A stretch of DNA of 64,000 nt from an uncultured virus (IMG/VR IMGVR_UViG_3300015245_000036) (Duplodnaviria; Heunggongvirae; Uroviricota; Caudoviricetes), in IMG/VR virus record IMGVR_UViG_3300015245_000036; one strand, written 5' to 3'. Below are positions 1 through 64,000 of this stretch, in pieces. A program made the translations under genes and the position numbers. How positions within the stretch are numbered: position 1 is the stretch's first letter; each line of letters opens with the position of its first letter. Under the pieces are notes generated by a model. That model had not been told where the DNA came from, did not search any database, and saw only the letters and a program-made list of their open reading frames with translations.

Positions 1-226
1 CCATCTCAATCTCGATGGTCACGGCGCCGTCTGGGTGGACGGAGATGACCCTGCCGATCATGTTCTTGTTCGTGTCGAACAAACATCGACGAGCCTCGGC
101 GACGAGGCACGACATGCAGTCCACGACCGCGTCGTCCGCCGGGCGAGGGTCCATCGGCTCGAGGTTGATCCCGCACCAGGTCCGGCGGAGGTCGTCCATG
201 AACTCGTCGACGCCGTGAGTGATCAC
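1..226 (-). CDS. Small HCCC zinc-finger-like protein (3' end outside window)
   Basis: Not in the ORF track. Manual translation from GTG at 226 (GTGA overlap with the stop of the upstream gene): MITHGVDEF...TWCG...VVDCMSCLVAE... Confidence 0.7.
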   Translation of the reverse strand, partial: MITHGVDEFMDDLRRTWCGINLEPMDPRPADDAVVDCMSCLVAEARRCLFDTNKNMIGRVISVHPDGAVTIEIEM

Positions 227-786
227 GGCCCCCTCCCGACGAGCGTCATGCACGTCATGCAGTCGACCATCGCACTCTCATAGGTCGCGCGGGCCTTGCT
301 GAGCCTGTCGAAGTTGACGGCGCTCGCGCCCGCGAGCGGGTGTATCCCGAGCAGGTGCGCGCCACAGACCCCGCGCAGGCGCCTGCCGGCTGGCAGCCTC
401 GCGTGCGTGATCCCCTGGTCGTCGACCCACGGCGTGGGCGTCCCGAGGTCCAGCGACAGCAGGAGACCGCGGGGCGTGATTACGCCGTTCGTCTCGATCA
501 GGTCGCGGGTGAGCAGCGCGCTGCGCGAATTCGGCTGCGCCATGCGCTCGTTGACCAGCACGTTCACCCACGTGTTGGGATCGAATGGCACCGCCCCCGT
601 GGCGAACGGGTCATCGAGCTTGCGGCACCTGTCGCACGTTGCCTGGCGACCGTTCGCGGGGGTTACAGGCCTGTCGAACGGCTTGCTGCACAGCGCGATC
701 ACGGTGGTCGGACTCGACCGCGTCAGGTTCGCCACGTGAACCGCGGTGCCCTGCGAGGCCACGAAAGCCCAGCTCAGCACGGTCAC
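223..786 (-). CDS. Protein with two H..C..CxxC zinc-finger-like modules
   Basis: VH...ALC...CDRC and DDQGITH...VCG...VDCMTCM; GTGA-coupled start at 786. Confidence 0.7.
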   Translation of the reverse strand: MTVLSWAFVASQGTAVHVANLTRSSPTTVIALCSKPFDRPVTPANGRQATCDRCRKLDDPFATGAVPFDPNTWVNVLVNERMAQPNSRSALLTRDLIETNGVITPRGLLLSLDLGTPTPWVDDQGITHARLPAGRRLRGVCGAHLLGIHPLAGASAVNFDRLSKARATYESAMVDCMTCMTLVGRGP

Positions 787-1049
787 GATCGCCTTGCTGC
801 TCGGACGAGGCACGCCATGCAGTCGATCGGCTTGTCGCTGACGATCGGGTAGAGGGGGATGCCAAACAGCCTACAAGGCCAGCCCCAGTCGTGCGTCACG
901 CCGTTCTCGTCGATGGTCGTCGCGCCGTGCGGCGCGCAGAGCCCGCAAGGAATGCCGTCGCTTCTCGGTGCCGTCCGATGACAGCGCGAGCAGCGGTCTC
1001 CTGTACAGGGGCGCCGTTCACCCGGACGGGCTGGCATCGTCTCGATCAC
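783..1049 (-). CDS. Cys-rich HCCC zinc-finger-like protein
   Basis: CSRC/CGLC, then DENGVTH...PC...IDCMACLV; coupled to both neighbours. Confidence 0.65.
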   Translation of the reverse strand: MIETMPARPGERRPCTGDRCSRCHRTAPRSDGIPCGLCAPHGATTIDENGVTHDWGWPCRLFGIPLYPIVSDKPIDCMACLVRAARRS

Positions 1050-1363
1050 TCCGCGTCCGGCCCCGCGAGGAGCCAGTAGAGGGCAACGTCAATTTCGGTA
1101 TCGCCTTGCTTGGCGAACGTTGTGACCAGGTCCCACTTTTCCACTCCTCGGGCATCCTTCCCTCGCTTCTCTATAATCATGGGGCTGCTGTTGACAAAGA
1201 ACCTGTTTCCCTTCTGTGTACCACCTGGCGCCACAACGCGGTAATCCCCCGTGCTCGATCGAATGCGATGGTCGACCGACCTCGTGAGAACGCAGTCCCC
1301 CGGCTCGGGCGCTTCGAGCATTCGTGGGACCCTGCGGTCGTTCGGGTCTTTGTTCTCAGGCAT
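1046..1363 (-). CDS. Hypothetical protein
   Basis: ATG preceded by AAGGAG; overlaps the next gene. Confidence 0.65.
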   Translation of the reverse strand: MPENKDPNDRRVPRMLEAPEPGDCVLTRSVDHRIRSSTGDYRVVAPGGTQKGNRFFVNSSPMIIEKRGKDARGVEKWDLVTTFAKQGDTEIDVALYWLLAGPDAE

Positions 1364-1372
1364 GTTGTCTCC

Positions 1373-1723
1373 TTACTTCGAGGTTTGCATCGACCCCGGT
1401 TTGGTCAGCTCCACGATCTTGGCCCAGGCGCGGAGCAGGTTCATGTCCGTGTAGTGACTATCGGCCATTCGCAGGACCTCGCCCATCGCGAAGACCTGGA
1501 TATCCTCGACGGTGATGTGCGACTTGGCTGCGCTGACCTGGTCGAGAACGATGAGCCACACGTTCTCGGTGATGATGTCGGATGCGGCGCTTGCGAACCC
1601 GTCAGACCCCGTCGCGGCCCGGGTGTGCAGCAGCGCGAGGCGCTTCTTCGCCTTCTTGGTGACGTCGGCCAGCCGCGCGTCGAGACGCTTCCGGTCGACG
1701 CAGTCGTACATCGCCTGCGGCAC
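1373..1723 (-). CDS. Hypothetical protein
   Basis: Fits the minus-strand gene chain. Confidence 0.6.
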   Translation of the reverse strand: MPQAMYDCVDRKRLDARLADVTKKAKKRLALLHTRAATGSDGFASAASDIITENVWLIVLDQVSAAKSHITVEDIQVFAMGEVLRMADSHYTDMNLLRAWAKIVELTKPGSMQTSK

Positions 1724-1724
1724 G

Positions 1725-2072
1725 TCAGGCCGCCTTGAGGGCCTTGAGCGTCATGCGGTGCGCCTTGCGCATCGACTTGTCGAGCACCGACCAGTCGGTG
1801 ACGTGCAGGCCAACGTTGCGCGCGTACTCCTTGAGTCGCAGCACGTCCCACGCTCCCCTGGTCAGCCGCATCCTGCGGCTGGTGAGGACCTTGGCCCCGT
1901 CGTCGAGCGGCGTGTAGCCGCTGACGAAGATCAGCTGGTCCTCGGTTTGGCTGAGCAACACGACGACCTCGTCGTGGCGCAACGAGAAGCGGGTGCCCTG
2001 CTTGACGATGTGATCGAACGACGTCTGTTCCGACAGGCGGAACGAGACCTTCTCCAGCATCTTGAATTTCAT
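1725..2072 (-). CDS. Hypothetical protein
   Basis: ATGA-coupled start (MKFKMLEK). Confidence 0.6.
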   Translation of the reverse strand: MKFKMLEKVSFRLSEQTSFDHIVKQGTRFSLRHDEVVVLLSQTEDQLIFVSGYTPLDDGAKVLTSRRMRLTRGAWDVLRLKEYARNVGLHVTDWSVLDKSMRKAHRMTLKALKAA

Positions 2073-2446
2073 TTGGAATCCTCCAACCATTTCATCCGAC
2101 GTGTGAACAGCCTGTCCTTCGCAGCCGGCGACAGCCCCTCCATGCAGGGTCCGCCGGCCCTCATGTCCGAGAAGAAGTTCTCCTCGATCTGCGACCACAG
2201 CTCGAGGTAGGTCCAGCCCTCCTCGCAGCCGAAGTGATTCCGGATCTCGACGCACGACAAGCACGTCTTGAACTCCGACCACGACCCGTCCCACAGGCCC
2301 TTGACGTGCTCGTACTTCGTACCCTTGGGGATCGTCTCGTTACACTCGGTACAGCGATGGTCCTTGGCCGCCTTGCGCGTGTGCACGTTGCTCACCGACG
2401 GGTGGTCGCCGTGCTCGCTGCTGAGGGGGCAGCACGTGAATGTCAC
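2069..2446 (-). CDS. Zinc-ribbon-like phage protein
   Basis: RKAAKDHRCTECNETIPKG...KTCLSC; GTGA-coupled start. Confidence 0.7.
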   Translation of the reverse strand: MTFTCCPLSSEHGDHPSVSNVHTRKAAKDHRCTECNETIPKGTKYEHVKGLWDGSWSEFKTCLSCVEIRNHFGCEEGWTYLELWSQIEENFFSDMRAGGPCMEGLSPAAKDRLFTRRMKWLEDSK

Positions 2447-2835
2447 GCGTCCTCGAGCGCGACGTCGTACTCGTCGTCGTCCCAGTGCGCGGATTCGCCG
2501 CAGCGCGGGCACGTCCAGAACCAGTCCGGACGGTTCAGCTGACGCAAGTACTGCTCCTCGGTGAGGAACTGCTGGCCGTGATCGTCGCAGAGCACCGCGA
2601 ACGGCGTGCGCCGGGCCACCAGGCACGACATGCAATCGACGGGATCGTCGGTGGTCGGTCCGGTTCCGTCGGGGGCGAGTCGCGCGCGGACCACGCGGAA
2701 GCCCATCGCGGCGAGGTTCACGCCCGGCGGCTCGTCGAACACGATGACGCCGCACGCCGTGGTCGCCGTCCGCCAGACGCGGACGTCGTGCACCAGGCCG
2801 TCGACGCAGCGCACGTTCGCCCGGTGCGCCGTCAC
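2443..2835 (-). CDS. HCCC zinc-finger-like protein with a second C-terminal Zn module
   Basis: DGLVH...TACG...VDCMSCLV, then CDDH...CPRC. Confidence 0.7.
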   Translation of the reverse strand: MTAHRANVRCVDGLVHDVRVWRTATTACGVIVFDEPPGVNLAAMGFRVVRARLAPDGTGPTTDDPVDCMSCLVARRTPFAVLCDDHGQQFLTEEQYLRQLNRPDWFWTCPRCGESAHWDDDEYDVALEDA

Positions 2836-3590
2836 TCGGTGATCCCCTTGGCAGCGAGGTAGTCCTTCTGCGGGATGTACGCGCCGGTGGCCTTGTCCCG
2901 GAACCCCCACCCACCGGTCTTGCGTCCCGCCACGAACAGCGACCAGCTGCCCACGGCGGGGTTCAGCAGGTCCACGCGGTGGAAGTCGTCCCCGCGGATG
3001 ACGTTGACGGTTCCGGGCATCACCACCCGCGTCTCCCCGCCCCGCTCCTCGCGATACCCGCCGGCCAGGACGATCGCCACGGCCAGGTCCCATGGGTGGT
3101 TGTGCTGATCGCGATCGGCGTCCCCGCGGTGGAACTTGTGTAGGAACACAGCGAACGGGAGATCGCTGCCCTCGTCGTCGACGTCGCGCGGTCCCTCGGG
3201 CCACAGGTACCATCGCGTGAGGTACGGATCTCCGTTGGTCGAGATCGTCCGGTTGGGTAGCTTCTCGGTGACCGCCTCGAGCTTGCGAACCACGGTGATC
3301 TCGTCGTGCGCGATCAGCCCGAGTAGCCCTGCGACCCGGTTCGAGGCGAGGACCAGAAGCTCGGCGGCCGAGGACGGCATGGCCTCCTCGATGGCCGCGA
3401 GGCGCTGTTGCAGCGCGGGAACGTTGACCACGCCGTCCTCGACCGAGCCGTTGGCGATTATCGTTTCAAGGTTGTCGATTCGGCGCTCGAGGACTCGGAG
3501 GTCTCGTTCGCGGTCGCTCTTGACGAGTTCAAACGCCAATTTCAGGCGCTCGTGGTCCCGTTTCAATGCGTCCATCTCATGCCAGCTCAC
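2832..3590 (-). CDS. Coiled-coil plus cupin-like (HxH) phage protein
   Basis: YLTRWYL...FLHKFHRGDADRDQHNHPW...GGYREE...FHRV, a common phage cupin-fold pattern; start at 3590 or 3575. Confidence 0.65.
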   Translation of the reverse strand: MSWHEMDALKRDHERLKLAFELVKSDRERDLRVLERRIDNLETIIANGSVEDGVVNVPALQQRLAAIEEAMPSSAAELLVLASNRVAGLLGLIAHDEITVVRKLEAVTEKLPNRTISTNGDPYLTRWYLWPEGPRDVDDEGSDLPFAVFLHKFHRGDADRDQHNHPWDLAVAIVLAGGYREERGGETRVVMPGTVNVIRGDDFHRVDLLNPAVGSWSLFVAGRKTGGWGFRDKATGAYIPQKDYLAAKGITE

Positions 3591-3752
3591 GTGTCCTTGC
3601 CTTTCTCGCGCGGTGCCGCGCGTATGAAATTCCTGCGATGACAGGCCAGACGGGCCACGCCGCGCAGCCGAGCGCGACACGCCACCATGGGCCGGTCTTG
3701 CGCATCAGTCCGCCGAGCGCCGCGGTGATGGCCGCCCATACGACCACGATCG

Positions 3753-4004
3753 TCACCGCAACCTCACGTACAACCCCATCCTGTGGGCGCCATCGTGTCC
3801 CTTCGGCAGCTCGCAATACGAGTCCTCGCAGTGAGGTGGCTTGATGGTCTCGGCCAGGCCTGACCCGCCGCAAGCCTGACACGATTGCCAGCCATGCCCC
3901 CATCCGACGAAGGTCATCCCAACGGGATGATTCACCTCCTCAGTGTCCGGCGCGCACGATGGGCACAGCTCTCGTCCGGCGCCGTCGAGAGTGATCTTGC
4001 TCAT
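3753..4004 (-). CDS. Cys/His-rich small protein
   Basis: CPSC, CQACGGSG, CELPKGHDGAH. Confidence 0.6.
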   Translation of the reverse strand: MSKITLDGAGRELCPSCAPDTEEVNHPVGMTFVGWGHGWQSCQACGGSGLAETIKPPHCEDSYCELPKGHDGAHRMGLYVRLR

Positions 4005-4186
4005 GGGTCGATCTTCCAGTGCCCGACGGCAACGCCATCCTGGCCTCGAATGTCGCCCTCCTTGGTCTCGATCGAGATGAACTTGTTGTGCCCGACGGAC
4101 AGCAGGTACAGGTACAGCGCGACGAGCTTGCGCCCCTTCTCGTCGTCGACGACATCAGGGATGTCGATAACCGCGGTCAGGCGCAC
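4001..4186 (-). CDS. Hypothetical protein
   Basis: Coupled small ORF. Confidence 0.55.
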   Translation of the reverse strand: MRLTAVIDIPDVVDDEKGRKLVALYLYLLSVGHNKFISIETKEGDIRGQDGVAVGHWKIDP

Positions 4187-4590
4187 GTCTTCCTCGCCTT
4201 CTTGCGCCGGGGTGTCCGGGCGAGCGTCCGGGCCGTGGCCTCGGCTCGCTCCCGTTCCTCGGTCGCGAGCCGCTCCTGGTGGAGTTTGTGGTACTTCATG
4301 AAGTCACTCCTGACGCGGTTCAGGTCCTCCACCTGGCCGGTGAAGGTGCTGAGGACGTACCAAGACCGGCCGGGCATCAGCGGGTGACTGCCGTACTGCA
4401 GGCGGCAGAACCGGATCTGAATGGCCTTGGCCTCCTCGATGGTGTCGACGCTGAACACGGGCAGCGCCCTGCCGTTGAACACCTTCTCCTTGGTGACGGT
4501 GTCCCGATAGGTCACCGTGCCGTCCGCGCAGACGTGGATCATGTAGCGCCGCTTGAACGCGGCGTTGATTTCCTCGTTGGTTATGGTCAT
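4177..4590 (-). CDS. Hypothetical protein
   Basis: ATGA-coupled start (MTITNEE). Confidence 0.6.
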   Translation of the reverse strand: MTITNEEINAAFKRRYMIHVCADGTVTYRDTVTKEKVFNGRALPVFSVDTIEEAKAIQIRFCRLQYGSHPLMPGRSWYVLSTFTGQVEDLNRVRSDFMKYHKLHQERLATEERERAEATARTLARTPRRKKARKTCA

Positions 4591-4805
4591 TTGACCCCGC
4601 TGCATCGCGGGCATCGCAGCTTGTCCTTCGGGCGGGCGGTCAACGTCCAGCCGTGAGGCAGCGCGTCCTCTTCGATGGTGAAGGTTGCCAGCGTACGCCC
4701 CAGTCCTTGGGATTCGTAGCTGTTGTACCGAGCCGTCGCCGGTAGGATCACCGACTGCGTCTCCTTGCACTCGTCGCAGCGCAGCGTGCACGGTATCTCG
4801 AGCAT
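4587..4805 (-). CDS. Small zinc-ribbon protein
   Basis: CDEC...CPRC. Confidence 0.6.
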   Translation of the reverse strand: MLEIPCTLRCDECKETQSVILPATARYNSYESQGLGRTLATFTIEEDALPHGWTLTARPKDKLRCPRCSGVK

Positions 4806-4840
4806 CCTCGTTCTCCTCCGGTCGACAGGTTACCCGACAG

Positions 4841-5032
4841 CTAGCCGTGCAGCCCGTTGCGCACGCGCTGGATGCGAACGAGCGCGTTGCTGTACGCTTT
4901 CTTGTCCGTCTCGTCCGCCTGCTTGTTTTGACCGAGCTTGTGGATTCGCTCCTCCGCCTGTGACAGCACCTCGCTGACCTTGGTTAGGCATTCGCTAAGC
5001 TCGATGTCGATGAAACCTTCAGCCCTGCTCAT
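4841..5032 (-). CDS. Hypothetical coiled-coil protein
   Basis: ATGA-coupled start (MSRAEG). Confidence 0.55.
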   Translation of the reverse strand: MSRAEGFIDIELSECLTKVSEVLSQAEERIHKLGQNKQADETDKKAYSNALVRIQRVRNGLHG

Positions 5033-5244
5033 GTGTTGTCGCTTTCTTGCCGTACGAGGCAGGTCATGCAATCGACATCGGCGCTGCGGGGACGGTCCTT
5101 GTCGTCCCAGCAGCTCCGCAACCGACGACTGGCCCCGCAGGGAGCCCGCGCCGTGTACCAGCCGGCGTGGCGGTTGTCGCGACGCTGGTCGGAAAGGGGT
5201 AACCAGGCATGCGTGATGCCCGTCTTGTCGCGCCACGCGCTCAC
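5029..5244 (-). CDS. Small HCCC zinc-finger-like protein
   Basis: DKTGITHAW...APCG...DVDCMTCLV. Confidence 0.7.
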   Translation of the reverse strand: MSAWRDKTGITHAWLPLSDQRRDNRHAGWYTARAPCGASRRLRSCWDDKDRPRSADVDCMTCLVRQESDNT

Positions 5245-5391
5245 GGCGGCCTCCGGCAGCTGACGACCATCGATCCGCCGATCGTGACTGGCCGCATATC
5301 ACCACAAAGCGGGACGGACCTCGGTCTCGAAGGTCGCACGATCGCCGCGCCACCCGCGATCGCAACCAACAGAAGGACTACTAGACCCGCG

Positions 5392-5904
5392 TTAGTCGGC
5401 GGCGGGGGTCTCATTGGGCATGACCTCGACGCCGGCAATGATCTCCGCGATGACGCCCATGATCGCCTCGAAGGCTTCACTGCCGGGCGTCTGCCACTCC
5501 TTGGCGTCCCAGACGGTGACCTCGACCCATGGCAGAGTCAGGTTCTTCCGATGAAGCAGGTTGACCTGCTCCATCAGCGGGCGCTCCTCTGTCGGCATCC
5601 AGTCGACCGACACGCGGTTTGTTTCGGTCTCGATGACAACGAACGCAGTGCCGTCCTTGAAGTTCGCTCTGGTCGGCCCCGGCACCTTGGCGAACTTCGC
5701 TGTGCACTCGGTCACCATCGTGAGCGCCCGGTTGACCGCTTTGAGCACGATCTTCGCCTCGTTCCCTGGGATCTTGGTGAGGTGGTGCTTCGCGGGCACA
5801 AGGATGTTCGGCAGACTGTGGAACATGCCCACCGCGACCTCGTGCGCGGTCTTGGGGATCCACTCCTCGACGGTGCCGTCGGCGGGCTCTTCTTTCTTGC
5901 TCAT
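5392..5904 (-). CDS. Hypothetical protein
   Basis: AGGAG RBS; ATGA-coupled start (MSKKEE). Confidence 0.65.
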   Translation of the reverse strand: MSKKEEPADGTVEEWIPKTAHEVAVGMFHSLPNILVPAKHHLTKIPGNEAKIVLKAVNRALTMVTECTAKFAKVPGPTRANFKDGTAFVVIETETNRVSVDWMPTEERPLMEQVNLLHRKNLTLPWVEVTVWDAKEWQTPGSEAFEAIMGVIAEIIAGVEVMPNETPAAD

Positions 5905-6299
5905 GATTCTCCTTTCAGCGCGGCTATCAGAGCGTCCGCGCGGGCGAGCGCGCCCTCGCGCTGTGTGATGAGATCGTCGATCTGGCTCGCTACGCTGGCG
6001 AGCAGCCGCTCGACGCTCAGCTGCGCGAACACCTCCGTGCGTCGCTCGCGTGAGCACGACGCGAGCACCACTTCGCCCGCGTCGCTCTCGACGATCAGTC
6101 GCCACTGCCCTCCGGTCTTGCCGAACACCAGCTTCTCGTTGTCGGTCAGGCCGACGGAGACGCGCACGCTGATGTGCAGGCGGAGGGCCTCCTCGATCTC
6201 GCCGATCAGCGTCGAGAGCTTCGAGTCCAACTCCTGAATTCTCCTGTTCTTCGATCCGACCGCGGCCAACACGTCGGGAAGTTTGGCGTTATCTGGCAT
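5901..6299 (-). CDS. Hypothetical coiled-coil protein
   Basis: GAAGGA RBS; coupled to the next gene. Confidence 0.65.
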   Translation of the reverse strand: MPDNAKLPDVLAAVGSKNRRIQELDSKLSTLIGEIEEALRLHISVRVSVGLTDNEKLVFGKTGGQWRLIVESDAGEVVLASCSRERRTEVFAQLSVERLLASVASQIDDLITQREGALARADALIAALKGES

Positions 6300-6302
6300 G
6301 CT

Positions 6303-6326
6303 TATCCTTCGAGCGCCTCGCGCTCC
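6303..6326. repeat. Direct repeat copy 1 (23/24 identical to 6567-6590)
   Basis: tatccttcgagcgcctcgcgctcc vs tatccttcgagcgccttgcgctcc. Confidence 0.9.
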
Positions 6327-6331
6327 GCGCC

Positions 6332-6553
6332 TTACGGAGTCTGTCCCGTCGGTGGGACGACGGTCGCGGTGCCGCAGGTGTCCGTGTCATTGCAGGTCGC
6401 GCTGGCGCAGCCGACCGTGCAGTTGCGCCGCGTCACGCAACCGATGCTTGCCGGGCAACCAGCGACGGAACCTCCGCCGACGCGGGCGAGCTGCACGCTC
6501 CCGAGGTGAAGAATCGTCTCACGCGCCAACACCAGACGTTTTGACTTGATCAT
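6332..6553 (-). CDS. Lanthipeptide/RiPP-like precursor peptide (double-Gly leader, Cys/Ser/Thr-rich core)
   Basis: Leader MIKSKRLVLARETILHL...LARVGGG; 45-aa core with 6 Cys and 12 Ser/Thr. Confidence 0.7.
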   Translation of the reverse strand: MIKSKRLVLARETILHLGSVQLARVGGGSVAGCPASIGCVTRRNCTVGCASATCNDTDTCGTATVVPPTGQTP

Positions 6554-6565
6554 GTTGCTTCGTTC

Positions 6566-6952
6566 CTATCCTTCGAGCGCCTTGCGCTCCTCTTCCAGGT
6601 TGCGATTGAGGGCCTTGTGCGAGTCGAACTTGTCGCCGTACCGCACCTTGAGCTTCGCGATGTTCCGCTCGTGCGCCTCGGAGATGGAGCGCTTGATCGC
6701 GTGAAGCATCACGGCCTGGTACCAGGACAGGTCCCCGTTCTCCTCGAGGATGTTGACCTCGTCGAGCGCCTTGCCGTAGATGATGTGCTTCTTCAGCGCG
6801 TCGGCCAGCTCGCCGACCTCGCTCGACATGCCGAGCACGGCGTGGATCAGACGGGCGACGACGACGTCGTGATCATGATCCCCTCCGAGCCTGACGAAGT
6901 CCGGGGTACTTTCGGTGCGCAGGGCGTCCTCTTGGTACTGGTTGTCGTTCAT
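6566..6952 (-). CDS. mazG: MazG-like nucleotide pyrophosphohydrolase
   Basis: LGMSSEVGELADALKKHIIYG...EENGDLSWY...NIAKLKVRY. Confidence 0.88.
   Translation of the reverse strand: MNDNQYQEDALRTESTPDFVRLGGDHDHDVVVARLIHAVLGMSSEVGELADALKKHIIYGKALDEVNILEENGDLSWYQAVMLHAIKRSISEAHERNIAKLKVRYGDKFDSHKALNRNLEEERKALEG
6567..6590. repeat. Direct repeat copy 2 (3' end of the mazG-like gene)
   Basis: Encodes ERKALEG and most of the stop codon of the MazG-like CDS. Confidence 0.9.
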
Positions 6953-7000
6953 GCGATGTTTATCCCATGAGCAAAGCACCCCGTCACATGCTTATGCCAA

Positions 7001-7399
7001 CTATTCGAGGTCGTCCTCGGGTCCGAGCGGGCCCTGGTTGTGGCGATGCGCAGCTCGCGTCGCGGCTGCCATCGCATCGTTGGTCTGCCGGGTCAGCTTG
7101 CTGACGTGCGCCTGCAGCTCGGACATGCTGGTTCTCGCGGCGTCGAGGTTTGCCTTGGCGATCGCGTTGCGCCGATCGTCGGCGTACCTCGCGTCCGTCC
7201 AGTCCCGGATTAGCTCGAGCATGCCGATCACCTGGACCTGATCGAGCACGTGCCCGCCGCGGACGCGCTTGACCAGTCCGTCGATGAACTGGCTCCTGCC
7301 GGTGTTCAAGGCGATCGCGACCTCCCCAGGGACCGCATAGGTCACGGGGCTGTCGGACACGGTCGGCGTCTCAGTCTTCTCCTGCTTCTTCCTGCTCAT
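7001..7399 (-). CDS. Hypothetical protein
   Basis: ORF in the minus-strand chain. Confidence 0.6.
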   Translation of the reverse strand: MSRKKQEKTETPTVSDSPVTYAVPGEVAIALNTGRSQFIDGLVKRVRGGHVLDQVQVIGMLELIRDWTDARYADDRRNAIAKANLDAARTSMSELQAHVSKLTRQTNDAMAAATRAAHRHNQGPLGPEDDLE

Positions 7400-7436
7400 C
7401 TCTTGTCGTCGACTTTCCGCGGGGAACCCGCGTTGG

Positions 7437-7853
7437 TTATTTCGATGTCCATCGGGCGAGGATCAGCTGTTCGAACGCCTTGGCGGTCGCTGGGTCCGCG
7501 CCCGCGTCGCGCAACATGCGCTTGATCTCGGCACGCGGCACGCCGTTGGGGTTGTCGTAAAGCTGGTGGAATTTCTCGTTCCATCCGACGAGCGGCTCGT
7601 ACGTCAGGCTTGCCTTCACGCGCTTCTCGCACTCGCCCTTGCACTCGTCGCAGAGCGCCATCGCGCCCTTGCGGCCGTCGGGACCGGCTTCGACCTCGCG
7701 GGCGTACCAGGTCGGCTTCTTGGTGCAGCGGCCCCACTTCCCGCCGACGTCACCGCCCATGACCCAGGGGTTGTACGCTGACTTGATGTCGGCCTGGCAC
7801 CGCTCGTGGTCGACGGGCTCGAGGGGCTTGGCCTTCTTGTCGTTCTTCGTCAC
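7437..7853 (-). CDS. Hypothetical Cys-containing protein
   Basis: GAGGAG RBS, GTG start; C...C...CDEC. Confidence 0.6.
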   Translation of the reverse strand: MTKNDKKAKPLEPVDHERCQADIKSAYNPWVMGGDVGGKWGRCTKKPTWYAREVEAGPDGRKGAMALCDECKGECEKRVKASLTYEPLVGWNEKFHQLYDNPNGVPRAEIKRMLRDAGADPATAKAFEQLILARWTSK

Positions 7854-8000
7854 TTGGTCTCCTCGTACGCGCGAAGCGCGGTCCACGCCGCAGCCTCAAC
7901 GCCCTCCTGCGAGCCACCCAGCCGGCTGAGGGCTCGGAAGATCGCGAGCCATCGGCGGTTTCTCCGTGTGTTCTCCAGGCCCAGTTCCGGGACCAGCAGC

Positions 8001-8456
8001 TCAGGCATCGTCCATGTCCGACGCTCCGATCGTCTCCTCCATCGTCCCCTCGTGCAGCTCATCGCCCTTGCCGCACTCGCAGGTCACCTTGTAGGTGAGG
8101 CTCGCGCCGAGGCGGGGCCGCTTGCCGCCCTCCTCGACCTGCTCGGGATCGTCACAGGTCGCGGTCAGCTCGCAGCCCTCCTTCCAGGTCCAGCCGCCGC
8201 CCTTCTTCTCGACGAGGTGCGCCTCGAGCTTGTCGTGATCAAGGGTGAACTCCTCCGACATCTCGAGCGACGCTTCCTTCATGGTCTCGCCGCAGCACTC
8301 GCTGTTCCGAGTAATCTGCACGGTCGCGTGGACGTTCCCAGTGACGGTTCCATCCTCCAGCACGAGGTCGAGGTGCTCGACCTCGAACGACTCCTCCTCG
8401 GGCTCCTGGAACTCCAGCGACGCGAACTTGTTGCAGCCGGGGCACTTGTTGGCCAT
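8001..8456 (-). CDS. Acidic Cys-rich protein
   Basis: MANKCPGC...CCG...CECG. Confidence 0.65.
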   Translation of the reverse strand: MANKCPGCNKFASLEFQEPEEESFEVEHLDLVLEDGTVTGNVHATVQITRNSECCGETMKEASLEMSEEFTLDHDKLEAHLVEKKGGGWTWKEGCELTATCDDPEQVEEGGKRPRLGASLTYKVTCECGKGDELHEGTMEETIGASDMDDA

Positions 8457-8734
8457 CAGGCTTCCTTGTCGGGCTCGGGGTTGACCGCCGCCTTGTACGC
8501 CTCGCGCTCCTCCTTGGTGAGCGCGCTGAATGCCGGCGCGGCGATGCCGCTTCGGGCTCCATGCTCCGCGGCGCACAACGCGAACACCAGTGCGGCCTTC
8601 TCGAGGTCGTCGACCGCGGCGTCGTGGTTGGGCTTGTTCTTCGGCGTGTTCTTGGTGTGCGCGTGCTTGTGCGACGCGGCGCGCAGGGCTCGCCGCGCTG
8701 CCTGCAGGCGGAAGTACGGATCATCGAGCTTCAT
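8456..8734 (-). CDS. Hypothetical protein
   Basis: Coupled ORF. Confidence 0.6.
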   Translation of the reverse strand: MKLDDPYFRLQAARRALRAASHKHAHTKNTPKNKPNHDAAVDDLEKAALVFALCAAEHGARSGIAAPAFSALTKEEREAYKAAVNPEPDKEA

Positions 8735-8916
8735 GTCTTGCCCTTTCTGTGCTTGCTTCGGGCTCGAATCGCCGCGACGCGCTCTCCGATGTAGGCCACC
8801 GCGTTGAGTGAGCCGATCTTCGACGGGTCGCGGCCGTCGCTCCAGTCCGTGTCGAGATAGGTGTCTATCGCCTCGACGAGGTGCTTGGGCAGGCGAATGG
8901 TCACGGTGTTGGGCAT
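8731..8916 (-). CDS. Possible ribbon-helix-helix protein
   Basis: TVTIRLPKHLVEAID strand-helix pattern. Confidence 0.5.
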   Translation of the reverse strand: MPNTVTIRLPKHLVEAIDTYLDTDWSDGRDPSKIGSLNAVAYIGERVAAIRARSKHRKGKT

Positions 8917-8917
8917 G

Positions 8918-9292
8918 TCATTCCTCCATGTCCCGAATGAACGGCCCGTGCTGCGCCTCGGTCCAGAAGCCGAGCCTTCGTCCGCCTTCGACGACGAACT
9001 CGACGCGTTGGCCCCTTCCGGACTTCCGTGCCTTGGCGCTTACGACACGGGCCGCGAGCATCTCGGTTCTTCCGCCCACAGCGTCGATCTGGAACACGCG
9101 CAAGATGTACTCCCCGACGGTCTCCGCCCCCACCACCTCTATGGTGATTGGCGCCAGGCCATCAAGCACGAACAAGCTTTCCTTCAGTTCGACACCGACA
9201 AACCACACGCAGGTCGCGACTGTCTCCTGAATGGCGTTGATGGTCATCGGCGGGCCGCCGCTCTTCAGACGTACGGAATCGCCGGGCTTCAC
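8918..9292 (-). CDS. YodC/DUF2158-like domain protein
   Basis: PGDSVRLKSGGPPMTI...CVWF. Confidence 0.75.
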   Translation of the reverse strand: MKPGDSVRLKSGGPPMTINAIQETVATCVWFVGVELKESLFVLDGLAPITIEVVGAETVGEYILRVFQIDAVGGRTEMLAARVVSAKARKSGRGQRVEFVVEGGRRLGFWTEAQHGPFIRDMEE

Positions 9293-9501
9293 GAGGATGC
9301 CTTGTATTCGATCGTATCAGGAGCCACGACCATCGTGTATTCACCCGGACCGAGGCTTGTCGGGCGAACACGAAGGTCGTGACCGACCTGCCCTTCGTCT
9401 TTTCGACGCGTCGGGCCGTAAACCCAGACTTCGACCAAGTCCCTAGTGTTGCCAGGGCCGATGCTACGAATCCAGTTTGCAAGTCTAGGTTTGTTGCTCA
9501 T
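9289..9501 (-). CDS. Hypothetical protein
   Basis: ATGA-coupled start (MSNKPRL). Confidence 0.5.
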   Translation of the reverse strand: MSNKPRLANWIRSIGPGNTRDLVEVWVYGPTRRKDEGQVGHDLRVRPTSLGPGEYTMVVAPDTIEYKASS

Positions 9502-10268
9502 TGTCGCTTTCCTTGCAGCTGAATCAACGGAGGCCCCGCAACTCTCTTCTCTGAAGAGAAGCAGAACCTGCACGCCGCGCACGCGCCTTCGTGCTCGGCG
9601 CCGTCGCGGGCGGTGGCCGGGCAGGCGCGCGGCTCAGGATCCCACTGCGCCCGCCTGGACATCTTGTGCTCCTCGAACACGACGGACACCCAGCGCGGGA
9701 CCTTGTCCTCCGGGCTCCTGCGCGCCCACGCCGCATAGAACTGCGGCCTGTTCTTCAGGACGAGCAGCCGTGTGGCCTCGGTGTTCGTCCGTGTCGTCGT
9801 GGAGTCCAAGCTGAGCATGACGTGCAGGTTCGGTAGGTTTGGTAACAAACCTGCCAGCTCGAGCTTCCGGGTCGCCACCCACACGGCCAACTCCGGGAAC
9901 TCGACGGCGATGCACGTCGTGAAGAACACCGATCCCGGTTGGAGGTCGCCGACGCCGAACATCCGTACGAAGTTCTGTTTTTTCAAAACAGCTCTGGCGA
10001 TGCGCCGGGCCTCGTGCCGGAGTACGGCCTTGTCGGCGGACGCGAAGAACGCCGCGTTGCGCGCCTGCGACGCGAGGGCCGCGTCGTACGTCAGGCGACC
10101 GAGGAGGCCGTAGCAGTACTCGGCGCAACCCTTGGTCGGCCTGCACGTCCGCGCGATGGCGACGTTGATCGAGCAGCCGGTCTTGGAGTTGGTGGAGAGG
10201 GACACCTCGAACGCGTCGGCGAGACCGAGCCGCGGCGTTCGACCGCGGATGACGGACAGACGGCTCAT
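9498..10268 (-). CDS. GP88-like (radical-SAM-related) phage protein
   Basis: NSKTG...TCRPTKGCAEYCYG...VRMFGVGD...TRK...LSLD...C...CAACRFC. Confidence 0.7.
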   Translation of the reverse strand: MSRLSVIRGRTPRLGLADAFEVSLSTNSKTGCSINVAIARTCRPTKGCAEYCYGLLGRLTYDAALASQARNAAFFASADKAVLRHEARRIARAVLKKQNFVRMFGVGDLQPGSVFFTTCIAVEFPELAVWVATRKLELAGLLPNLPNLHVMLSLDSTTTRTNTEATRLLVLKNRPQFYAAWARRSPEDKVPRWVSVVFEEHKMSRRAQWDPEPRACPATARDGAEHEGACAACRFCFSSEKRVAGPPLIQLQGKRQ

Positions 10269-10462
10269 TGCACCGGCTCCCGGGTCACGATGTACGCCGT
10301 GCAGCTGGACACGATGTTCACGGCGAAGATTTCCTCCTTCCCTGCCTCCTCGATGCTCGCGAGCTTCTCGGCGAGGTTGAGGTGCATGATGTTGCCACTG
10401 TCATAGCCGACGGTTCCAACGGGCTTGCCTGATACGTCGTAGGTTCGCCACTTGAATTTCAT
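10265..10462 (-). CDS. Hypothetical protein
   Basis: Coupled ORF. Confidence 0.55.
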   Translation of the reverse strand: MKFKWRTYDVSGKPVGTVGYDSGNIMHLNLAEKLASIEEAGKEEIFAVNIVSSCTAYIVTREPVQ

Positions 10463-10659
10463 CGAAAGACCAATTGCCGGACCTGTCCTTTTTTGTTCTC
10501 AACCAAAACCGAACCGCCTGATTCCTTTACTTCCTGTAGGTACATTTCTGTACCAATACCCTGACGAATTACTTCGGTCATGGTGATGCTCCGCTTGGAA
10601 GCCAATCGCTTCAGTGTCCTGAAGGTTTCAATATCGATGTTGAACGTAAGTTTGGTCAT
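10459..10659 (-). CDS. CopG/ribbon-helix-helix DNA-binding protein
   Basis: TKLTFNI...LKRLASKRSITMTEVIRQGI...GGSVLVE; locally AT-rich. Confidence 0.7.
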   Translation of the reverse strand: MTKLTFNIDIETFRTLKRLASKRSITMTEVIRQGIGTEMYLQEVKESGGSVLVENKKGQVRQLVFR

Positions 10660-10919
10660 AGTGGTTTTTGTCCGCGAGGCCCCCAGCGCGTGCCGGCCGC
10701 GCGAGACGCGGCCATTGAGCTGTCCAAGACGCGCCACGTCTCTTCCGGCGAGACCCCAGCAGCCTCGTTGGCTGTCAAGGCCGCCCTGCGCGCCGCCGTC
10801 CACGTACCGACGGGCTTGGCCTCGTCGATCGCATAGCCCGCCACGCCCTCCTGCACCACCGCGACGCCCCACCGGTCCTGGGTCAGCGCGACCGGGACCC
10901 ACGCCGCTGCGTTAGACAT
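10656..10919 (-). CDS. Hypothetical protein
   Basis: Coupled ORF. Confidence 0.55.
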   Translation of the reverse strand: MSNAAAWVPVALTQDRWGVAVVQEGVAGYAIDEAKPVGTWTAARRAALTANEAAGVSPEETWRVLDSSMAASRAAGTRWGPRGQKPL

Positions 10920-11409
10920 TGCCGTCCCAGTACGCGTGCACGTCGTGTTTGCACGCGGCGCACTGCACCCTCGCCGTGCTCGCGACGCGCAGGTTGCTCG
11001 GCAGGCGCTGCTGGTCTCTCTCGCCCTTGATCTCGTCGCTGTCCTTGGTCAGGTGCCCGTTCCAGAAGTTGAGCAGCAGGTCCGCGCAGAGCAGCGCCTG
11101 CGGCTGCCGCAGGTCCGCCCGGCAGGACGGGCACCTTGCCGGCACGGCTATCCTCGTCTCCGTGATCGTGACGCGGGAGACGGTCACCGCGTGCTGGGGT
11201 CCTCTCAACGGCGTGATCTTCGTGTCCTCCTTGATGGCGTCGATTCGACCGGGGAACACCGACAGCCCGATGACGACGCCCTCGGCCTCGCGATACGCGG
11301 CGGCCTTCGCGGCCACGCCGTCGATCGCATGCACCTGGGTCACGTAGGCCTCCTTGGTGTCGGCGTACGCGCCCACGACGGTGAACCACTCGTGTGATTG
11401 GTCAGCCAA
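10912..11409 (-). CDS. Zinc-ribbon-containing protein
   Basis: CPSC...CAAC. Confidence 0.6.
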   Translation of the reverse strand: MADQSHEWFTVVGAYADTKEAYVTQVHAIDGVAAKAAAYREAEGVVIGLSVFPGRIDAIKEDTKITPLRGPQHAVTVSRVTITETRIAVPARCPSCRADLRQPQALLCADLLLNFWNGHLTKDSDEIKGERDQQRLPSNLRVASTARVQCAACKHDVHAYWDGNV

Positions 11410-12166
11410 GCGCGTACGCTTTCTGCAGCATCCACCCGTTCCACGGCAGGCGGACGAGCGCGGTCATGCGGACGAGCGGGACGCAGGCGCACTCCGGGCA
11501 GGCGGCCTTCCGCATCTGTGGGACGACCTCCGCGCCCTCGGGCGCGGCCTCCCTGATCTGCTCGAGTGCCGCGAACTGGCTGGTGTCGAGGTGATCCACG
11601 GGCAGCACGAACATCTGGACGCTGCCGGTGCAGCCCTTGTCGCAGTCGCACGCCTGGTACGCCTTGATCGTCGTGTACTCCTCCTCGGGAATGTTGAAGA
11701 TTTGATCCATTGCCTCTTCGATGATTTCCTCGTCCTTGAGGAACCCTTCTCGCCGCCGCTCGACCATGTCCGGGTCGCAAGTATCCTCGATCCACTTCGT
11801 GATGGCCTCGGCGTGTCGGGCCTTGGCCTGTCCTTCCTTGCGTCGACGGACGGCCTCTTCCTGGATGACCCGCGCGGCTGCGGCCTCGGCCTCGACGCGA
11901 GCCGCCTCCTCCGCGGCCAGCTCCACGCCTCGCCGCGCGGCTCGCGCCTCGAGACCACGGAGCACGGAGCCGAACGTCGCGTCGACCACGCCCGGACCCT
12001 CGAGGGTCTCGTCCGCCGCCACCACCTGCGCGATCTGGTCGAGCGCGTCCTCCGGGACGTCCACGAGGTCCTCGTCCGCCACGGAGACCTTCACGACGCC
12101 GACCGTCGTCTTCCGCGCCAGGATCGCGTCGCGTGCGGCTATCCGAAGGCGGATCTCGACGCTCAC
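11402..12166 (-). CDS. Hypothetical coiled-coil/Cys protein
   Basis: GTGA-coupled start; CDCDKGC, CPECAC. Confidence 0.65.
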   Translation of the reverse strand: MSVEIRLRIAARDAILARKTTVGVVKVSVADEDLVDVPEDALDQIAQVVAADETLEGPGVVDATFGSVLRGLEARAARRGVELAAEEAARVEAEAAAARVIQEEAVRRRKEGQAKARHAEAITKWIEDTCDPDMVERRREGFLKDEEIIEEAMDQIFNIPEEEYTTIKAYQACDCDKGCTGSVQMFVLPVDHLDTSQFAALEQIREAAPEGAEVVPQMRKAACPECACVPLVRMTALVRLPWNGWMLQKAYALG

Positions 12167-12396
12167 GTTCGATGCTCCGCGCACGTCACCTCGTCGGTCG
12201 GCCTGGTGTCGCCATCGACCACGGCGGGCTTGTCGCAGTACGCACACGTGAGCGCGGCCTGCTTGACCCACGCGACGAGCTTCGCGGGCGTGGCCTTGTT
12301 GTACTCGGCAACCGCGGCCTCGATCGCGGCCTCGCTTCCCCCGCGCTCTATGATCGCGGTCTGGTGGTCCTCGTACGCGCTGAGGTATGTGGGCAT
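12163..12396 (-). CDS. Small zinc-finger-like protein
   Basis: CAYC...CAEH. Confidence 0.55.
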   Translation of the reverse strand: MPTYLSAYEDHQTAIIERGGSEAAIEAAVAEYNKATPAKLVAWVKQAALTCAYCDKPAVVDGDTRPTDEVTCAEHRT

Positions 12397-12400
12397 TCTG

Positions 12401-12823
12401 CTAGCCTTCCTCGTTTTCGATGCTCCAAGCAAGCGCTCTCGCGTCCTGCGCTTTTTGATGTCGCTTGCGGAGGTTCATCAGACGCTCCACGAGCGGGAAC
12501 TTTGCGTGCACGGTGGGCAAGTAATAGTTGATCCCGACGGCGTCGTTAGTCTTGGCCAGCTCGACTTCCATGATCGCGCTGGAGCACAGCGGACAGAGAC
12601 CGAATCCGTCAGAGGGCAGCCGCTCGTCTCTGAACTCGTTGATTTGGCAGTCTACGATCACCGTGTCGTCACCGAGGCGCATGGCCGCCATGCCGCAGCA
12701 GTCGAACCGCCACCCCGTGCCCGACTTGCCCGTGAGGCACGACATATTGATCGGGCACGTCGCGCAGTCCACGGGGGTGATGTCCGTGTCGGGCGTGTCG
12801 GGGATCTGGAGGAACGGAATCAC
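12401..12823 (-). CDS. Cys-rich hypothetical protein
   Basis: CATCPINMSC...CCG...CPLC. Confidence 0.6.
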   Translation of the reverse strand: MIPFLQIPDTPDTDITPVDCATCPINMSCLTGKSGTGWRFDCCGMAAMRLGDDTVIVDCQINEFRDERLPSDGFGLCPLCSSAIMEVELAKTNDAVGINYYLPTVHAKFPLVERLMNLRKRHQKAQDARALAWSIENEEG

Positions 12824-12824
12824 C

Positions 12825-13373
12825 TCAGTACTCCACGATGTCCGCGGGCACGTCGTGGTCCCCGAGGGGCTGCTGCGCCCGGACGGTCACGCGACCCGAC
12901 GGCGTCACGCGGATCAGCGTGACCGTCTGCCTCTTGTCGACCCAGCCCTTGACGGGACCCGACAGGATGTCGACGCACTGCTCCGGGCTGCTCAGGCTCT
13001 CCGCGATGCAAGACATGCTGCGCGGGCACCCCTCGCAGATTCGACCGGGCTCGTCGACGGGGACCAGCGCCCGCGTCGGAACGAGCACCTGCTTGCCCTC
13101 GAGCTGGAGTTTGCGCAGGTAGACCCTCAGGGCCCCGGCGTTGACCTCCGTGCGGATGGCATCCCGGAGTTCCGGGTCCGGGATCAGCGCGTTCTGTTGG
13201 GCGGCCCCGAGACGCCACATCACGGGGTGCTTGATGGCGTCGATCGCGTAGATGAGGCGGGCGACCGCCTGAATGGGCAGGTCGAACATGCGCGCCAGAA
13301 CCTCGGCGAGGTCCTTCTCCACCCCCGCGACGTTGGTCTCGCGGAGGGCTTGCTTGAGTCTCTCGGTGGGCAT
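12825..13373 (-). CDS. Hypothetical protein
   Basis: AGGAG RBS, MPTERL start; CEGCPRSMSC resembles the motif in the adjacent gene. Confidence 0.65.
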   Translation of the reverse strand: MPTERLKQALRETNVAGVEKDLAEVLARMFDLPIQAVARLIYAIDAIKHPVMWRLGAAQQNALIPDPELRDAIRTEVNAGALRVYLRKLQLEGKQVLVPTRALVPVDEPGRICEGCPRSMSCIAESLSSPEQCVDILSGPVKGWVDKRQTVTLIRVTPSGRVTVRAQQPLGDHDVPADIVEY

Positions 13374-13390
13374 AGCGTCTCCTGGTCGGT

Positions 13391-13407
13391 TGATTATAAG
13401 ATAAACA
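13391..13407. promoter_or_regulatory. Putative promoter/operator palindrome between divergent genes
   Basis: TGATTA-TAAGA-TAAACA, matching copies at 6957, 15994, 22241 and 54488. Confidence 0.5.
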
Positions 13408-13418
13408 GCGGAGGAAAC

Positions 13419-14252
13419 ATGTACTCGACACGCGTCTTGAAGGACTCGCTCGCACCCTGCGGCAAGCGGCTGACCACCTGGGAGCTTACCTACCCTCGGT
13501 TCGTTCACGCCGAGCTGATGACGCACCGGATGTTCAGCCGAAACAGCGCGTCCAGCCGCGCGATCCCCACCGAGAAGCTGATGGCTCGGGTCCGGGAGGA
13601 CCCCGCGCTGCCCCAGTGGTGGGGCAGGAACCAGTCTGGCATGCAGGCGAACGAGGAGCTGGACGGCGCCTCGCGGGCCGAGGCCGAGCGCCTCTGGCTG
13701 GCCGCACGGGACCAGATGCTCGTGGCCGTCGAGCAGCTCGGCAAGGTCGGGCTTCACAAGCAGCTCGCGAACCGGCTCATCGAGCCGTGGATGTTCATCA
13801 CGGTCCTCGTCTCCTCGACTGAGTACAGCAACTGGTTTCACCTGCGCAACCACCGCATGGCCCAGCCGGAGATTGCCTGGGTTGCCAGGGCCATGTGGCA
13901 GCACTACCAGGAGCACCGACCGACCGAGATTCCCGAGGGTGGGTGGCATCTTCCGCTGGTCCAGCCCGAGGAGGTCACCGCCCTCGGCGAAGTGATGGCG
14001 AAGAAGGTGTCCACCGGGCGCTGCGCCCGCGTGTCGTACCTGACCCACGAGGGTGTTCGCGATCCGGACAAGGACGTCGAGCTGCACGACAGGCTGTGCT
14101 CGGGGCCGGCGACCGGCGAGCCCGGCCACTGGTCCCCGTTCGAGCACGTCGCAATGGCGCTCGTGGAACCCGTGCGCAGCGGCAACTTTTTGGGTTGGGC
14201 TCAGTACCGAAAAGCGTTCGACACGGAGCACTTCGGCGATCGGATGCCCTAA
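13419..14252 (+). CDS. thyX: Flavin-dependent thymidylate synthase
   Basis: PRFVHAELMTHRMFSRNSASSRAIP, HKQLANRLIEPW, RCARVSY, HWSPFEH; GGAGG RBS. Confidence 0.9.
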   Translation: MYSTRVLKDSLAPCGKRLTTWELTYPRFVHAELMTHRMFSRNSASSRAIPTEKLMARVREDPALPQWWGRNQSGMQANEELDGASRAEAERLWLAARDQMLVAVEQLGKVGLHKQLANRLIEPWMFITVLVSSTEYSNWFHLRNHRMAQPEIAWVARAMWQHYQEHRPTEIPEGGWHLPLVQPEEVTALGEVMAKKVSTGRCARVSYLTHEGVRDPDKDVELHDRLCSGPATGEPGHWSPFEHVAMALVEPVRSGNFLGWAQYRKAFDTEHFGDRMP

Positions 14253-14582
14253 CGCTCGGCTAGCGTGAAGTGGAACGGCCAGTCGACCTCGACACCTAGG
14301 CCGTCCCCGCAGGTCCCCCGATCCCCGATCCGCTCCCACTCCTCGAACGCGTGCGCCATGGTGTCGATTCGATACCGGGCGACGTTGGTCAGGTAGGCCT
14401 CGAGATCCCTGATTCGAGGCCCCGCCAGGGTCTTCACCGTGTGAACCGCGAGCACGCACGCCGCGCACGCAGGTGACCACGTCTCGATCCAGATCCTCCC
14501 GTGCGGGCACGTGCGGCATGGCAGGCAGTACGCGGACGCGCCCACCGTCTCGAGGTCCTCGACGTTGCCGCATCGGAGGCAC

Positions 14583-15950
14583 TCAGGCTCCCTGGTCGGC
14601 CTCCGTCTTCGCGACATTCGCCGAAGAATATCTTTCCGCGTCAGCTCGCGCCAGCGCCCCATCTTCGGTGTCGAGCAGCGCGCTGGCGAGCACCGCGGCC
14701 TCGCCGCGGGCGGTGCGCGCGGCCTCGCCCTTGGCCACGGCGAGGACCACCTGGAACGCCGCGAGGGTGAGCAGTCGACGGTCGATGCCGATCATCTTGT
14801 TGTCGTCGATAGGGCGGCACGCGGACTTTCCCGCGAACTCGACGACAACGTACTCGCGCGTGACCAGATTGACGACCTTCAGGACGCCGCGCTCGACCTC
14901 CGTGAGCTGCGAGGGCAGGAACCGCGCTCGAACCTGACCCTCGAGCGACGCCTTGGCGTGCTCGGGCGACAATCCCGTCTTCGCCAGCAACTCCCGCAGC
15001 GTCGCGTTGACCATCGTGGGCTTGGCGCCGAGGCTGGTGATCTCGTCCGCCTCGGCCATGGTCGACACGGGCACCGCGTTGTCGCCGTGCTCGGCCACGA
15101 ACTGCGCCTTCATGTGACCCACGAGACGCTCGTCGGTGCGCCAGCGGAAGTGGCGGGACTCGTCCGCGTTGCTCTTCGCGAGGTCGTACGCGCGGCGGGC
15201 CAGCGCCTCTCCGGCGTGCTGGACGTCCTTTCGCCCGCTCAGCACGCTGGCCCAGAGGTCGGACAGCGCGGTCCCCAGCGTCCACTCGTCGATCATCTGG
15301 CGATCTCGGTCGAGCTGGATGTCGCGCAGGTCGTACCCGCAGTCGAGCCGCTCGAACCTGCGGACGAACACCCCGCGGGCGTAGACCATTCCGCGCCGAT
15401 CCTCCGAGAGGATCAGGGACCCCTGGTCCACCGCGACGACCTCGTCCGGGGGCGGCGGCGTCAGGAAGAGGAACAGCGGGCGCAGGGCGTCCCACACCTC
15501 CTTGGTGACGTTGTCGATGGTGACGACGAAGTCCGGGGTCGGCGTGATCGCGCGCGAGTAGAACGTCAGCAGCTCCTGCCCGGACAGCGGGCCGTCCTCG
15601 ACCCGGTCGAACGTGCACTTCCAGCTCGTGTCCGCGTTGCGAAACGCCACGGGATGCCCGGCCCGGGTGAGCGCCATGCACCCGATCGCGAAGCCCTCGC
15701 CGAAGCGCCCGCGGACGTCGCGTCCCCGCTTGCCGCTCTTGCCGAGCACCAGCAGGGTGGCGGGGTCCACGATCGTCTCGCGCGTCTTGATGACGAGCTG
15801 CGACCTCTCCTTCGAGTGCTTGATCTCCATGGCGTTGCGCGGGTTCAGTTCCTCGGCGTCTTTGGCGTTGGAGATAAGCTCGCGGATCCCCTCCCACACG
15901 CCCCATGACCCGCAGTACTCGGTGTCGATCGTCAGCTGAATCTTCGACAT
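14583..15950 (-). CDS. GHKL/HATPase_c-like ATP-binding protein
   Basis: WEGIRELISNAKDA (N-box); LGKSGK...GRFGEGFAIG (G-boxes). Confidence 0.75.
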   Translation of the reverse strand: MSKIQLTIDTEYCGSWGVWEGIRELISNAKDAEELNPRNAMEIKHSKERSQLVIKTRETIVDPATLLVLGKSGKRGRDVRGRFGEGFAIGCMALTRAGHPVAFRNADTSWKCTFDRVEDGPLSGQELLTFYSRAITPTPDFVVTIDNVTKEVWDALRPLFLFLTPPPPDEVVAVDQGSLILSEDRRGMVYARGVFVRRFERLDCGYDLRDIQLDRDRQMIDEWTLGTALSDLWASVLSGRKDVQHAGEALARRAYDLAKSNADESRHFRWRTDERLVGHMKAQFVAEHGDNAVPVSTMAEADEITSLGAKPTMVNATLRELLAKTGLSPEHAKASLEGQVRARFLPSQLTEVERGVLKVVNLVTREYVVVEFAGKSACRPIDDNKMIGIDRRLLTLAAFQVVLAVAKGEAARTARGEAAVLASALLDTEDGALARADAERYSSANVAKTEADQGA

Positions 15951-15993
15951 TTGAATCTCCTGGTTTGCTTGATTGACTCAAGCTTCGGACTGT

Positions 15994-16010
15994 TGTTTGC
16001 TGGGTAAACA
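15994..16010. promoter_or_regulatory. Putative promoter/operator palindrome
   Basis: TGTTTG-CTGGG-TAAACA in a divergent gap; a second palindrome GCTTGA-TTGAC-TCAAGC lies at 15967-15983. Confidence 0.5.
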
Positions 16011-16032
16011 CCTCCAGGACGGAGGGCACCCG

Positions 16033-16230
16033 ATGGCACGACCGATGAATGTCGACAAGAGAGTGGCCGCGATCGCTCAGATCACGCGGCGCACGCGGCT
16101 CAACGCCGCGAAGGCTCGGCGCATGGCGGACGAGCTGACTCGGTTCCCCCGCGGCGGCAAGGCGCAGCGCGCGGCCGAGCGCGCCAGGGTCCTCGCCGAC
16201 GGTCTCGAGCAGGCCATCAAGGCCGCCTGA
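16033..16230 (+). CDS. Small basic protein
   Basis: GGAGG RBS; TGATG coupling to the next gene. Confidence 0.6.
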   Translation: MARPMNVDKRVAAIAQITRRTRLNAAKARRMADELTRFPRGGKAQRAAERARVLADGLEQAIKAA

Positions 16231-16625
16231 TGTTCCGACCCGTCAGCGCGCTGCCGTATCGCCTGGTGTCGCGGAACGCCCAGGCGCTGCTCATCCGGAG
16301 GCCGCCGGGCGGCCTGCTGGCCGACGACCTGTCGGCCTGGGACGGCCGCGTGGCCGCGTGCCTGGCCGACGTCGCCGCGCACGACCTTCGGGGCGTCGTG
16401 CGGGACGTCCTGAACAACCCCCAGATCCGGGCGATCGTGTTCGCCCACGCGCCCCGCTGCCGAGAGACCTACGCCGCGTTCTGGGCCGGGTCCGACGGGC
16501 TCGAGGGCATCGACGACGAGCACGTCACGACGGTCCGGCAGTTCGTGGATTTGTACGACGACGACTTCGCGCTGCGCGGACCGCAGCAGCCGTTCTCTCC
16601 CACCAGAGTCATGTACCTCCGTTGA
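16230..16625 (+). CDS. Hypothetical protein, weakly MtrA-like
   Basis: GVVRDVLNNPQIRAIV...IDDEHVTTVRQFVDLYD. Confidence 0.5.
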   Translation: MFRPVSALPYRLVSRNAQALLIRRPPGGLLADDLSAWDGRVAACLADVAAHDLRGVVRDVLNNPQIRAIVFAHAPRCRETYAAFWAGSDGLEGIDDEHVTTVRQFVDLYDDDFALRGPQQPFSPTRVMYLR

Positions 16626-16636
16626 AAGGACGTCAG

Positions 16637-17380
16637 ATGCAGCGCAACGTCATCGGCATCTTCGGCAAGTCGAAGTCCGGCAAGAACACCGTCGGGGACA
16701 TGATCGCGTCGACGTGCAAGGGCACGGTGCAGATCGCGTTCGCCGACAAGCTCAAGTCGGTGTGCATGGAGCTGTTCGGGCTCACGAGCCAGGACCTCAA
16801 CACCGACGAGGGCAAGGCCAAGCCGACCTCGCTGCCCTGCCCGACCTGTCCGATGTGCAGGAGCATCAACGTGGTCGCCGCGCCGACGATGCTCGCGTTC
16901 GCATCGTTCTATGACCAGCCGGTGGTGAACCACAAGGGCCCGCGCCAGGCCGAGTGCAAGGCGTGCGGCGCGGTGGGGTCTCCCGATTCGTTCGTCGGGT
17001 TCTGGACCCCGCGGATGATCCTGCAGCACGTTGGCACGGAGGGCATCCGCCGCGTGGATCCCCTGGCCTGGGCCCGATTCACAATGAAGACCGCCGTGAC
17101 CGCTCTCGACCGAGGCGTCGAACGTATCATGGTGGTTACCGATGGGCGATTCCGATCCGAGCTGGACGCGGTTCGCGCGGCCGGCGGCATCGCGTGGCGG
17201 CTCCGCAGGCCGGAGACCGATGACGCGACGACGGGCATCGCGGGCCACGTCTCCGAGGTCGAGATCGACGGGATCCCGGACGGGGACTTCGACGAGGTGA
17301 TCACGAACGACGGCTCGCTCGACGACCTGTTGCACGCGGTCAAGGCAGCGCTGGCGCCTGCTCCCCCGCGCGCGGCCTGA
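16637..17380 (+). CDS. Deoxynucleoside monophosphate kinase with a Zn-ribbon insertion
   Basis: GKSKSGKNT, AFADKLK, TPRMILQHVGTEGIR, TDGRFRSE, HVSE, NDGSL. Confidence 0.88.
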   Translation: MQRNVIGIFGKSKSGKNTVGDMIASTCKGTVQIAFADKLKSVCMELFGLTSQDLNTDEGKAKPTSLPCPTCPMCRSINVVAAPTMLAFASFYDQPVVNHKGPRQAECKACGAVGSPDSFVGFWTPRMILQHVGTEGIRRVDPLAWARFTMKTAVTALDRGVERIMVVTDGRFRSELDAVRAAGGIAWRLRRPETDDATTGIAGHVSEVEIDGIPDGDFDEVITNDGSLDDLLHAVKAALAPAPPRAA

Positions 17381-17595
17381 CTATCTCAAGACGATCGTTA
17401 CGATGCCCTTGCAGGGCTTGTTCTTGTCGTCTCGTCGCTGAACAGTCCCGCAGCAGGCGCACGAGTTGAAGTCGTCGTCGCGGAACTTGAACCAGCAGTG
17501 CTGGCCGGGATATCGCGCTACCCACTCGGTTTGCGACGCGCAATCCCCCGCCAGAAGGGCTTCGGCCATTCTGGCCTTCCAGACCTCGGAAGACA

Positions 17596-17919
17596 TTACT
17601 TGTCGCTGTCGTAGTGAGCCTGGGCCTCGCGGCAAATCTCGTCAAACCGATCCACGCCGCCGGGGAACGTTCGCCGCATGTGGATGGTGGCGACGGCGAC
17701 GGCGAACACCTGCTGCTCGACGGAGAGCCCGCGGTTCGCCCCGTCGGTTCCCACGCGCTCCAGCAGAGCGCGGCTGAATTCGTCAGCGTTGTCGAGGTGA
17801 TCGACGCTGTTGAACACCTTGGCGGCCACTGCGAGGCCCCGCGCGATCTGTTCGGGCGAGGCCGTTTGGCCGTCGCTGTACTTGACGTACTCGGATGGGA
17901 TTGGGTCGAACTTGTTCAC
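17596..17919 (-). CDS. Hypothetical protein
   Basis: GTGA-coupled start. Confidence 0.55.
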   Translation of the reverse strand: MNKFDPIPSEYVKYSDGQTASPEQIARGLAVAAKVFNSVDHLDNADEFSRALLERVGTDGANRGLSVEQQVFAVAVATIHMRRTFPGGVDRFDEICREAQAHYDSDK

Positions 17920-18155
17920 GGCTTGTCCCTCCTCAGGGTGCACAGCTTGACGACGCCGGCGCCGGTCACGATGTGTGGCTTGGCCAGCTCGCCAGGCTCG
18001 GCCCGGCGGACACCGTCGGGGAACGTCTGTCCCGGATGCTCGACGTTGGGATAGATCGACTGGGCGGCGCACCATCCGTGGCGCCCTTCCTTTCGATTTC
18101 CGCCGACGACGATGGGGTCGTAGTGCGCGCACGTCGTGCAGGGCTTGTCGCTCAT
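17916..18155 (-). CDS. Small Cys-rich protein
   Basis: CTTCAHY...GWC...C; GAGGA RBS. Confidence 0.6.
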   Translation of the reverse strand: MSDKPCTTCAHYDPIVVGGNRKEGRHGWCAAQSIYPNVEHPGQTFPDGVRRAEPGELAKPHIVTGAGVVKLCTLRRDKP

Positions 18156-18622
18156 GTGGTCCTCAGCATGGGTGTGACTCCGTTGGCTCGCAGTATCGGC
18201 GCGAGCTTGGCGTCGCGTCCAGCGGTCATGAGGGCTCGAGCCAGCACCAGCGTCCCCTGGTTCAAAGTCATGCTGGCGAACGACACGGTGTACCGACCGC
18301 AGGACAGCGCGGCGGCCGGCTCGTCCTTGGGTAGCATGTCGTCCTGGGTGTACACCGCGCTGAGCAAGCGTTGTGCCCGGGGGAGCGAGGCCGTGGCCTT
18401 CTTGAGCGCGGTCACGCACCGGGCAAGGCGTCCGAGCGCGTCCTCCGGCTTGTTCACGTCGGTTCCGACGATCTCGATCGAGCACGAGCGGAACCGCAGG
18501 ATGCAGGCCCGCGACGGACGCAGGTCCGCGTCCATGTCCTTGTCCGACAAGTCGATTCGACCCTTCGGGGGCTCGACGGGAACCGCCCGCAGTGGATCCA
18601 CGATGCGCCACGGATCCTTCAC
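18152..18622 (-). CDS. Hypothetical protein
   Basis: GTGA-coupled start. Confidence 0.55.
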   Translation of the reverse strand: MKDPWRIVDPLRAVPVEPPKGRIDLSDKDMDADLRPSRACILRFRSCSIEIVGTDVNKPEDALGRLARCVTALKKATASLPRAQRLLSAVYTQDDMLPKDEPAAALSCGRYTVSFASMTLNQGTLVLARALMTAGRDAKLAPILRANGVTPMLRTT

Positions 18623-18840
18623 GTCCTGATTAGCATACCGGACAACGAGGTGTTTATGCAATCGATGTGGGCCAGCTCGAACTCATCGCCGATCAGGGCG
18701 TCGATGCTCTTGGTGCTCGGGTTGCGTCCGATGCCCTGCACGATCATCGCCATCTGCACGCGGTCCCCCGGAGAAAGCAGCTTCCTGCATCGCGCACAGG
18801 TGGTGGCGGGGACGCGTTGCTTGAGGATGTCGAGGGTCAC
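18619..18840 (-). CDS. Small zinc-finger-like protein
   Basis: CARC...HIDC; GGAGG RBS. Confidence 0.6.
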   Translation of the reverse strand: MTLDILKQRVPATTCARCRKLLSPGDRVQMAMIVQGIGRNPSTKSIDALIGDEFELAHIDCINTSLSGMLIRT

Positions 18841-18841
18841 G

Positions 18842-19528
18842 CTACTCCTCCATGCCAGGGATGGGACCACGCGAGGCTCGAACCGGCCCGAACGTCCTGC
18901 GATGAACCTGGTCGAGCAGGCCGTCGCGTTGCAGCTGGTCGAGGTGCTTCGGCGTGGGATACCCGCGATTCTTGTCGAATCCCCACCCCGGATACTCGCC
19001 CGCGATTCGCGTGACATGGCGGTCATGGCACGCCTTGGCCACGATCGACGCCGCGCCGATGCGCCAGTCGAGCGCGTCGCCGCCGGGAACCATGCGAACG
19101 GGGCAGGGGACGTCTGGCCTCGCGAGGTCCCCGTCAACCAGAACGAGAATCGCGTCCTTCTCGATATGGAACTTTCCGGGGTTGACCGTCATTACCAATT
19201 GCTCGACGCAGCGCTGGATGGCGAGTCGCAGAGCCTCGGGAAACACCTCCCGCAGAAGCCTGGCGTCGATCTCCGCCGCGGAACGCTCGATGATCGCGTG
19301 CGCCACCGCGGCAGCCCGGATCGCGAGGTCGAGCGCCCCGCGCTGCTCGGGTACCTTGATCTTTTTCGAGTCGTCGGCCGCCAGCGTCTTGACGCCGCGC
19401 ACGCCGCGCCACGCCGTTGTCACGCGGGGCGCGTCCGCGCGGAACGCGACCGCGGCGACCACGAGAGGGCCCGCGATCGCGCCGCACCCGACTTCGTCGA
19501 CGCCAATTACATAGCGGGGTTCACTCAC
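18842..19528 (-). CDS. rnhB: Ribonuclease HII
   Basis: GVDEVGCGAIAGPLVVAAV, DSKK, VDG, GDA...IGAASIVAK, GFDKNRGYPT..H. Confidence 0.92.
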   Translation of the reverse strand: MSEPRYVIGVDEVGCGAIAGPLVVAAVAFRADAPRVTTAWRGVRGVKTLAADDSKKIKVPEQRGALDLAIRAAAVAHAIIERSAAEIDARLLREVFPEALRLAIQRCVEQLVMTVNPGKFHIEKDAILVLVDGDLARPDVPCPVRMVPGGDALDWRIGAASIVAKACHDRHVTRIAGEYPGWGFDKNRGYPTPKHLDQLQRDGLLDQVHRRTFGPVRASRGPIPGMEE

Positions 19529-19749
19529 TTGCGAAGCCCAAGGTGTTGCATTATTGCTGCATCCATTCCGTGCTTGAATGCGAGATTCTCGGCCTTGAGG
19601 GGACTAATACCGACAAGACATGTCATGCAATTTATTTCAGCGTCTGTTTCCACGCCTACCTTATAGGCACTACATACGGTTCCCCAGGGCGCCGCTTCGT
19701 GAACTATGCCGTCTTGCTCAATGTGTAAGCTACTTGTCGAGGTACCCAT
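19525..19749 (-). CDS. Small HCCC zinc-finger-like protein
   Basis: QDGIVHE...TVC...INCMTCLV; locally AT-rich. Confidence 0.65.
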   Translation of the reverse strand: MGTSTSSLHIEQDGIVHEAAPWGTVCSAYKVGVETDAEINCMTCLVGISPLKAENLAFKHGMDAAIMQHLGLRK

Positions 19750-19905
19750 TGAACACCTTCCTCGGAGGGCTTCGTCTGCTGGTTAGCTTGACGGTTTTTC
19801 CGCACGGGCACGTTGCCGTCTTCTGGCCGCGCTTGGCCGCGACGCGGCGCCCGCAGGAGCAGGTGCGCACGCGCAGCCCCCGCGGCCGGCCCTGCCTGCG
19901 CGACG

Positions 19906-20154
19906 TCACGTGTCTTCTCGAACCACGCGATCCGCGCGCGGGCATCCCGGGTGGCCGATCACCCAGTGAACGTCGAGGGCGATCGCCAGGTTGTGCACGT
20001 GCCGAAAGCTTGCGGTCGACCTGCCGTGCTCGATCGCGGCGTACTGCGGTCGGGACAATCGAATTCTCTTAGCGAGCTGCTCCTGCGTGAGCCCGCGCGC
20101 CTCCCGTACGGCCTTCAGCTGCTTGATGAAAGTCTCGTACGGGTTCGCGCTCAT
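19906..20154 (-). CDS. XRE-family helix-turn-helix regulator
   Basis: LKAVREARGLTQEQLAKRIRLSRPQYAAIEHG. Confidence 0.85.
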   Translation of the reverse strand: MSANPYETFIKQLKAVREARGLTQEQLAKRIRLSRPQYAAIEHGRSTASFRHVHNLAIALDVHWVIGHPGCPRADRVVREDT

Positions 20155-20155
20155 G

Positions 20156-22219
20156 TCAGACCGCCTTGCGTGCGAAGTGCTTCGCGAAGAGAGGGAGATA
20201 CCGCTCGCACATCTCGATGTCGGTAGTCACGAGCCCTCGAGACCAGGGGAGAGCTTGGAGCACCATGCCGCCGTACCGCTTGGTCCAGATCCTGTTGTCG
20301 AGGATGGCCAGGCAGCCCCTGTCGCCCTTCGACCTAATCAGCCGGCCGCTGCCCTGCCGGAGGTCGATCAGCATGTCCGTCATCTGTACTTCGACGAACG
20401 GGTTCGTCGACAGCTTCTCTCGCGCCTTGACGATTGGATCGTTGAGCTGCGGGAACGGCAACTTCGCGATGATGACCAGACGCAGCGCGCCGCCGACGAC
20501 GTCGACGCCCTCCCAGAACGACTTGCTTCCCACGAGGATCGAATTATCCACGCTCCGGAACTTGTCCAACGCCGCCGGCGGGTCCCCGTCCCACTCGTTG
20601 TTCCGATGGCCCTGCGCGAACGTTCGCCCGGGGAAGCGGGCCTTCAGTGCGCGCGCGAACGCGTCCAGCTCCTCGTTGGCCGTGGTCAGCACGAACGCGC
20701 CGCCGTCGGACAGCTCGACCAGGCGGACGGCGCGCTCAACGCGAAGTTTGAGCGCGTCGAGGTAGGGTCGATTCTCGTCGTCGGTGGCGTTGCGCGCCGC
20801 GCGGTTCACCTGCGCCGCATCCTTGGGCACGTACACGAATCCCTGCGCGTCGTAGTCGAACGGGCTGGCGAGCACGTCTACGATGTCCGGCTTGATGCCC
20901 GTCATCTCCTCGAGGTGCTCGAACGACCCGTTGATCGCCAGGGTCGCGCTGGTCAGGATCTTGGTCTTCACGCCGCTGAAGAACGAGCCCATGATGCCCG
21001 CGAGGCTGACCGGCGAGCAGTACAGCTGGAAGCCGAAGCGCTCCTCGTTGCTGCCGTAGATCGCCGTAGACCTCAGGATCTTCGCCTTGCGTTGCTCGTA
21101 CTCCGCATCCTCCTCGGTCTTCCTCCTCGGCACCCGGCCCTGCGCGAGCTGGAGCCCCCGCGTCAGGTCGTCGAGCTTGCGACGCGAGCGGATCATCACC
21201 GACAGGTCCTTCTGCAGGTCAGGGCTGTAGTCGTCGATCTCGGCCTCGTCCTGGTCCTCCCCGAGGCCGAACCGCTCGAGAGTCCCGTCGACCTCGGTCC
21301 GCGCCTCGTCGAGCGCAACGAACACCGCGTTGGTGGCCTCCTCGTCGTCGCCGAACACGGGGACCTCGCGGAGGTGCGGCTCGCGCCAGTGCGTGTTGGG
21401 GACCCGGTCGAACAGCTCGCCCCAGACGCGGACGAGCGCCGCGTTACGCGGGAACGTACTGAACGTTCCGTTCAGCTGCTCGCTGATCTGCTCGACCACC
21501 TTGCGGGACATTCGCGTGGTGAAGGCCCCGCGCACGCCGTCGGCGAGCTTGTGCGCCTCGTCAACGATCAGCACGTCGTAGGGTCCGCCCACGAGCCGGC
21601 CTTGGCCGAATCGCATCTCCACGCCGAGCACGTGGTGGTTGATCACCACGATCTTCGACTGGGCCATCTCCTTCTTCATCCGCATGTAGCCGCAGTCCCC
21701 CGCCTGGGGGCACCTGCGCCCGACGCAATCCTCCGCGGAGGCCTCCGGCCACCACGTCGGCGTCGCGCCGTCGTAATCGGCTCGATCACCGTGTCGGCTG
21801 TCGGCCAGGAACCGCATGTAGCCCGGGCCAGGGTTGCGCTCCTGCGCGAGCACGCGGCACGCGTAGTTGCCGTTGCCCTTGCGCGAGGTCGACACGATTT
21901 GCGGGCGCCCCTCGGCGTCGATGAGCACCGTCTGAAGGTCCTGGCCGATCGCCTGGGCGAGCGCCGGGATGTCCTTGGTGACGATCTGGTCCTGCAACTG
22001 CTTCTTTGCCGTGGCGATGACGATGCGACGGCGAGGCTCGAGCAGCGCCGGCAGCATGTACGCGAAGGTCTTTCCCGTGGCCACGCCAGCCTCGACGAAA
22101 TAGGCGAGGCCCTCCTGGAGGGCGCGGGTGACGTTGTTGGCCATGTGGATCTGCGGGGGGCGGATCTCCCGCACGAGCCCCTGCGACGGATCCGACAGCA
22201 GGGCTATGGCGTCGCGCAT
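20156..22219 (-). CDS. dinG: DinG/YoaA-family ATP-dependent helicase
   Basis: RPPQ, EAGVATGKT, KGNGNYAC, DEAH, LTSATL, SPFDY, FWEGVDV, KLPFP, QGSGRLIR. Confidence 0.92.
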   Translation of the reverse strand: MRDAIALLSDPSQGLVREIRPPQIHMANNVTRALQEGLAYFVEAGVATGKTFAYMLPALLEPRRRIVIATAKKQLQDQIVTKDIPALAQAIGQDLQTVLIDAEGRPQIVSTSRKGNGNYACRVLAQERNPGPGYMRFLADSRHGDRADYDGATPTWWPEASAEDCVGRRCPQAGDCGYMRMKKEMAQSKIVVINHHVLGVEMRFGQGRLVGGPYDVLIVDEAHKLADGVRGAFTTRMSRKVVEQISEQLNGTFSTFPRNAALVRVWGELFDRVPNTHWREPHLREVPVFGDDEEATNAVFVALDEARTEVDGTLERFGLGEDQDEAEIDDYSPDLQKDLSVMIRSRRKLDDLTRGLQLAQGRVPRRKTEEDAEYEQRKAKILRSTAIYGSNEERFGFQLYCSPVSLAGIMGSFFSGVKTKILTSATLAINGSFEHLEEMTGIKPDIVDVLASPFDYDAQGFVYVPKDAAQVNRAARNATDDENRPYLDALKLRVERAVRLVELSDGGAFVLTTANEELDAFARALKARFPGRTFAQGHRNNEWDGDPPAALDKFRSVDNSILVGSKSFWEGVDVVGGALRLVIIAKLPFPQLNDPIVKAREKLSTNPFVEVQMTDMLIDLRQGSGRLIRSKGDRGCLAILDNRIWTKRYGGMVLQALPWSRGLVTTDIEMCERYLPLFAKHFARKAV

Positions 22220-22240
22220 CGCTGGCTCCTTTCTAGATCA

Positions 22241-22257
22241 TGTTTATTCGGTAAACA
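22241..22257. promoter_or_regulatory. Perfect palindrome at the early/late divergence point
   Basis: TGTTTA-TTCGG-TAAACA between dinG and the tail operon. Confidence 0.6.
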
Positions 22258-22321
22258 AGCTGGGCGTCGTGATAGGATCCGGCTCACCGATGCTTCTACC
22301 AAAGGGGAGCGAGGATTCACG

Positions 22322-22948
22322 ATGGATGACCTGAAGATTGGCGACTTCTCCAAGCCCGTGACTCCTCAGCCATCTTCCGCGCCGCCGAGGCCCCCGACGC
22401 GGGTCGCCACGCCCCCGAGCACGAGGATCCCGAGCAGTCCCGACGAAGCCGCGCTCAGCGCGGAGGCCTCCGCGGTCGAGGCCGAGCTTGCGCCGATGCG
22501 CACCTATGAGGACACGCTCCGCGAGGCGAAGATCTCGCGCGAGGAGGCGGCGAAAGTCGTCGACTCCGTCATGGAGAAAGGGTTCTGGTCCGAGACGGTC
22601 CAGATCACGAAGTCGACGATCGCGAGGCTCCGGACGAGATCGTCGAGGGACCGCACGCGCGCGATGGATCGGATCGAAACCGCGCGCCCCTCGTTCGACG
22701 CCCACTACTACGACCTGATGAACAAGCTACTACTCGCCGCGTCTCTCGAGTCGTTCGGCCGCATCAAGTTCGAGCACCCCGCGCCTGGTGCCAAGACTGA
22801 GGATGTGGAGAGGGCGTTCGAGGCCCGCTTCAACTACGTCGACGCGGTGATGGCCGAGCCCGCTTACGCGCTCCTTCTCCGCGCGTTCCTCAAGTTTGAC
22901 GAAAAAATCCGGGTCGTGACGGCGGAGGGCGTCGTCGAAAATTTCTAG
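22322..22948 (+). CDS. Putative tail assembly chaperone (G-like)
   Basis: Two ORFs upstream of the tape-measure-like gene; ends in a slippery heptamer. Confidence 0.65.
   Translation: MDDLKIGDFSKPVTPQPSSAPPRPPTRVATPPSTRIPSSPDEAALSAEASAVEAELAPMRTYEDTLREAKISREEAAKVVDSVMEKGFWSETVQITKSTIARLRTRSSRDRTRAMDRIETARPSFDAHYYDLMNKLLLAASLESFGRIKFEHPAPGAKTEDVERAFEARFNYVDAVMAEPAYALLLRAFLKFDEKIRVVTAEGVVENF
22939..22945 (+). other. -1 ribosomal frameshift slippery site A AAT TTC
   Basis: X XXY YYZ in phase just before the TAG; the -1 frame is open and in frame with the ORF at 22996-23400. Confidence 0.75.
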
Positions 22949-23400
22949 GTCACCCGGGGGCCAACGCGCGGGCGGTCGCCTTCGCGCGCGGGCAGATGCT
23001 TCCCCCGATCGGCTCGGTCGAGGATCGCGTCATGCGCGAGATGGTGTTCCGGGAGCGCTCCGAGCGCGTGGCGCACGTGCGCGCGATCGCGGCCATCGTA
23101 GCGCGGGTCGTGGGCCGGGACGCGGACAAACTCCTCGGAGACGTCGTATCCGAGTACGCGTCGGAGGTATTCCAGGAATCCTACGATCCCGTCGCGCTCG
23201 CGCGGAAGGCCCAGCGTCTGCGCGACGCGCAGGCTCAAATCCGGCGCCGGCGCGTGGAGGACGAGAACACGCTCAGGCGTCTCGACCGCATGGAGTTGCT
23301 CGGTCAGGATTTCGATCGCGTGAAGGGCCGAGAATTTGATAGCAATTCCAAGCCGATACAGCATAGCCTAAGATCTGAACGTGGCCGACGGGACCAGTAA
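22945..23400 (+). CDS. Tail chaperone frameshift extension (T part of GT)
   Basis: -1 frame reads LGHPGANARAVAFARGQMLPP... to the stop at 23400. Confidence 0.65.
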   Translation, partial: LGHPGANARAVAFARGQMLPPIGSVEDRVMREMVFRERSERVAHVRAIAAIVARVVGRDADKLLGDVVSEYASEVFQESYDPVALARKAQRLRDAQAQIRRRRVEDENTLRRLDRMELLGQDFDRVKGREFDSNSKPIQHSLRSERGRRDQ

Positions 23401-26400
23401 CGAGACCCTTCGCCAGATGCTGGCGGGGTTCAACAGCATGCAGTCGGCGCTGGGCTTGCTCCCGGTCGCGTCCGGATCACCGACGGTCGGAGTGGGCCAG
23501 CCCGTCGGCTCAGCCCCGATGCCGCCGCCTCCGCCGCACCCGTCCGAGGCCGCCATCGCGGCCATGCAGCGCCATAACGACATGACGCAGCAGACGCTGC
23601 AGGCGGCGCAGCAGACGCGCTACCAGCCGCCACCGTCCGCGCCGACACCCTCGAGCGGCGGGCTCGGACAGTTCAACCCGTTCGTCGCCAATGCCCTCGG
23701 CGGCGGGGGCTCGGGCTACGGCCTCCCGAGCCCGGCGACGATGACGTCACCCGCTTACGGCATGTTCCGCCCGCCGCCGGCGATGGGCGGGATGCCGTTC
23801 GGCGGCCCGATGCGCCTGCCGTCCATCTTCAACCCGCTGGCCCCCGCCCTGTCGTCACCGCACTTCTCGACCCCGGGGATGCGATCGCTGCAGGTCATGC
23901 AGGGCCACGAATCGCAGGCGATGGGCACGCTCGCCGGCGCGACAGAGTTCGGACTCGGGCTGGCGGGGTCCGTGGCGGGCGGCGCGCTGGGCTCACTGCT
24001 CGGGCCCGTCGGTGCGGTCGCGGGCTCGTGGCTGGGCGGGAAGCTCGGGCACGCCGCGAGCAACGTCATGGTGGGCACGACGGTGCAGGACGCGGCCCGC
24101 GCGAGGATGATCCAGAACACGACCGCTCCGTTCATGGTCACCGGGTCCAGCCTCGGCCCGACGGGCCAGGGCATGAGCACCGACTCGGCGCTCCGCACGG
24201 CCCGCGGCGTCCGGCACATGGCGCACGACCTGGACTTCGAGCGGACCGGGTTCAACACCCAGGACGCCATGCGGATCATGGGTGGCGCGGCGCAGCACGG
24301 CCTGTTGACTGGCGCCCAGTCGCCCGAGGAGATCGTTCGCCGCGTAAAGGACGTCAGCAAGACCGTCAAGCTGCTGATGCAGGTGACCGGGGACCCCGAC
24401 GTGCGATCGGCCCTCGCGTCCCTGGGCCAGATGCGAGACCTCGGCTTCCAGGGCCTGGGGTCTCAGTCGGCGGCGGTTGCCAACCGCGCCGCGTTTGCTC
24501 GCATGGCCGGCGTGTCGCAGGCGGCGATGCACGAGTCCTTCGGTCTGCCGGGCGCCATGATGGCCCAGCAGGTCGGCCTCGCGGGGTCCACCGGCTACGC
24601 CGCGGGCATGTCGGGCGGCGCGCTCGCGAACATCGCTGCGTCGTCCGGCTCGCTCAACGATCTCCAACTCGCTCGCGCGGGCGGTCGGTCGGGGCTCGGC
24701 CAGATCAACGCGCTCGCCCAGATTTCCTCGATGCAGAGCGACGTGTACCTCGCCGCATCCCTTCGCAAAGGTAGCAAGGGCCTCGAGGTCGACATGGACG
24801 CCTACCGCAAGGCGCAGAGCATGTCGGTGGGCGACGTCGCGCGCGAGGCGGCCGAGCGCATCCACAAAATGGGAGCGGAGGGCATCTTCGAGTGGCGGAC
24901 GCGGCGCCAGGAGTTCAAGGATCAGGTCGCGCAGAAGCTCTCGCCCCTCGAGATGGGGATGAACGTGGTGCGCCAGGCGCAGGGCCTCCAGCGGCAGGTG
25001 CCGGGCATGAACCTCGGCTCCGCGCTGTTCGCCACCGTGCAGTCGACCGCCGTTGGCGCCGGGATGAGCGAGGAGCAGGCCGAGCAAACCGCGCGGTCCC
25101 TCGAGCTGCAGTTCACCGACCGGAAGTACTGGGAGGGTCAGAAGCAGCAGCTGAGAGCGCAACGACGGACCGCGATCGATGAGCAGCGCAGCCGCTTTGG
25201 GCAGTTCGCGACCCAGGACTTCGGGGACCGCGTGGACCGCCTGGGGCGGATGGGCATGCTTCGCGCCTCCGACAGGATCGCCTCGCCGTTCCAGCGCCTC
25301 GCCGACGGGTTCCGCAGGGTTCGCGAGGGCGAGGAGGCCGCGGGCTACGGCGAGCACATCTCGCGGCTCTCGGGCGTGGCGGTCATCGGCGACGACGCGG
25401 ATCGGCGGATGATGCACGCGGCCGGCGGGCGTGGGTTCAGCGCGGCCTACGCGTCCGGCCTGGGTGACGACCCCCTCGGACGGGATCAGGGTCCGCTGGG
25501 CGCCTCCTGGTCGCGCCAGATGAATCGGATGGGCGGGGCCCTGGGGCTCACCGGAACCAGCGGGGCGAATCGCGTCGCCGCCCTGGCCAGCGAATCGAGG
25601 GGCATGTTCGCGACGCCGTTCGGCATCCACCCGTTCAAGTCGTTCGGCAACGTCGACGACGCGTTCGCGCGCGTGCAGGACGTGGCGGCCGCGGGCTCCG
25701 CGGTCCTGGCCTCCGACAGCTTCGACCTGGGCAAGCGCAAGGCGCTCATCGCGCGGATGGGCGCTCACTCAGGCGGCGTCAGCGCGGGCGCGGTGCTGCA
25801 GTCCGCGACCAGTGCGCTCGTTACGCGGATCGACGGCCTGGCCGCGAGCGTGGCAGGTCCCGAGACCGGCGCGGCGCTCTCACAGAGCGATCTCAAGAAC
25901 GCGTTCATCAAGGGCGCCGCGGACCGCGGGATGAACGCCCAGGAGGCCGCGAAGATGTTTGACTCCAACCCGGGCATCGCCGCCGACATGGTCAAGGCCG
26001 TGATGTCGTCCGGGACCGCGAAGCAGAAGGAGGTGCTCGGCAAGTCGGTCGAGATCGGCACCAAGCTCGGTGCGGTCAACATGACGAGGACTCGTGAGGG
26101 CCTACGGGACGCGGTGAGGAATCGGCTGTCCGCGGCGGGGCTCAACGAGCAGTACGCCAGCTTCAACGAGCACGGATTCCGCGGCGGAGGATACGCCGCA
26201 AGCGACAAGACCCTGACGGAGCTGGGCTCGGTCGTCGCGCACCACTCGCAGGAGGAGGTGGCCGTCGCCGCGGCGCTGGCGGCGCAGGCGTCGGGGGACC
26301 CCGCGCAGCGAAAGAAGGGCGACCAGGCGCTCACCGCCCTGCGCACCCAGCTCGGCGACAAGCGCGTGGACGAGCTGACCTCGACCGCGCAGGACACGAT

Positions 26401-26995
26401 TCTCAAGGGCGCGTCGGGGGATCTGAAGACCGCGCTGGTGCGGGTCGCCGCGGAGGGCCAAGGCGGCAACGTGACCAAGCGTGTCGGCGCCGTGTACGAG
26501 GCGATCGGCATGAAGAAGCGCGGGGCGGCCACGGACGCGCTGATGGACAGGCTGGGCTCCATCAGCTCGAACAAAGACGTCGCGGGGATGGCCGATCCGC
26601 TCGAGGCGATTCGTGCCCTGAGCGGCTCCGACCTCGACCGCCTCGAGGAGGATGACCCGGAGACGGCGAAGCTCCTCCGGGCCGCTGCGGGCGGGGACAA
26701 GAAGGCGTACGAGGCGCTGCTCGACAGGTCCGCGCCCTCGCAGCGCGAGCACCGCGCCGGCAGTCGCGTGTCGGCCATCGACAAGCAGGTCGCCAAGGTC
26801 GACGAGATGATCGCCGCAACGTCCCCCGGCGACGACACCGCGGGCCTGCAGGCCGAGACCGGCAAGCTGTTCGCAGACTCGGTCAAGACGTTCGCGGACG
26901 CGGTCAAGGACTTCAAGGGCGCCGGCCAGGCCGACAACCTGAGCAAGAGCAGCCCGTGGTTCCAGTCGATGATTCCGGGCGCGGGAGGTCGTTGA
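23381..26995 (+). CDS. Tape-measure-like protein
   Basis: 1204 aa, Ala/Gly-rich; follows the G/GT pair and precedes baseplate genes. Confidence 0.65.
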   Translation: MADGTSNETLRQMLAGFNSMQSALGLLPVASGSPTVGVGQPVGSAPMPPPPPHPSEAAIAAMQRHNDMTQQTLQAAQQTRYQPPPSAPTPSSGGLGQFNPFVANALGGGGSGYGLPSPATMTSPAYGMFRPPPAMGGMPFGGPMRLPSIFNPLAPALSSPHFSTPGMRSLQVMQGHESQAMGTLAGATEFGLGLAGSVAGGALGSLLGPVGAVAGSWLGGKLGHAASNVMVGTTVQDAARARMIQNTTAPFMVTGSSLGPTGQGMSTDSALRTARGVRHMAHDLDFERTGFNTQDAMRIMGGAAQHGLLTGAQSPEEIVRRVKDVSKTVKLLMQVTGDPDVRSALASLGQMRDLGFQGLGSQSAAVANRAAFARMAGVSQAAMHESFGLPGAMMAQQVGLAGSTGYAAGMSGGALANIAASSGSLNDLQLARAGGRSGLGQINALAQISSMQSDVYLAASLRKGSKGLEVDMDAYRKAQSMSVGDVAREAAERIHKMGAEGIFEWRTRRQEFKDQVAQKLSPLEMGMNVVRQAQGLQRQVPGMNLGSALFATVQSTAVGAGMSEEQAEQTARSLELQFTDRKYWEGQKQQLRAQRRTAIDEQRSRFGQFATQDFGDRVDRLGRMGMLRASDRIASPFQRLADGFRRVREGEEAAGYGEHISRLSGVAVIGDDADRRMMHAAGGRGFSAAYASGLGDDPLGRDQGPLGASWSRQMNRMGGALGLTGTSGANRVAALASESRGMFATPFGIHPFKSFGNVDDAFARVQDVAAAGSAVLASDSFDLGKRKALIARMGAHSGGVSAGAVLQSATSALVTRIDGLAASVAGPETGAALSQSDLKNAFIKGAADRGMNAQEAAKMFDSNPGIAADMVKAVMSSGTAKQKEVLGKSVEIGTKLGAVNMTRTREGLRDAVRNRLSAAGLNEQYASFNEHGFRGGGYAASDKTLTELGSVVAHHSQEEVAVAAALAAQASGDPAQRKKGDQALTALRTQLGDKRVDELTSTAQDTILKGASGDLKTALVRVAAEGQGGNVTKRVGAVYEAIGMKKRGAATDALMDRLGSISSNKDVAGMADPLEAIRALSGSDLDRLEEDDPETAKLLRAAAGGDKKAYEALLDRSAPSQREHRAGSRVSAIDKQVAKVDEMIAATSPGDDTAGLQAETGKLFADSVKTFADAVKDFKGAGQADNLSKSSPWFQSMIPGAGGR

Positions 26996-27954
26996 TGGCG
27001 GGACCCTACGGAAGCTACGTCAGCCAGAACAACGCGGCCGCGGATCCGGCGATCCGACGCCAGCAGGGCATCTTCGCGGACAACCCGCTGTCCACACCGA
27101 AGTACGCCCGCAACAGGGGTCCGCGCGACGCCGAGTTCCGCGACACCATGGCGCGGATGTTCATCAGCCTGGCGGACGCGGATCCCACGACGCAGACCGC
27201 CTACCTGGCGAGCCTTCCACAGGAGGCCAAGGCGCTGGCCCAAGTTCTCCTGGGAAACAACAACCACGGCTCCTCGGGGTATGTGGACTTCATCCTGACG
27301 CAGGCGATCGAGCCCCGGCAGGAGGTCGTCCAGGTCGAGAAGACCGTCGGCGACGGCTACGTCGCGTTCTTCTTCGGCGAGGCTCCGCCGACGTTCCAGT
27401 ACTCCGGGTACCTGCTCAACTCACTGCAGGACGATCAGCGCGTCGGGTTCGCCATCGCGTACTCGCAGATCCTGCGCGGCACCCAGCTCGCGCGGCGCGG
27501 CGCCCTGGCCCGGCTCCGCTACGACTCGGTGATCGTTGAGGGCGCACTCACCGCGAAGCAGCAGACGCTCAACGCCGACAACGAGCTTGCGGTGCCGTTC
27601 GCGTTCAGCTTCCTCGTCAAGAGCTACGTGATCGTGCAGAACCCGCTGTTCCAGCGGACCTCGGCGGCCGACTACGTCGCCCTCGCCGCCGACAGCGCCG
27701 TCTCGAACCTCGGGCCCGTGGGCCGTCCGTCGGACGTGCGCGTCAGGTCCTCGATGGTGCTGCCACCTGACCTCGCATCCGTGAGCACGGCCGGCCAGGA
27801 GGAGCCCGGCGCGGTCGATCGCACGCAAACCGCGCTCGCGCAGCTCATGTCCCGCGCGGTTGACTCCGTCCTCGGCTCGCGAACCAGCAACGTGCGGGGC
27901 GCGATAGACGGCACGCCGGTCAGCCCTCCGCCCGCGTTCGCAGGTGCGCTGTGA
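26995..27954 (+). CDS. Putative tail/baseplate structural protein
   Basis: TGATG coupling; position in the tail operon; beta-rich core. Confidence 0.55.
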   Translation: MAGPYGSYVSQNNAAADPAIRRQQGIFADNPLSTPKYARNRGPRDAEFRDTMARMFISLADADPTTQTAYLASLPQEAKALAQVLLGNNNHGSSGYVDFILTQAIEPRQEVVQVEKTVGDGYVAFFFGEAPPTFQYSGYLLNSLQDDQRVGFAIAYSQILRGTQLARRGALARLRYDSVIVEGALTAKQQTLNADNELAVPFAFSFLVKSYVIVQNPLFQRTSAADYVALAADSAVSNLGPVGRPSDVRVRSSMVLPPDLASVSTAGQEEPGAVDRTQTALAQLMSRAVDSVLGSRTSNVRGAIDGTPVSPPPAFAGAL

Positions 27955-28361
27955 TCGCCCTCGAGGTCGCCCTGGCGCGGGTGCTCGGCCCATACGGCAT
28001 CGAGCAGCTGCGGACCCGGTTCCTATTCTCCGTGGTGGACAGTCGCAACGTCTCCGATGGCGTGCTGGTCGCCGCGCAGATGGCTCTCGAGACGGAGATC
28101 GGCGTGATTCTGACAAAGGTGATCGCGCCGTCGCCGAGCGTCCGAGGTACCGTGATCACGTCTCGGCGCCGGTTTCTCGACGTCGACAACGACCTCCGTG
28201 CGAACAGGTTCCTCATCGAACCGGCTCTCGACGATCTCTCGGGCCTGGGTGCGCCCGATCCCTACGTGGGCCTCCTTCGACGGCACCTCGCCGGTGACTA
28301 CCCGCGATACCGGGTGTGCGCCACGGCGGCCGTGCTCTCCCTCGCGGCGGCATTGTCATGA
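27951..28361 (+). CDS. Hypothetical protein (tail operon)
   Basis: Coupled on both sides. Confidence 0.55.
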   Translation: MIALEVALARVLGPYGIEQLRTRFLFSVVDSRNVSDGVLVAAQMALETEIGVILTKVIAPSPSVRGTVITSRRRFLDVDNDLRANRFLIEPALDDLSGLGAPDPYVGLLRRHLAGDYPRYRVCATAAVLSLAAALS

Positions 28362-31300
28362 GCGAGTTCTCGTCCAGCCTCCCGCACGGCGCCGCCGCGC
28401 TCGTATATATCAACGGGATCGAAGTGCCCGTGGTCCGCGTCTCGCGGAGGTACGGTGTCTGGCAGGTGCCCGAGGTCCAGGTCTCGATGGTGCCCGACCC
28501 CGTGCTCACGCGACTCGGCGCCGAAGACCGCGTGCAGCTCGAAGTGTTCTACCTCGACGACACCGCCGTCGACCCGAGCGTCGTCCCCCAGTTCCGCCTG
28601 TGGTTCGACGGTGAGATCACCGGATGGGGATATCAGAGCCTGTCCTCCGGTCGCGTCATCACCCTGACCGCGGTCGCTCAGATCGCGATCTTCACGCAGC
28701 TGTTCGTCCAGTTCCTGACGACGTTCGACGATCTGCTCGGACACAGCACGCTGCCCGGCGCGGACGCGACCGGCATCGGCGTCCCAACCAGCCAAATCGT
28801 GTTTCCGTTCTCGCTGTTCAAGCAGGGCTTGATCTCGGGAGGCGGGCTCGCGCAGGACGCCTCGTCCATCGTCCGCCCGTTCGACTTCCTGTACAACGTG
28901 ATCCGCAACATGATCGGGGCTCAGGTCCCGCACGAGCAGCAGACGATCCCGGCGGCGAACTTCTTCTCCCGGTGGTCGCGTCTCACCAACTTCCACAACC
29001 GATTTGTTGCTTCGCCGTTCTTCGATGAGATAGTCGACAACCCCAACATCTTCCCGGTCCTTCGCGCCCTACAAAACGTCTCGGCCGTCGACACCATCGC
29101 CAGGAACCTCATTCCTAACGTGCAGAACTCCGGGTCCATATGGGACATGCTCCAGCTGGTCTTTCAGACCATGCTGTTCGAGATCGCGATGGTCCCGTCG
29201 ATGCCGCTGGTCGCGACGTCTCTTGCGAGCGGCCTGGTGCAGCAGACCAACTTCTCCGATCACGTCCTCGCGTTCGACCCCGCGCGGATCCCGAACGGCG
29301 CGTTCGTCGCGGCCCTGGCCGGCGAGAGCCGGAAGGCCACGCCGCGCAGGATACCGAGTTACTTCCCCAAGCCGCAGACCCTGTTCGGCATCGCACCGAG
29401 CTGCAACGTGATCTTCCCGTCGCAGCTGGTCGCGCTCGCGTACGACGAGAACTACGCGACCCAACCGACAAGGCTCTACTTCAACGACGAGACGCTGCTC
29501 AACCTGCTCCGCATCCCGCGTGGCGGGTACAGGGAGACCGTGCACAACGCGCTGACGATCGCCTACCCGCCGGAGGCCGATGCGGCAATGCACGCGCGAG
29601 CGCGCGGGGGCGGCAAGCTCAACGGAAAGAACCTGCTGCTGTGGCCCGAGGAATTCTTCAAGGGCCCCGTGCTCGACCGCAGGGACGTCCCACCGTGGCT
29701 GTTCTTTCTCAAGCAGAGCGAGCTGATGAGCACGCCGCCCACGGGTCGAACGGCGGACGGCGCGGTGGAGACGCCGCCGGCGCCCGCGCGCACGCCGCAG
29801 GTTCCAGCGCCGGCCGCGGTCTCCGTTCCCGCGGGCACGATGGTCACCGCGGGTCGCGTCGGCACGCAGGCACCCGACGGCACCCGCGTGTTCGGTCGCG
29901 CGGTCGAGAATCTTCGTCCCAAGGTCGCGCGGCTGAGCGTCGTGACCGGGATCCCCACCGACTTCCTGCTCGCCTGGATATCCCAGGAATCCGACGGGAG
30001 CATCCGCACCGTGACCCGCCTCAACGAGCGCGGCTTCTTCCAGATCATGGGTCCGCACGTCTCGGGCGGCACGGCGACGACGCTCAGGGAGTCCGAGGCG
30101 GGGATGATTGGGCTGGGGCTCGACGCGACGGGCACGGGCCCCGACGACACAAACGCGCGCCTGTCGACAGATGAGGACTTCTCGCTGCAGTCCGGTGTTA
30201 AGCTCGTGCAGTTCTACCGTCGGTTCGCGAACCGGATAGCGATCGAGCAAGGCCTGTCCTGGACCGAGGCAGACATGTGGCGACTCACCAAGCTCGGCCA
30301 CAACGGCGTCGGGTTCGCGAAGCAGACGGTTCAGGCCGCGAAGGCCGTGCTTGGCCGGGCCCCGATCTCGTGGGAGGAGATGTACAAAGCCGCGGTGCCG
30401 ACCCTGTCGGCCGGCGTGGCCAACGTCGTGAACGGGGCCACGGCTGTGGGCGGCGTGGTCGCGGGCGCCTCCGGAGCGATGATCACCAAGAGCGATCCCC
30501 GCCCGACGAGGGCTCCCGTCGCGACGACGGCGCCGAGAACATCGACGGACGTTGTGTCCACGCTCGTGGCGCCTCAGGTTCCCGCTGCGGCGCCGCAGGT
30601 CAGCGAATCCGTAACCGCGTCGCTCGAGAGCGCGGAGACGGTTTATCAGCTCTACGCCAAATACGAATTCTTTCGCGAGCGGTACGCCAAGCGGTCGGGC
30701 TCAGCGCAGATCGCGTGGAACCCGTACGTCGTCGCCGGCTTCCCCGCTGTTATCTTCGACCACCGATCGTCCCGCGTCGACATCGCGTGCTACGTGACGA
30801 CCGTGCAGGACGTCATCGACCTCAGCGCGACCTCAGCGCGAAAGTCGACGACGATATCGTTCCTATACGGGCGCCAGCTGCAGGAGATGTTCGACCTCAT
30901 GGCCCGGCAGTTCGCCGACGGCGAGGCGTCGGCGGGCTCGGCGCCGGCCGAGCCCATCCGGGACGTGCGCAAGGTCATCCAGTCATTCTCCCAGGCGGAG
31001 ACCTACTACCAGCGGCTGTTCTACGGCGGGCAGCCCTTGTTCAATAAGGACGCGGCATTCGACTTCCGCAAGATCATCGGATACGCGCCCGACGTCGCCG
31101 GCGGCTCTCCGGTCACAATATTCGTGGATGGTCCCGAAGAGGCTGATCAGGACGACCTCGCGACGGCGCAGGTCCAGCTTGCGCAGCTGACCAGCGATCG
31201 AGCGGACAAGACCGCGCAGCTGGCGAGCGTCAGCGCCGGGCTCTCCACGGCGTCCGCGCAGGCCGCCGCCCTGAACGCGACCGCGTCCAACACCGCAGCG

Positions 31301-31936
31301 ACGCAGCTGGCCGCGCTGGGCAGGCTGGTGTCCGACGGCGCGACCATGGTCTCGCAGCTGCGCGCCGACCTGGTAGCCATCGACGCCAGGATCCAGAAGG
31401 CGCTCTCCGTGATTCAGTCCACCCAGGACGTCACGCGCACCGCGCAGGTCACGCACAACCTGGTCGGCAATCGCGAGCTGGTCCCGCTGGCCTCCGCAGC
31501 GCCCCTGTTCAGCGGATACGACGACGCGATGCGGTACGCGTGGCGACCGATATGCACACTCGACGAGTACGTCGTGTTCCACGACGCCGCGGGTGAGGGC
31601 TTGGTTTCCGCGGCCGGCGCCGCGGGTAGTCTCGGCGCGACCTACTACTCGAGGATTCGTCGGACGACCGCGCCGACGAGCGAGGAGCAAGCCTCGCTTC
31701 GCGCGCCCGGCGGCGCCGACGGCCTGACGCCGGCGCAGGCAGCGACGGATCCGCAGGTCGCGGCGCGGCTCGGAGCAACGGACGCGGTCACCGGCCAGTC
31801 AGCGCAGGTCCCGTCGATAGCGGCCACCGTTCCCGGCCTGACCAACGCGAGCTTCCCACAGGTCCGCGCGGACTGGGATCAGGCCCTCCTGGCCTACCGC
31901 GCCAACGTTCGCTCGGTAAAGGCGCCTCGCACATGA
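28358..31936 (+). CDS. Baseplate hub-like protein with an internal lytic transglycosylase (SLT) domain
   Basis: GIPTDFLLAWISQESDG...RGFFQIM...HNG SLT motifs between Pro/Ala/Thr linkers; hub-like beta-rich ends. Confidence 0.65.
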   Translation: MSEFSSSLPHGAAALVYINGIEVPVVRVSRRYGVWQVPEVQVSMVPDPVLTRLGAEDRVQLEVFYLDDTAVDPSVVPQFRLWFDGEITGWGYQSLSSGRVITLTAVAQIAIFTQLFVQFLTTFDDLLGHSTLPGADATGIGVPTSQIVFPFSLFKQGLISGGGLAQDASSIVRPFDFLYNVIRNMIGAQVPHEQQTIPAANFFSRWSRLTNFHNRFVASPFFDEIVDNPNIFPVLRALQNVSAVDTIARNLIPNVQNSGSIWDMLQLVFQTMLFEIAMVPSMPLVATSLASGLVQQTNFSDHVLAFDPARIPNGAFVAALAGESRKATPRRIPSYFPKPQTLFGIAPSCNVIFPSQLVALAYDENYATQPTRLYFNDETLLNLLRIPRGGYRETVHNALTIAYPPEADAAMHARARGGGKLNGKNLLLWPEEFFKGPVLDRRDVPPWLFFLKQSELMSTPPTGRTADGAVETPPAPARTPQVPAPAAVSVPAGTMVTAGRVGTQAPDGTRVFGRAVENLRPKVARLSVVTGIPTDFLLAWISQESDGSIRTVTRLNERGFFQIMGPHVSGGTATTLRESEAGMIGLGLDATGTGPDDTNARLSTDEDFSLQSGVKLVQFYRRFANRIAIEQGLSWTEADMWRLTKLGHNGVGFAKQTVQAAKAVLGRAPISWEEMYKAAVPTLSAGVANVVNGATAVGGVVAGASGAMITKSDPRPTRAPVATTAPRTSTDVVSTLVAPQVPAAAPQVSESVTASLESAETVYQLYAKYEFFRERYAKRSGSAQIAWNPYVVAGFPAVIFDHRSSRVDIACYVTTVQDVIDLSATSARKSTTISFLYGRQLQEMFDLMARQFADGEASAGSAPAEPIRDVRKVIQSFSQAETYYQRLFYGGQPLFNKDAAFDFRKIIGYAPDVAGGSPVTIFVDGPEEADQDDLATAQVQLAQLTSDRADKTAQLASVSAGLSTASAQAAALNATASNTAATQLAALGRLVSDGATMVSQLRADLVAIDARIQKALSVIQSTQDVTRTAQVTHNLVGNRELVPLASAAPLFSGYDDAMRYAWRPICTLDEYVVFHDAAGEGLVSAAGAAGSLGATYYSRIRRTTAPTSEEQASLRAPGGADGLTPAQAATDPQVAARLGATDAVTGQSAQVPSIAATVPGLTNASFPQVRADWDQALLAYRANVRSVKAPRT

Positions 31937-32688
31937 CGCTCGACAGGATCGCTAGGCTGGCCAAAGCCGCCAACGAGACGAAGGCCGAGCGCGACATCGT
32001 GCTGTGGCGCGCGTGGAAGAAGAATCCCTCGGACGCCGCGGCCTCGGCGCTGCTTGCCCAAGTCTCGCCCCTGATCGCGCGCGAGGCGTCAAAGTGGGAC
32101 CAGACGATGGCTCGCCCGCTGCTCGAGACCGAAGGCAAGCGCCTGGCGATGCAGGCGTTCCACGGCTACGACCCCGGAAAGGGCGCGGCCCTCGGCACCC
32201 ATCTCGTTAACCAGCTTCAGCGGATGAGCCGGCTCGTGTACGCGAATCAGAACGTCGCCCGGCTGCCCGAAAACAAGATGCTGTGGTTCCACGCCTACCA
32301 CAAGGCAAGCGCGCGCCTGGGGGACGAGCTTGGTCGCTCGCCGACCACCGACGAGATGGCGGACGAGCTGGGATGGTCGATCCCCCGCGTCGAGGAGTTC
32401 CGGCGATCGATCAGCCGGCGCGAGCTGCTCGAGTCCGGCGGTCACGACGACTCCGGCGCCTCCGGGCTGCACGAGGACGAGCGACAGGACCACACGTTGG
32501 ACTTCGTGCACCACGGCCTGCCGCCGGTCCAGAAGGCAATCTTCGAGCATCTGACGGGGTACGCAGGATCGGAAATACTATCCAATCAAGGGATTCAAAA
32601 AAAGCTCGGCTTGACTCAAGGGATTTACTCGTACCAGAAGGCGAAGTTGATCGAGCACGTCTCGAACGTGCAGAAGGGAAAGCGATGA
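31933..32688 (+). CDS. Sigma70-family (FliA/SigF-like) sigma factor
   Basis: AFHGYDPGKGAALGTH (region 2), RLPE, ELGRSPTTDEMADELGWS (region 3), C-terminal HTH. Confidence 0.8.
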   Translation: MTLDRIARLAKAANETKAERDIVLWRAWKKNPSDAAASALLAQVSPLIAREASKWDQTMARPLLETEGKRLAMQAFHGYDPGKGAALGTHLVNQLQRMSRLVYANQNVARLPENKMLWFHAYHKASARLGDELGRSPTTDEMADELGWSIPRVEEFRRSISRRELLESGGHDDSGASGLHEDERQDHTLDFVHHGLPPVQKAIFEHLTGYAGSEILSNQGIQKKLGLTQGIYSYQKAKLIEHVSNVQKGKR

Positions 32689-32903
32689 GCCTGCTTGGCC
32701 TGCTCAACTTCGTCGTGCTGCAGTGGTTCTGCGTGCGCCTCGAGGTGTCGTTCACAGGTGTATGTCCGCCGGGCGCGAAACATCGCTGGTGGGACCGTGA
32801 GATCGCCGTCGGTGACCCCAACGTGTCGTTCTCGCTGCTCCGCTGGATCGTTCCGCTAACCGGCTGGTGGTCGTCGTACCGTCGGATCGGAGCGCGCCGA
32901 TGA
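32685..32903 (+). CDS. Small hypothetical protein
   Basis: ATGA-coupled on both sides (MSLLGLLNF...). Confidence 0.5.
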   Translation: MSLLGLLNFVVLQWFCVRLEVSFTGVCPPGAKHRWWDREIAVGDPNVSFSLLRWIVPLTGWWSSYRRIGARR

Positions 32904-33997
32904 CCGCGTCACCGACCGACCGCAGCGCCGTCGCACCTGCAGAGCGCCCACAGGACGACGTCGCGCTTCGCTTGCAGCGCGCCGCCGCGACTCTGGCCGC
33001 CCGGAAGGGGACCGACCTTAATCAGACGGTTCCCGCACTCGAGTACGATCCCACCACGGGTCGGCGATTCTTCGACACCACGCCCGTTCCCCTGCGTCGC
33101 CTGCTGGGCTCGCCGCTGGCCAAGACCGGCAAGTTCGCGCAGGGACCGGGACGCGAACGCAGGCTGTCCGGCGGCTGGGGCGACCCTCGATCGTTCTCGT
33201 ACGATCCTCACGTCAGCACGAATTCGCGACACCAGGGCCTCGACTTCATGGCACCCGCCGGCGAGGCGGTGCTCTCGTGCGGCGACGGCATCGTGTCGTT
33301 CGCTGGGTTCCAGTCGCGCAAGGGCGCGGTGGGCGTCGATGGCGCGCACGCCGACGCGAGCAACAACGTGCTCGATAAGACGGATAGCGTAATCGCTCTG
33401 ATCGACCAGGTCGGGTTCGGAGGGATCGCCGTGCACGTCAAGCACAACGGCGACTTCGAGGGCTACCGCACTGAGTACTACCACCTGTCGAGCGTCACGG
33501 TTCGTGAGGGGCAGCGCGTCAGCGAGGGCCAGCAGATCGGCACGATTGGAAGCACCGGCGTGAGGGGCATCGGACCGCACCTTCACTTCCAGGTCGCGCT
33601 GGTCGCCGCGGGGACCTCGGCGCTGGTCAGGCCCACCGCGCTCGTCCCCAACTACTGGCCGGGGCACGCGGACGCGACCATCGCGGCGACGCCCGGGCAA
33701 GTCGCGCCACCGTCGCCGACCATCGGGCTGGCGCCCGCGGGGTCGCAGATCGCCACAGGGGCCGCGACGGCGCAGACGCAGGCGTCGGACCGCGCCACCG
33801 CGATGCAGAACCAGGGCGTGGCGGATATCAAGCGCAACCAGGCGCGTCACGACGACATGATGGAGACGCGGCTGGGCGCGTACCAAGGCGGGCTGTACGC
33901 AACCGTGGCCGCCTTCCAGGGCGGCGGGGCCGTGGTGACCTCGCCGATGACGTTCAACTTCGACACCGGGACGTGGAGCGACGGGAGCCCCTTATGA
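32900..33997 (+). CDS. M23-family peptidoglycan endopeptidase
   Basis: HQGLDF, YYHL, GSTG...GPHLHF. Confidence 0.88.
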   Translation: MTASPTDRSAVAPAERPQDDVALRLQRAAATLAARKGTDLNQTVPALEYDPTTGRRFFDTTPVPLRRLLGSPLAKTGKFAQGPGRERRLSGGWGDPRSFSYDPHVSTNSRHQGLDFMAPAGEAVLSCGDGIVSFAGFQSRKGAVGVDGAHADASNNVLDKTDSVIALIDQVGFGGIAVHVKHNGDFEGYRTEYYHLSSVTVREGQRVSEGQQIGTIGSTGVRGIGPHLHFQVALVAAGTSALVRPTALVPNYWPGHADATIAATPGQVAPPSPTIGLAPAGSQIATGAATAQTQASDRATAMQNQGVADIKRNQARHDDMMETRLGAYQGGLYATVAAFQGGGAVVTSPMTFNFDTGTWSDGSPL

Positions 33998-33999
33998 AG

Positions 34000-34069
34000 C
34001 TAATTTGGCCCATCCTTATATTTATAATTGGCTTTGGCAGTATTGCTTTGAGCAGAATTATAGCTCGCC
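34000..34069 (+). promoter_or_regulatory. AT-rich intergenic island, probable promoter
   Basis: ccttatatttataattgg in GC-rich DNA ahead of the baseplate genes. Confidence 0.4.
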
Positions 34070-34525
34070 GTGGCGAATAGATTCGACGTCAACATCCAGA
34101 TCGTACCAGCCACGGCCTACCAGGGCATGGCGTTCTACTCGTTCGGCCAAAAAAGATCCCTCGGCGTTCGGGGCATCAATAAACTGGTGAACATGTTTGC
34201 GCGGTACCTCCTGACCCCGATCGGCACCGACTCGGTCGACTTGTCCTTCGGCACCGTGCTGCCAGGCCTGATCGGGTCCAACGTCGCACTCACCGACGCT
34301 CAGGAGGTCCTTCAGGCCTCCGTGACCGCCACGACCGACGCTATCCACGCGTTCCAGGCCGGACGCGGCAGCGTTCCCGACGACGAGCGGCTGGCCACCG
34401 CTGAGGTCACCCGGTTCATTTTGATCGAAGAGGCACCGGGGTTCGCCGCGCAGATCTTGATTCGCAACACGGCAAACGAGACGATGCCCCTCGTCCTACC
34501 CTCGCTATCGGTGGTGTCCCCATGA
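34070..34525 (+). CDS. gp25-like baseplate wedge protein
   Basis: GINKLVN...LLTPIGTD...FGT...DERL. Confidence 0.7.
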   Translation: MANRFDVNIQIVPATAYQGMAFYSFGQKRSLGVRGINKLVNMFARYLLTPIGTDSVDLSFGTVLPGLIGSNVALTDAQEVLQASVTATTDAIHAFQAGRGSVPDDERLATAEVTRFILIEEAPGFAAQILIRNTANETMPLVLPSLSVVSP

Positions 34526-36498
34526 CCCAGGTCGTAGTTGGATCAGCCGACGTCACGCTCGCGGCCAATTTTCTCGAACAGTTTCTGACTGACCAAGTGC
34601 CCGAGGGTGATTTTACACAGGGGACCGCGCTCCGGGATCTCACGGTCAAGGCCCTTGCCGCGGTTGTGGCCTTCATGCGCAAGGACGCCTCGCTCGGGCT
34701 CCAGCTCCGGTCGCTGGTCACGGTCAAGAACGCGATCGGTTCTGACGTCGACGCGGTGACCGACGCGGTGACCGCAATCCTGTCCAACTTCTTCGTCACA
34801 CCCAAGGCTGGGCGGAAGTCCCGGGGTTTCGTCGTCGGGCACGCGTCGCGACAGGTCGATATCTTCGTTCCCACCACGACCCGATTCACCTACAGCCAAG
34901 GCTTGGTGTTCGTGGTCGACAGTGCCGACGTGCTCCTCGTGCCGGCGGCCCAGCTGGTGCCGATCATCGACGCCGACAATGCCGTGCTCGATTACGAGTT
35001 CCGCATCCCGCTGGTCGCCACGCAGACGGGCGCGGCGTACAACGTCGACCCGTCGTTGTTCTCGGACTTCGATCGGTTCAGCCCCTACGTCACGCGGATC
35101 GAGAGCACGGCGAAGTTCTCGGGCGGCAGCGGCCAGGAGACCGTCGACGAGATCCTGGAGCGCGCGCCCACCGCGGTGTCGGTCCGCAACCTCATCAACG
35201 ACCGATCCATCGACGCGACCCTGAACGACAACTTCGACGGGATTGACAGCCTGATCGTGGTCGGGTTCGGGGACCCCGAGATGCAGCGCGACCTCATCCC
35301 GGGGATCGCGCCACACCTCCGGTTGCACGTCGGGGGAATGACCGACGTGTACCTGCGCACCGCGCTGACGGAGACCGAGTTCGTGGGCACCATCGGGGAT
35401 CTGTTCGCGCGCCCTGACGGCGTGGCCTGCATGTTCCGCGACGCCTCGGCGGATTTCACCGACTCGCCGGCCGTGCAGCCCGGCGACATCGTTCGCGTCA
35501 CGGCCGGGATCCCGACGACACCAAGCGAGTTTCTCATCATCGAGGTCTACGACGCGAACACGCTGATCGTTAGCGAGCGTTCGCCGTTTCCCCTGGCCAC
35601 CGACGAGGCCAATCCCCCGACGACTGTGTCGTACGTCATCGGACGCATCGGCCCGTCCTATAACGATATCCGTGCTGACGTGGGCGGCGCCCCGCTCGTC
35701 ACCGGGGTGACGTCCCGTCGGATAAATCGGCAAGGCCGAATCGTCTTGCCCGGTGGCCCTGTGATGGACGTGCTTGACGTTGCGATCACCAACCCTCCGA
35801 TCGGCGAGGCGGCGTTCAAGAGCACCCTCGACGGCTTCGTTCACTTCCCGAACCAGGTGAACGTCGCGCCGTCCGACGTCGCCACTCCGGACGCCGGGCT
35901 CCAGTTCCAAACCATCGTGCACGGACCCGCGTACGCCCAGAGCGCTCTGCAGTGGATGGACGTCGTGGTGGGCACCGATGACCAGCCGGCTCGATTCGAC
36001 GGACTGCTTCTTCGGGTTCGCTACCGGACCCTGGCGTCCTTCGCGGCGATCGACTCGTTCGTCCGCGGCCGCCGGGAGCGCGTGACCGCCGCGTTCCAGC
36101 TCCCGCGGGGACACCATCCCGTGGTCGTCCGCATGCACGTCCGCTACACGCTGAAGACCACGGCCATCGCCACCCTGAGCAACGACAACATCGCCCAGTC
36201 CATCGTTGACTTCGTCAACGGGTTCGACACCACGGCCAATCCGATCGATGTGTCCGCCGTGACGCAACTCGTGCGCAACACGTACCCCGACGTCGGCCCG
36301 ATCGAGCCGATCACCATCGAGTACGACCTTCGCGCCCCGACAGGAGACGTGATGTCCTACCAGACCACCGACGTCGTCAGGGCCGTCCCCGAGCGGCAAG
36401 TCTCGGGACCCGCGCTCGACCTAGATACGCTCGGCGTCACCAACCAGACGCTGCGCTACATCGCTAACTCCGCCGGCATCACGGTCGAGGCCCTGTGA
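34522..36498 (+). CDS. Baseplate J-like protein
   Basis: GTALRDL, GAAYNV, FSGGSGQET..I..R, HVGG.TDVY. Confidence 0.75.
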   Translation: MTQVVVGSADVTLAANFLEQFLTDQVPEGDFTQGTALRDLTVKALAAVVAFMRKDASLGLQLRSLVTVKNAIGSDVDAVTDAVTAILSNFFVTPKAGRKSRGFVVGHASRQVDIFVPTTTRFTYSQGLVFVVDSADVLLVPAAQLVPIIDADNAVLDYEFRIPLVATQTGAAYNVDPSLFSDFDRFSPYVTRIESTAKFSGGSGQETVDEILERAPTAVSVRNLINDRSIDATLNDNFDGIDSLIVVGFGDPEMQRDLIPGIAPHLRLHVGGMTDVYLRTALTETEFVGTIGDLFARPDGVACMFRDASADFTDSPAVQPGDIVRVTAGIPTTPSEFLIIEVYDANTLIVSERSPFPLATDEANPPTTVSYVIGRIGPSYNDIRADVGGAPLVTGVTSRRINRQGRIVLPGGPVMDVLDVAITNPPIGEAAFKSTLDGFVHFPNQVNVAPSDVATPDAGLQFQTIVHGPAYAQSALQWMDVVVGTDDQPARFDGLLLRVRYRTLASFAAIDSFVRGRRERVTAAFQLPRGHHPVVVRMHVRYTLKTTAIATLSNDNIAQSIVDFVNGFDTTANPIDVSAVTQLVRNTYPDVGPIEPITIEYDLRAPTGDVMSYQTTDVVRAVPERQVSGPALDLDTLGVTNQTLRYIANSAGITVEAL

Positions 36499-36734
36499 TG
36501 ATTGACTGCATGACATGCCTTTGTGTCGAAGCCCATTGCCCCTCCTCGTGGACGCACGTCGACAACGTCGGCATCACGCATGGGTTCGTCGAAGGGACGG
36601 CGAGCGACCCGAGTTTCTCGCTGTCATCCAAGCTTTGTGAATTGAATCTATACGAGGGTGAGCCGCTCCCTGTTTGGGGATTCCGGGCAGTGGATGAGGT
36701 GTTCGTCATAAGGACGTCTGATGCCCATCGTTGA
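36495..36734 (+). CDS. Circularly permuted HCCC zinc-finger-like protein
   Basis: IDCMTCLC comes before DNVGITHG...LC; overlaps both flanking baseplate genes. Confidence 0.55.
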   Translation: MMIDCMTCLCVEAHCPSSWTHVDNVGITHGFVEGTASDPSFSLSSKLCELNLYEGEPLPVWGFRAVDEVFVIRTSDAHR

Positions 36735-39096
36735 CTATCCTTATTCGCTGTTGCGCGGCCTGTCCGACTTCTGGACCCGGTTCTTCGCCGACGCCGATCA
36801 GCTCGACGCCCTGTATCGGGGCACGATCATCCAGCTCGGCCAGGCGTACCTGGACTTGCTGTCGAGCGTCCTCAGCGTGTCGTTCAAGGACGCGATCGTG
36901 CTAGACCGCGAGTACTACCAGCTGATCGCGATCCGCGAAGACGAGGTGTCGTTCTCCGCGCTCGACAACCGCTGGACGTTCAACCTGCCGGACCCCGTGG
37001 TCAGCTTCGCGTCGCTAGACAACCGGGTCGTCGAGCCCACCGCGTCCCTCGAGCCGAACCTCGACTTCGAGGTCTCGAGCCGCGTGGTTCGCTTTCGCAT
37101 TGATCCCACCGACCCAGCAGGGGACGGGTCGCCCCTGGTCGGGTTCGCGCGCCGGGCTCTCGACGTCGAGATCGGCGGCCGCTTCTTCGACCCTGGCGTA
37201 TCCGACTGGCGGACGACCGGCGTGCGGAAGGGCGACACGGTCCGGATCCTTGACGTTGGCCCCGACGGAACCCAGCGGCGAAGGGCCGACTACCCAATCA
37301 TCCTGGTCCGCCAAGAGGGCGTCTACGTGACGCCCGACACGCCCCTGCCGACCGGGGGGTCGCTGACGTCAATCAACTACGTGGTGCTCCGCGTCCCTCA
37401 GGCGCCGAATGTGATCGCGGAGTCGTTCACGCTGGCATCCTCCTCAGCCGAGCTGGCGCACACGCGGATCGACGTCGGATCCGTGCGCGTGTTCGCCAAG
37501 GCACCCGATGGCTCCGACGTGGTTGAGGGCGTCGACTACGTTGTCAACTACGAGCAGGGGCTGATCATCACCATCACGACGTGGATTGGAATGATCAGCG
37601 GCGCCGGAACGTTCTCGGCGGACTACTCCTGGCGCACGGAGGTTCGTCCGGCCGGCGGACCATCTCCGCGCCTGGCGACCAACGGCTCGATCGGAGTCGT
37701 CGCAACTGCCCGCGTCCTACAGATTGCGATGTGGGCCCCGGATGCCCGGGTGGACCGTCGAACGTTGGCCAACAACTTCGGCTCGCTGATCGGGCGCTCG
37801 CTGCCCAGCTCGGAGGCCTACCGCGCATTCCTCGCCGGCATCTTCCAGCTGTACGTGCTTGGCCCGGTGCTGGAGCGCATCGAGAGCGCGCTCAACGTCG
37901 TGCTCGGGTACCCAGTGATCCGCGACGACGGGGAGACGTTCCTGTCCGTGGACACGTCCGATCCGAAGTTCGACCGCGTGCTCACATCCCGACCGCCGGC
38001 GGGATTGGTCACGACCTACACCTTTCCCAAGGGAACCCCGTTCCGCGAGGACCTGGTCGCGGGCCTCACGCTCGAGTCGTTCGTGCCGCTTACCACCGTC
38101 GTGTCGGTCGTGGACTGGATCCAGTCCCCGAATTGGTGGCATGGGGCCGTCATCCCCGAGCAGCTTTTTGGAGCCGTCGACGGCGGCCGCCCGGCGGTCT
38201 CGAGACGCACTGCGAGCCCCTTCTACATCGAGAACATCTATGGCGCCGCAGACGGCGCGGTCTATGGTGATCCTGGCTTGATCTACGGCGGCGATGAGGA
38301 CGGATTCATTCCACCGCCTGGCCATCCCGTGCTCCGTCACCGCCTGGCGTTCGTCTTGATGGATCGGTATCTGAAGTACCATACGTTCTCGATCAAGTTT
38401 AACGCCATCGAGCTGGCCTCGGCCATCGGGGTCGCGCTCCCGCAGAGCCTGAAGGACCTCAACGAGCTGGTGCTCACGGCGAGACCGTCCCACACGTTCC
38501 CGTTCACGACCCCCGAGACCTTCTTTAGCGACGAGATCCAAGTCACCGAGTCGACGCTCGCGTTCCATCGCCTGCTCGGGTCCCGCGTGTTCGGCCCTGA
38601 CAAGGTCGTGTACACGGACACCAGTCCGACGTACGGTGAGGGGGTGTGGGCCTTCGGTGACTACTTCAAGTACGAGCTGTTCACCGTCAGCACCGCGTTC
38701 CCGTCGATAGGCGTCCCGGTGACACTGGGCGGCACGCCTGTCGCTCCCCGTCACGGGCGTCTGGTTATCGTGCATTTGGCAGGAACCGCTGCGGGCCGCG
38801 CGCTCGTGGAGAACCTGGACTACTCCGTCAACTACGCGAACAGGACCGTGACGCGTCTAACCGCGTGGGCCTCGAACACGATCAACGTCACGTACCGACA
38901 GCTCAACATCGGCAACCTCGCCGACGCCCCGAAGGGGACGGGCGACATGCAGGTCCTGTACAACGGCGTGGACCCTGCGCTCGTCACCGCTGCGTTCAAC
39001 CCGTCGGCCGCCGGCTGGGACGGGACCGTCAACCCACTCACGGCCCCGCGCGACATCGGTATGGTCGAACGTGCCTTGATCGTTAATCCCCATTGA
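36721..39096 (+). CDS. Baseplate wedge/tail structural protein
   Basis: 791 aa; VEGVDYVVNYEQG and VENLDYSVNYAN modules; RPSHT. Confidence 0.6.
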   Translation: MPIVDYPYSLLRGLSDFWTRFFADADQLDALYRGTIIQLGQAYLDLLSSVLSVSFKDAIVLDREYYQLIAIREDEVSFSALDNRWTFNLPDPVVSFASLDNRVVEPTASLEPNLDFEVSSRVVRFRIDPTDPAGDGSPLVGFARRALDVEIGGRFFDPGVSDWRTTGVRKGDTVRILDVGPDGTQRRRADYPIILVRQEGVYVTPDTPLPTGGSLTSINYVVLRVPQAPNVIAESFTLASSSAELAHTRIDVGSVRVFAKAPDGSDVVEGVDYVVNYEQGLIITITTWIGMISGAGTFSADYSWRTEVRPAGGPSPRLATNGSIGVVATARVLQIAMWAPDARVDRRTLANNFGSLIGRSLPSSEAYRAFLAGIFQLYVLGPVLERIESALNVVLGYPVIRDDGETFLSVDTSDPKFDRVLTSRPPAGLVTTYTFPKGTPFREDLVAGLTLESFVPLTTVVSVVDWIQSPNWWHGAVIPEQLFGAVDGGRPAVSRRTASPFYIENIYGAADGAVYGDPGLIYGGDEDGFIPPPGHPVLRHRLAFVLMDRYLKYHTFSIKFNAIELASAIGVALPQSLKDLNELVLTARPSHTFPFTTPETFFSDEIQVTESTLAFHRLLGSRVFGPDKVVYTDTSPTYGEGVWAFGDYFKYELFTVSTAFPSIGVPVTLGGTPVAPRHGRLVIVHLAGTAAGRALVENLDYSVNYANRTVTRLTAWASNTINVTYRQLNIGNLADAPKGTGDMQVLYNGVDPALVTAAFNPSAAGWDGTVNPLTAPRDIGMVERALIVNPH

Positions 39097-39100
39097 CCCC

Positions 39101-39661
39101 ATGCTGGAGCGAACCTTGCGCACACAACGAACGAAGCAGGAAGGTCTCGACGGCGTACCCATGTGGGGACTCGTCGGGCTCACGATTCGAGACGCCCGCA
39201 CGCGCGAGGTCCGCCGAACGTACGAGATCCGAAACAAGATCACGTTCCTGACCGCCGACCTGCTGGTGGAGTTGATCGCGCAGCGAACGACCGACCCCGC
39301 GCCGGCCAGGAACCTTGTGTACTCGATGCGGATGGGCAGCTCGAACACGGCCGCTCAGCGGTCCGACACGAACCTGGGGGCCTTCGTGATCGGCAAGGTG
39401 CTCGGAGACGTCGGAAAGGTCACCGGCGCGCCGGGCGAGATCCAGTTCGTCACGACCTTGGACTCCGGCGACGCCAACGGGTCCACCATGCGGGAGGCGG
39501 GGCTATTCACTGCCGGCGCGGCCCAGTCAACCAGCGACACGCCGGGGACGACGCCTGGCGCGACGCGCCTGGTCGCGCGGCAGGTCCATCCCGACATCCT
39601 CAAGACGGTGGCGATCGTGATTGACTACTCTTGGACGATCGCGTTCACCGCGATTCCATGA
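39101..39661 (+). CDS. Tail-collar/fibre-attachment protein
   Basis: NKIT...MGSS...DANGSTMREAGLF...LVAR...K...YSWTI. Confidence 0.65.
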   Translation: MLERTLRTQRTKQEGLDGVPMWGLVGLTIRDARTREVRRTYEIRNKITFLTADLLVELIAQRTTDPAPARNLVYSMRMGSSNTAAQRSDTNLGAFVIGKVLGDVGKVTGAPGEIQFVTTLDSGDANGSTMREAGLFTAGAAQSTSDTPGTTPGATRLVARQVHPDILKTVAIVIDYSWTIAFTAIP

Positions 39662-39676
39662 ACGGAGGAGCGGACC

Positions 39677-41353
39677 ATGTCAGGAAGCGTGAAGCAGTTC
39701 GTCGATTTTACGGGCAACACCAACAACGACACGGGCGCGAATACCGTGGCCTCCATCCAGCCGATCGCCAACGGGGAGGCCGTCGACGGGACCGTGTCCG
39801 GTCGACCGGGCGAGAGTCTGCGCCAGCGTACCGAGGCCATCCGCGACGTCATGGCGGATTCGCTGTACCTTCGCGATTCTGACCGCAACTTCATCGCGTT
39901 TTGTCTCGGCGGAATTACATGGCCGGGCAGCACAACGGTCTCTGCCAGTGGCATACCTGTACTTACCAACACACTCTATCTGGTGCCGATGCTCACGCCC
40001 GGAGCAATCCAATTCGGAGCCCCGCCCATCGCATCTGCATTCGGTGTCTTGCACCTCAAACGGTCAAGCGACAGCGCGAACGCGGTCTCAGTGACGAGCC
40101 GGCGCCGGAGTTACGCTGCGGGAGATCAGATCAACGTGACCGTCACGTCTGGCGGCTCGTTTTCATGCTCGCTCGACGTTGAAATTGGTTATCGCAGGAC
40201 GATCAAGATCGTAGCCACCGGGTCCACTACACTGGGCGCTGTGATCACCGCGCTCAACGGGCTGATCCCTCCCGCGCCTGACAACACGCAACTTGTGACC
40301 GCAGCGCTTGAAGGCGGAGCGTCGTCAGGCGATCTTTTCCTTGCACCACAAGCCCGGCAGGTTGCCGTGGGAAATTACGACGCCGAGGGTCATCAGATCG
40401 CCGTTAGCACTCTGTCGAGCTTCTTTTCTAGTAACCCCACGCAGGCTCTCGCGGAAGGCGATTCGTTGTGTGTTCGTTACGATACGGTGACCGACCCCGC
40501 CTCTACAGGAGGACGCCGACAGTCGCTTGTCGAGAACAGCAATACCTCCGTGCCTGCGGGTTCATTGTTCAACAGCCGAGTGCACCCCGAATTCTTGGTT
40601 AACGCTCTACCCATCTGTAAGGTGTTCAACAACAGCCTAGTGTTCGGAACGGGTTGTGAAATCAGGCCAGGCTCTGTTGCCGGACGATTAGACGGGGGAG
40701 ACGGGACAAATATTTCGTATGGCGGTGGCGCTGCATGGGCTGATGGGACCGCGAATCCGGCGACGACAGTTGAAGGTCAATTCGATAAAATCATCAATGA
40801 CCTGGTGGGTGCAACTGGGTCTGCAAAAATTCAAGGTGTTGCCAATGCTGATTTGGCGGCAGGCACCGTTAAACAACAAATCGATCTTTTGTCGAGCGGT
40901 TGGCTTAAGGTAGGAAAGTTTGTCAATGCTACATGGCCCCTGGCCGGTTCAGCTTTCCTTTTAATATCGGGTGGCGCTGTTCCTGACGGCTCCAGCGGGT
41001 GGAATTTCCCTACCACGGGCGTCATTCAGGCGAATTTAGGTCTGCCCGCGAGCGCAGTACTTACTAAGTTGCGTGTCCGATACAATCGGAACGGCGCCAA
41101 TGCTTTTCAAGTGCAAATGGGTTCGATAGATTTAACTACGGGCAGCGGCGGCTCTAGCTCCGTCTTCGACGATTTGATTAGCGTAGGAGACTCAGTGATT
41201 GACATCATTAATTTTGGAGTTAACGGGTCAGGTGAGTTTAACGGGACGTCAGGGCCGTATACATTGTTGAGCAGTAGAATTTACTATATACAAGTATCAT
41301 TCAACAGAGCTATTGGGACACCCCAATTCATTGGCGCGATAATCAACCCCTAG
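39677..41353 (+). CDS. Tail fibre/receptor-binding protein
   Basis: Last gene of the tail operon; Gly/Ser/Thr-rich; GC falls visibly toward the C-terminus. Confidence 0.6.
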   Translation: MSGSVKQFVDFTGNTNNDTGANTVASIQPIANGEAVDGTVSGRPGESLRQRTEAIRDVMADSLYLRDSDRNFIAFCLGGITWPGSTTVSASGIPVLTNTLYLVPMLTPGAIQFGAPPIASAFGVLHLKRSSDSANAVSVTSRRRSYAAGDQINVTVTSGGSFSCSLDVEIGYRRTIKIVATGSTTLGAVITALNGLIPPAPDNTQLVTAALEGGASSGDLFLAPQARQVAVGNYDAEGHQIAVSTLSSFFSSNPTQALAEGDSLCVRYDTVTDPASTGGRRQSLVENSNTSVPAGSLFNSRVHPEFLVNALPICKVFNNSLVFGTGCEIRPGSVAGRLDGGDGTNISYGGGAAWADGTANPATTVEGQFDKIINDLVGATGSAKIQGVANADLAAGTVKQQIDLLSSGWLKVGKFVNATWPLAGSAFLLISGGAVPDGSSGWNFPTTGVIQANLGLPASAVLTKLRVRYNRNGANAFQVQMGSIDLTTGSGGSSSVFDDLISVGDSVIDIINFGVNGSGEFNGTSGPYTLLSSRIYYIQVSFNRAIGTPQFIGAIINP

Positions 41354-41787
41354 AGGCCACAAGTAGTACGAGGCGCCATATGGTTGTCGTTGTATGCAAA
41401 CCCGAGGGTGGCCACAGCTGTTAACGTGAGCAGCCCATCAACCACAAAGGGAGGAAGAGTATTAAGATACCCTTCACTAATCGGGTTGGGTATACGGTCC
41501 TCCCCCTGAGGAAGCACCATGAGTGCCGTAATCACACCCAAGTTGACGCCCAGGCCTCCGTACAACGCCAAGGCACTGGGCTGTTTCCCAAGCGCGGCGT
41601 TGGTTTCCACCTGGGGTCCGCCCGAATGAATCGCGGCGTTGGTCTGCATGGTGGAACATGCAGCCCCAACAGTTGCCAGGCCTGCCATGGTGTATTGGTA
41701 GGCCCTATGCTGTCCAGGAGAACAACTGACCAATATCAGGGTTGAAATCATGATAACGATGACTATCAACGTACGTACCTTATCCAT
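41350..41787 (-). CDS. Putative membrane lipoprotein
   Basis: Basic N-terminus, hydrophobic stretch, lipobox-like LVSC; further hydrophobic segments. Confidence 0.55.
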   Translation of the reverse strand: MDKVRTLIVIVIMISTLILVSCSPGQHRAYQYTMAGLATVGAACSTMQTNAAIHSGGPQVETNAALGKQPSALALYGGLGVNLGVITALMVLPQGEDRIPNPISEGYLNTLPPFVVDGLLTLTAVATLGFAYNDNHMAPRTTCGL

Positions 41788-41816
41788 ACAGTCTTATACC
41801 TTACGAGGTTACTCAT

Positions 41817-42026
41817 TTAAGTGATCTCCATGCTCATTGCCTCCGTAGGCAACCATTGCTCGTAGGTATAGTCGCCGCCGGCGAGCCGGCGAACCACGAT
41901 TTTTCCCACGCGAACATCCACAAGGCAAGCGCCGCACACCGTTGCGACTGTTCGGGCCTTATTGGTTACAACCAACCCCTGATTGGCTTCATTGAACGAC
42001 TCACTGCAATTGCTGCATGTCTGCAT
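41817..42026 (-). CDS. Small zinc-ribbon protein
   Basis: CSNC...CGAC. Confidence 0.55.
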   Translation of the reverse strand: MQTCSNCSESFNEANQGLVVTNKARTVATVCGACLVDVRVGKIVVRRLAGGDYTYEQWLPTEAMSMEIT

Positions 42027-42065
42027 CTGCCATGATTACCACGCAATCACGGCCCTCGTCACGCG

Positions 42066-44366
42066 TCACGCGATGGAGCAGGCGCCGCCCTGGCAGGCGA
42101 TCTCGCCGGCGAGGTCGGTGCCGTCCTCGACCTCGACGATCGACAGGTAGTCGATCGGCTCGTACTTGGCGACCAGCTCGTTGAAGCGGCGCTCCTGGTC
42201 GTCGGTCACCACGGCCTCGAACGGCATGAACGGCAGGACCGGGTCCTCGGGGAGCAGCGAGACGCCCGTGAAGCTGTCGCGATGGGTCCACAGATAGTCG
42301 GCGACTTGGTCCCACTCGTGAGGCGCGACGTTGACCGTGTTGCTGACGTTGTGGTTGAGGCCCGGAGATCTTCCGGAGTCGTCGGTTCCGGGAAGCACCC
42401 AGTTCTGCTGCGTTGAGCGCACCATCTCGAGGAACTCGATTGCGCCGATGTCCTTCTTGATGATCGCACCGTCGGGCGCTTGGACTGGGAATTCGATCAC
42501 GTACTTGCCATCGGGCTTACGCACGCACATGTGCGGGTTCGCGGCCTTGAAGGCCTGGAACACCGTCTCGTACTCGTCGGCGGTCACGCGGCGGACGTAG
42601 CGCCGAGCGTGATGCGCGTGGTGGCCGCTGCCGACGCTACCCAGCTCGAGAGACGTCGTGCCGCTGGGCTTGACGCACGTGGTGCGCGCCGCCGGGTTGA
42701 TGCCGATCTGGGCCGCGTAGTCGGCGTTCCACTCCTTGATGCGCCCGGCGATCGCGCGCTGGTACTCGGGATTGCACGAGATGTGAGGCGCGTCGAGCAT
42801 GCCCGTCATGCCGATGCCGAGCAGCGCGTCGCGCCGCGCGATCAGCTCGCTGGCGAAGCCCAGGTACGGGAAGCTCGTGTAGCCCGCCTGGAGCGTGCCG
42901 ATCAGCGTGGCCGCGCGAGCTGCCTCGACGAAGTCCTCGAACGAGGTCAGCTTTGCGGCGTTGATCTCGCAGAGGTTGCAGAACGCCCAACCGGTGACGA
43001 ACAAGTCGCGCGTGCCGCGGAACGCGTTCGCGATGCTCGGCATGTTGGTCTCCGCCCAGGCGATGACCGAGTCGTCGATCTTCAGCCGAGGGTCGAGCCC
43101 GATCTCGGCGCACGGGTTCGTCCCGTAGTGGCTCTGCTCGAGGAACACGAAGCCCGGCTCGCCGAACTCGCGGATCATCTCGAACACGCGCTTGAACTGC
43201 GCTTCCTTCGTCTCGTGACGCAGCAGCGCCACAGAGTTGTTGGCGTAGGCGAAGTACGGCTCGCGATCCTCCTTCCACCAGTCGCCCGTCTTACACACCA
43301 TCATCTCGCCGTCGTCGGGTGAGAACAGCGCAATCATGGCGCTGCGGCGAATCCCGCCGGACAGCACGGCGCCGGCTGCGTGGCACAGGATGCGGTGGCA
43401 CTCGATCGGGCGGAGCTTGCGGCCCTGCGCACCGTGCAACACCCTACGGATCGCTTCGAGAGCCGCCTTGAGCTTGATGTGTCCAGGCGCGCGGCCGCCT
43501 GACGTCTTGAGCGGAGACCCCGCCGGACGGATCAGGTGGTACGAAAACTCGACGTGCGTACCTTCGACGAAACTTTCGACCAGTGCGTCAACCGCGTCGG
43601 CCCAGCCCTCGATCGTGTCCGCGATGACGTGGTGCACGACGCGCTTTTCGTCGACGTAGCCGATTCGAGGGAGCTTGCCGACGTGCTCGAACTGCACCGA
43701 GTAGCCCACGCCACAGCCCGACAGGAGCAGAAACATCGCCTCGGCGAACGCGCGGGCCCTGTCGATGAGCGTGAACGAGCAGTTGTACATCCTGTTATGG
43801 TTGGTCTCGATCGCCGCGCCGCCGAACTGCATCGAGCGCATCGACGGCAGGACGCGCTTGTCGCGAACCAGGCCGAACGCCCACGCGATCTCCTCGCGCA
43901 GTCCCTTCACGCTCGCGTACCTGCGCTGGTGCATGTCCTCGGCGCGAGCGACGGTCTCGTCGTAGACCTCACGGCGAAGCAGGGACGGCTGATAGCGCGC
44001 GTACTTGCTCGCGTGGATGTAGTTGGCGATCGCGCTAGGGTCCAGGGCACGCCGGGCACGCCGGGCGTCCGTCCTACGCTGCCGATAGATGATGTACGCC
44101 TTGGCGACCGCGAACTCCCGAAATGACATCAACGCGATTTCGACCGCGTCCTGGACGTCTTCCACGGTGACCTCGACGTCGCCGAGGGCTCTCGACGCCT
44201 TCATCGCCACGCTGCGAAGCGTCGCGTCCTTCGGCGGCGGGCCCTTCACCTCGATCCACGCCTTGCGCACGGCGTCCTCTATCTTGGCGACGCTGAACGG
44301 TTGCGTGGTCACGCCATCGCGCTTTCGCACCGTGGGCGGTGAGGTGAACAGGGCGAGTTCTTCCAT
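42066..44366 (-). CDS. nrdJ: Class II (adenosylcobalamin-dependent) ribonucleoside-triphosphate reductase with ATP cone
   Basis: KRDG ATP cone, PSMR, YNCSF, GCGVG, GGIRRSA, TNPCAEI, CNL, TCVKPSGT, C-terminal CQGGAC. Confidence 0.92.
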   Translation of the reverse strand: MEELALFTSPPTVRKRDGVTTQPFSVAKIEDAVRKAWIEVKGPPPKDATLRSVAMKASRALGDVEVTVEDVQDAVEIALMSFREFAVAKAYIIYRQRRTDARRARRALDPSAIANYIHASKYARYQPSLLRREVYDETVARAEDMHQRRYASVKGLREEIAWAFGLVRDKRVLPSMRSMQFGGAAIETNHNRMYNCSFTLIDRARAFAEAMFLLLSGCGVGYSVQFEHVGKLPRIGYVDEKRVVHHVIADTIEGWADAVDALVESFVEGTHVEFSYHLIRPAGSPLKTSGGRAPGHIKLKAALEAIRRVLHGAQGRKLRPIECHRILCHAAGAVLSGGIRRSAMIALFSPDDGEMMVCKTGDWWKEDREPYFAYANNSVALLRHETKEAQFKRVFEMIREFGEPGFVFLEQSHYGTNPCAEIGLDPRLKIDDSVIAWAETNMPSIANAFRGTRDLFVTGWAFCNLCEINAAKLTSFEDFVEAARAATLIGTLQAGYTSFPYLGFASELIARRDALLGIGMTGMLDAPHISCNPEYQRAIAGRIKEWNADYAAQIGINPAARTTCVKPSGTTSLELGSVGSGHHAHHARRYVRRVTADEYETVFQAFKAANPHMCVRKPDGKYVIEFPVQAPDGAIIKKDIGAIEFLEMVRSTQQNWVLPGTDDSGRSPGLNHNVSNTVNVAPHEWDQVADYLWTHRDSFTGVSLLPEDPVLPFMPFEAVVTDDQERRFNELVAKYEPIDYLSIVEVEDGTDLAGEIACQGGACSIA

Positions 44367-44380
44367 CGGCTCGGTCTCCT

Positions 44381-44947
44381 TCAGACGGGGTTTTCCACGA
44401 GCCGACGAGGCCGGGGCCTCGACTTCTTGCGTGGCGGACTCGTGATGCTGCGAATCACCTCGAGCTTGGACCTCTGTCGAGGTCGTGTCTCAGGGCTATC
44501 GTCGGACAGTGCCAGCGCGATGCGCGCCAGAAAGTAAGCGTCCGCTTGGTTGTGGTCGCCGGGGCGCGCTCCGTCCGCGATCGCCGCCGCGACCATCTCA
44601 TCCTTGTCGGCCTCGGTGCGCCCGGTGGCCCACTTTTTCAGGTTGACCGGCGGCACATCGACGCGGGGGACACCACACTCGTGAACGAGCAGGCGAAGCA
44701 CCCCGCCGATCTCACCCAAGGAGAACGCCTGGTTGATCGCGCCAAAGGCGTAGCCCTCGACCGCGGCGTAGACAACATCCATGCCATCCACGAACGCGGC
44801 CGTAACCGTCTTGATCATGGCGAGCCGCGCCATGTCCCGGAGGCCGGCGGGAAGCACCGTCGTGGACCGCAGAACGAGTCCGACGCCGGACACCAGGCAG
44901 AGCCCGGTCCCTTCCAGCGAGGCGTCGATCCCTAGGTACGATGGCAT
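44381..44947 (-). CDS. ruvC: RuvC-like Holliday junction resolvase
   Basis: LGIDASL..TG, VEGY, LGEIGG, LKKWATG...K, NQADA. Confidence 0.85.
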   Translation of the reverse strand: MPSYLGIDASLEGTGLCLVSGVGLVLRSTTVLPAGLRDMARLAMIKTVTAAFVDGMDVVYAAVEGYAFGAINQAFSLGEIGGVLRLLVHECGVPRVDVPPVNLKKWATGRTEADKDEMVAAAIADGARPGDHNQADAYFLARIALALSDDSPETRPRQRSKLEVIRSITSPPRKKSRPRPRRLVENPV

Positions 44948-45027
44948 GGCGCCGTGATGGATTCCCACGCTACTATTGCCTTGGGATCTATGCAATTGAA
45001 TCTAACGTTTTGTTTGATTGGAGGACC

Positions 45028-45411
45028 ATGTCGGCCGTGTCTCTAACGCTTCATCAGACGACCTCGGTGACGCAGAACGACAACGGGGCATCCTACCAGG
45101 CGACCAATGTCATCGAGGCTGCTCGGGGGATCGAGCGCGAGGTGTTCGTCTACCGGACGGATACCAAAGGGTTCGATCATTACGCCACGCCTGCTGACCT
45201 GGCCACCGTTCCGGTGTCCTTCGAGCTTGCCGTCGTGGACCGCCTACCCTTCTATCGACAGGACAGCCTCACTCGAAAGTGGCCGACGCTCGGCCTGATG
45301 CAGGACGATCTCGCGGTGACCGAGGCGCGTCTTCGTGGGCTGGCCCGCGAGGTGTCGCAGCGAGGCTCTGCGGCGGTGATCGACAAGACCATCGACATCG
45401 AGGTCGGCTGA
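45028..45411 (+). CDS. Hypothetical protein (possibly virion)
   Basis: GGAGG RBS; TGATG coupling. Confidence 0.6.
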   Translation: MSAVSLTLHQTTSVTQNDNGASYQATNVIEAARGIEREVFVYRTDTKGFDHYATPADLATVPVSFELAVVDRLPFYRQDSLTRKWPTLGLMQDDLAVTEARLRGLAREVSQRGSAAVIDKTIDIEVG

Positions 45412-46400
45412 TGGCGACGTTTGACCAAACGCGACACGTCGAGCTAGTCGCCGGCGGTGATCAGGCCTTCGTGATCGAGAACGAGATGAAGGCGGCCGCG
45501 ATCCCAGTCGAGCTTCCTCACCTCAGTGTGTTCCTGGTGAACGTCGTCGACCCCTTCGATCCCAAGCAGGACTCGCTCGCTCGCGTCGCGACCCTCGCCG
45601 ATCTGACTCTCGTGCCCATCGGAAGGGACGCGGGAATCGCGACGCCCGGCGCCGATGGCGTCCAGTTCCTGTCTGCCTCGTGGATCGCCTCGTACAGCAC
45701 GCTGGAGACGGGATTGAACGCGGCGCAAGCGTTTCGCGACCGTGTCAACAAGCTGGTCGTCGACTGGCAGACGTTCCGCACGCAGTTCAACGCGCCGAGC
45801 CCTACGTCGGCAGTTTATACGTTCCCCGCGACGGACACTTCGCCTCGAACGACGCTGATCAACGCGTACAAGGTAGCCAAGCAAGATCGCTACCAGAAGC
45901 AGCTCGCGAAGACCGCGGCGGATACCGCGCTCACCGCGGCGCAAGCGGACAACACATACAAGCAGGGCCTGCTCTCAACCCTCGCGCCGGTCGTCGCCGC
46001 GGTCACGACAAACCAGTCGGAGATGACGCAAGTCATCGGGTTCCTCACGTCGCTGCAGGCGGCGGGAACCACGTTCGCAGGCGCCAATCCGAGTGGAACG
46101 GGGATCGCGGCCTTCCAGACAGCGTTGACACTGGCTGCCTCGCAAGGCGCGCAAGCCGTGGCGTTCAGCGCTGACGCCAGCACCCTGCTGGGACTCGTCG
46201 GAACCTACCAGAACGTGAGGCAGAGCGACGCCTCGACGGCGGCAACCACCATCACGACCGCCACGATCGATCAGATCGCCAAGACGCAGGCGCTGTCCGC
46301 CGCGGTCGCGATTGAGACTGCGGCGCTGTCCGCCGTCCTCGCGGTGTGCCCGGACTTCAACAAGCACTCGATTCCGTTCGTCGACGACACCGAGCCGTAG
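45411..46400 (+). CDS. Hypothetical Ala/Thr-rich coiled-coil protein (possibly virion)
   Basis: 329 aa, coupled start. Confidence 0.6.
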   Translation: MATFDQTRHVELVAGGDQAFVIENEMKAAAIPVELPHLSVFLVNVVDPFDPKQDSLARVATLADLTLVPIGRDAGIATPGADGVQFLSASWIASYSTLETGLNAAQAFRDRVNKLVVDWQTFRTQFNAPSPTSAVYTFPATDTSPRTTLINAYKVAKQDRYQKQLAKTAADTALTAAQADNTYKQGLLSTLAPVVAAVTTNQSEMTQVIGFLTSLQAAGTTFAGANPSGTGIAAFQTALTLAASQGAQAVAFSADASTLLGLVGTYQNVRQSDASTAATTITTATIDQIAKTQALSAAVAIETAALSAVLAVCPDFNKHSIPFVDDTEP

Positions 46401-46405
46401 GGGCC

Positions 46406-46444
46406 AAAAAAAGGAACCGCGTCAGTCGGTTGGCGCGGTTCCTT
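46406..46444 (-). terminator. Rho-independent terminator between convergent genes
   Basis: Minus strand: AAGGAACCGCG...CGCGGTTCC followed by T7. Confidence 0.8.
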
Positions 46445-46492
46445 CCGAAGGAGCCCAGGGCCGCCTTCGCTTCCACGGTCAAGCCTACTGGA

Positions 46493-47683
46493 TCAAGCCG
46501 CGACGGTCTCGGGCTTCGCAACCTTCGGTTCCATGATGATCCCGGCGGCGCGCTCCAGCTCCAGTCGCCGCTCGGGCGCCGCGGACTGGGCCAGCCACGC
46601 CACGGCCTGCGACATGCGGGCGACGCTCGTCCCACGTGGCAGGACCGTGATGTCGCCGTTGTTAAAGGTCTCGCGGGTCGAGTCGATCTCCGCGCGGGTC
46701 AGCTTGAGCTTCTCCAGCTCGCCGCCCTTGTCGAAGAATTTCTTCGGGTCGACCGAGGTCTCCATCGCGGTCTCGAGCGTGGCGACCGCCTCGTCGATCT
46801 TCGGGGGCGACAGGATTCCGCGGACGTGGTCGCGCACCATCAGCGCCATCGCGTTGGTGTCCGCGGCGTACGTCTCCTGGGCGTACTCGATGTTCTCGGC
46901 GAGGCGCTTCCCCAGGTGAACTTTGCGCAGGCTGTCCTCGCGGGTGGCGGTGTTGCTGCACCAGATCCGCCACAGGAAGAATTGCAGGCTGAGGGCGCCG
47001 CAGCCGAAGTCGCTGTTGCTGAGGGACACGCCGAAGGCGAAGATCTCCTCGTTGCCCTGCTGCTTGCCAATCACGTAGGTCTTGGGGATCAGCGCCTTGA
47101 CGCTGAAGCGAAGCTCGCCGCCGATACCCTCGATGGGCACTGCGCCGATGTCGTGGCACGTTCTGGCGAACGCGTCGAGGATCGGGCCGCTGTCCATGCG
47201 CCGGTACGTGTCCGACAGGACGCCGCGGATCTCCTCGTCGCTGGACCGGACCAGGAACTTCTCCTCGCCCCGGTGCTTGTACACGGTGTTGAGGGCGTCC
47301 GTGATCAGCTCGCCCCCGTACTCCTCACCGAGGAACCGGTTGACGAACGTGACAGGGATGTCCACGCGGGACGCAGCCTGCTCGAGAGCGTGCTTGTGCA
47401 GCGGCTCGGAGAACGCGCTCTCGCCGCGACCCTTCGTGCCCATGATCACGCGGTGAACCTTGCGGTCGCCGTCGGTCTCGGTCTTCGTCTTCGCCTTGAC
47501 CACGTCGGTGCGGAACGAGAACTGAACCTTCTTGGTCGGGACGACCCGATCGATCAGCTGCGTGTCGCGGACTCGCGTGATGACGTCGACGGCGGACGCC
47601 GACTTGAGGGCGATCTGCTGCTGAAGATGCGCCTCGGCGTCCTTGAGGGCGACGCCGTACGCGCGCTTGTCGTGGTGATACAT
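46493..47683 (-). CDS. DUF932/DUF945-like phage protein
   Basis: IRGVLSDTYRRMD, GVSLSNSDFGCGAL, RIWCSN, RKVHLG, ELERAAG. Confidence 0.75.
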   Translation of the reverse strand: MYHHDKRAYGVALKDAEAHLQQQIALKSASAVDVITRVRDTQLIDRVVPTKKVQFSFRTDVVKAKTKTETDGDRKVHRVIMGTKGRGESAFSEPLHKHALEQAASRVDIPVTFVNRFLGEEYGGELITDALNTVYKHRGEEKFLVRSSDEEIRGVLSDTYRRMDSGPILDAFARTCHDIGAVPIEGIGGELRFSVKALIPKTYVIGKQQGNEEIFAFGVSLSNSDFGCGALSLQFFLWRIWCSNTATREDSLRKVHLGKRLAENIEYAQETYAADTNAMALMVRDHVRGILSPPKIDEAVATLETAMETSVDPKKFFDKGGELEKLKLTRAEIDSTRETFNNGDITVLPRGTSVARMSQAVAWLAQSAAPERRLELERAAGIIMEPKVAKPETVAA

Positions 47684-47691
47684 GATTGCTC

Positions 47692-49086
47692 CTAGTTGTC
47701 GCTGAAGATCTCGGGCTCGGGATGAAGGCTTCGGTGCGCGGGATCGCACACGATGATCTCCCCCAGGCCGTCGAAGTTCGACGCGTGCTGCGGGGTTACC
47801 AGCCAGATGACAGGGATGTGGATGGGCGGTCGGTTCTCCTCGGATACGGGCGGCGCATACCCGTCGGTGTGGACGATGATGATGTCGGGCTCGGTGGACT
47901 CGTTGCCGTAGTACTGCAGCAAGTGCTCGAATGGCGCGTCGAAGTCTGTGCCGCCTCGCCCCACGATGTTGGTCGGGATCTTGTCCCCGGGGCGCAGCAG
48001 AAGATCGCGCTGTACGGCTGCGTCGAAGTCGATCGAGCGGACCTCCATGGCCTCGTCCACCATGAGCATGTGGTGCAGCTCGTTGATCGCGATCCGGGCC
48101 TCTTCCGACGGCACCGATCCCGAGGTGTCGCGCGCGAACACGACCTTCCAGCTGCGGTCCTTCGTGCGGCCCGGGGACGCGATGATCGCGTCGTCCTGCT
48201 CCGACAACGCCATGAGGGCCCGGTTGGGCACCGAGACCGACCTGCGCGCCTTGGCGAGCTTCGTCGCCTTGGCTCTCGACGCGAACACCTCCCACCACGG
48301 GACGACGGGCTCGGCGAGGTAGCTGATCAGGAACTCCTCGACGGACCCCGGCAGCAGGCCGCGCCCCCTGCCTCCGTCCGCCGCCAGCGCCTGGCGGAGC
48401 AGCGGCTTGATCTGATCTCGCAGGTGATGTGCTAGGCCGACCCTGGACTCGGAGAGTCGACCCTTACCGGCGCCGTCCCTGTTGCCCTTTCCGTCTTTGG
48501 CGTCCCCCTCCTCGTCTTCCGACGGGTCGCCGTCCCACAAGCTGTGGTTGCTGAGCGGAATCTTGATGATGTCGACCATCTTCATGAGCCGCTCGACGTA
48601 GTCCTCGAAGGCCAGGTCGTTGGGCATGTCGAAGTGCTCGGGCATGTGGAGGCCCTCCTTGGCGTCCATGACCTGCCCGGGCTCGAGGTGGTCGAGAATC
48701 CACTTCCGCTGGAACGCAACCGCGTACCCCCGGTTGGGGTTGTTCCGCAGGAGCGAGTTCACGGCGAGGTCCGCGGCGATGCCCATGACGAAATCCGCCT
48801 TGTCCCGGTCGTCGTCCGAGTACCGGGACAGCAGCTCGATGTACCGGGGCACGTGGTCCAGCGCCAGGTGCAGCAGCTCATGTTCGATCATGTACATCGC
48901 GGCGGCCATGTCGATCGCCTCGACGTACTCGGGGTCATAGAACAGCGTGAGTCGGCCGCCGCGAACCCCGACCGCGAGCGCGCCGAGACCCGGCCGAGGC
49001 ACGCGGCTCAACGAGGAGGCAAGGCGTCCGTAGAACCCCCGCTTCTTCAGCAGGTGAACGACGAACTCCGATATGTTCAGCTTCAT
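47692..49086 (-). CDS. DUF2201-type metallopeptidase plus vWA domain protein
   Basis: HELLH, AADLAVN, DTSGS, GRGGTDF, TDGY. Confidence 0.88.
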   Translation of the reverse strand: MKLNISEFVVHLLKKRGFYGRLASSLSRVPRPGLGALAVGVRGGRLTLFYDPEYVEAIDMAAAMYMIEHELLHLALDHVPRYIELLSRYSDDDRDKADFVMGIAADLAVNSLLRNNPNRGYAVAFQRKWILDHLEPGQVMDAKEGLHMPEHFDMPNDLAFEDYVERLMKMVDIIKIPLSNHSLWDGDPSEDEEGDAKDGKGNRDGAGKGRLSESRVGLAHHLRDQIKPLLRQALAADGGRGRGLLPGSVEEFLISYLAEPVVPWWEVFASRAKATKLAKARRSVSVPNRALMALSEQDDAIIASPGRTKDRSWKVVFARDTSGSVPSEEARIAINELHHMLMVDEAMEVRSIDFDAAVQRDLLLRPGDKIPTNIVGRGGTDFDAPFEHLLQYYGNESTEPDIIIVHTDGYAPPVSEENRPPIHIPVIWLVTPQHASNFDGLGEIIVCDPAHRSLHPEPEIFSDN

Positions 49087-49107
49087 GGTGTCCTATACTT
49101 GTGGGTG

Positions 49108-50106
49108 ATGGTGATCGACCAATTTCACGATCCAGTCCTGGGAACGCTCGCGAAGATTGCTGCCGAGCGGCCAAAGCTGGCCGCGGCTGTGATGCGTTTC
49201 GACGTCGACGTGTCAGAGCTGGATACCTTGCCGGACGACGCCTTCGCGTGGCCGGAGAAGCGAGCCTACCCCGTGCACTCGCGTGAGCACGCGACGCTCT
49301 CGCAGGCCTATCGGGTGGGGATGGGCGGACGCGTGCCGGCGCACGTGGACGCGACCATCAAGGAAGCGCTCCAGGTCTACGGCGTCGACGAGGCCACCTT
49401 CGCTCGCACCAAGGTGGCCTCGTCGACGCCGACGGACGACGCCTCCGACTACCTCCTGCCTGACATCAAGCGCCTCCGCGTGACCGAGGCCGGTCATGTC
49501 AAGACGGCCGCGGATCGCCTGGTCGAGGAGGGCGGTCGACTCTCGCCGGGGCATCGAGTGCTCGCCGGGGCCCGTCTCGTGGAGAAGGCCGCGTTCTTCG
49601 GCGTACGCGTCAGCGACGAGGTGCGGAAGATGGCTGGCCTGGTGGCGACGTCCACGCCGGTCCTCGCCGACTGGCTCGAGGCGCGCAGCCAAGCGGCTTC
49701 CGGGCCCTTCCGCGAGGGCTACGTCAAGCTCGCCGCGGAGGTCCGCCGGTTGCCTCACGAGCTTCGCGACCGCGCGGTCCAGGCCCGACTAGCCTCCGCG
49801 ATCGAGGAGTTGGACGGGCTCGCTGGGCTCGACCGCCTATGGGGTCGCCGGCTGCCGGACCCCCACGCGTCGGTGTTCAACACGACCAAGGTCGCGGGCC
49901 CCGGCGTGACGCTCGCGGGCCGGTTCATCCCGATGGAACACATGGCCGCCTACCCCACCAGCTTCTACTCGGACGCGCTGGGCCCGGACATCGTCCGGGA
50001 GGCAACCGACCGCAGCGGCCAGCTCGATGTCGAGAGGCTGGCCGCGGTACTCGGAACGCTACCCGTTGACATGCAGCGGGTACTTGTGTCCTGCATGGGA
50101 GCATGA
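49108..50106 (+). CDS. Hypothetical protein with repeated K-x-A motifs (possible head component)
   Basis: LPDDAFAWPEKRAYPVH; KIAA, KLAA, KVAS, KTAA, KMAG, KVAG. Confidence 0.6.
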   Translation: MVIDQFHDPVLGTLAKIAAERPKLAAAVMRFDVDVSELDTLPDDAFAWPEKRAYPVHSREHATLSQAYRVGMGGRVPAHVDATIKEALQVYGVDEATFARTKVASSTPTDDASDYLLPDIKRLRVTEAGHVKTAADRLVEEGGRLSPGHRVLAGARLVEKAAFFGVRVSDEVRKMAGLVATSTPVLADWLEARSQAASGPFREGYVKLAAEVRRLPHELRDRAVQARLASAIEELDGLAGLDRLWGRRLPDPHASVFNTTKVAGPGVTLAGRFIPMEHMAAYPTSFYSDALGPDIVREATDRSGQLDVERLAAVLGTLPVDMQRVLVSCMGA

Positions 50107-50753
50107 CGCCTGCCAAGGACCTGCTGTCGAGCAGGGCCACCTCCGCGGTTGCCTTGTGCCGGGCGGCCGAGATCGTGCTCGGCGACCACGTCACGTGGGA
50201 ACCCGAGTCGATATGGGTCGAGCTGGAGCACCAGGACGTGGTAGTTCCCGCGGGGACTCGGGATCAGCTGATGGCCGCGATAGCGCTGCGTCTGGTCCCC
50301 GCCTTCTACTGGGACGCAGTAGTGCTGGCCAACACAGCAGTGGCGTTCGACGGCCGGGTCGTTCACGTCGAGATCCTCGAGGAGGCCACACCGGCGACCT
50401 TGGCGTGGGCCATGGTCGAGGCAGCCTGGATTCGACGGCGTCACGACCTCGAGGCGCTACGGCCCGAGCACGAGCCGATCGCGTACGTCGCGGTCATCCT
50501 CGACCGCGCGGGCTTCGTGCTCGCGCCGGAGCAGCTGGCATTCGCGCAGGACGCGCTCGACGACCGACGGTCCAAGTCCGGACTGCTCGAGGACGTCCGG
50601 CAGCGCTGGTCCGGGATCGACAAGAGCAAGCTCACCGACCTCGCTTTGCAGGAGACCCCGGTCGATGTCCAGATCGCGCGCCTAGCCGCCGTTGAGCTTC
50701 ACGTGCGGACACGCCTGGCCGCGGCGGAGGCGGAGCTTGCCCGGCTTACCTGA
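50103..50753 (+). CDS. Hypothetical protein
   Basis: ATGA-coupled. Confidence 0.6.
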   Translation: MTPAKDLLSSRATSAVALCRAAEIVLGDHVTWEPESIWVELEHQDVVVPAGTRDQLMAAIALRLVPAFYWDAVVLANTAVAFDGRVVHVEILEEATPATLAWAMVEAAWIRRRHDLEALRPEHEPIAYVAVILDRAGFVLAPEQLAFAQDALDDRRSKSGLLEDVRQRWSGIDKSKLTDLALQETPVDVQIARLAAVELHVRTRLAAAEAELARLT

Positions 50754-52014
50754 CGCCCGCCTCCTTGGCCTCCTTCTCTGCCTTGGCGCTCGCCTGCGTG
50801 TACGCCCGGATCATCTTGGCGAAGTTCGGGTTCCCGACCAGGGCCCCGTTGATACCCTGGCGCCACCAGGTCTCCGCAGCACCGCCACTGCGCTCAGCGT
50901 TGTCGACGCCGGCGTTCATGAACGACATCACGATGTCTGCCGGGATATCACCGAGGAACAGCGCGAGGCTATCGACGAACTCGCCGGGCACCCGACGCTC
51001 CTCGGGCAGGTTCACCACGCGAACCGCCAGGCCTGCGACGAGGTCCGTGATCCGGTCCAGCCGCTCGTCCTTGATGAGCTTCTGCACGCGCGACCGCACC
51101 TGGCTGTAACGGTACAGGACGTCGTCCGGCGCCACCGTGGTCGTCCGGTCCTTGACGTACTCCAGGAACGTCTGCGTTGTCGCGGTGCCGATGATCCCCG
51201 CGTACGCCGCGCGTGCCACGGCTCCCGTGAGCGACTCATTGGCCGCCGCCAACGCGAAGCACACGCGGGACACCGCTTCCCACGTGGCAGGACACGCGAA
51301 GACCTTGCCAGCCTTGGCAGCGGTCTCATCGTAGAAGTGGCTGACGTGGGCCCGCAGATACCCGAGAACCTCGTCGTGAAACTCGCTGCGCTCGGCGTAC
51401 GCCATGAAGTCCGCGTAGTCCGCCGCGAGGTACACCATCATGGTGCGCCGGCGCATCGCGGGGTCCTTCTCGTACTCGTTGACCGAGAAACCCTGCCCAG
51501 AGGGGTTCATCGTCGCAATGATCTGGATACCGTCCGGGATCTTCGTGTCGCCGATCATCCGGTCCCCGATGAGCACGAAGGCGGAGCGCGTGGTGCTCTT
51601 GTCCGGCGCGCGGTTCAGCTCCTCGATCACCAGCACAGCCTTGCGGTGCGCGGGGATTCTGCGATTGGGGTGGTTGGGCGCCTCATCCTCCACGTAACGA
51701 AGAAGGTCCTCGAACGTTCGCGGGATCTTTTGGTCGAAGAACGGCGAGCCGTCCTTGGGCAGGGTGGGCAACTGGAAGCTCTCGGGCGCCGCCGTCGGCA
51801 TGTGGATCTGCGCGTACGGGACGAGACGGCGCTCGGCGATCTGCTTCGGGATGGCGGTCTTGCCGATCCCCGACTGACCCATCACGGTCAGGACCAGGTT
51901 CTGGTCGGCGATCACACCGATCATGCGCTCCAGCACGCGCGGCGTGACGGTGTCGATTCCGAGCTGCGTGGCCGCGGTTTCTTCGACGTGGTAGCTTGCT
52001 TGAGGCTTGGACAT
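50746..52014 (-). CDS. MoxR-like AAA+ ATPase
   Basis: GQSGIGKT, IEELNRA, ATMNP, DPAMRRR. Confidence 0.85.
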   Translation of the reverse strand: MSKPQASYHVEETAATQLGIDTVTPRVLERMIGVIADQNLVLTVMGQSGIGKTAIPKQIAERRLVPYAQIHMPTAAPESFQLPTLPKDGSPFFDQKIPRTFEDLLRYVEDEAPNHPNRRIPAHRKAVLVIEELNRAPDKSTTRSAFVLIGDRMIGDTKIPDGIQIIATMNPSGQGFSVNEYEKDPAMRRRTMMVYLAADYADFMAYAERSEFHDEVLGYLRAHVSHFYDETAAKAGKVFACPATWEAVSRVCFALAAANESLTGAVARAAYAGIIGTATTQTFLEYVKDRTTTVAPDDVLYRYSQVRSRVQKLIKDERLDRITDLVAGLAVRVVNLPEERRVPGEFVDSLALFLGDIPADIVMSFMNAGVDNAERSGGAAETWWRQGINGALVGNPNFAKMIRAYTQASAKAEKEAKEAGVR

Positions 52015-52064
52015 GTAGACTCTCCTGTTGTGTGTTGTTTCGGTTCGACGGTCGGCGGTGCCGC

Positions 52065-53687
52065 GTGACTGCGGTCGCCGGGGAAGTGATCAGCGGATAC
52101 AGGTCGGACATCGCGCAGGCGCTGTTCCATGTCGAGGGCAGTCCGTTCAGCCTCGAGGACTACCCGACGCACCTGGCGATATACGACGGCGACTACGCGA
52201 AGCTCCTGCTCAAGATGGCGAGGCAGACCGCCAAGAGCACGGCCATCGCGTGCTTCATGATCGCGGAGTGCGTCGGCACTCCGCACTTCAAGTGCTACTA
52301 CATCAGCCCGAGCAAGGAGCAGACCTGCAAATTCTCGAACTCGAGAATCGGGAAGATCCTGTCCTACAGCCCGGACCTGAAGCGCACGTTCGTGGGCCCG
52401 GAGTCCGTTGACAACGTCCTTCATCGGATGCTGCGCAACGGCTCGGAGATGGCATTCAGCTACGCCTGGGACGACCCGGATCGGACGCGCGGAATCTCGG
52501 CCGATCGCACCGCGTTCGACGAGGTCCAAGACATCCTCTACGACGAGGTCATCCCCGTTATCGAAGAGTCGATGGGCAACTCGAAGTTCGGCCCGTTCTC
52601 GATATACGCGGGCACGCCCAAGACGAGCGAGAACACCATCGAGCTGCTGTGGCAGTGGTCGTCGCAGACCGAGTGGTGCATGCGGTGCACGGGCTGCGCG
52701 AAGTTCACGTACATCGATAGTACCAAGGCGCTCGGCAAGCACGGCCCAATCTGTCTCTCGTGCGGCAAGAATCTCAACCCGAGGGATGGGCGCTGGGTAG
52801 ATCTCTGCTCGGGGAAGACGATCAAGGGCTTCCACGTCAGCCAGCCGATGATGCCGCGGAACGTGCCAGCGGCCTGGCCGACGTCGAGCCCGATGCACGC
52901 CAAGGCGGTCAAGCACTGGGACGAGATGCTCGGGAAGATGGAGCCGTACGGCGAGACCAAGTTCCTCAACGAGTGCATCGCCGTCAGCACCTCAACGGGC
53001 GTGAAGCTCCTGACCAAGGAGATCCTCGAGGGCCTGTGCGACGAGCGGCGCACCATGACGCGCCTTCCGATGCCGCGGGCCAAGGACGGGATCGTCAGGG
53101 TCGCCGCCGGCGTGGACTGGTCGGGCGGCGGTGGCGAGGTGAAGGGCAGCGAAGGCTTGTTCAAGTCGCGAACCGTGTTTCACATCTGGGGTCAGACCGA
53201 GGACGGCCGGCTCAGGACGTTGTTTTACAAGATATTCCCCAACGCCCACGCGACGGGCTGGGTCGACGAGATCGTCGAGCTGTGCAATGCGTGGGGCGTC
53301 CAGATGATCGTCGGCGACGAGGGCGAGGGCGCTCTCGCGAACTCGATCCTGCGGCAGAAGCTCGGCGAACATCGAGTCATACAGATTCGATACATGCACC
53401 TCAGCAAGCCCGTCGACTGGCGTCCCGACAAGCAGACCTACCACGTTGACCGCACGACCATGATCGACAACTTCGCCCGCTTCCTGATGCTGAAGCAGGC
53501 GATCTACGTCTCGAAGACCCAGATGAAGCCGGCGATCGACGACATCCTGAGTGTGTACGAGAACGTCACACGCACGGGTCACAAGGTCTGGCAGCACCCG
53601 CCCAACGTGCCCGACGACTCGCTGCACGCTCAGCTGTTCGGCTGGTTCGGGTGGCGCCTGCTGTGCAAGGACCTGACGTTCTACTGA
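52065..53687 (+). CDS. terL: Terminase large subunit (GpA-like)
   Basis: ARQTAKST, RGISAD, DEVQD, GTPKT, CTGC/CLSC Zn ribbon, GVDWSGGG, DDSLHA; start uncertain. Confidence 0.85.
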   Translation: MTAVAGEVISGYRSDIAQALFHVEGSPFSLEDYPTHLAIYDGDYAKLLLKMARQTAKSTAIACFMIAECVGTPHFKCYYISPSKEQTCKFSNSRIGKILSYSPDLKRTFVGPESVDNVLHRMLRNGSEMAFSYAWDDPDRTRGISADRTAFDEVQDILYDEVIPVIEESMGNSKFGPFSIYAGTPKTSENTIELLWQWSSQTEWCMRCTGCAKFTYIDSTKALGKHGPICLSCGKNLNPRDGRWVDLCSGKTIKGFHVSQPMMPRNVPAAWPTSSPMHAKAVKHWDEMLGKMEPYGETKFLNECIAVSTSTGVKLLTKEILEGLCDERRTMTRLPMPRAKDGIVRVAAGVDWSGGGGEVKGSEGLFKSRTVFHIWGQTEDGRLRTLFYKIFPNAHATGWVDEIVELCNAWGVQMIVGDEGEGALANSILRQKLGEHRVIQIRYMHLSKPVDWRPDKQTYHVDRTTMIDNFARFLMLKQAIYVSKTQMKPAIDDILSVYENVTRTGHKVWQHPPNVPDDSLHAQLFGWFGWRLLCKDLTFY

Positions 53688-53869
53688 GGTTGCTCACAAC
53701 ACATATGCCGAGTCGCACATGTGTTGCAGATGTCCTCTGTTGCCCACGCGTGCATCGTACGGCCAGTCGTCACGGTACAGTACTGACACTTCGTGTCGTA
53801 TCTTCGACGAGGAAATACGTACCAGCGAAACCGCCAGTACAACATCCTCCACCACGAGAACGGATTCAT
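53681..53869 (-). CDS. Small Cys-rich protein
   Basis: CQYC...CNTC...CC. Confidence 0.5.
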   Translation of the reverse strand: MNPFSWWRMLYWRFRWYVFPRRRYDTKCQYCTVTTGRTMHAWATEDICNTCATRHMCCEQPQ

Positions 53870-53878
53870 ATCTTCCTT

Positions 53879-54469
53879 TCAGGAACGTGACGCGGCGTAC
53901 GCGTCGATGGCAGGTTCCAGGATGTCCTGCATCGCCAGGTAGACCGCCCGACAGGTCCTCGCGTCGGGAAGCGCCCGGTGCCCGTCGTTGTGCTCGACGC
54001 CGAAGTAGCGCGCCAGGGTCTCGAGCTTAACGTTGTCGACCAGGCCCCTGCGTAGAAACGGCTGCGCGATCGAAACCGTGCAGAGCGTGTGGTATCGACC
54101 CGTCCATCGTTGTTGGCAGGCCGCTAGCGCCGCCTCCACGAACGCCTTGTCGAACGGCGCGTTGTGGCAGCACATGACCGCCTGACGGGCCATCCCGAGC
54201 ATCTTGACCATCGCGGTCGCCAACGGCACGCCCTCGGCGGCCCACTTCTCGGCATTGTAGCCGTTGATCCGAGCCGCGTCGGGCTCCACAGGCCGCGTGG
54301 GGATGACGAGCGCCTCCCACTCCTCGATCACCTCGCGGCCCGACGGATCCGTCAGCACGCAGCCGATCTCGATGATGTCCGTCCTGGCCGCCGAGAGCCC
54401 GCCGGTCTCGGTGTCCAGGAACAGAATGTTGGCGTCCTTCACGTGGGGAAGCGATGGTCGAGTGAACAT
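53879..54469 (-). CDS. DEDDh 3'-5' exonuclease (DnaQ-like)
   Basis: FLDTETGG, HNAPFD, HRALPDA. Confidence 0.9.
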   Translation of the reverse strand: MFTRPSLPHVKDANILFLDTETGGLSAARTDIIEIGCVLTDPSGREVIEEWEALVIPTRPVEPDAARINGYNAEKWAAEGVPLATAMVKMLGMARQAVMCCHNAPFDKAFVEAALAACQQRWTGRYHTLCTVSIAQPFLRRGLVDNVKLETLARYFGVEHNDGHRALPDARTCRAVYLAMQDILEPAIDAYAASRS

Positions 54470-54487
54470 GGATGCTCCTTCGACTAT

Positions 54488-54504
54488 CGCTTATACCGTA
54501 AGCA
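54488..54504. promoter_or_regulatory. Putative promoter/operator palindrome
   Basis: CGCTTA-TACCG-TAAGCA upstream of the exonuclease RBS. Confidence 0.5.
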
Positions 54505-54519
54505 ATGGGTCCAGTTCGA

Positions 54520-55176
54520 CTACGACGACGGGCTTTCGTCGTCGGTCGACTTCCCGGCGTAGATGTCTACCGCGTCGGGCTCCACCGCGGGCTCGGCGAC
54601 GGGTTCGACACTGGGTGGCGCATCCACGATCGGCGCCTCGTGCGGCATAGCCTGCTCGACGTGAGCCGTCGACCGAGCGAACGAGTAGTCACCGGCCGCG
54701 ATCTTCGCGAAGTAGTCCTCGTACGCCGGGATGAGGGCCTGCGGCACGGGGGACCGGCCGAACGGCGTCTCCGTGGAGAGGTCCAGGTACGTCTCGATCA
54801 GCGCGATCGGCTGGAACGTCACCGAGTACTGGGCGACGAACGCGCCCGGCTGCCCGGGCTGGAATCCCATGCGAATAGCCGCGGGCGCCCACATCCGAAT
54901 GTCGAACGAGCCGACGCCCGACCCCTTGGTCTTCTCCACGCGCCCGATGATCGGGCCTATCGTGGTGTGGAACAGCATGATCGGGAGGGCCTGCGCCCGC
55001 ACGTGCCACGCAGCCTCCACGGGCTTGGTCTTCGCGGTCTTCGACGCCTTCTGTGTTTGCTTCTTCATTGCGGTCCTCTTGACTCGTTGCTTGCGTGACG
55101 CCTTTTGCGCGTCGGGGTTGTAGTCGGGATCGTGTTGATCCCCTCCGAAGTTATTCGGCATGCTGGCCTCTTTCAT
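54520..55176 (-). CDS. Hypothetical protein
   Basis: ATGA-coupled to the polymerase gene. Confidence 0.6.
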   Translation of the reverse strand: MKEASMPNNFGGDQHDPDYNPDAQKASRKQRVKRTAMKKQTQKASKTAKTKPVEAAWHVRAQALPIMLFHTTIGPIIGRVEKTKGSGVGSFDIRMWAPAAIRMGFQPGQPGAFVAQYSVTFQPIALIETYLDLSTETPFGRSPVPQALIPAYEDYFAKIAAGDYSFARSTAHVEQAMPHEAPIVDAPPSVEPVAEPAVEPDAVDIYAGKSTDDESPSS

Positions 55177-58100
55177 GACGCCTTGGCACCTAGGGCCTCC
55201 TCGATTTGCTCCCGCTCCCTCGCCTCGTCCTCGTCCTCGCGCAGCTCGATGAGCGCCTCCTCGTCGATCTCGGCGAAGAACTCCTGCTCCGGCGTGGCCG
55301 GGGTCGGCGCGTTCTTCGCGATGTATTCCTGGATGGTCGACTTGGCTTCTCCGTAGCTCGAGCCCACGGTCAAGTCGCACGCGAACGCGACGGGCAACCA
55401 GGGGTACTTCTCGCTGACGCGGTCCACACAGTACTTCTGGAAGAACGCCTCGGCGAGGTGCAGGTACTTCTTCTTGATGGTGCCAACGATCGAGTCGTGC
55501 ACCGTGATACATAGCCGCCCGCCCAGCTCGTGGATGTGCTCCGCGATCTCGATCAGCTGTCCGATCACGATGTCGGAGCTGGTTGACTGGATCTTCATGT
55601 TCTTGCCGCGGCGCTCGGCCTGCCCGGCGAAGAAGCGGTTGACCCGGACGAGCGGGAAGCGCCGACGCCGGCCGAAGAACGTCTCGACGAATCCGTGCTT
55701 GTGGATCGACGCAACGACCTCGTCCATGTACCCCTTGAGGCTGGGGAACCGGGCGAACAGCTTGTCGATGACCTCCTGAGCGCGCTCCTCGGAGATGCCG
55801 GCGGTCTCGGCGATCTTCTTCGCCATGGCGCCATACAGGATTCCGAACACAACGCGCTTCACGGTGGTGCGGACCTCTTTGTGGACGTCCTCCTTGCCGC
55901 GCTCAACCTCGTCATACGGGATCCCGAAGATTTCCTGCGTGAACCAGCTGTGAACGTCGAGGCCGTCGTTGATCGCCTTCTCGAGCTGCTCGTCGCGGGC
56001 GTACGCCGTGAACACCCGGATCTCGGCGCCCTTCCAGTCGACGTTGAAGATCACCTCCTCCTCGGGGTCGTCGGGGATGAACAGCTTCTTGATGTTCAAT
56101 CCCGCGATCGACTTGATCGGGAGATTCTGCATGTTGATGTTCCGGCTGGCGAGCCGGCCCGTCGACGTGCCGTGCTGAAGAAACGACGTGTGAACCCGGC
56201 CGTCGTAGTCGGAGAGCACCCGAATCTCGACGATGAAGCCGGTGAGCGCCTTGTGCGCGGCTCGGTACTCGAGCAGCGTCTTGGCGAACGGGCACTTCGT
56301 CTTCTCGGCGATCGCCTTCAGGGTCTTCTTGTCGACCTTGAACTGCTGGCTCTTCTTGTTGATCTCGCACCACGGGCCTTGGCGGGTCGCAGGTCGAGGT
56401 GCGCCGTTGACATCGGGGACCGGGTTCTCGGGGTCCATGACGCCAGCGGTGAACAGCAGCCACGCCACCTGCTGTGTCGAATTCGGGTTGAACTCCTCGT
56501 TCTTCTTGTCCGGGTAGAACCGTGCGGTCGAGGCCCACAGACTCCGCAGCGCGGACATCTTTTCGTCGACGATTCGACCAAGCTGCACCTCGAGGTGATC
56601 GAGGTAGTTCCGGTCGACCGGGAACCCGTCGAACTCCATCTTACCCAGGGCGCGGGACCCCGGGATGCAGTGCGTGCGCATCAAGGACAGCGCGCCCTTG
56701 CAACCCTCCTCGTTGACGCGAGCGGTCTGGTTTCGCAGGAGCCGCCGCGTCAGGTCGGTATCGACCGCCGCGTACGGCAGCAGGATGTCGAGCGGGACGC
56801 GCGAGTACCCATTGTCGTTCGCCTGCTTCTTGCGGTGCTTCTTGTCCCCGTAGAGGTACGCCTCGAGCTGCGATTTGCTCATCTCGATCGACATCCCCTC
56901 GTCGAAGCCAGGGGACTTGATCTTGCGCTTGCGGATGTCCTTGAGGAGCTTGGAGACACCTTCTTCCTCAACGGTCAGCTTCGCGGCCAGCTCGCCGACC
57001 TTGTCCGCGTAGTTCGCGAACTGCGGGAAGTAGCTCCGCCCGAGGATCTTGAGCGAGTACGCGCCGCTCATGTCCTCGCGCAGGAGGTGCTCACCGAGCA
57101 GCGTGTCCCACGCGACGTTCGCGACGCGCAGCCCGTGTCGAAGCTCCAGCATGCGGAGGTCGAATCCACCGTTGTGGAACACCTTGGGCTTTGGACACTC
57201 GAGGACTCGACGAACGTGGCCGACCACCGCCTCCAGCTCCTCGGGCGTCCAGGGCGCCAACGGGTGCCACAGTGGGATGGCGGTGGCCCTCCCGTTGTCC
57301 CACGCGAACGACACGCACAGAACCTTGGCATCAGCCCTGTGCGGGTTCAGGGTGTTGGTCTCGACGTCGATCGCGAGCGCGCACCTCGACGCCGAGGGTG
57401 CGCCGGGGATGACGTACTCGATGATGTGATCGCAGAGGTCCTTCACCTCTGCGACCGTCTTGGGCATGACGTAGTCCCTGGACAGCTCCTCAAGCGTCAC
57501 CTGGGCGGCGGCTTCCTCCACCCCGGACGCGATCTTCACCGCCTTGATCAGGTCGTTGTAGAACAGCGGGTACAGGCCGGTCTTGACCAACAGCTGCTTG
57601 CTGCCGAACGTCGGCAGGATCAGAATCTCCTGGCCTTCGATCTCATGGCGGAGCACGCGGCCTCGGGCCTCGCCAAACTTCTCGGTCTTGTACCCCAGGG
57701 CCTTCATCGCGGTGGCGCCGAGGGGCACGATGATCTTCGGCCTCTTGTGTGCGATCGCCGCCCGCAGGTAGTGCGAGCACCTGTCGAGGGTGGTCTTGTG
57801 AATCTTCGCGGTCTGGTCCCTGCCCTCCTCGACCTGGCACTGCACCGCGTAGGTGTCCCACTTCCGGAGGCGCCGCATCCCGAGGCTGCCGCCGGTGCGA
57901 TTGTCCAGCTCGGTCAGCTCCTTCCACGCCTGCCGAATGATCCGGCCGCCGCGCCCGTAGAACACCTGGTGATTGTTCGTGGACCACGACGAAGGCGACT
58001 CCGACACGAACATGATGTCGACTTCGCCGTGCGCGCCCGCGCCGGGCACGCGGCTCTTGTTCTCCAAGTCGCAGCCCTGGCACACGATGCCCTTGCGCGG

Positions 58101-58178
58101 CGACTGGTTTTCGGGATCTACATCCTCGGGACCGTGGTCCGCGACCACGGGAAGCTTGACCTTTTTGGAGACGGCCAC
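55173..58178 (-). CDS. polA: Family A DNA polymerase with N-terminal UDG-like domain and 3'-5' exonuclease
   Basis: IDVET, HNGGFD, YAAVD; TGRLAS..NMQN, DWKGAEIR, KRVVFGILYG, TVHDS; N-terminal CQGC...PKIIVPLGATA. Confidence 0.92.
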   Translation of the reverse strand: MAVSKKVKLPVVADHGPEDVDPENQSPRKGIVCQGCDLENKSRVPGAGAHGEVDIMFVSESPSSWSTNNHQVFYGRGGRIIRQAWKELTELDNRTGGSLGMRRLRKWDTYAVQCQVEEGRDQTAKIHKTTLDRCSHYLRAAIAHKRPKIIVPLGATAMKALGYKTEKFGEARGRVLRHEIEGQEILILPTFGSKQLLVKTGLYPLFYNDLIKAVKIASGVEEAAAQVTLEELSRDYVMPKTVAEVKDLCDHIIEYVIPGAPSASRCALAIDVETNTLNPHRADAKVLCVSFAWDNGRATAIPLWHPLAPWTPEELEAVVGHVRRVLECPKPKVFHNGGFDLRMLELRHGLRVANVAWDTLLGEHLLREDMSGAYSLKILGRSYFPQFANYADKVGELAAKLTVEEEGVSKLLKDIRKRKIKSPGFDEGMSIEMSKSQLEAYLYGDKKHRKKQANDNGYSRVPLDILLPYAAVDTDLTRRLLRNQTARVNEEGCKGALSLMRTHCIPGSRALGKMEFDGFPVDRNYLDHLEVQLGRIVDEKMSALRSLWASTARFYPDKKNEEFNPNSTQQVAWLLFTAGVMDPENPVPDVNGAPRPATRQGPWCEINKKSQQFKVDKKTLKAIAEKTKCPFAKTLLEYRAAHKALTGFIVEIRVLSDYDGRVHTSFLQHGTSTGRLASRNINMQNLPIKSIAGLNIKKLFIPDDPEEEVIFNVDWKGAEIRVFTAYARDEQLEKAINDGLDVHSWFTQEIFGIPYDEVERGKEDVHKEVRTTVKRVVFGILYGAMAKKIAETAGISEERAQEVIDKLFARFPSLKGYMDEVVASIHKHGFVETFFGRRRRFPLVRVNRFFAGQAERRGKNMKIQSTSSDIVIGQLIEIAEHIHELGGRLCITVHDSIVGTIKKKYLHLAEAFFQKYCVDRVSEKYPWLPVAFACDLTVGSSYGEAKSTIQEYIAKNAPTPATPEQEFFAEIDEEALIELREDEDEAREREQIEEALGAKAS

Positions 58179-58402
58179 TACGGCTCGTTCCTTGCGCGTC
58201 TTGCGTAGTAATGCCGAGCATTTTTCCAATTCACACGCATTACGTACTCAAGCGGGCGACATTTCATCGCCTCGCGTTGACCTCCGCACGCGGTGAGAAA
58301 AAAGCGAATTCCATCAACGTCGACAGCCTCCATGAAATATTCAACTTCACCGGCCTCGTCATACACGAGCGCGCGCCCAGGAACCCATATCGGCTCATCC
58401 AT
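58178..58402 (-). CDS. Hypothetical protein
   Basis: GGAGG RBS; fills the gap between primase and polymerase. Confidence 0.55.
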   Translation of the reverse strand: MDEPIWVPGRALVYDEAGEVEYFMEAVDVDGIRFFLTACGGQREAMKCRPLEYVMRVNWKNARHYYARRARNEP

Positions 58403-58411
58403 GGAAACCTC

Positions 58412-61400
58412 CTATGCGATGAAGTCTTCGGACTGCTGCGGCGTCTCGCCGGCGCCGGGGTCGGGTTGCGCGATACTGGTCGCGATCGGCAGGAACGCGT
58501 CATCGCGTCGCTTGCGTACGGCATCCAGCAGGTGCCGGATCGAGAACGCCGTGATCAGCTCGAGCTTCTGGCACGGACCCATCACGTCAACCAGCCGCTC
58601 CAGCGTGCGACTGTCCCGAACCTGGTCCGGAGCCACGTGGTGCGGCGAGCGCTCCGACACCTGCTTGAGAAACGTCGGGCTGTCCTGCTTGTACCGGGTG
58701 TTGGAGAGCACACCCTGCTGGGCCTCGACCCAGTTGACAATCAGCCACTCCATCTTGATGTCGAGATAGACTCCCTGCTTGGTCTTGTTGATGTCGTCTA
58801 GCTCGTTGAGGCTGGCCAGCATGATCCGGATCGTGGTGCCGTTGCTGATCCTCTCGCTGTTCCGGTCGCTCTGCAGGTGGATCACCGATCCGAGGATCGT
58901 CTCGAAGATCTGCTCGTTCTCCGAGGTCGCCTTGAGCCGGGTCAGCTGGTCACGTCTCGAGTTCGAGAAATCGGTCGCGAATCGCTTGTGGTCGGGTATC
59001 AGGTCTGCCTTCTTGCCCGTTCTCACGGCCTCCTCGCTCAGGAAGCGCAGCATGGTCAGCACGGGATACAGCGCCTCCCGAAAACGGGCCTGGGCGTGCG
59101 GCGGGAGTAGGGCGCCCGAGGCGAACTCGCTCTCGACCTTCGTCTGCACCGACCGAAGCTCGGCCATGTGACGAAGCAGCCCGACAGCCAGGTCCCGCCG
59201 CGTCGATCGAATCCCAATTTCCCCGTACCGCTCGATGAGCACCACGGCGGGGTCGACGCGAGCCGAGTCGTGAACAAGCTCGAAGGTCACGAACCGCGAC
59301 AGCGACGCCGCGTCCCGCAGCGGGCGAATCGCCGCGGCCACCATCGGGAACCGAAGATGGTAGGTCTTCGCCTCGCCTGACGTCGTGCCGATCGAGATGT
59401 TGGCCGCGTTCTCCGAGATCAGATCGCGCGTCATCTCCAGGACGCCGCGGACCTGCACCGCCTTGCGCTCGTTGTTGCCGTAATCCTCGAATTCCTCGAG
59501 GCACAGGCACAGCGAGCTTCCGTTCCGCATCTGCCGAATGGAGGCCGGCGTGTACTGGCTCATCGCGAGCGCGTGCGCCACGATGTTGATGCTGGAGAAC
59601 CCACTGCCGCCGATGAAGCCCGACACGAACCGGCTCTTGCCGGACGTCGACTCGGCAGTGACGAATATCGAGGTCTGCCGCTTGAACGCCGTCATGACCG
59701 GCAGGCACATCACGTAGGCCGCCAGGAAGGTCGCGTCGAGTCCCTGGTGCCGCCAAGACCATCCGTCGTTGATCATCTCGCGCAGCCGAACGAAGAGGTC
59801 CACCACGTCAACCTTGGCCAGGACTTGGTCCAGGGTCAGCCCCGGGAGCCAGGCCCCGCCGCGGTTCGAATCGACCGAGCCGTCCGTGTTGAACACCACG
59901 CCCTCGTGGCTCGGCCCGTCGAGCAGGAACGCGGAGAACCCGCCGTCCGACGCGTGCTCGAGGCAGAACACATCTCGTCCGTTCACCAGGTACGAGCGCA
60001 ACGCCGGCCCGTCGACGTGCGCGAGGTGGATGCCCTGGCCCTTGCTGCCGGAGATGTCGAGCGACGGGAGCCCACGCGCCATCCTGAGCAGCGCCAGGGT
60101 CAGGTACTCGCGATAGCGCTTGATCTTGATCGGGATGGGCAGGGCAGCCTCCTCCCCCTCCATGGAGAGGAATGACGGATCGCCGACGTGCTCGCGCACA
60201 AACTCGTAAAGCGCGCCGAAGTAGCGCGACAGCAGAGTCTCCACCCCGCGCTCGTCGTTGAGGACCACCGAGTCCATGGCTCGCGTAGACTTGTTCCACA
60301 GAATCAGGAGCCGCTTGCGACCCTCGGCGTTCTGCACGCCGACTGGATAGAAGTGCTCTAGCAGCGCGCGGCCGAGGCGCTCGATGAACGCCTCCTCGTC
60401 TTCGTCCTTCGCGCAGATGTCGCGCTCCAGGATGCGGGCGTCGAGATCGTAGGTCCGCTCGACGTCCTTGCAGAACCGGCCTAGCTCCTGGCGATCGGTG
60501 ACCAATTGACCCCACTCCTGGGCGATCCGGCTTTGCTGGCGCACGTCGTTGACCGCCGTCCGTCGAACGTCGTCAACCACCCGGTCGAAGCACCACTCGT
60601 GCATCGACGAGTAGCAGTCCGGATCGTCGACGACGCGAGCCCATCGCGGGTACCCGAGCGTCTTGACCGCCTCGTCCGCGTCCTTGATGCGCTTCGACGG
60701 GTTAGTCGGGTCGGTCCACGTCTTGTACTCGTCCGGCCACGCGAACACCTGGAACGAGATCAGCTTGGTCCGCGTCCGCTCAAGACAATTCTTAGTGAAG
60801 TCGACGCCGCCCGCGTCGTCGTCCGGCACGATCCGAGCGCGGGACACGCCGTAGTTGACCAGGCGATCGAGCGGCTGGGCGCTGCCGCCGCCGAGGCCGA
60901 GCGCCACGAAGTCATCAGTGCCGCGACGAATCTGCTGCGCGATCGCGGACAGCGAGTCGAACTCGCCCTCGTGAGCGTGAACGGTGCGCGTGTACGAGTC
61001 GTCCGGGGACTTCGGACCCAGGTAGGTCCTGTAGTAGTTGAGCCCGAAGAACCCTCGGAACCCGCCCATCTCCGCCTCATACGCGTCGTCGACGAAGAAC
61101 ATCTCCTTGAGGTCGTTCGGGGAGCGGATCTTCATCCGGCACACCGACCGAGGTCCGTCGTGCATCATGAACACGACCCAACCCACGAACTTGTTGCCCT
61201 CAGCCAGGAACTTGTCGAAGTAGCTCGAGTAGAACTTGAACGTCTCGCTGTCGACGCCGAAGTGACCCTGCACGGTCGCCAACGGAGGTAGCACGCCCAC
61301 GAGCTGGCTCCCGCAAATCGCCTGCCACACGCCCCACGGGTCAGGTCCCGCGGGTGTGGTCTCGCCAGCGGGGCGAAGCTCGCCCGGCGCGGTCTCGCCC

Positions 61401-61939
61401 AGGCGCCGCGACATCAGGTAATCCACGGTCGGCTTCGCCCAGTAAAGCTGGGCCTTGCCCAGGGCCTCCTCCGAGGGCCACAGACGAATCGCCTCGAGCA
61501 GCTGCGACGACATGAAATCTGCGATGTCGCCCTTGAGTTGTTGGTGCCTCTCGTGATCGCGCACGCGCTCGAACAGCGCTTCGGGGATCACGGACTTCAG
61601 GCCGAACCGCTTCCGCAGGAACAGAATCGCATCGCCGTGGTTGCAGCGCCGCAGCGCCGCCACCAGCTTCACGGGATCGGTGAACAACCGGTTGCATCCG
61701 AAGCACTTCGCGATCCCGGTCCCGCGGTGGCTGACCGGCGTGATGCAGAACGACGGCCCCGGGTCGTCGTGGAACGGGCAACGGCCCTTCACGTGCGGAC
61801 CATGCCGGGTGAACATCGACTCCGGTCGAAGCTCGGCCGCCATCAGCAGCCAGTCTGCGACCGACACCTCGCTCCAAATCTGATCGAGCTTGGCGAAGAG
61901 GACGCGCTTGTCCCCGCCGCCCTTAGCTCGTTTGGCCAC
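58412..61939 (-). CDS. Primase-helicase (CHC2 zinc finger, TOPRIM, P-loop NTPase)
   Basis: CPFHDD..PS...CFGC; EGEFD...PDDDAGG; AESTSGKS, LEEFE. Confidence 0.8.
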   Translation of the reverse strand: MAKRAKGGGDKRVLFAKLDQIWSEVSVADWLLMAAELRPESMFTRHGPHVKGRCPFHDDPGPSFCITPVSHRGTGIAKCFGCNRLFTDPVKLVAALRRCNHGDAILFLRKRFGLKSVIPEALFERVRDHERHQQLKGDIADFMSSQLLEAIRLWPSEEALGKAQLYWAKPTVDYLMSRRLGETAPGELRPAGETTPAGPDPWGVWQAICGSQLVGVLPPLATVQGHFGVDSETFKFYSSYFDKFLAEGNKFVGWVVFMMHDGPRSVCRMKIRSPNDLKEMFFVDDAYEAEMGGFRGFFGLNYYRTYLGPKSPDDSYTRTVHAHEGEFDSLSAIAQQIRRGTDDFVALGLGGGSAQPLDRLVNYGVSRARIVPDDDAGGVDFTKNCLERTRTKLISFQVFAWPDEYKTWTDPTNPSKRIKDADEAVKTLGYPRWARVVDDPDCYSSMHEWCFDRVVDDVRRTAVNDVRQQSRIAQEWGQLVTDRQELGRFCKDVERTYDLDARILERDICAKDEDEEAFIERLGRALLEHFYPVGVQNAEGRKRLLILWNKSTRAMDSVVLNDERGVETLLSRYFGALYEFVREHVGDPSFLSMEGEEAALPIPIKIKRYREYLTLALLRMARGLPSLDISGSKGQGIHLAHVDGPALRSYLVNGRDVFCLEHASDGGFSAFLLDGPSHEGVVFNTDGSVDSNRGGAWLPGLTLDQVLAKVDVVDLFVRLREMINDGWSWRHQGLDATFLAAYVMCLPVMTAFKRQTSIFVTAESTSGKSRFVSGFIGGSGFSSINIVAHALAMSQYTPASIRQMRNGSSLCLCLEEFEDYGNNERKAVQVRGVLEMTRDLISENAANISIGTTSGEAKTYHLRFPMVAAAIRPLRDAASLSRFVTFELVHDSARVDPAVVLIERYGEIGIRSTRRDLAVGLLRHMAELRSVQTKVESEFASGALLPPHAQARFREALYPVLTMLRFLSEEAVRTGKKADLIPDHKRFATDFSNSRRDQLTRLKATSENEQIFETILGSVIHLQSDRNSERISNGTTIRIMLASLNELDDINKTKQGVYLDIKMEWLIVNWVEAQQGVLSNTRYKQDSPTFLKQVSERSPHHVAPDQVRDSRTLERLVDVMGPCQKLELITAFSIRHLLDAVRKRRDDAFLPIATSIAQPDPGAGETPQQSEDFIA

Positions 61940-62750
61940 CGAAGGTCTCCTGGAACGGTCCGCAGCTGCCCTGGTACGAGCACCACTCGCAGGGCCACCG
62001 GAGCTTGGGCTTCGCGGGGAACGGCTCGACGAGCGTCTCGGCGATCTCGTTGATGCGCGAGAACAGCCACGGCGCGTACACCTCGCGTACGCGCGTCGCG
62101 TCGTCGAAGTTGGGCATCCACTGGATCGCCTTGGCCTCATCACCCTGCAGGAAGTGGATCGCGCCCCGCACCCCGTTCACGCCCGGCGTGTTCGGGATCG
62201 CAAGGATGTAGTACGACCACAGCTGCATCTGCTTCTTCTTGTCCTTCGCGAGGTCCTTGGCCACGCCGGACTTGTGGTCGATGACAACGAGGTCATCGTG
62301 CCGCGTGATGACGCCGAGGTCGACCTTGCCGCGGAAGAACACGTTCTTGTCAAAGAACCCAGCCGGCTTGAACTCCGCGGTGATCCCCCACGCCTCCTCC
62401 ACTAGGAGACGCTTCACGCCCTCGCGCCTGCAGAACCCGTCGAACTTTCGCATGAACGAGTCCATGCGCTCCTCGAGCGTGCGGAGCGTGTCCTGCTCGT
62501 CCGAGGTCAACGGCGTGTTCTCCAGCGCGACCTTCTTGGCGTCAGATGCGTTAGCGCCCTTGACCCGGTGCTCCAAGATGCCGTGGGCAGCGGTGCCGAC
62601 CACGGTCTCCGGCGCAGACGGCCCCGCGGCGGTCCGCAGTACGTGCTTGTGCTTGAACTGCGCAGGGCAGGACTCGCCTGTTTCCATCTTCGAGAACGAC
62701 CACGCGGCGTGCTTCAACGCCGCCGGGGTCACGGTCAATGCGTGGGCCAC
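61923..62750 (-). CDS. PD-(D/E)XK (RecB/Cas4-like) nuclease
   Basis: WSFSK...CP, GTAAH, GKVD, IDHKSG, QLWSY, CEWC...C. Confidence 0.85.
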   Translation of the reverse strand: MAHALTVTPAALKHAAWSFSKMETGESCPAQFKHKHVLRTAAGPSAPETVVGTAAHGILEHRVKGANASDAKKVALENTPLTSDEQDTLRTLEERMDSFMRKFDGFCRREGVKRLLVEEAWGITAEFKPAGFFDKNVFFRGKVDLGVITRHDDLVVIDHKSGVAKDLAKDKKKQMQLWSYYILAIPNTPGVNGVRGAIHFLQGDEAKAIQWMPNFDDATRVREVYAPWLFSRINEIAETLVEPFPAKPKLRWPCEWCSYQGSCGPFQETFGGQTS

Positions 62751-62812
62751 GGCCGCACCTCGTTGCTAGGGGATCTGGGTCATCAGAGGCCGCCGAGGGC
62801 GCGGCCGACGCG

Positions 62813-63904
62813 TCACATCGGCTTGGCAGAGGACCGAACCGAACCCGCGCCCGCCGGCGGCGGCGTCGCCCCCTCGCCCAGATCGTACGACTCCGTCTCC
62901 CCCGCGAGGCCTGCGTCCAACTTGCTGCCCTCGAACGACGCCTCCGCCGCGGCCGCCACGGCAGGTGCCGAGGCCATCGCGACGTAGTGACCAGCGAGCG
63001 CGCGATCGCGCTCCGCGCGGTACAGGTTGCAGAGTGCCTGGGCGATCCTGCTGACGTGCTCGTTGTTGGCCTTGCCCGTCGGCTCGACCTTCATGGTGAA
63101 GTACGCGCCCTGCGTGCCCGTACCCTTCTCGGTCGAAAGCAGAAAGCTGTTGTCCCACATCCGGTTGCTCGCGCCCGCGAGCGACTGGAGGGCGCTTCCG
63201 GCCTTCCTCGAGGTCTTGGCGAATTGGATCATGTAGACCTTGCTCATGTCCGCGGTCGCCACGATCGCCACCACCTGGTTCTGGCAATCGGTGACCTTCT
63301 GCTCATCACCGGGCTGCATGCCGTAGGGCAGATGCGGGCACTCCAGGCACTTGCCGAACGGGTTGCCGAGGTGCGCGTCGGGGGCGACGCACGCGGGAAC
63401 CTTCGCGCCCTGTGGGAAATTTACATTCTCGTAGAAGATGCTGAAGACGAGAAACGGGAACGGCTTCTCGAGAATCTTGCCCTCGCTCGTGTACAGTTCG
63501 CCGAGCTTGGCGGCCTCCGGCCGAGCGGCCGCGGTCGTGGTGGGCTGGTTAATCGTGATGCGCGGGACCTTCCACCCGGTCACGACTTCCTCCATGCCCG
63601 GCTTCTCCGTCGAGGCCTGACTCACGAGGCCTTCGACGATCTTCTGGTATTCCGTGGGCAGCTTCGGATCAGTGGACAAGGTCACCAGCTCCTCCATCGC
63701 TGCGCCCACCGCGTTGTCCAGCTCGACAGGGTCCTTGTTCATCAGCTCGAGTCCGCGAGCCGGCTTAGCGGGGCGCCGGGCCCGCACCATCTTCGCCGGC
63801 TTGATCGGAGCCGCCATGGCGGTTTCGGTGGTCTCGACCGGCTTCTCGGCGGTCTTGGTCTCAGGCTTCGTCTCGACCTTGTCGTTCTTGTTCTTTACGC
63901 TCAT
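62813..63904 (-). CDS. Putative ssDNA-binding/annealing protein
   Basis: PRITINQP, C...CLECP...C, low-complexity tail; next to nuclease and primase genes. Confidence 0.5.
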   Translation of the reverse strand: MSVKNKNDKVETKPETKTAEKPVETTETAMAAPIKPAKMVRARRPAKPARGLELMNKDPVELDNAVGAAMEELVTLSTDPKLPTEYQKIVEGLVSQASTEKPGMEEVVTGWKVPRITINQPTTTAAARPEAAKLGELYTSEGKILEKPFPFLVFSIFYENVNFPQGAKVPACVAPDAHLGNPFGKCLECPHLPYGMQPGDEQKVTDCQNQVVAIVATADMSKVYMIQFAKTSRKAGSALQSLAGASNRMWDNSFLLSTEKGTGTQGAYFTMKVEPTGKANNEHVSRIAQALCNLYRAERDRALAGHYVAMASAPAVAAAAEASFEGSKLDAGLAGETESYDLGEGATPPPAGAGSVRSSAKPM

Positions 63905-64000
63905 GATTCGTGTCCTTTATTCCCGTTGTTGTAACCATCTCAATCGATGGTTTCGACTGATTCGGTCTCGCAGTCTAGGCGCCCGAGTGCCGTAAAAGCA

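Follow-up and report, generated by a model that had tools for sequence, protein, structure and literature searches.

A candidate stand-alone class I lanthipeptide precursor gene in a large soil phage

Why would a phage carry a gene for the substrate of a peptide-modifying pathway when no enzyme of that pathway can be recognised beside it? The question is posed by a 222-bp gene in a 64,000-nucleotide stretch of viral DNA (hereafter the window), whose source is a large soil phage. A preliminary description had read this gene as an orphan lanthipeptide-like precursor, a substrate that borrows the modification and export machinery of the host.

The precursor gene and its leader

The gene lies on the minus strand at 6332..6553, with an ATG start and a TAA stop, and its translation bears out the 73-aa ORF first described, consisting of a 28-aa leader followed by a core of 45 residues, of which 6 are Cys and 12 are Ser or Thr. 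The leader (codons 1–28; 6470..6553, minus strand; MIKSKRLVLARETILHLGSVQLARVGGG), placed by the alignments to NF038153 and to an independent profile considered below, contains both a K-x-L-x-L-x-R-E-T-I-x-x-L motif and a Gly-Gly end, its terminus being VGGG; the motif formula of class I lanthipeptide leaders is L-x-L-x-K-x5-L ... Gly-Gly. The core (codons 29–73; 6335..6469, minus strand) was placed by translation and by alignment to the homologue P0003. Its Ser (3) and Thr (9) residues, as tallied in the translation, include some close to Cys, as in S-x3-C and S-x2-C at the core start, and together with the Cys they could form thioether rings, as in a LanA-type core. Codon-position GC values of 0.58/0.62/0.77 match the GC3-rich composition of this phage's coding sequence. 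A lipoprotein-box reading of V-A-G-C, where the leader end meets the first core Cys, is made unlikely by charged residues in the supposed signal. A search for a minus-strand promoter or terminator belonging to the gene gave none, and the 14 runs listed for the locus include no RNA run.

Against NF038153 (lant_leader_L1a, the NCBIfam model of class I lanthipeptide leaders, with a profile length of 32 and a curated cut-off of 22 bits), residues 4–28 of the phage peptide align to profile positions 8–32, but the score of 13.7 bits (E 0.053; 14.7 bits in a six-frame search) lies under the cut-off. The sole clear small homologue found by phmmer among 1.84 billion proteins, the 85-aa P0003 (E 2.9e-9, 62% identity across residues 3–54), does exceed it, with 29.8 bits (E 4.8e-7); it also bears Pfam PF28317 (Lant_leader_dom) as a precomputed match, and shares with the phage peptide the first ten core residues, SVAGCPASIG. 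The phage peptide itself has no Pfam match in a model set that lacked PF28317. A profile made independently of it, from 23 peptides of the Thermoanaerobaculia MAG G002 that had been collected with NF038153, matches the phage ORF with 27.0 bits (E 2.7e-7; a 26.5-bit domain over residues 3–28). This is the profile's only significant match among 1,714 six-frame segments from the 96,258 bp of phage DNA (runner-up E 4.8), and 1,000 shuffled versions of the peptide score no higher than 3.0 bits. A 33-leader profile, part of whose leaders were found with the query, gives 30.8 bits (E 1.9e-8), and the peptide aligns without strain to 30 other members of the family. Because P0003 passes NF038153 and carries PF28317, and because the independent profile agrees, the phage leader can be assigned by homology to the class I lanthipeptide leader family; the leader type first proposed stands by these two routes, and not by a direct score over the cut-off of the leader model.

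Features of C39-type leaders are present as well: for a cut after G28, G27 and G28 fall at −2/−1, while V25, L22, L17 and I14 fall at −4, −7, −12 and −15, and the leader-family consensus has the same hydrophobic spacing before its Gly-Gly. Similar leaders are also used by radical-SAM-modified peptides. The model for such Gly-Gly peptides, TIGR04149 (GG_sam_targ_CFB), does not match the phage peptide and finds P0003 only faintly, at a non-significant 9.1 bits (E 1.2, cut-off 25).

Contigs from four runs in two studies preserve the frame of the precursor and all of its Cys, Ser and Thr; the substitutions among them (n = 8) comprise four synonymous and one nonsynonymous in the leader, and no synonymous and three nonsynonymous in the core. 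Since the ORF has a homologue in P0003, is recognised by the independent leader profile and occurs in strain variants that preserve frame and Cys, it is, as read from its sequence, a genuine gene and not a product of chance.

Other searches for relatives yielded little. A word-based protein search with the phage peptide returned the query itself alone (1/1 candidates), and a two-row profile search recovered the query and P0003 only (2 of 208 candidates); four long proteins found by phmmer (839–2,409 aa, with 7–16 matched stretches each) were taken as tandem-repeat or low-complexity matches, not relatives. A pattern scan of genome contigs gave 149 matches, two of them confirmed, and its Burkholderiales match L010 was dropped as lying inside larger ORFs; the one match confirmed of 296 in a metagenome scan is the phage's own contig, with no other. 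L013, a viral-contig match (1/80 confirmed), was dropped for having no peptide ORF. Three records among the GenBank phages, at E ≥4, all fall under dUTPase genes and were put down to chance, and nothing was retrieved from these phages with a second leader-family member as query. None of 401 Acidobacteriota genomes yielded an ortholog of the core (highest score 32 bits), and look-alikes in a sequence atlas, at 0.83–0.86 and so under the 0.9 bar, are leads only. The literature searched contained no account of orphan RiPP precursors in phage genomes.

Gene neighbourhood and the search for partner enzymes

The precursor ORF occupies the gap between two genes of the same strand, a MazG-like pyrophosphatase gene (6566..6979, minus strand; phrog_229, E 2.1e-37), which lies directly upstream and shares its frame, and a 132-aa ORF (5901..6299, minus strand). 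The MazG-like gene scores 19.8 bits against Pfam MazG, under the 22-bit cut-off, and has 43–63% identical relatives in seven IMG/VR loci, none of which (0/7) has a leader-type peptide ORF downstream. A 12-nt spacer, read from the sequence (6554..6565, minus strand), separates its TAG stop from the peptide ATG, and the purine-rich GGA..GGAA just 5′ of that ATG probably serves as the ribosome-binding site. MazG ends (..RKALEG-stop) in copy 1 (6567..6590) of a 24-nt direct repeat. Copy 2 (6303..6326), 23/24 identical and 264 nt away start to start in a repeat search, follows the peptide stop in frame, where it reads ..AEREALEG-stop, and runs almost up to the ATG of the 132-aa ORF; it resembles a remnant of a MazG 3′ end. 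This copy and the 132-aa ORF form a strain-variable segment of 427 nt (5906..6332; contig comparison, junction read), which in contigs of three runs is swapped for six other letters. The 132-aa ORF, whose presence thus varies by strain, is missing there, and the peptide ORF is whole, with TAG as its stop. No significant Pfam, NCBIfam or PHROG family was found for the 132-aa ORF, and these collections hold none for the next gene downstream (5392..5904, minus strand), whose likely start, ATG at 5902–5904, overlaps the stop of the 132-aa ORF.

The claim that the 64 kb contain no recognisable maturase or exporter is upheld by Pfam, which detects no LanB/C/M/KC, radical SAM, YcaO, C39 or ABC domain in 60 ORFs of the window. 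Outside it, 56 ORFs from the other 32 kb of the phage record gave no Pfam match to LanB, LanC, C39 or radical SAM, and direct searches of the whole record (96,258 bp seen) gave no LanC, LanB N-domain or C39. As CheckV rates an 89.6-kb record of this phage 48% complete, about half of the genome lies outside these 96,258 bp. That remaining half matches positions below about 84 kb in G405, a complete collinear relative of 184,915 bp with terminal repeats, to which 32 of 51 window proteins were matched, mostly at 44–67% identity. The complete G405 has no LanC, LanB, C39 or leader, nor any match to the precursor peptide, the 132-aa ORF or the next downstream gene, and LanC was not found in four other relatives. 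With no LanB, LanC or C39 either in the 96 kb seen or in this complete relative, the precursor gene is an orphan within the 96 kb, so that the enzyme scan proposed at the outset ended as the preliminary description had supposed. In a class I system LanB and LanC are encoded with the precursor, an arrangement that bacteria with this leader family show and the 96 kb of phage DNA do not. Two other genes considered as maturases, a GP88-family gene with Cys motifs (9498–10268) and a gene labelled 'cysteine dioxygenase' in PHROGs (2832–3680), were rejected because both are conserved, at 55–56% identity, in G405, where the peptide is missing.

Related leaders in Acidobacteriota and in other phages

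In Acidobacteriota the leader precedes hypervariable Cys/Ser/Thr cores and is found in lanB-lanA-lanC clusters with full-length LanB, some of them with C39-peptidase ABC exporters, most copies being distant from the enzymes. Contig C13 of genome G178 carries, one after another, genes for LanB (1,159 aa), for two precursors and for two LanC; contig C2 of G117 combines a precursor with LanB, LanC and a C39 ORF, and on contig C55 of G234 LanC comes after a precursor. C39 ORFs of 713–815 aa occur in all five genomes bearing the leader family (5/5). In the Thermoanaerobaculia MAG G002, 34 leader matches (17 of them reaching the cut-off) stand against 7 LanC-like genes, and in G178 a LanC gene lies within 1 kb of just one of 21 leader matches. 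Given this excess of precursors over LanC in the one genome and the distance of most leaders from LanC in the other, action in trans is usual in the family. These are bacteria with matching leaders, such as the preliminary description proposed to look for as hosts. The TerL of the phage has distant matches alone (≤28%), in 4 of 401 Acidobacteriota genomes, one of which, G154, is flagged as unpublished and supports no conclusion here. No close cultured phage was found (TerL ≤28.5%, DNA polymerase ≤26.4% identity), neither a tRNA gene nor an Rfam match turned up in the 64-kb window, and no integrase was seen in the 96 kb; the phage is apparently lytic.

At least three further phage records, and perhaps five, have leader-type, Cys-rich small ORFs, some of them two per genome. 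LanB and LanC are lacking from all five records, three of which are rated 100% complete; scores against NF038153 range from 12.5 to 14.4 bits, with 0/5 over the 22-bit cut-off. DNA pattern scans of viral contigs gave 0 matches for one pattern, a single match inside a long ORF, attributed to chance, for another, and eight matches for the widest, three of them (L103, L106, L108) due to chance. We put forward only tentatively that lanthipeptide precursors without their enzymes recur in the phages of soil bacteria as a new class of auxiliary gene, their products being matured and exported by host LanB/LanC and C39, so that the phage could either issue a ring peptide of its own (as a weapon, signal or exclusion factor) or jam a host peptide pathway directed against phage; if this reading is true, the present gene and those of the five further records would be the first members of that class.

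Possible roles of the peptide

The explanation that we favour, at a probability of roughly 55%, is that the gene encodes a stand-alone class I LanA-type precursor that uses the maturation and export machinery of the host, dependence on host enzymes being most likely. During infection of a host with such machinery, the peptide would be made from a long minus-strand block in which nucleotide-metabolism genes also lie. The peptide's leader would dock on host LanB and LanC, these enzymes would dehydrate Ser/Thr and link the products to the six Cys in thioether rings, and a host C39 exporter would cut after Gly28 and secrete the product. As the pay-off to the phage, a secreted ring peptide (bioactive or a signal) is ranked before a peptide that competes for the lanthipeptide enzymes of the host and keeps them occupied, and no pay-off at all is ranked third. 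If true, this would be a new type of host take-over, in which a phage borrows a biosynthetic pathway instead of a metabolic enzyme; it would tie phages to the strongly diversified precursor families, themselves unexplained, that soil Acidobacteriota carry, and would offer a direct test of the weight of these peptides in phage–host conflict. What an apparently lytic phage would gain from a secreted peptide is hard to see, and this was counted against the explanation.

The gene could instead be a passenger, a host precursor gene acquired in a recombination-prone stretch and useless to the phage, its peptide being made and processed incidentally or not at all. The variability of the stretch fits this, with three successive genes unmatched in collinear G405, no such peptide ORF downstream of the MazG relatives in seven other loci, an apparent MazG relic and a strain-level indel directly adjoining the precursor, and one close homologue alone in very large databases. 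Yet neither strain form disrupts the ORF, which is whole in contigs from two studies as well; most leader substitutions are silent, and every Cys, Ser and Thr of the peptide persists, albeit with only eight substitutions in all. Comparable genes in unrelated phages, some with two per genome, are moreover hard to reconcile with pure accident, and we consider a passenger unlikely. That the gene is not an orphan, its maturases being encoded in the half of the genome outside the 96,258 bp, would agree with the CheckV estimate but is very improbable: neither the corresponding part of G405 nor the rest of it has LanC, LanB N-domain or C39, LanC is absent from four other relatives too, and the three complete-rated records with similar peptides are without LanB and LanC.

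A decoy or competitor, whose leader engages host LanB/LanC or the C39 exporter and so blocks the maturation of host precursors, some of whose products may be antiphage, would account for the leader being the conserved part among strain variants, and in leader-bearing genomes many precursors do compete for few enzymes. Antiphage class I lanthipeptide clusters have indeed been reported from Actinobacteria under the name 'lanthiphage' (bioRxiv 10.1101/2024.06.26.600839; PMC12360287). A pure decoy, however, has no need of a core in which 6 Cys and 12 Ser/Thr are kept, the other phage-borne copies are likewise Cys-rich, and antiphage action of lanthipeptides in this leader family is conjectural; we consider this role distinctly unlikely. 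It is quite improbable that the leader serves host C39 export and cleavage only, releasing an unmodified core that folds by disulfides and has no lanthionine, as in class II bacteriocins or secreted signals. The six Cys, an even number, could make three disulfides, C39 ORFs occur in five of five leader-bearing genomes, and the Gly-Gly with its hydrophobic −4, −7, −12 and −15 residues suits C39 substrates, in which those at −4 and −7 are reported to be important (PMC12328550); but the leader family adjoins LanB and LanC, P0003 passes the lanthipeptide leader models, and the 12 core Ser/Thr lie near Cys as in lanthipeptide cores.

This kind of precursor is already known, and its carriage alone by phages is a variant. 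Class I lanthipeptide precursors (NF038153/PF28317, such as PedA) share the leader motif, the Gly-Gly end and the Cys/Ser/Thr-rich core; the present one differs in being phage-borne, without enzyme or exporter, in scoring under the NF038153 cut-off and in being known from its gene alone. Prochlorosins (ProcA/ProcM), the chromosomally encoded class II products of a single LanM enzyme in marine cyanobacteria, have a Nif11-type leader; their scattered precursors, with one leader, hypervariable cores and few enzymes acting in trans, follow the same pattern as those of G002 and G178. A literature search on prochlorosin and cyanophage did not find phage-borne precursors. The arbitrium peptide AimP differs in its leader, lacks post-translational rings and acts through a known phage receptor; the likeness to it is by concept only, as a small phage peptide processed by the host, and no receptor is evident here. 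AimP is described as relying on host export and processing (PMC12360287), and the leader of PedA, from Pedobacter lusitanus, as being removed by the C39 domain LahT150 (PMC12328550). A phage-carried precursor gene for a ribosomal peptide is also what the present case has in common with sublancin of the Bacillus subtilis prophage SPbeta, which is reported to carry the precursor, modifying enzymes, immunity and transporter together; here there is the substrate alone, and no integrase in 96 kb. The same source, a survey of phage-borne bacteriocin clusters, reports nearly all of them from temperate phages and counts two lanthipeptide clusters (bioRxiv 10.1101/2020.10.01.322628). RiPP mining begins with enzymes or whole clusters, so that a lone virus-borne precursor is invisible to it, and one large RiPP survey states that viral contigs were discarded before analysis (PMC11118758).

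The precursor ORF and its leader family

Translation of the ORF at 6332-6553 (-), which has 73 codons, an ATG start, a TAA stop and GC contents of 0.58/0.62/0.77 by codon position, confirms the leader and Cys/Ser/Thr core of the preliminary description: a 28-residue leader, MIKSKRLVLARETILHLGSVQLARVGGG, is followed by 45 core residues, among them 6 Cys, 3 Ser and 9 Thr. Its start codon lies 12 nt past the end of a MazG-like gene (6566-6979 (-); phrog_229, E 2.1e-37), and the ATG of a 132-aa ORF (5901-6299 (-)) lies 32 nt beyond it, all three sharing one strand inside a long minus-strand gene block. Because no sigma-70-like promoter or minus-strand terminator-like site was found on its flanks, the simplest reading is that it would be co-transcribed with these neighbours.

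The lanthipeptide assignment proposed earlier was examined by comparison with leader models. NF038153 (lant_leader_L1a, class I lanthipeptide) aligned to residues 4-28 of the phage peptide with 13.7 bits (E 0.053), short of its 22-bit cut-off, and a local copy of Pfam gave no match. In a phmmer search of 1.84 billion representatives, six proteins reached E <= 0.001: one was the query, four were long repeat proteins discounted as relatives, and the last was P0003, an 85-aa protein on a 1,298-bp metagenome contig (E 2.9e-9; 62% identity over residues 3-54, spanning the leader plus the ten core residues that follow it). This homologue carries Pfam PF28317 (Lant_leader_dom) and passes NF038153 (29.8 bits, E 4.8e-7). 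Scanning one genome per species with two short peptide patterns led to G002, a Thermoanaerobaculia MAG (Acidobacteriota), in which a 50-aa peptide has KRLVLARETI in common with the phage leader; NF038153 finds 34 matches there, 17 at or above cut-off, and about two dozen are small ORFs (46-75 aa) joining this leader to unrelated Cys-rich cores. An independent profile of 23 G002 leaders, gathered independently of the phage peptide, scored the phage ORF at 27.0 bits (E 2.7e-7); no other of the 1,714 six-frame segments translated from the 96 kb of phage DNA matched significantly (runner-up E 4.8), and 1,000 shuffles of the phage peptide reached at most 3.0 bits. From these comparisons we conclude that the phage leader belongs to the G002-type NF038153 family, despite missing the curated cut-off.

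In bacteria, some members of this family lie beside class I enzymes. In G178 (C13) the gene for a 1,159-aa LanB, which has both Lant_dehydr_N and Lant_dehydr_C domains, is followed in a row by two precursor genes and a pair of LanC genes; G117 (C2) has, inside 12 kb, a 1,088-aa LanB, a C39 peptidase domain in a 713-aa ORF, a precursor and a LanC; in G234 (C55) a precursor immediately precedes LanC; and in G002 one precursor is flanked by LanC and a protein kinase gene, and two precursors have a C39 domain about 1.1 kb away. C39 domains occur in ORFs of 713-815 aa in all five of these leader-bearing genomes. Most precursors are remote from the enzymes; in G178 just one of 21 leader matches has a LanC gene within 1 kb, the rest being separated from LanC by 17 kb or more or placed on different contigs. 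The family is therefore of the class I lanthipeptide type, has a Gly-Gly leader and is normally served in trans. The G002 set, in which one type of leader precedes many unrelated Cys-rich cores, resembles the expansion of the prochlorosins, here within Acidobacteriota. The same genome has seven LanC-like genes and an 820-aa kinase-LanC fusion, and about 7 kb separate a TfuA-YcaO pair from one of its precursors.

A profile from the two-row alignment of the phage peptide and P0003 matched 24 of 401 Acidobacteriota genomes at E <= 0.01; at E <= 0.001 it gave 21 matches in 9 genomes, or 15 in 8 of 400 with the seed genome G002 left out. Among Pseudomonadota, 16 of 401 genomes matched at E <= 0.01, just two matches reached E 0.001, and most lay over the low-complexity core, not the leader. 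This spread is a mild pointer towards Acidobacteriota and not a host assignment.

The carrier phage and the search for maturation genes

The window is phage DNA as judged from its genes. Pfam and PHROGs identify a large terminase subunit (51996-53687) together with a primase, a helicase, a ribonucleotide reductase, a RuvC-like resolvase, a baseplate protein and an M23 peptidase; a sigma-70-like protein (region 3 match) is encoded at 31933-32688 (+), and a family A DNA polymerase (55173-58229 (-)) has, N-terminal to its 3'-5' exonuclease and polymerase domains, a UDG-superfamily domain at residues 63-215 (Pfam UDG). Positions 1-57,322 correspond to 32,259-89,580 of the IMG/VR record G001 (89,580 bp; CheckV completeness 48%) at 99.997% identity, so that window and record together provide 96,258 bp of phage DNA. 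No close cultured phage was found (best TerL identity 28.5%, best DNA polymerase identity 26.4%). A complete relative, G405 (184,915 bp, direct terminal repeats), matches 32 of the 51 window proteins collinearly, with core genes mostly 44-67% identical.

The earlier statement that no maturase or exporter accompanies the precursor is upheld. Pfam scans of 60 window ORFs and of 56 ORFs in the other 32 kb of G001 revealed no LanB/C/M/KC, radical SAM, YcaO, C39 or ABC domains, and a six-frame search of G001 detected no LanC, LanB N-domain or C39; nor does the leader profile find a second precursor in the 96 kb. LanC, LanB and C39 are likewise absent from G405, which covers the unseen part of the phage's genome, and leader matches and LanC are both missing from five related phage records (0/5 each). 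Two candidate maturases, a GP88-family gene (9498-10268 (-)) and a PHROG 'cysteine dioxygenase' gene (2832-3680), were rejected: G405, a phage without such a peptide, has conserved versions of both. The GP88-family protein (Pfam PF17338, E 4.3e-15; 55% identity to its G405 counterpart) has cysteines clustered near both ends.

Elsewhere in the window, a 558-aa protein (39677-41353 (+)) matches G405 only over residues 26-414, and its unmatched C-terminal part falls in a GC dip at 40001-42000 (0.54 vs about 0.65), as expected for the swapped receptor-binding end of a tail fibre. Outside the window, G001 encodes a stand-alone response-regulator receiver domain (G001 29662-30054; L015:9662-10054), a NUDIX hydrolase and a protein with a PEP-utilising-enzyme domain.

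Locus history and strain variation

A 24-nt direct repeat (23/24 identical) brackets the precursor ORF, its copies at 6567-6590 and 6303-6326 being exactly 264 nt apart. The first is the end of MazG (..RKALEG-stop); the second, in frame past the peptide stop, reads ..AEREALEG-stop and ends just short of the ATG of the 132-aa ORF. Since MazG relatives end in ..AER..LE., the second copy looks like what remains of another MazG 3' end after a mosaic joint. Three runs of a single soil study gave contigs, including one of 111,323 nt, with a variant form in which 5906-6332 (427 nt, holding the second copy and the 132-aa ORF) is swapped for six letters, and the peptide ORF is whole, with TAG as its stop; a 325-nt contig from a second, freshwater study covers 6301-6625 unbroken. 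No leader-type peptide ORF lies downstream of MazG at any of the seven loci that hold a MazG relative. The precursor gene therefore lies in a recombination-prone stretch, yet is retained in both strain forms, which, being known from contigs, speak to presence only.

The variant contigs carry eight substitutions in the precursor ORF: in the leader, four synonymous changes (R11, E12, H16, G28) and one V20A; in the core, three replacements (G48A, N55D, V65I) and no synonymous change. Every Cys, Ser and Thr is retained, and no indel or stop codon interrupts the frame. RiPP precursors show this combination of a conserved leader and a changing core; eight substitutions are too few for a test.

The 427-nt indel is cut at gene borders, like phage mosaic joints. 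Downstream of the variable stretch, a small membrane-type protein (5241-5480 (-)) ends in ..PVTIGGSMV.xCR and is also conserved in two relatives (L002 3989-4165, L004 3601-3780).

Proposed role and similar genes in other phages

Of the earlier proposal of an orphan precursor served by borrowed host machinery, the leader family holds at the sequence level and the orphan status holds in the DNA seen; the borrowing is what we infer. The peptide would be expressed during infection, its leader would dock on host LanB/LanC for dehydration and ring closure, and the product would be cut after Gly28 and exported. At the start of the core, Ser-Cys spacing of i+4 and then i+3 resembles that of rings one and two in nisin-type peptides, which is a lead. 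In the leader, V25, L22, L17 and I14 occupy -4, -7, -12 and -15, a spacing that fits C39 substrates as described in PMC12328550.

The peptide might instead act as a decoy for host enzymes, an idea worth testing given that class I lanthipeptide clusters with anti-phage action are described for Actinobacteria in bioRxiv 10.1101/2024.06.26.600839; the well-kept Cys-rich cores favour a matured product. PMC11118758 deals with host RiPPs and phages and excludes viral contigs from its RiPP set. Phage-borne clusters, according to bioRxiv 10.1101/2020.10.01.322628, are mostly complete bacteriocin sets of temperate phages, unlike the enzyme-less gene in the window, and the literature searched, mostly without subscription journals, described no phage genome that carries a bare RiPP precursor.

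Scanning viral contigs with DNA patterns that encode K-L-x-L-x-R-E-T-x-x-x-L through high-GC codons found eight loci, five of them small ORFs with an N-terminal motif and Cys-rich tails and three chance matches within long ORFs; the sole match of a sister pattern was due to chance, and one earlier pattern had none in viral contigs. G812 (95,652 bp, 100% by CheckV) has one peptide with a Gly-Gly end and 8 Cys that scores 27.7 bits on the independent profile; G811 (58,397 bp, terminal repeats) has two, at 27.2 and 18.2 bits, the latter picked up by NF038153 and not by the DNA pattern; and G409 (38,515 bp, 62% complete) has two, one at 14.2 bits and one, detected only with the profile, at 20.9 bits. 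G408 (96,680 bp, 73% complete) and G813 (59,951 bp, terminal repeats), each with one peptide lacking a Gly-Gly end, are weaker cases. As a pattern-chosen chance match also scored 17.8 bits, scores below about 18 bits at such loci prove little alone. In all five records NF038153 stays below cut-off (12.5-14.4 bits), and LanC and the LanB N-domain are absent. G408 and G409 encode terminase, portal, protease, major head and further phage genes and are unrelated to the window's phage over the stretches compared; the viral status of G811-G813 comes from IMG/VR class, terminal repeats and CheckV. The gene in the window is a phage-borne, enzyme-less form of a known precursor type, and not unique.

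In the unrelated records G409 and G811, the two leader-type Cys-rich peptide genes lie far apart: at L078 2396-2536 and L084 about 12866-13009 in G409, one just behind the large terminase gene, and at loci L104 and L109 in G811.
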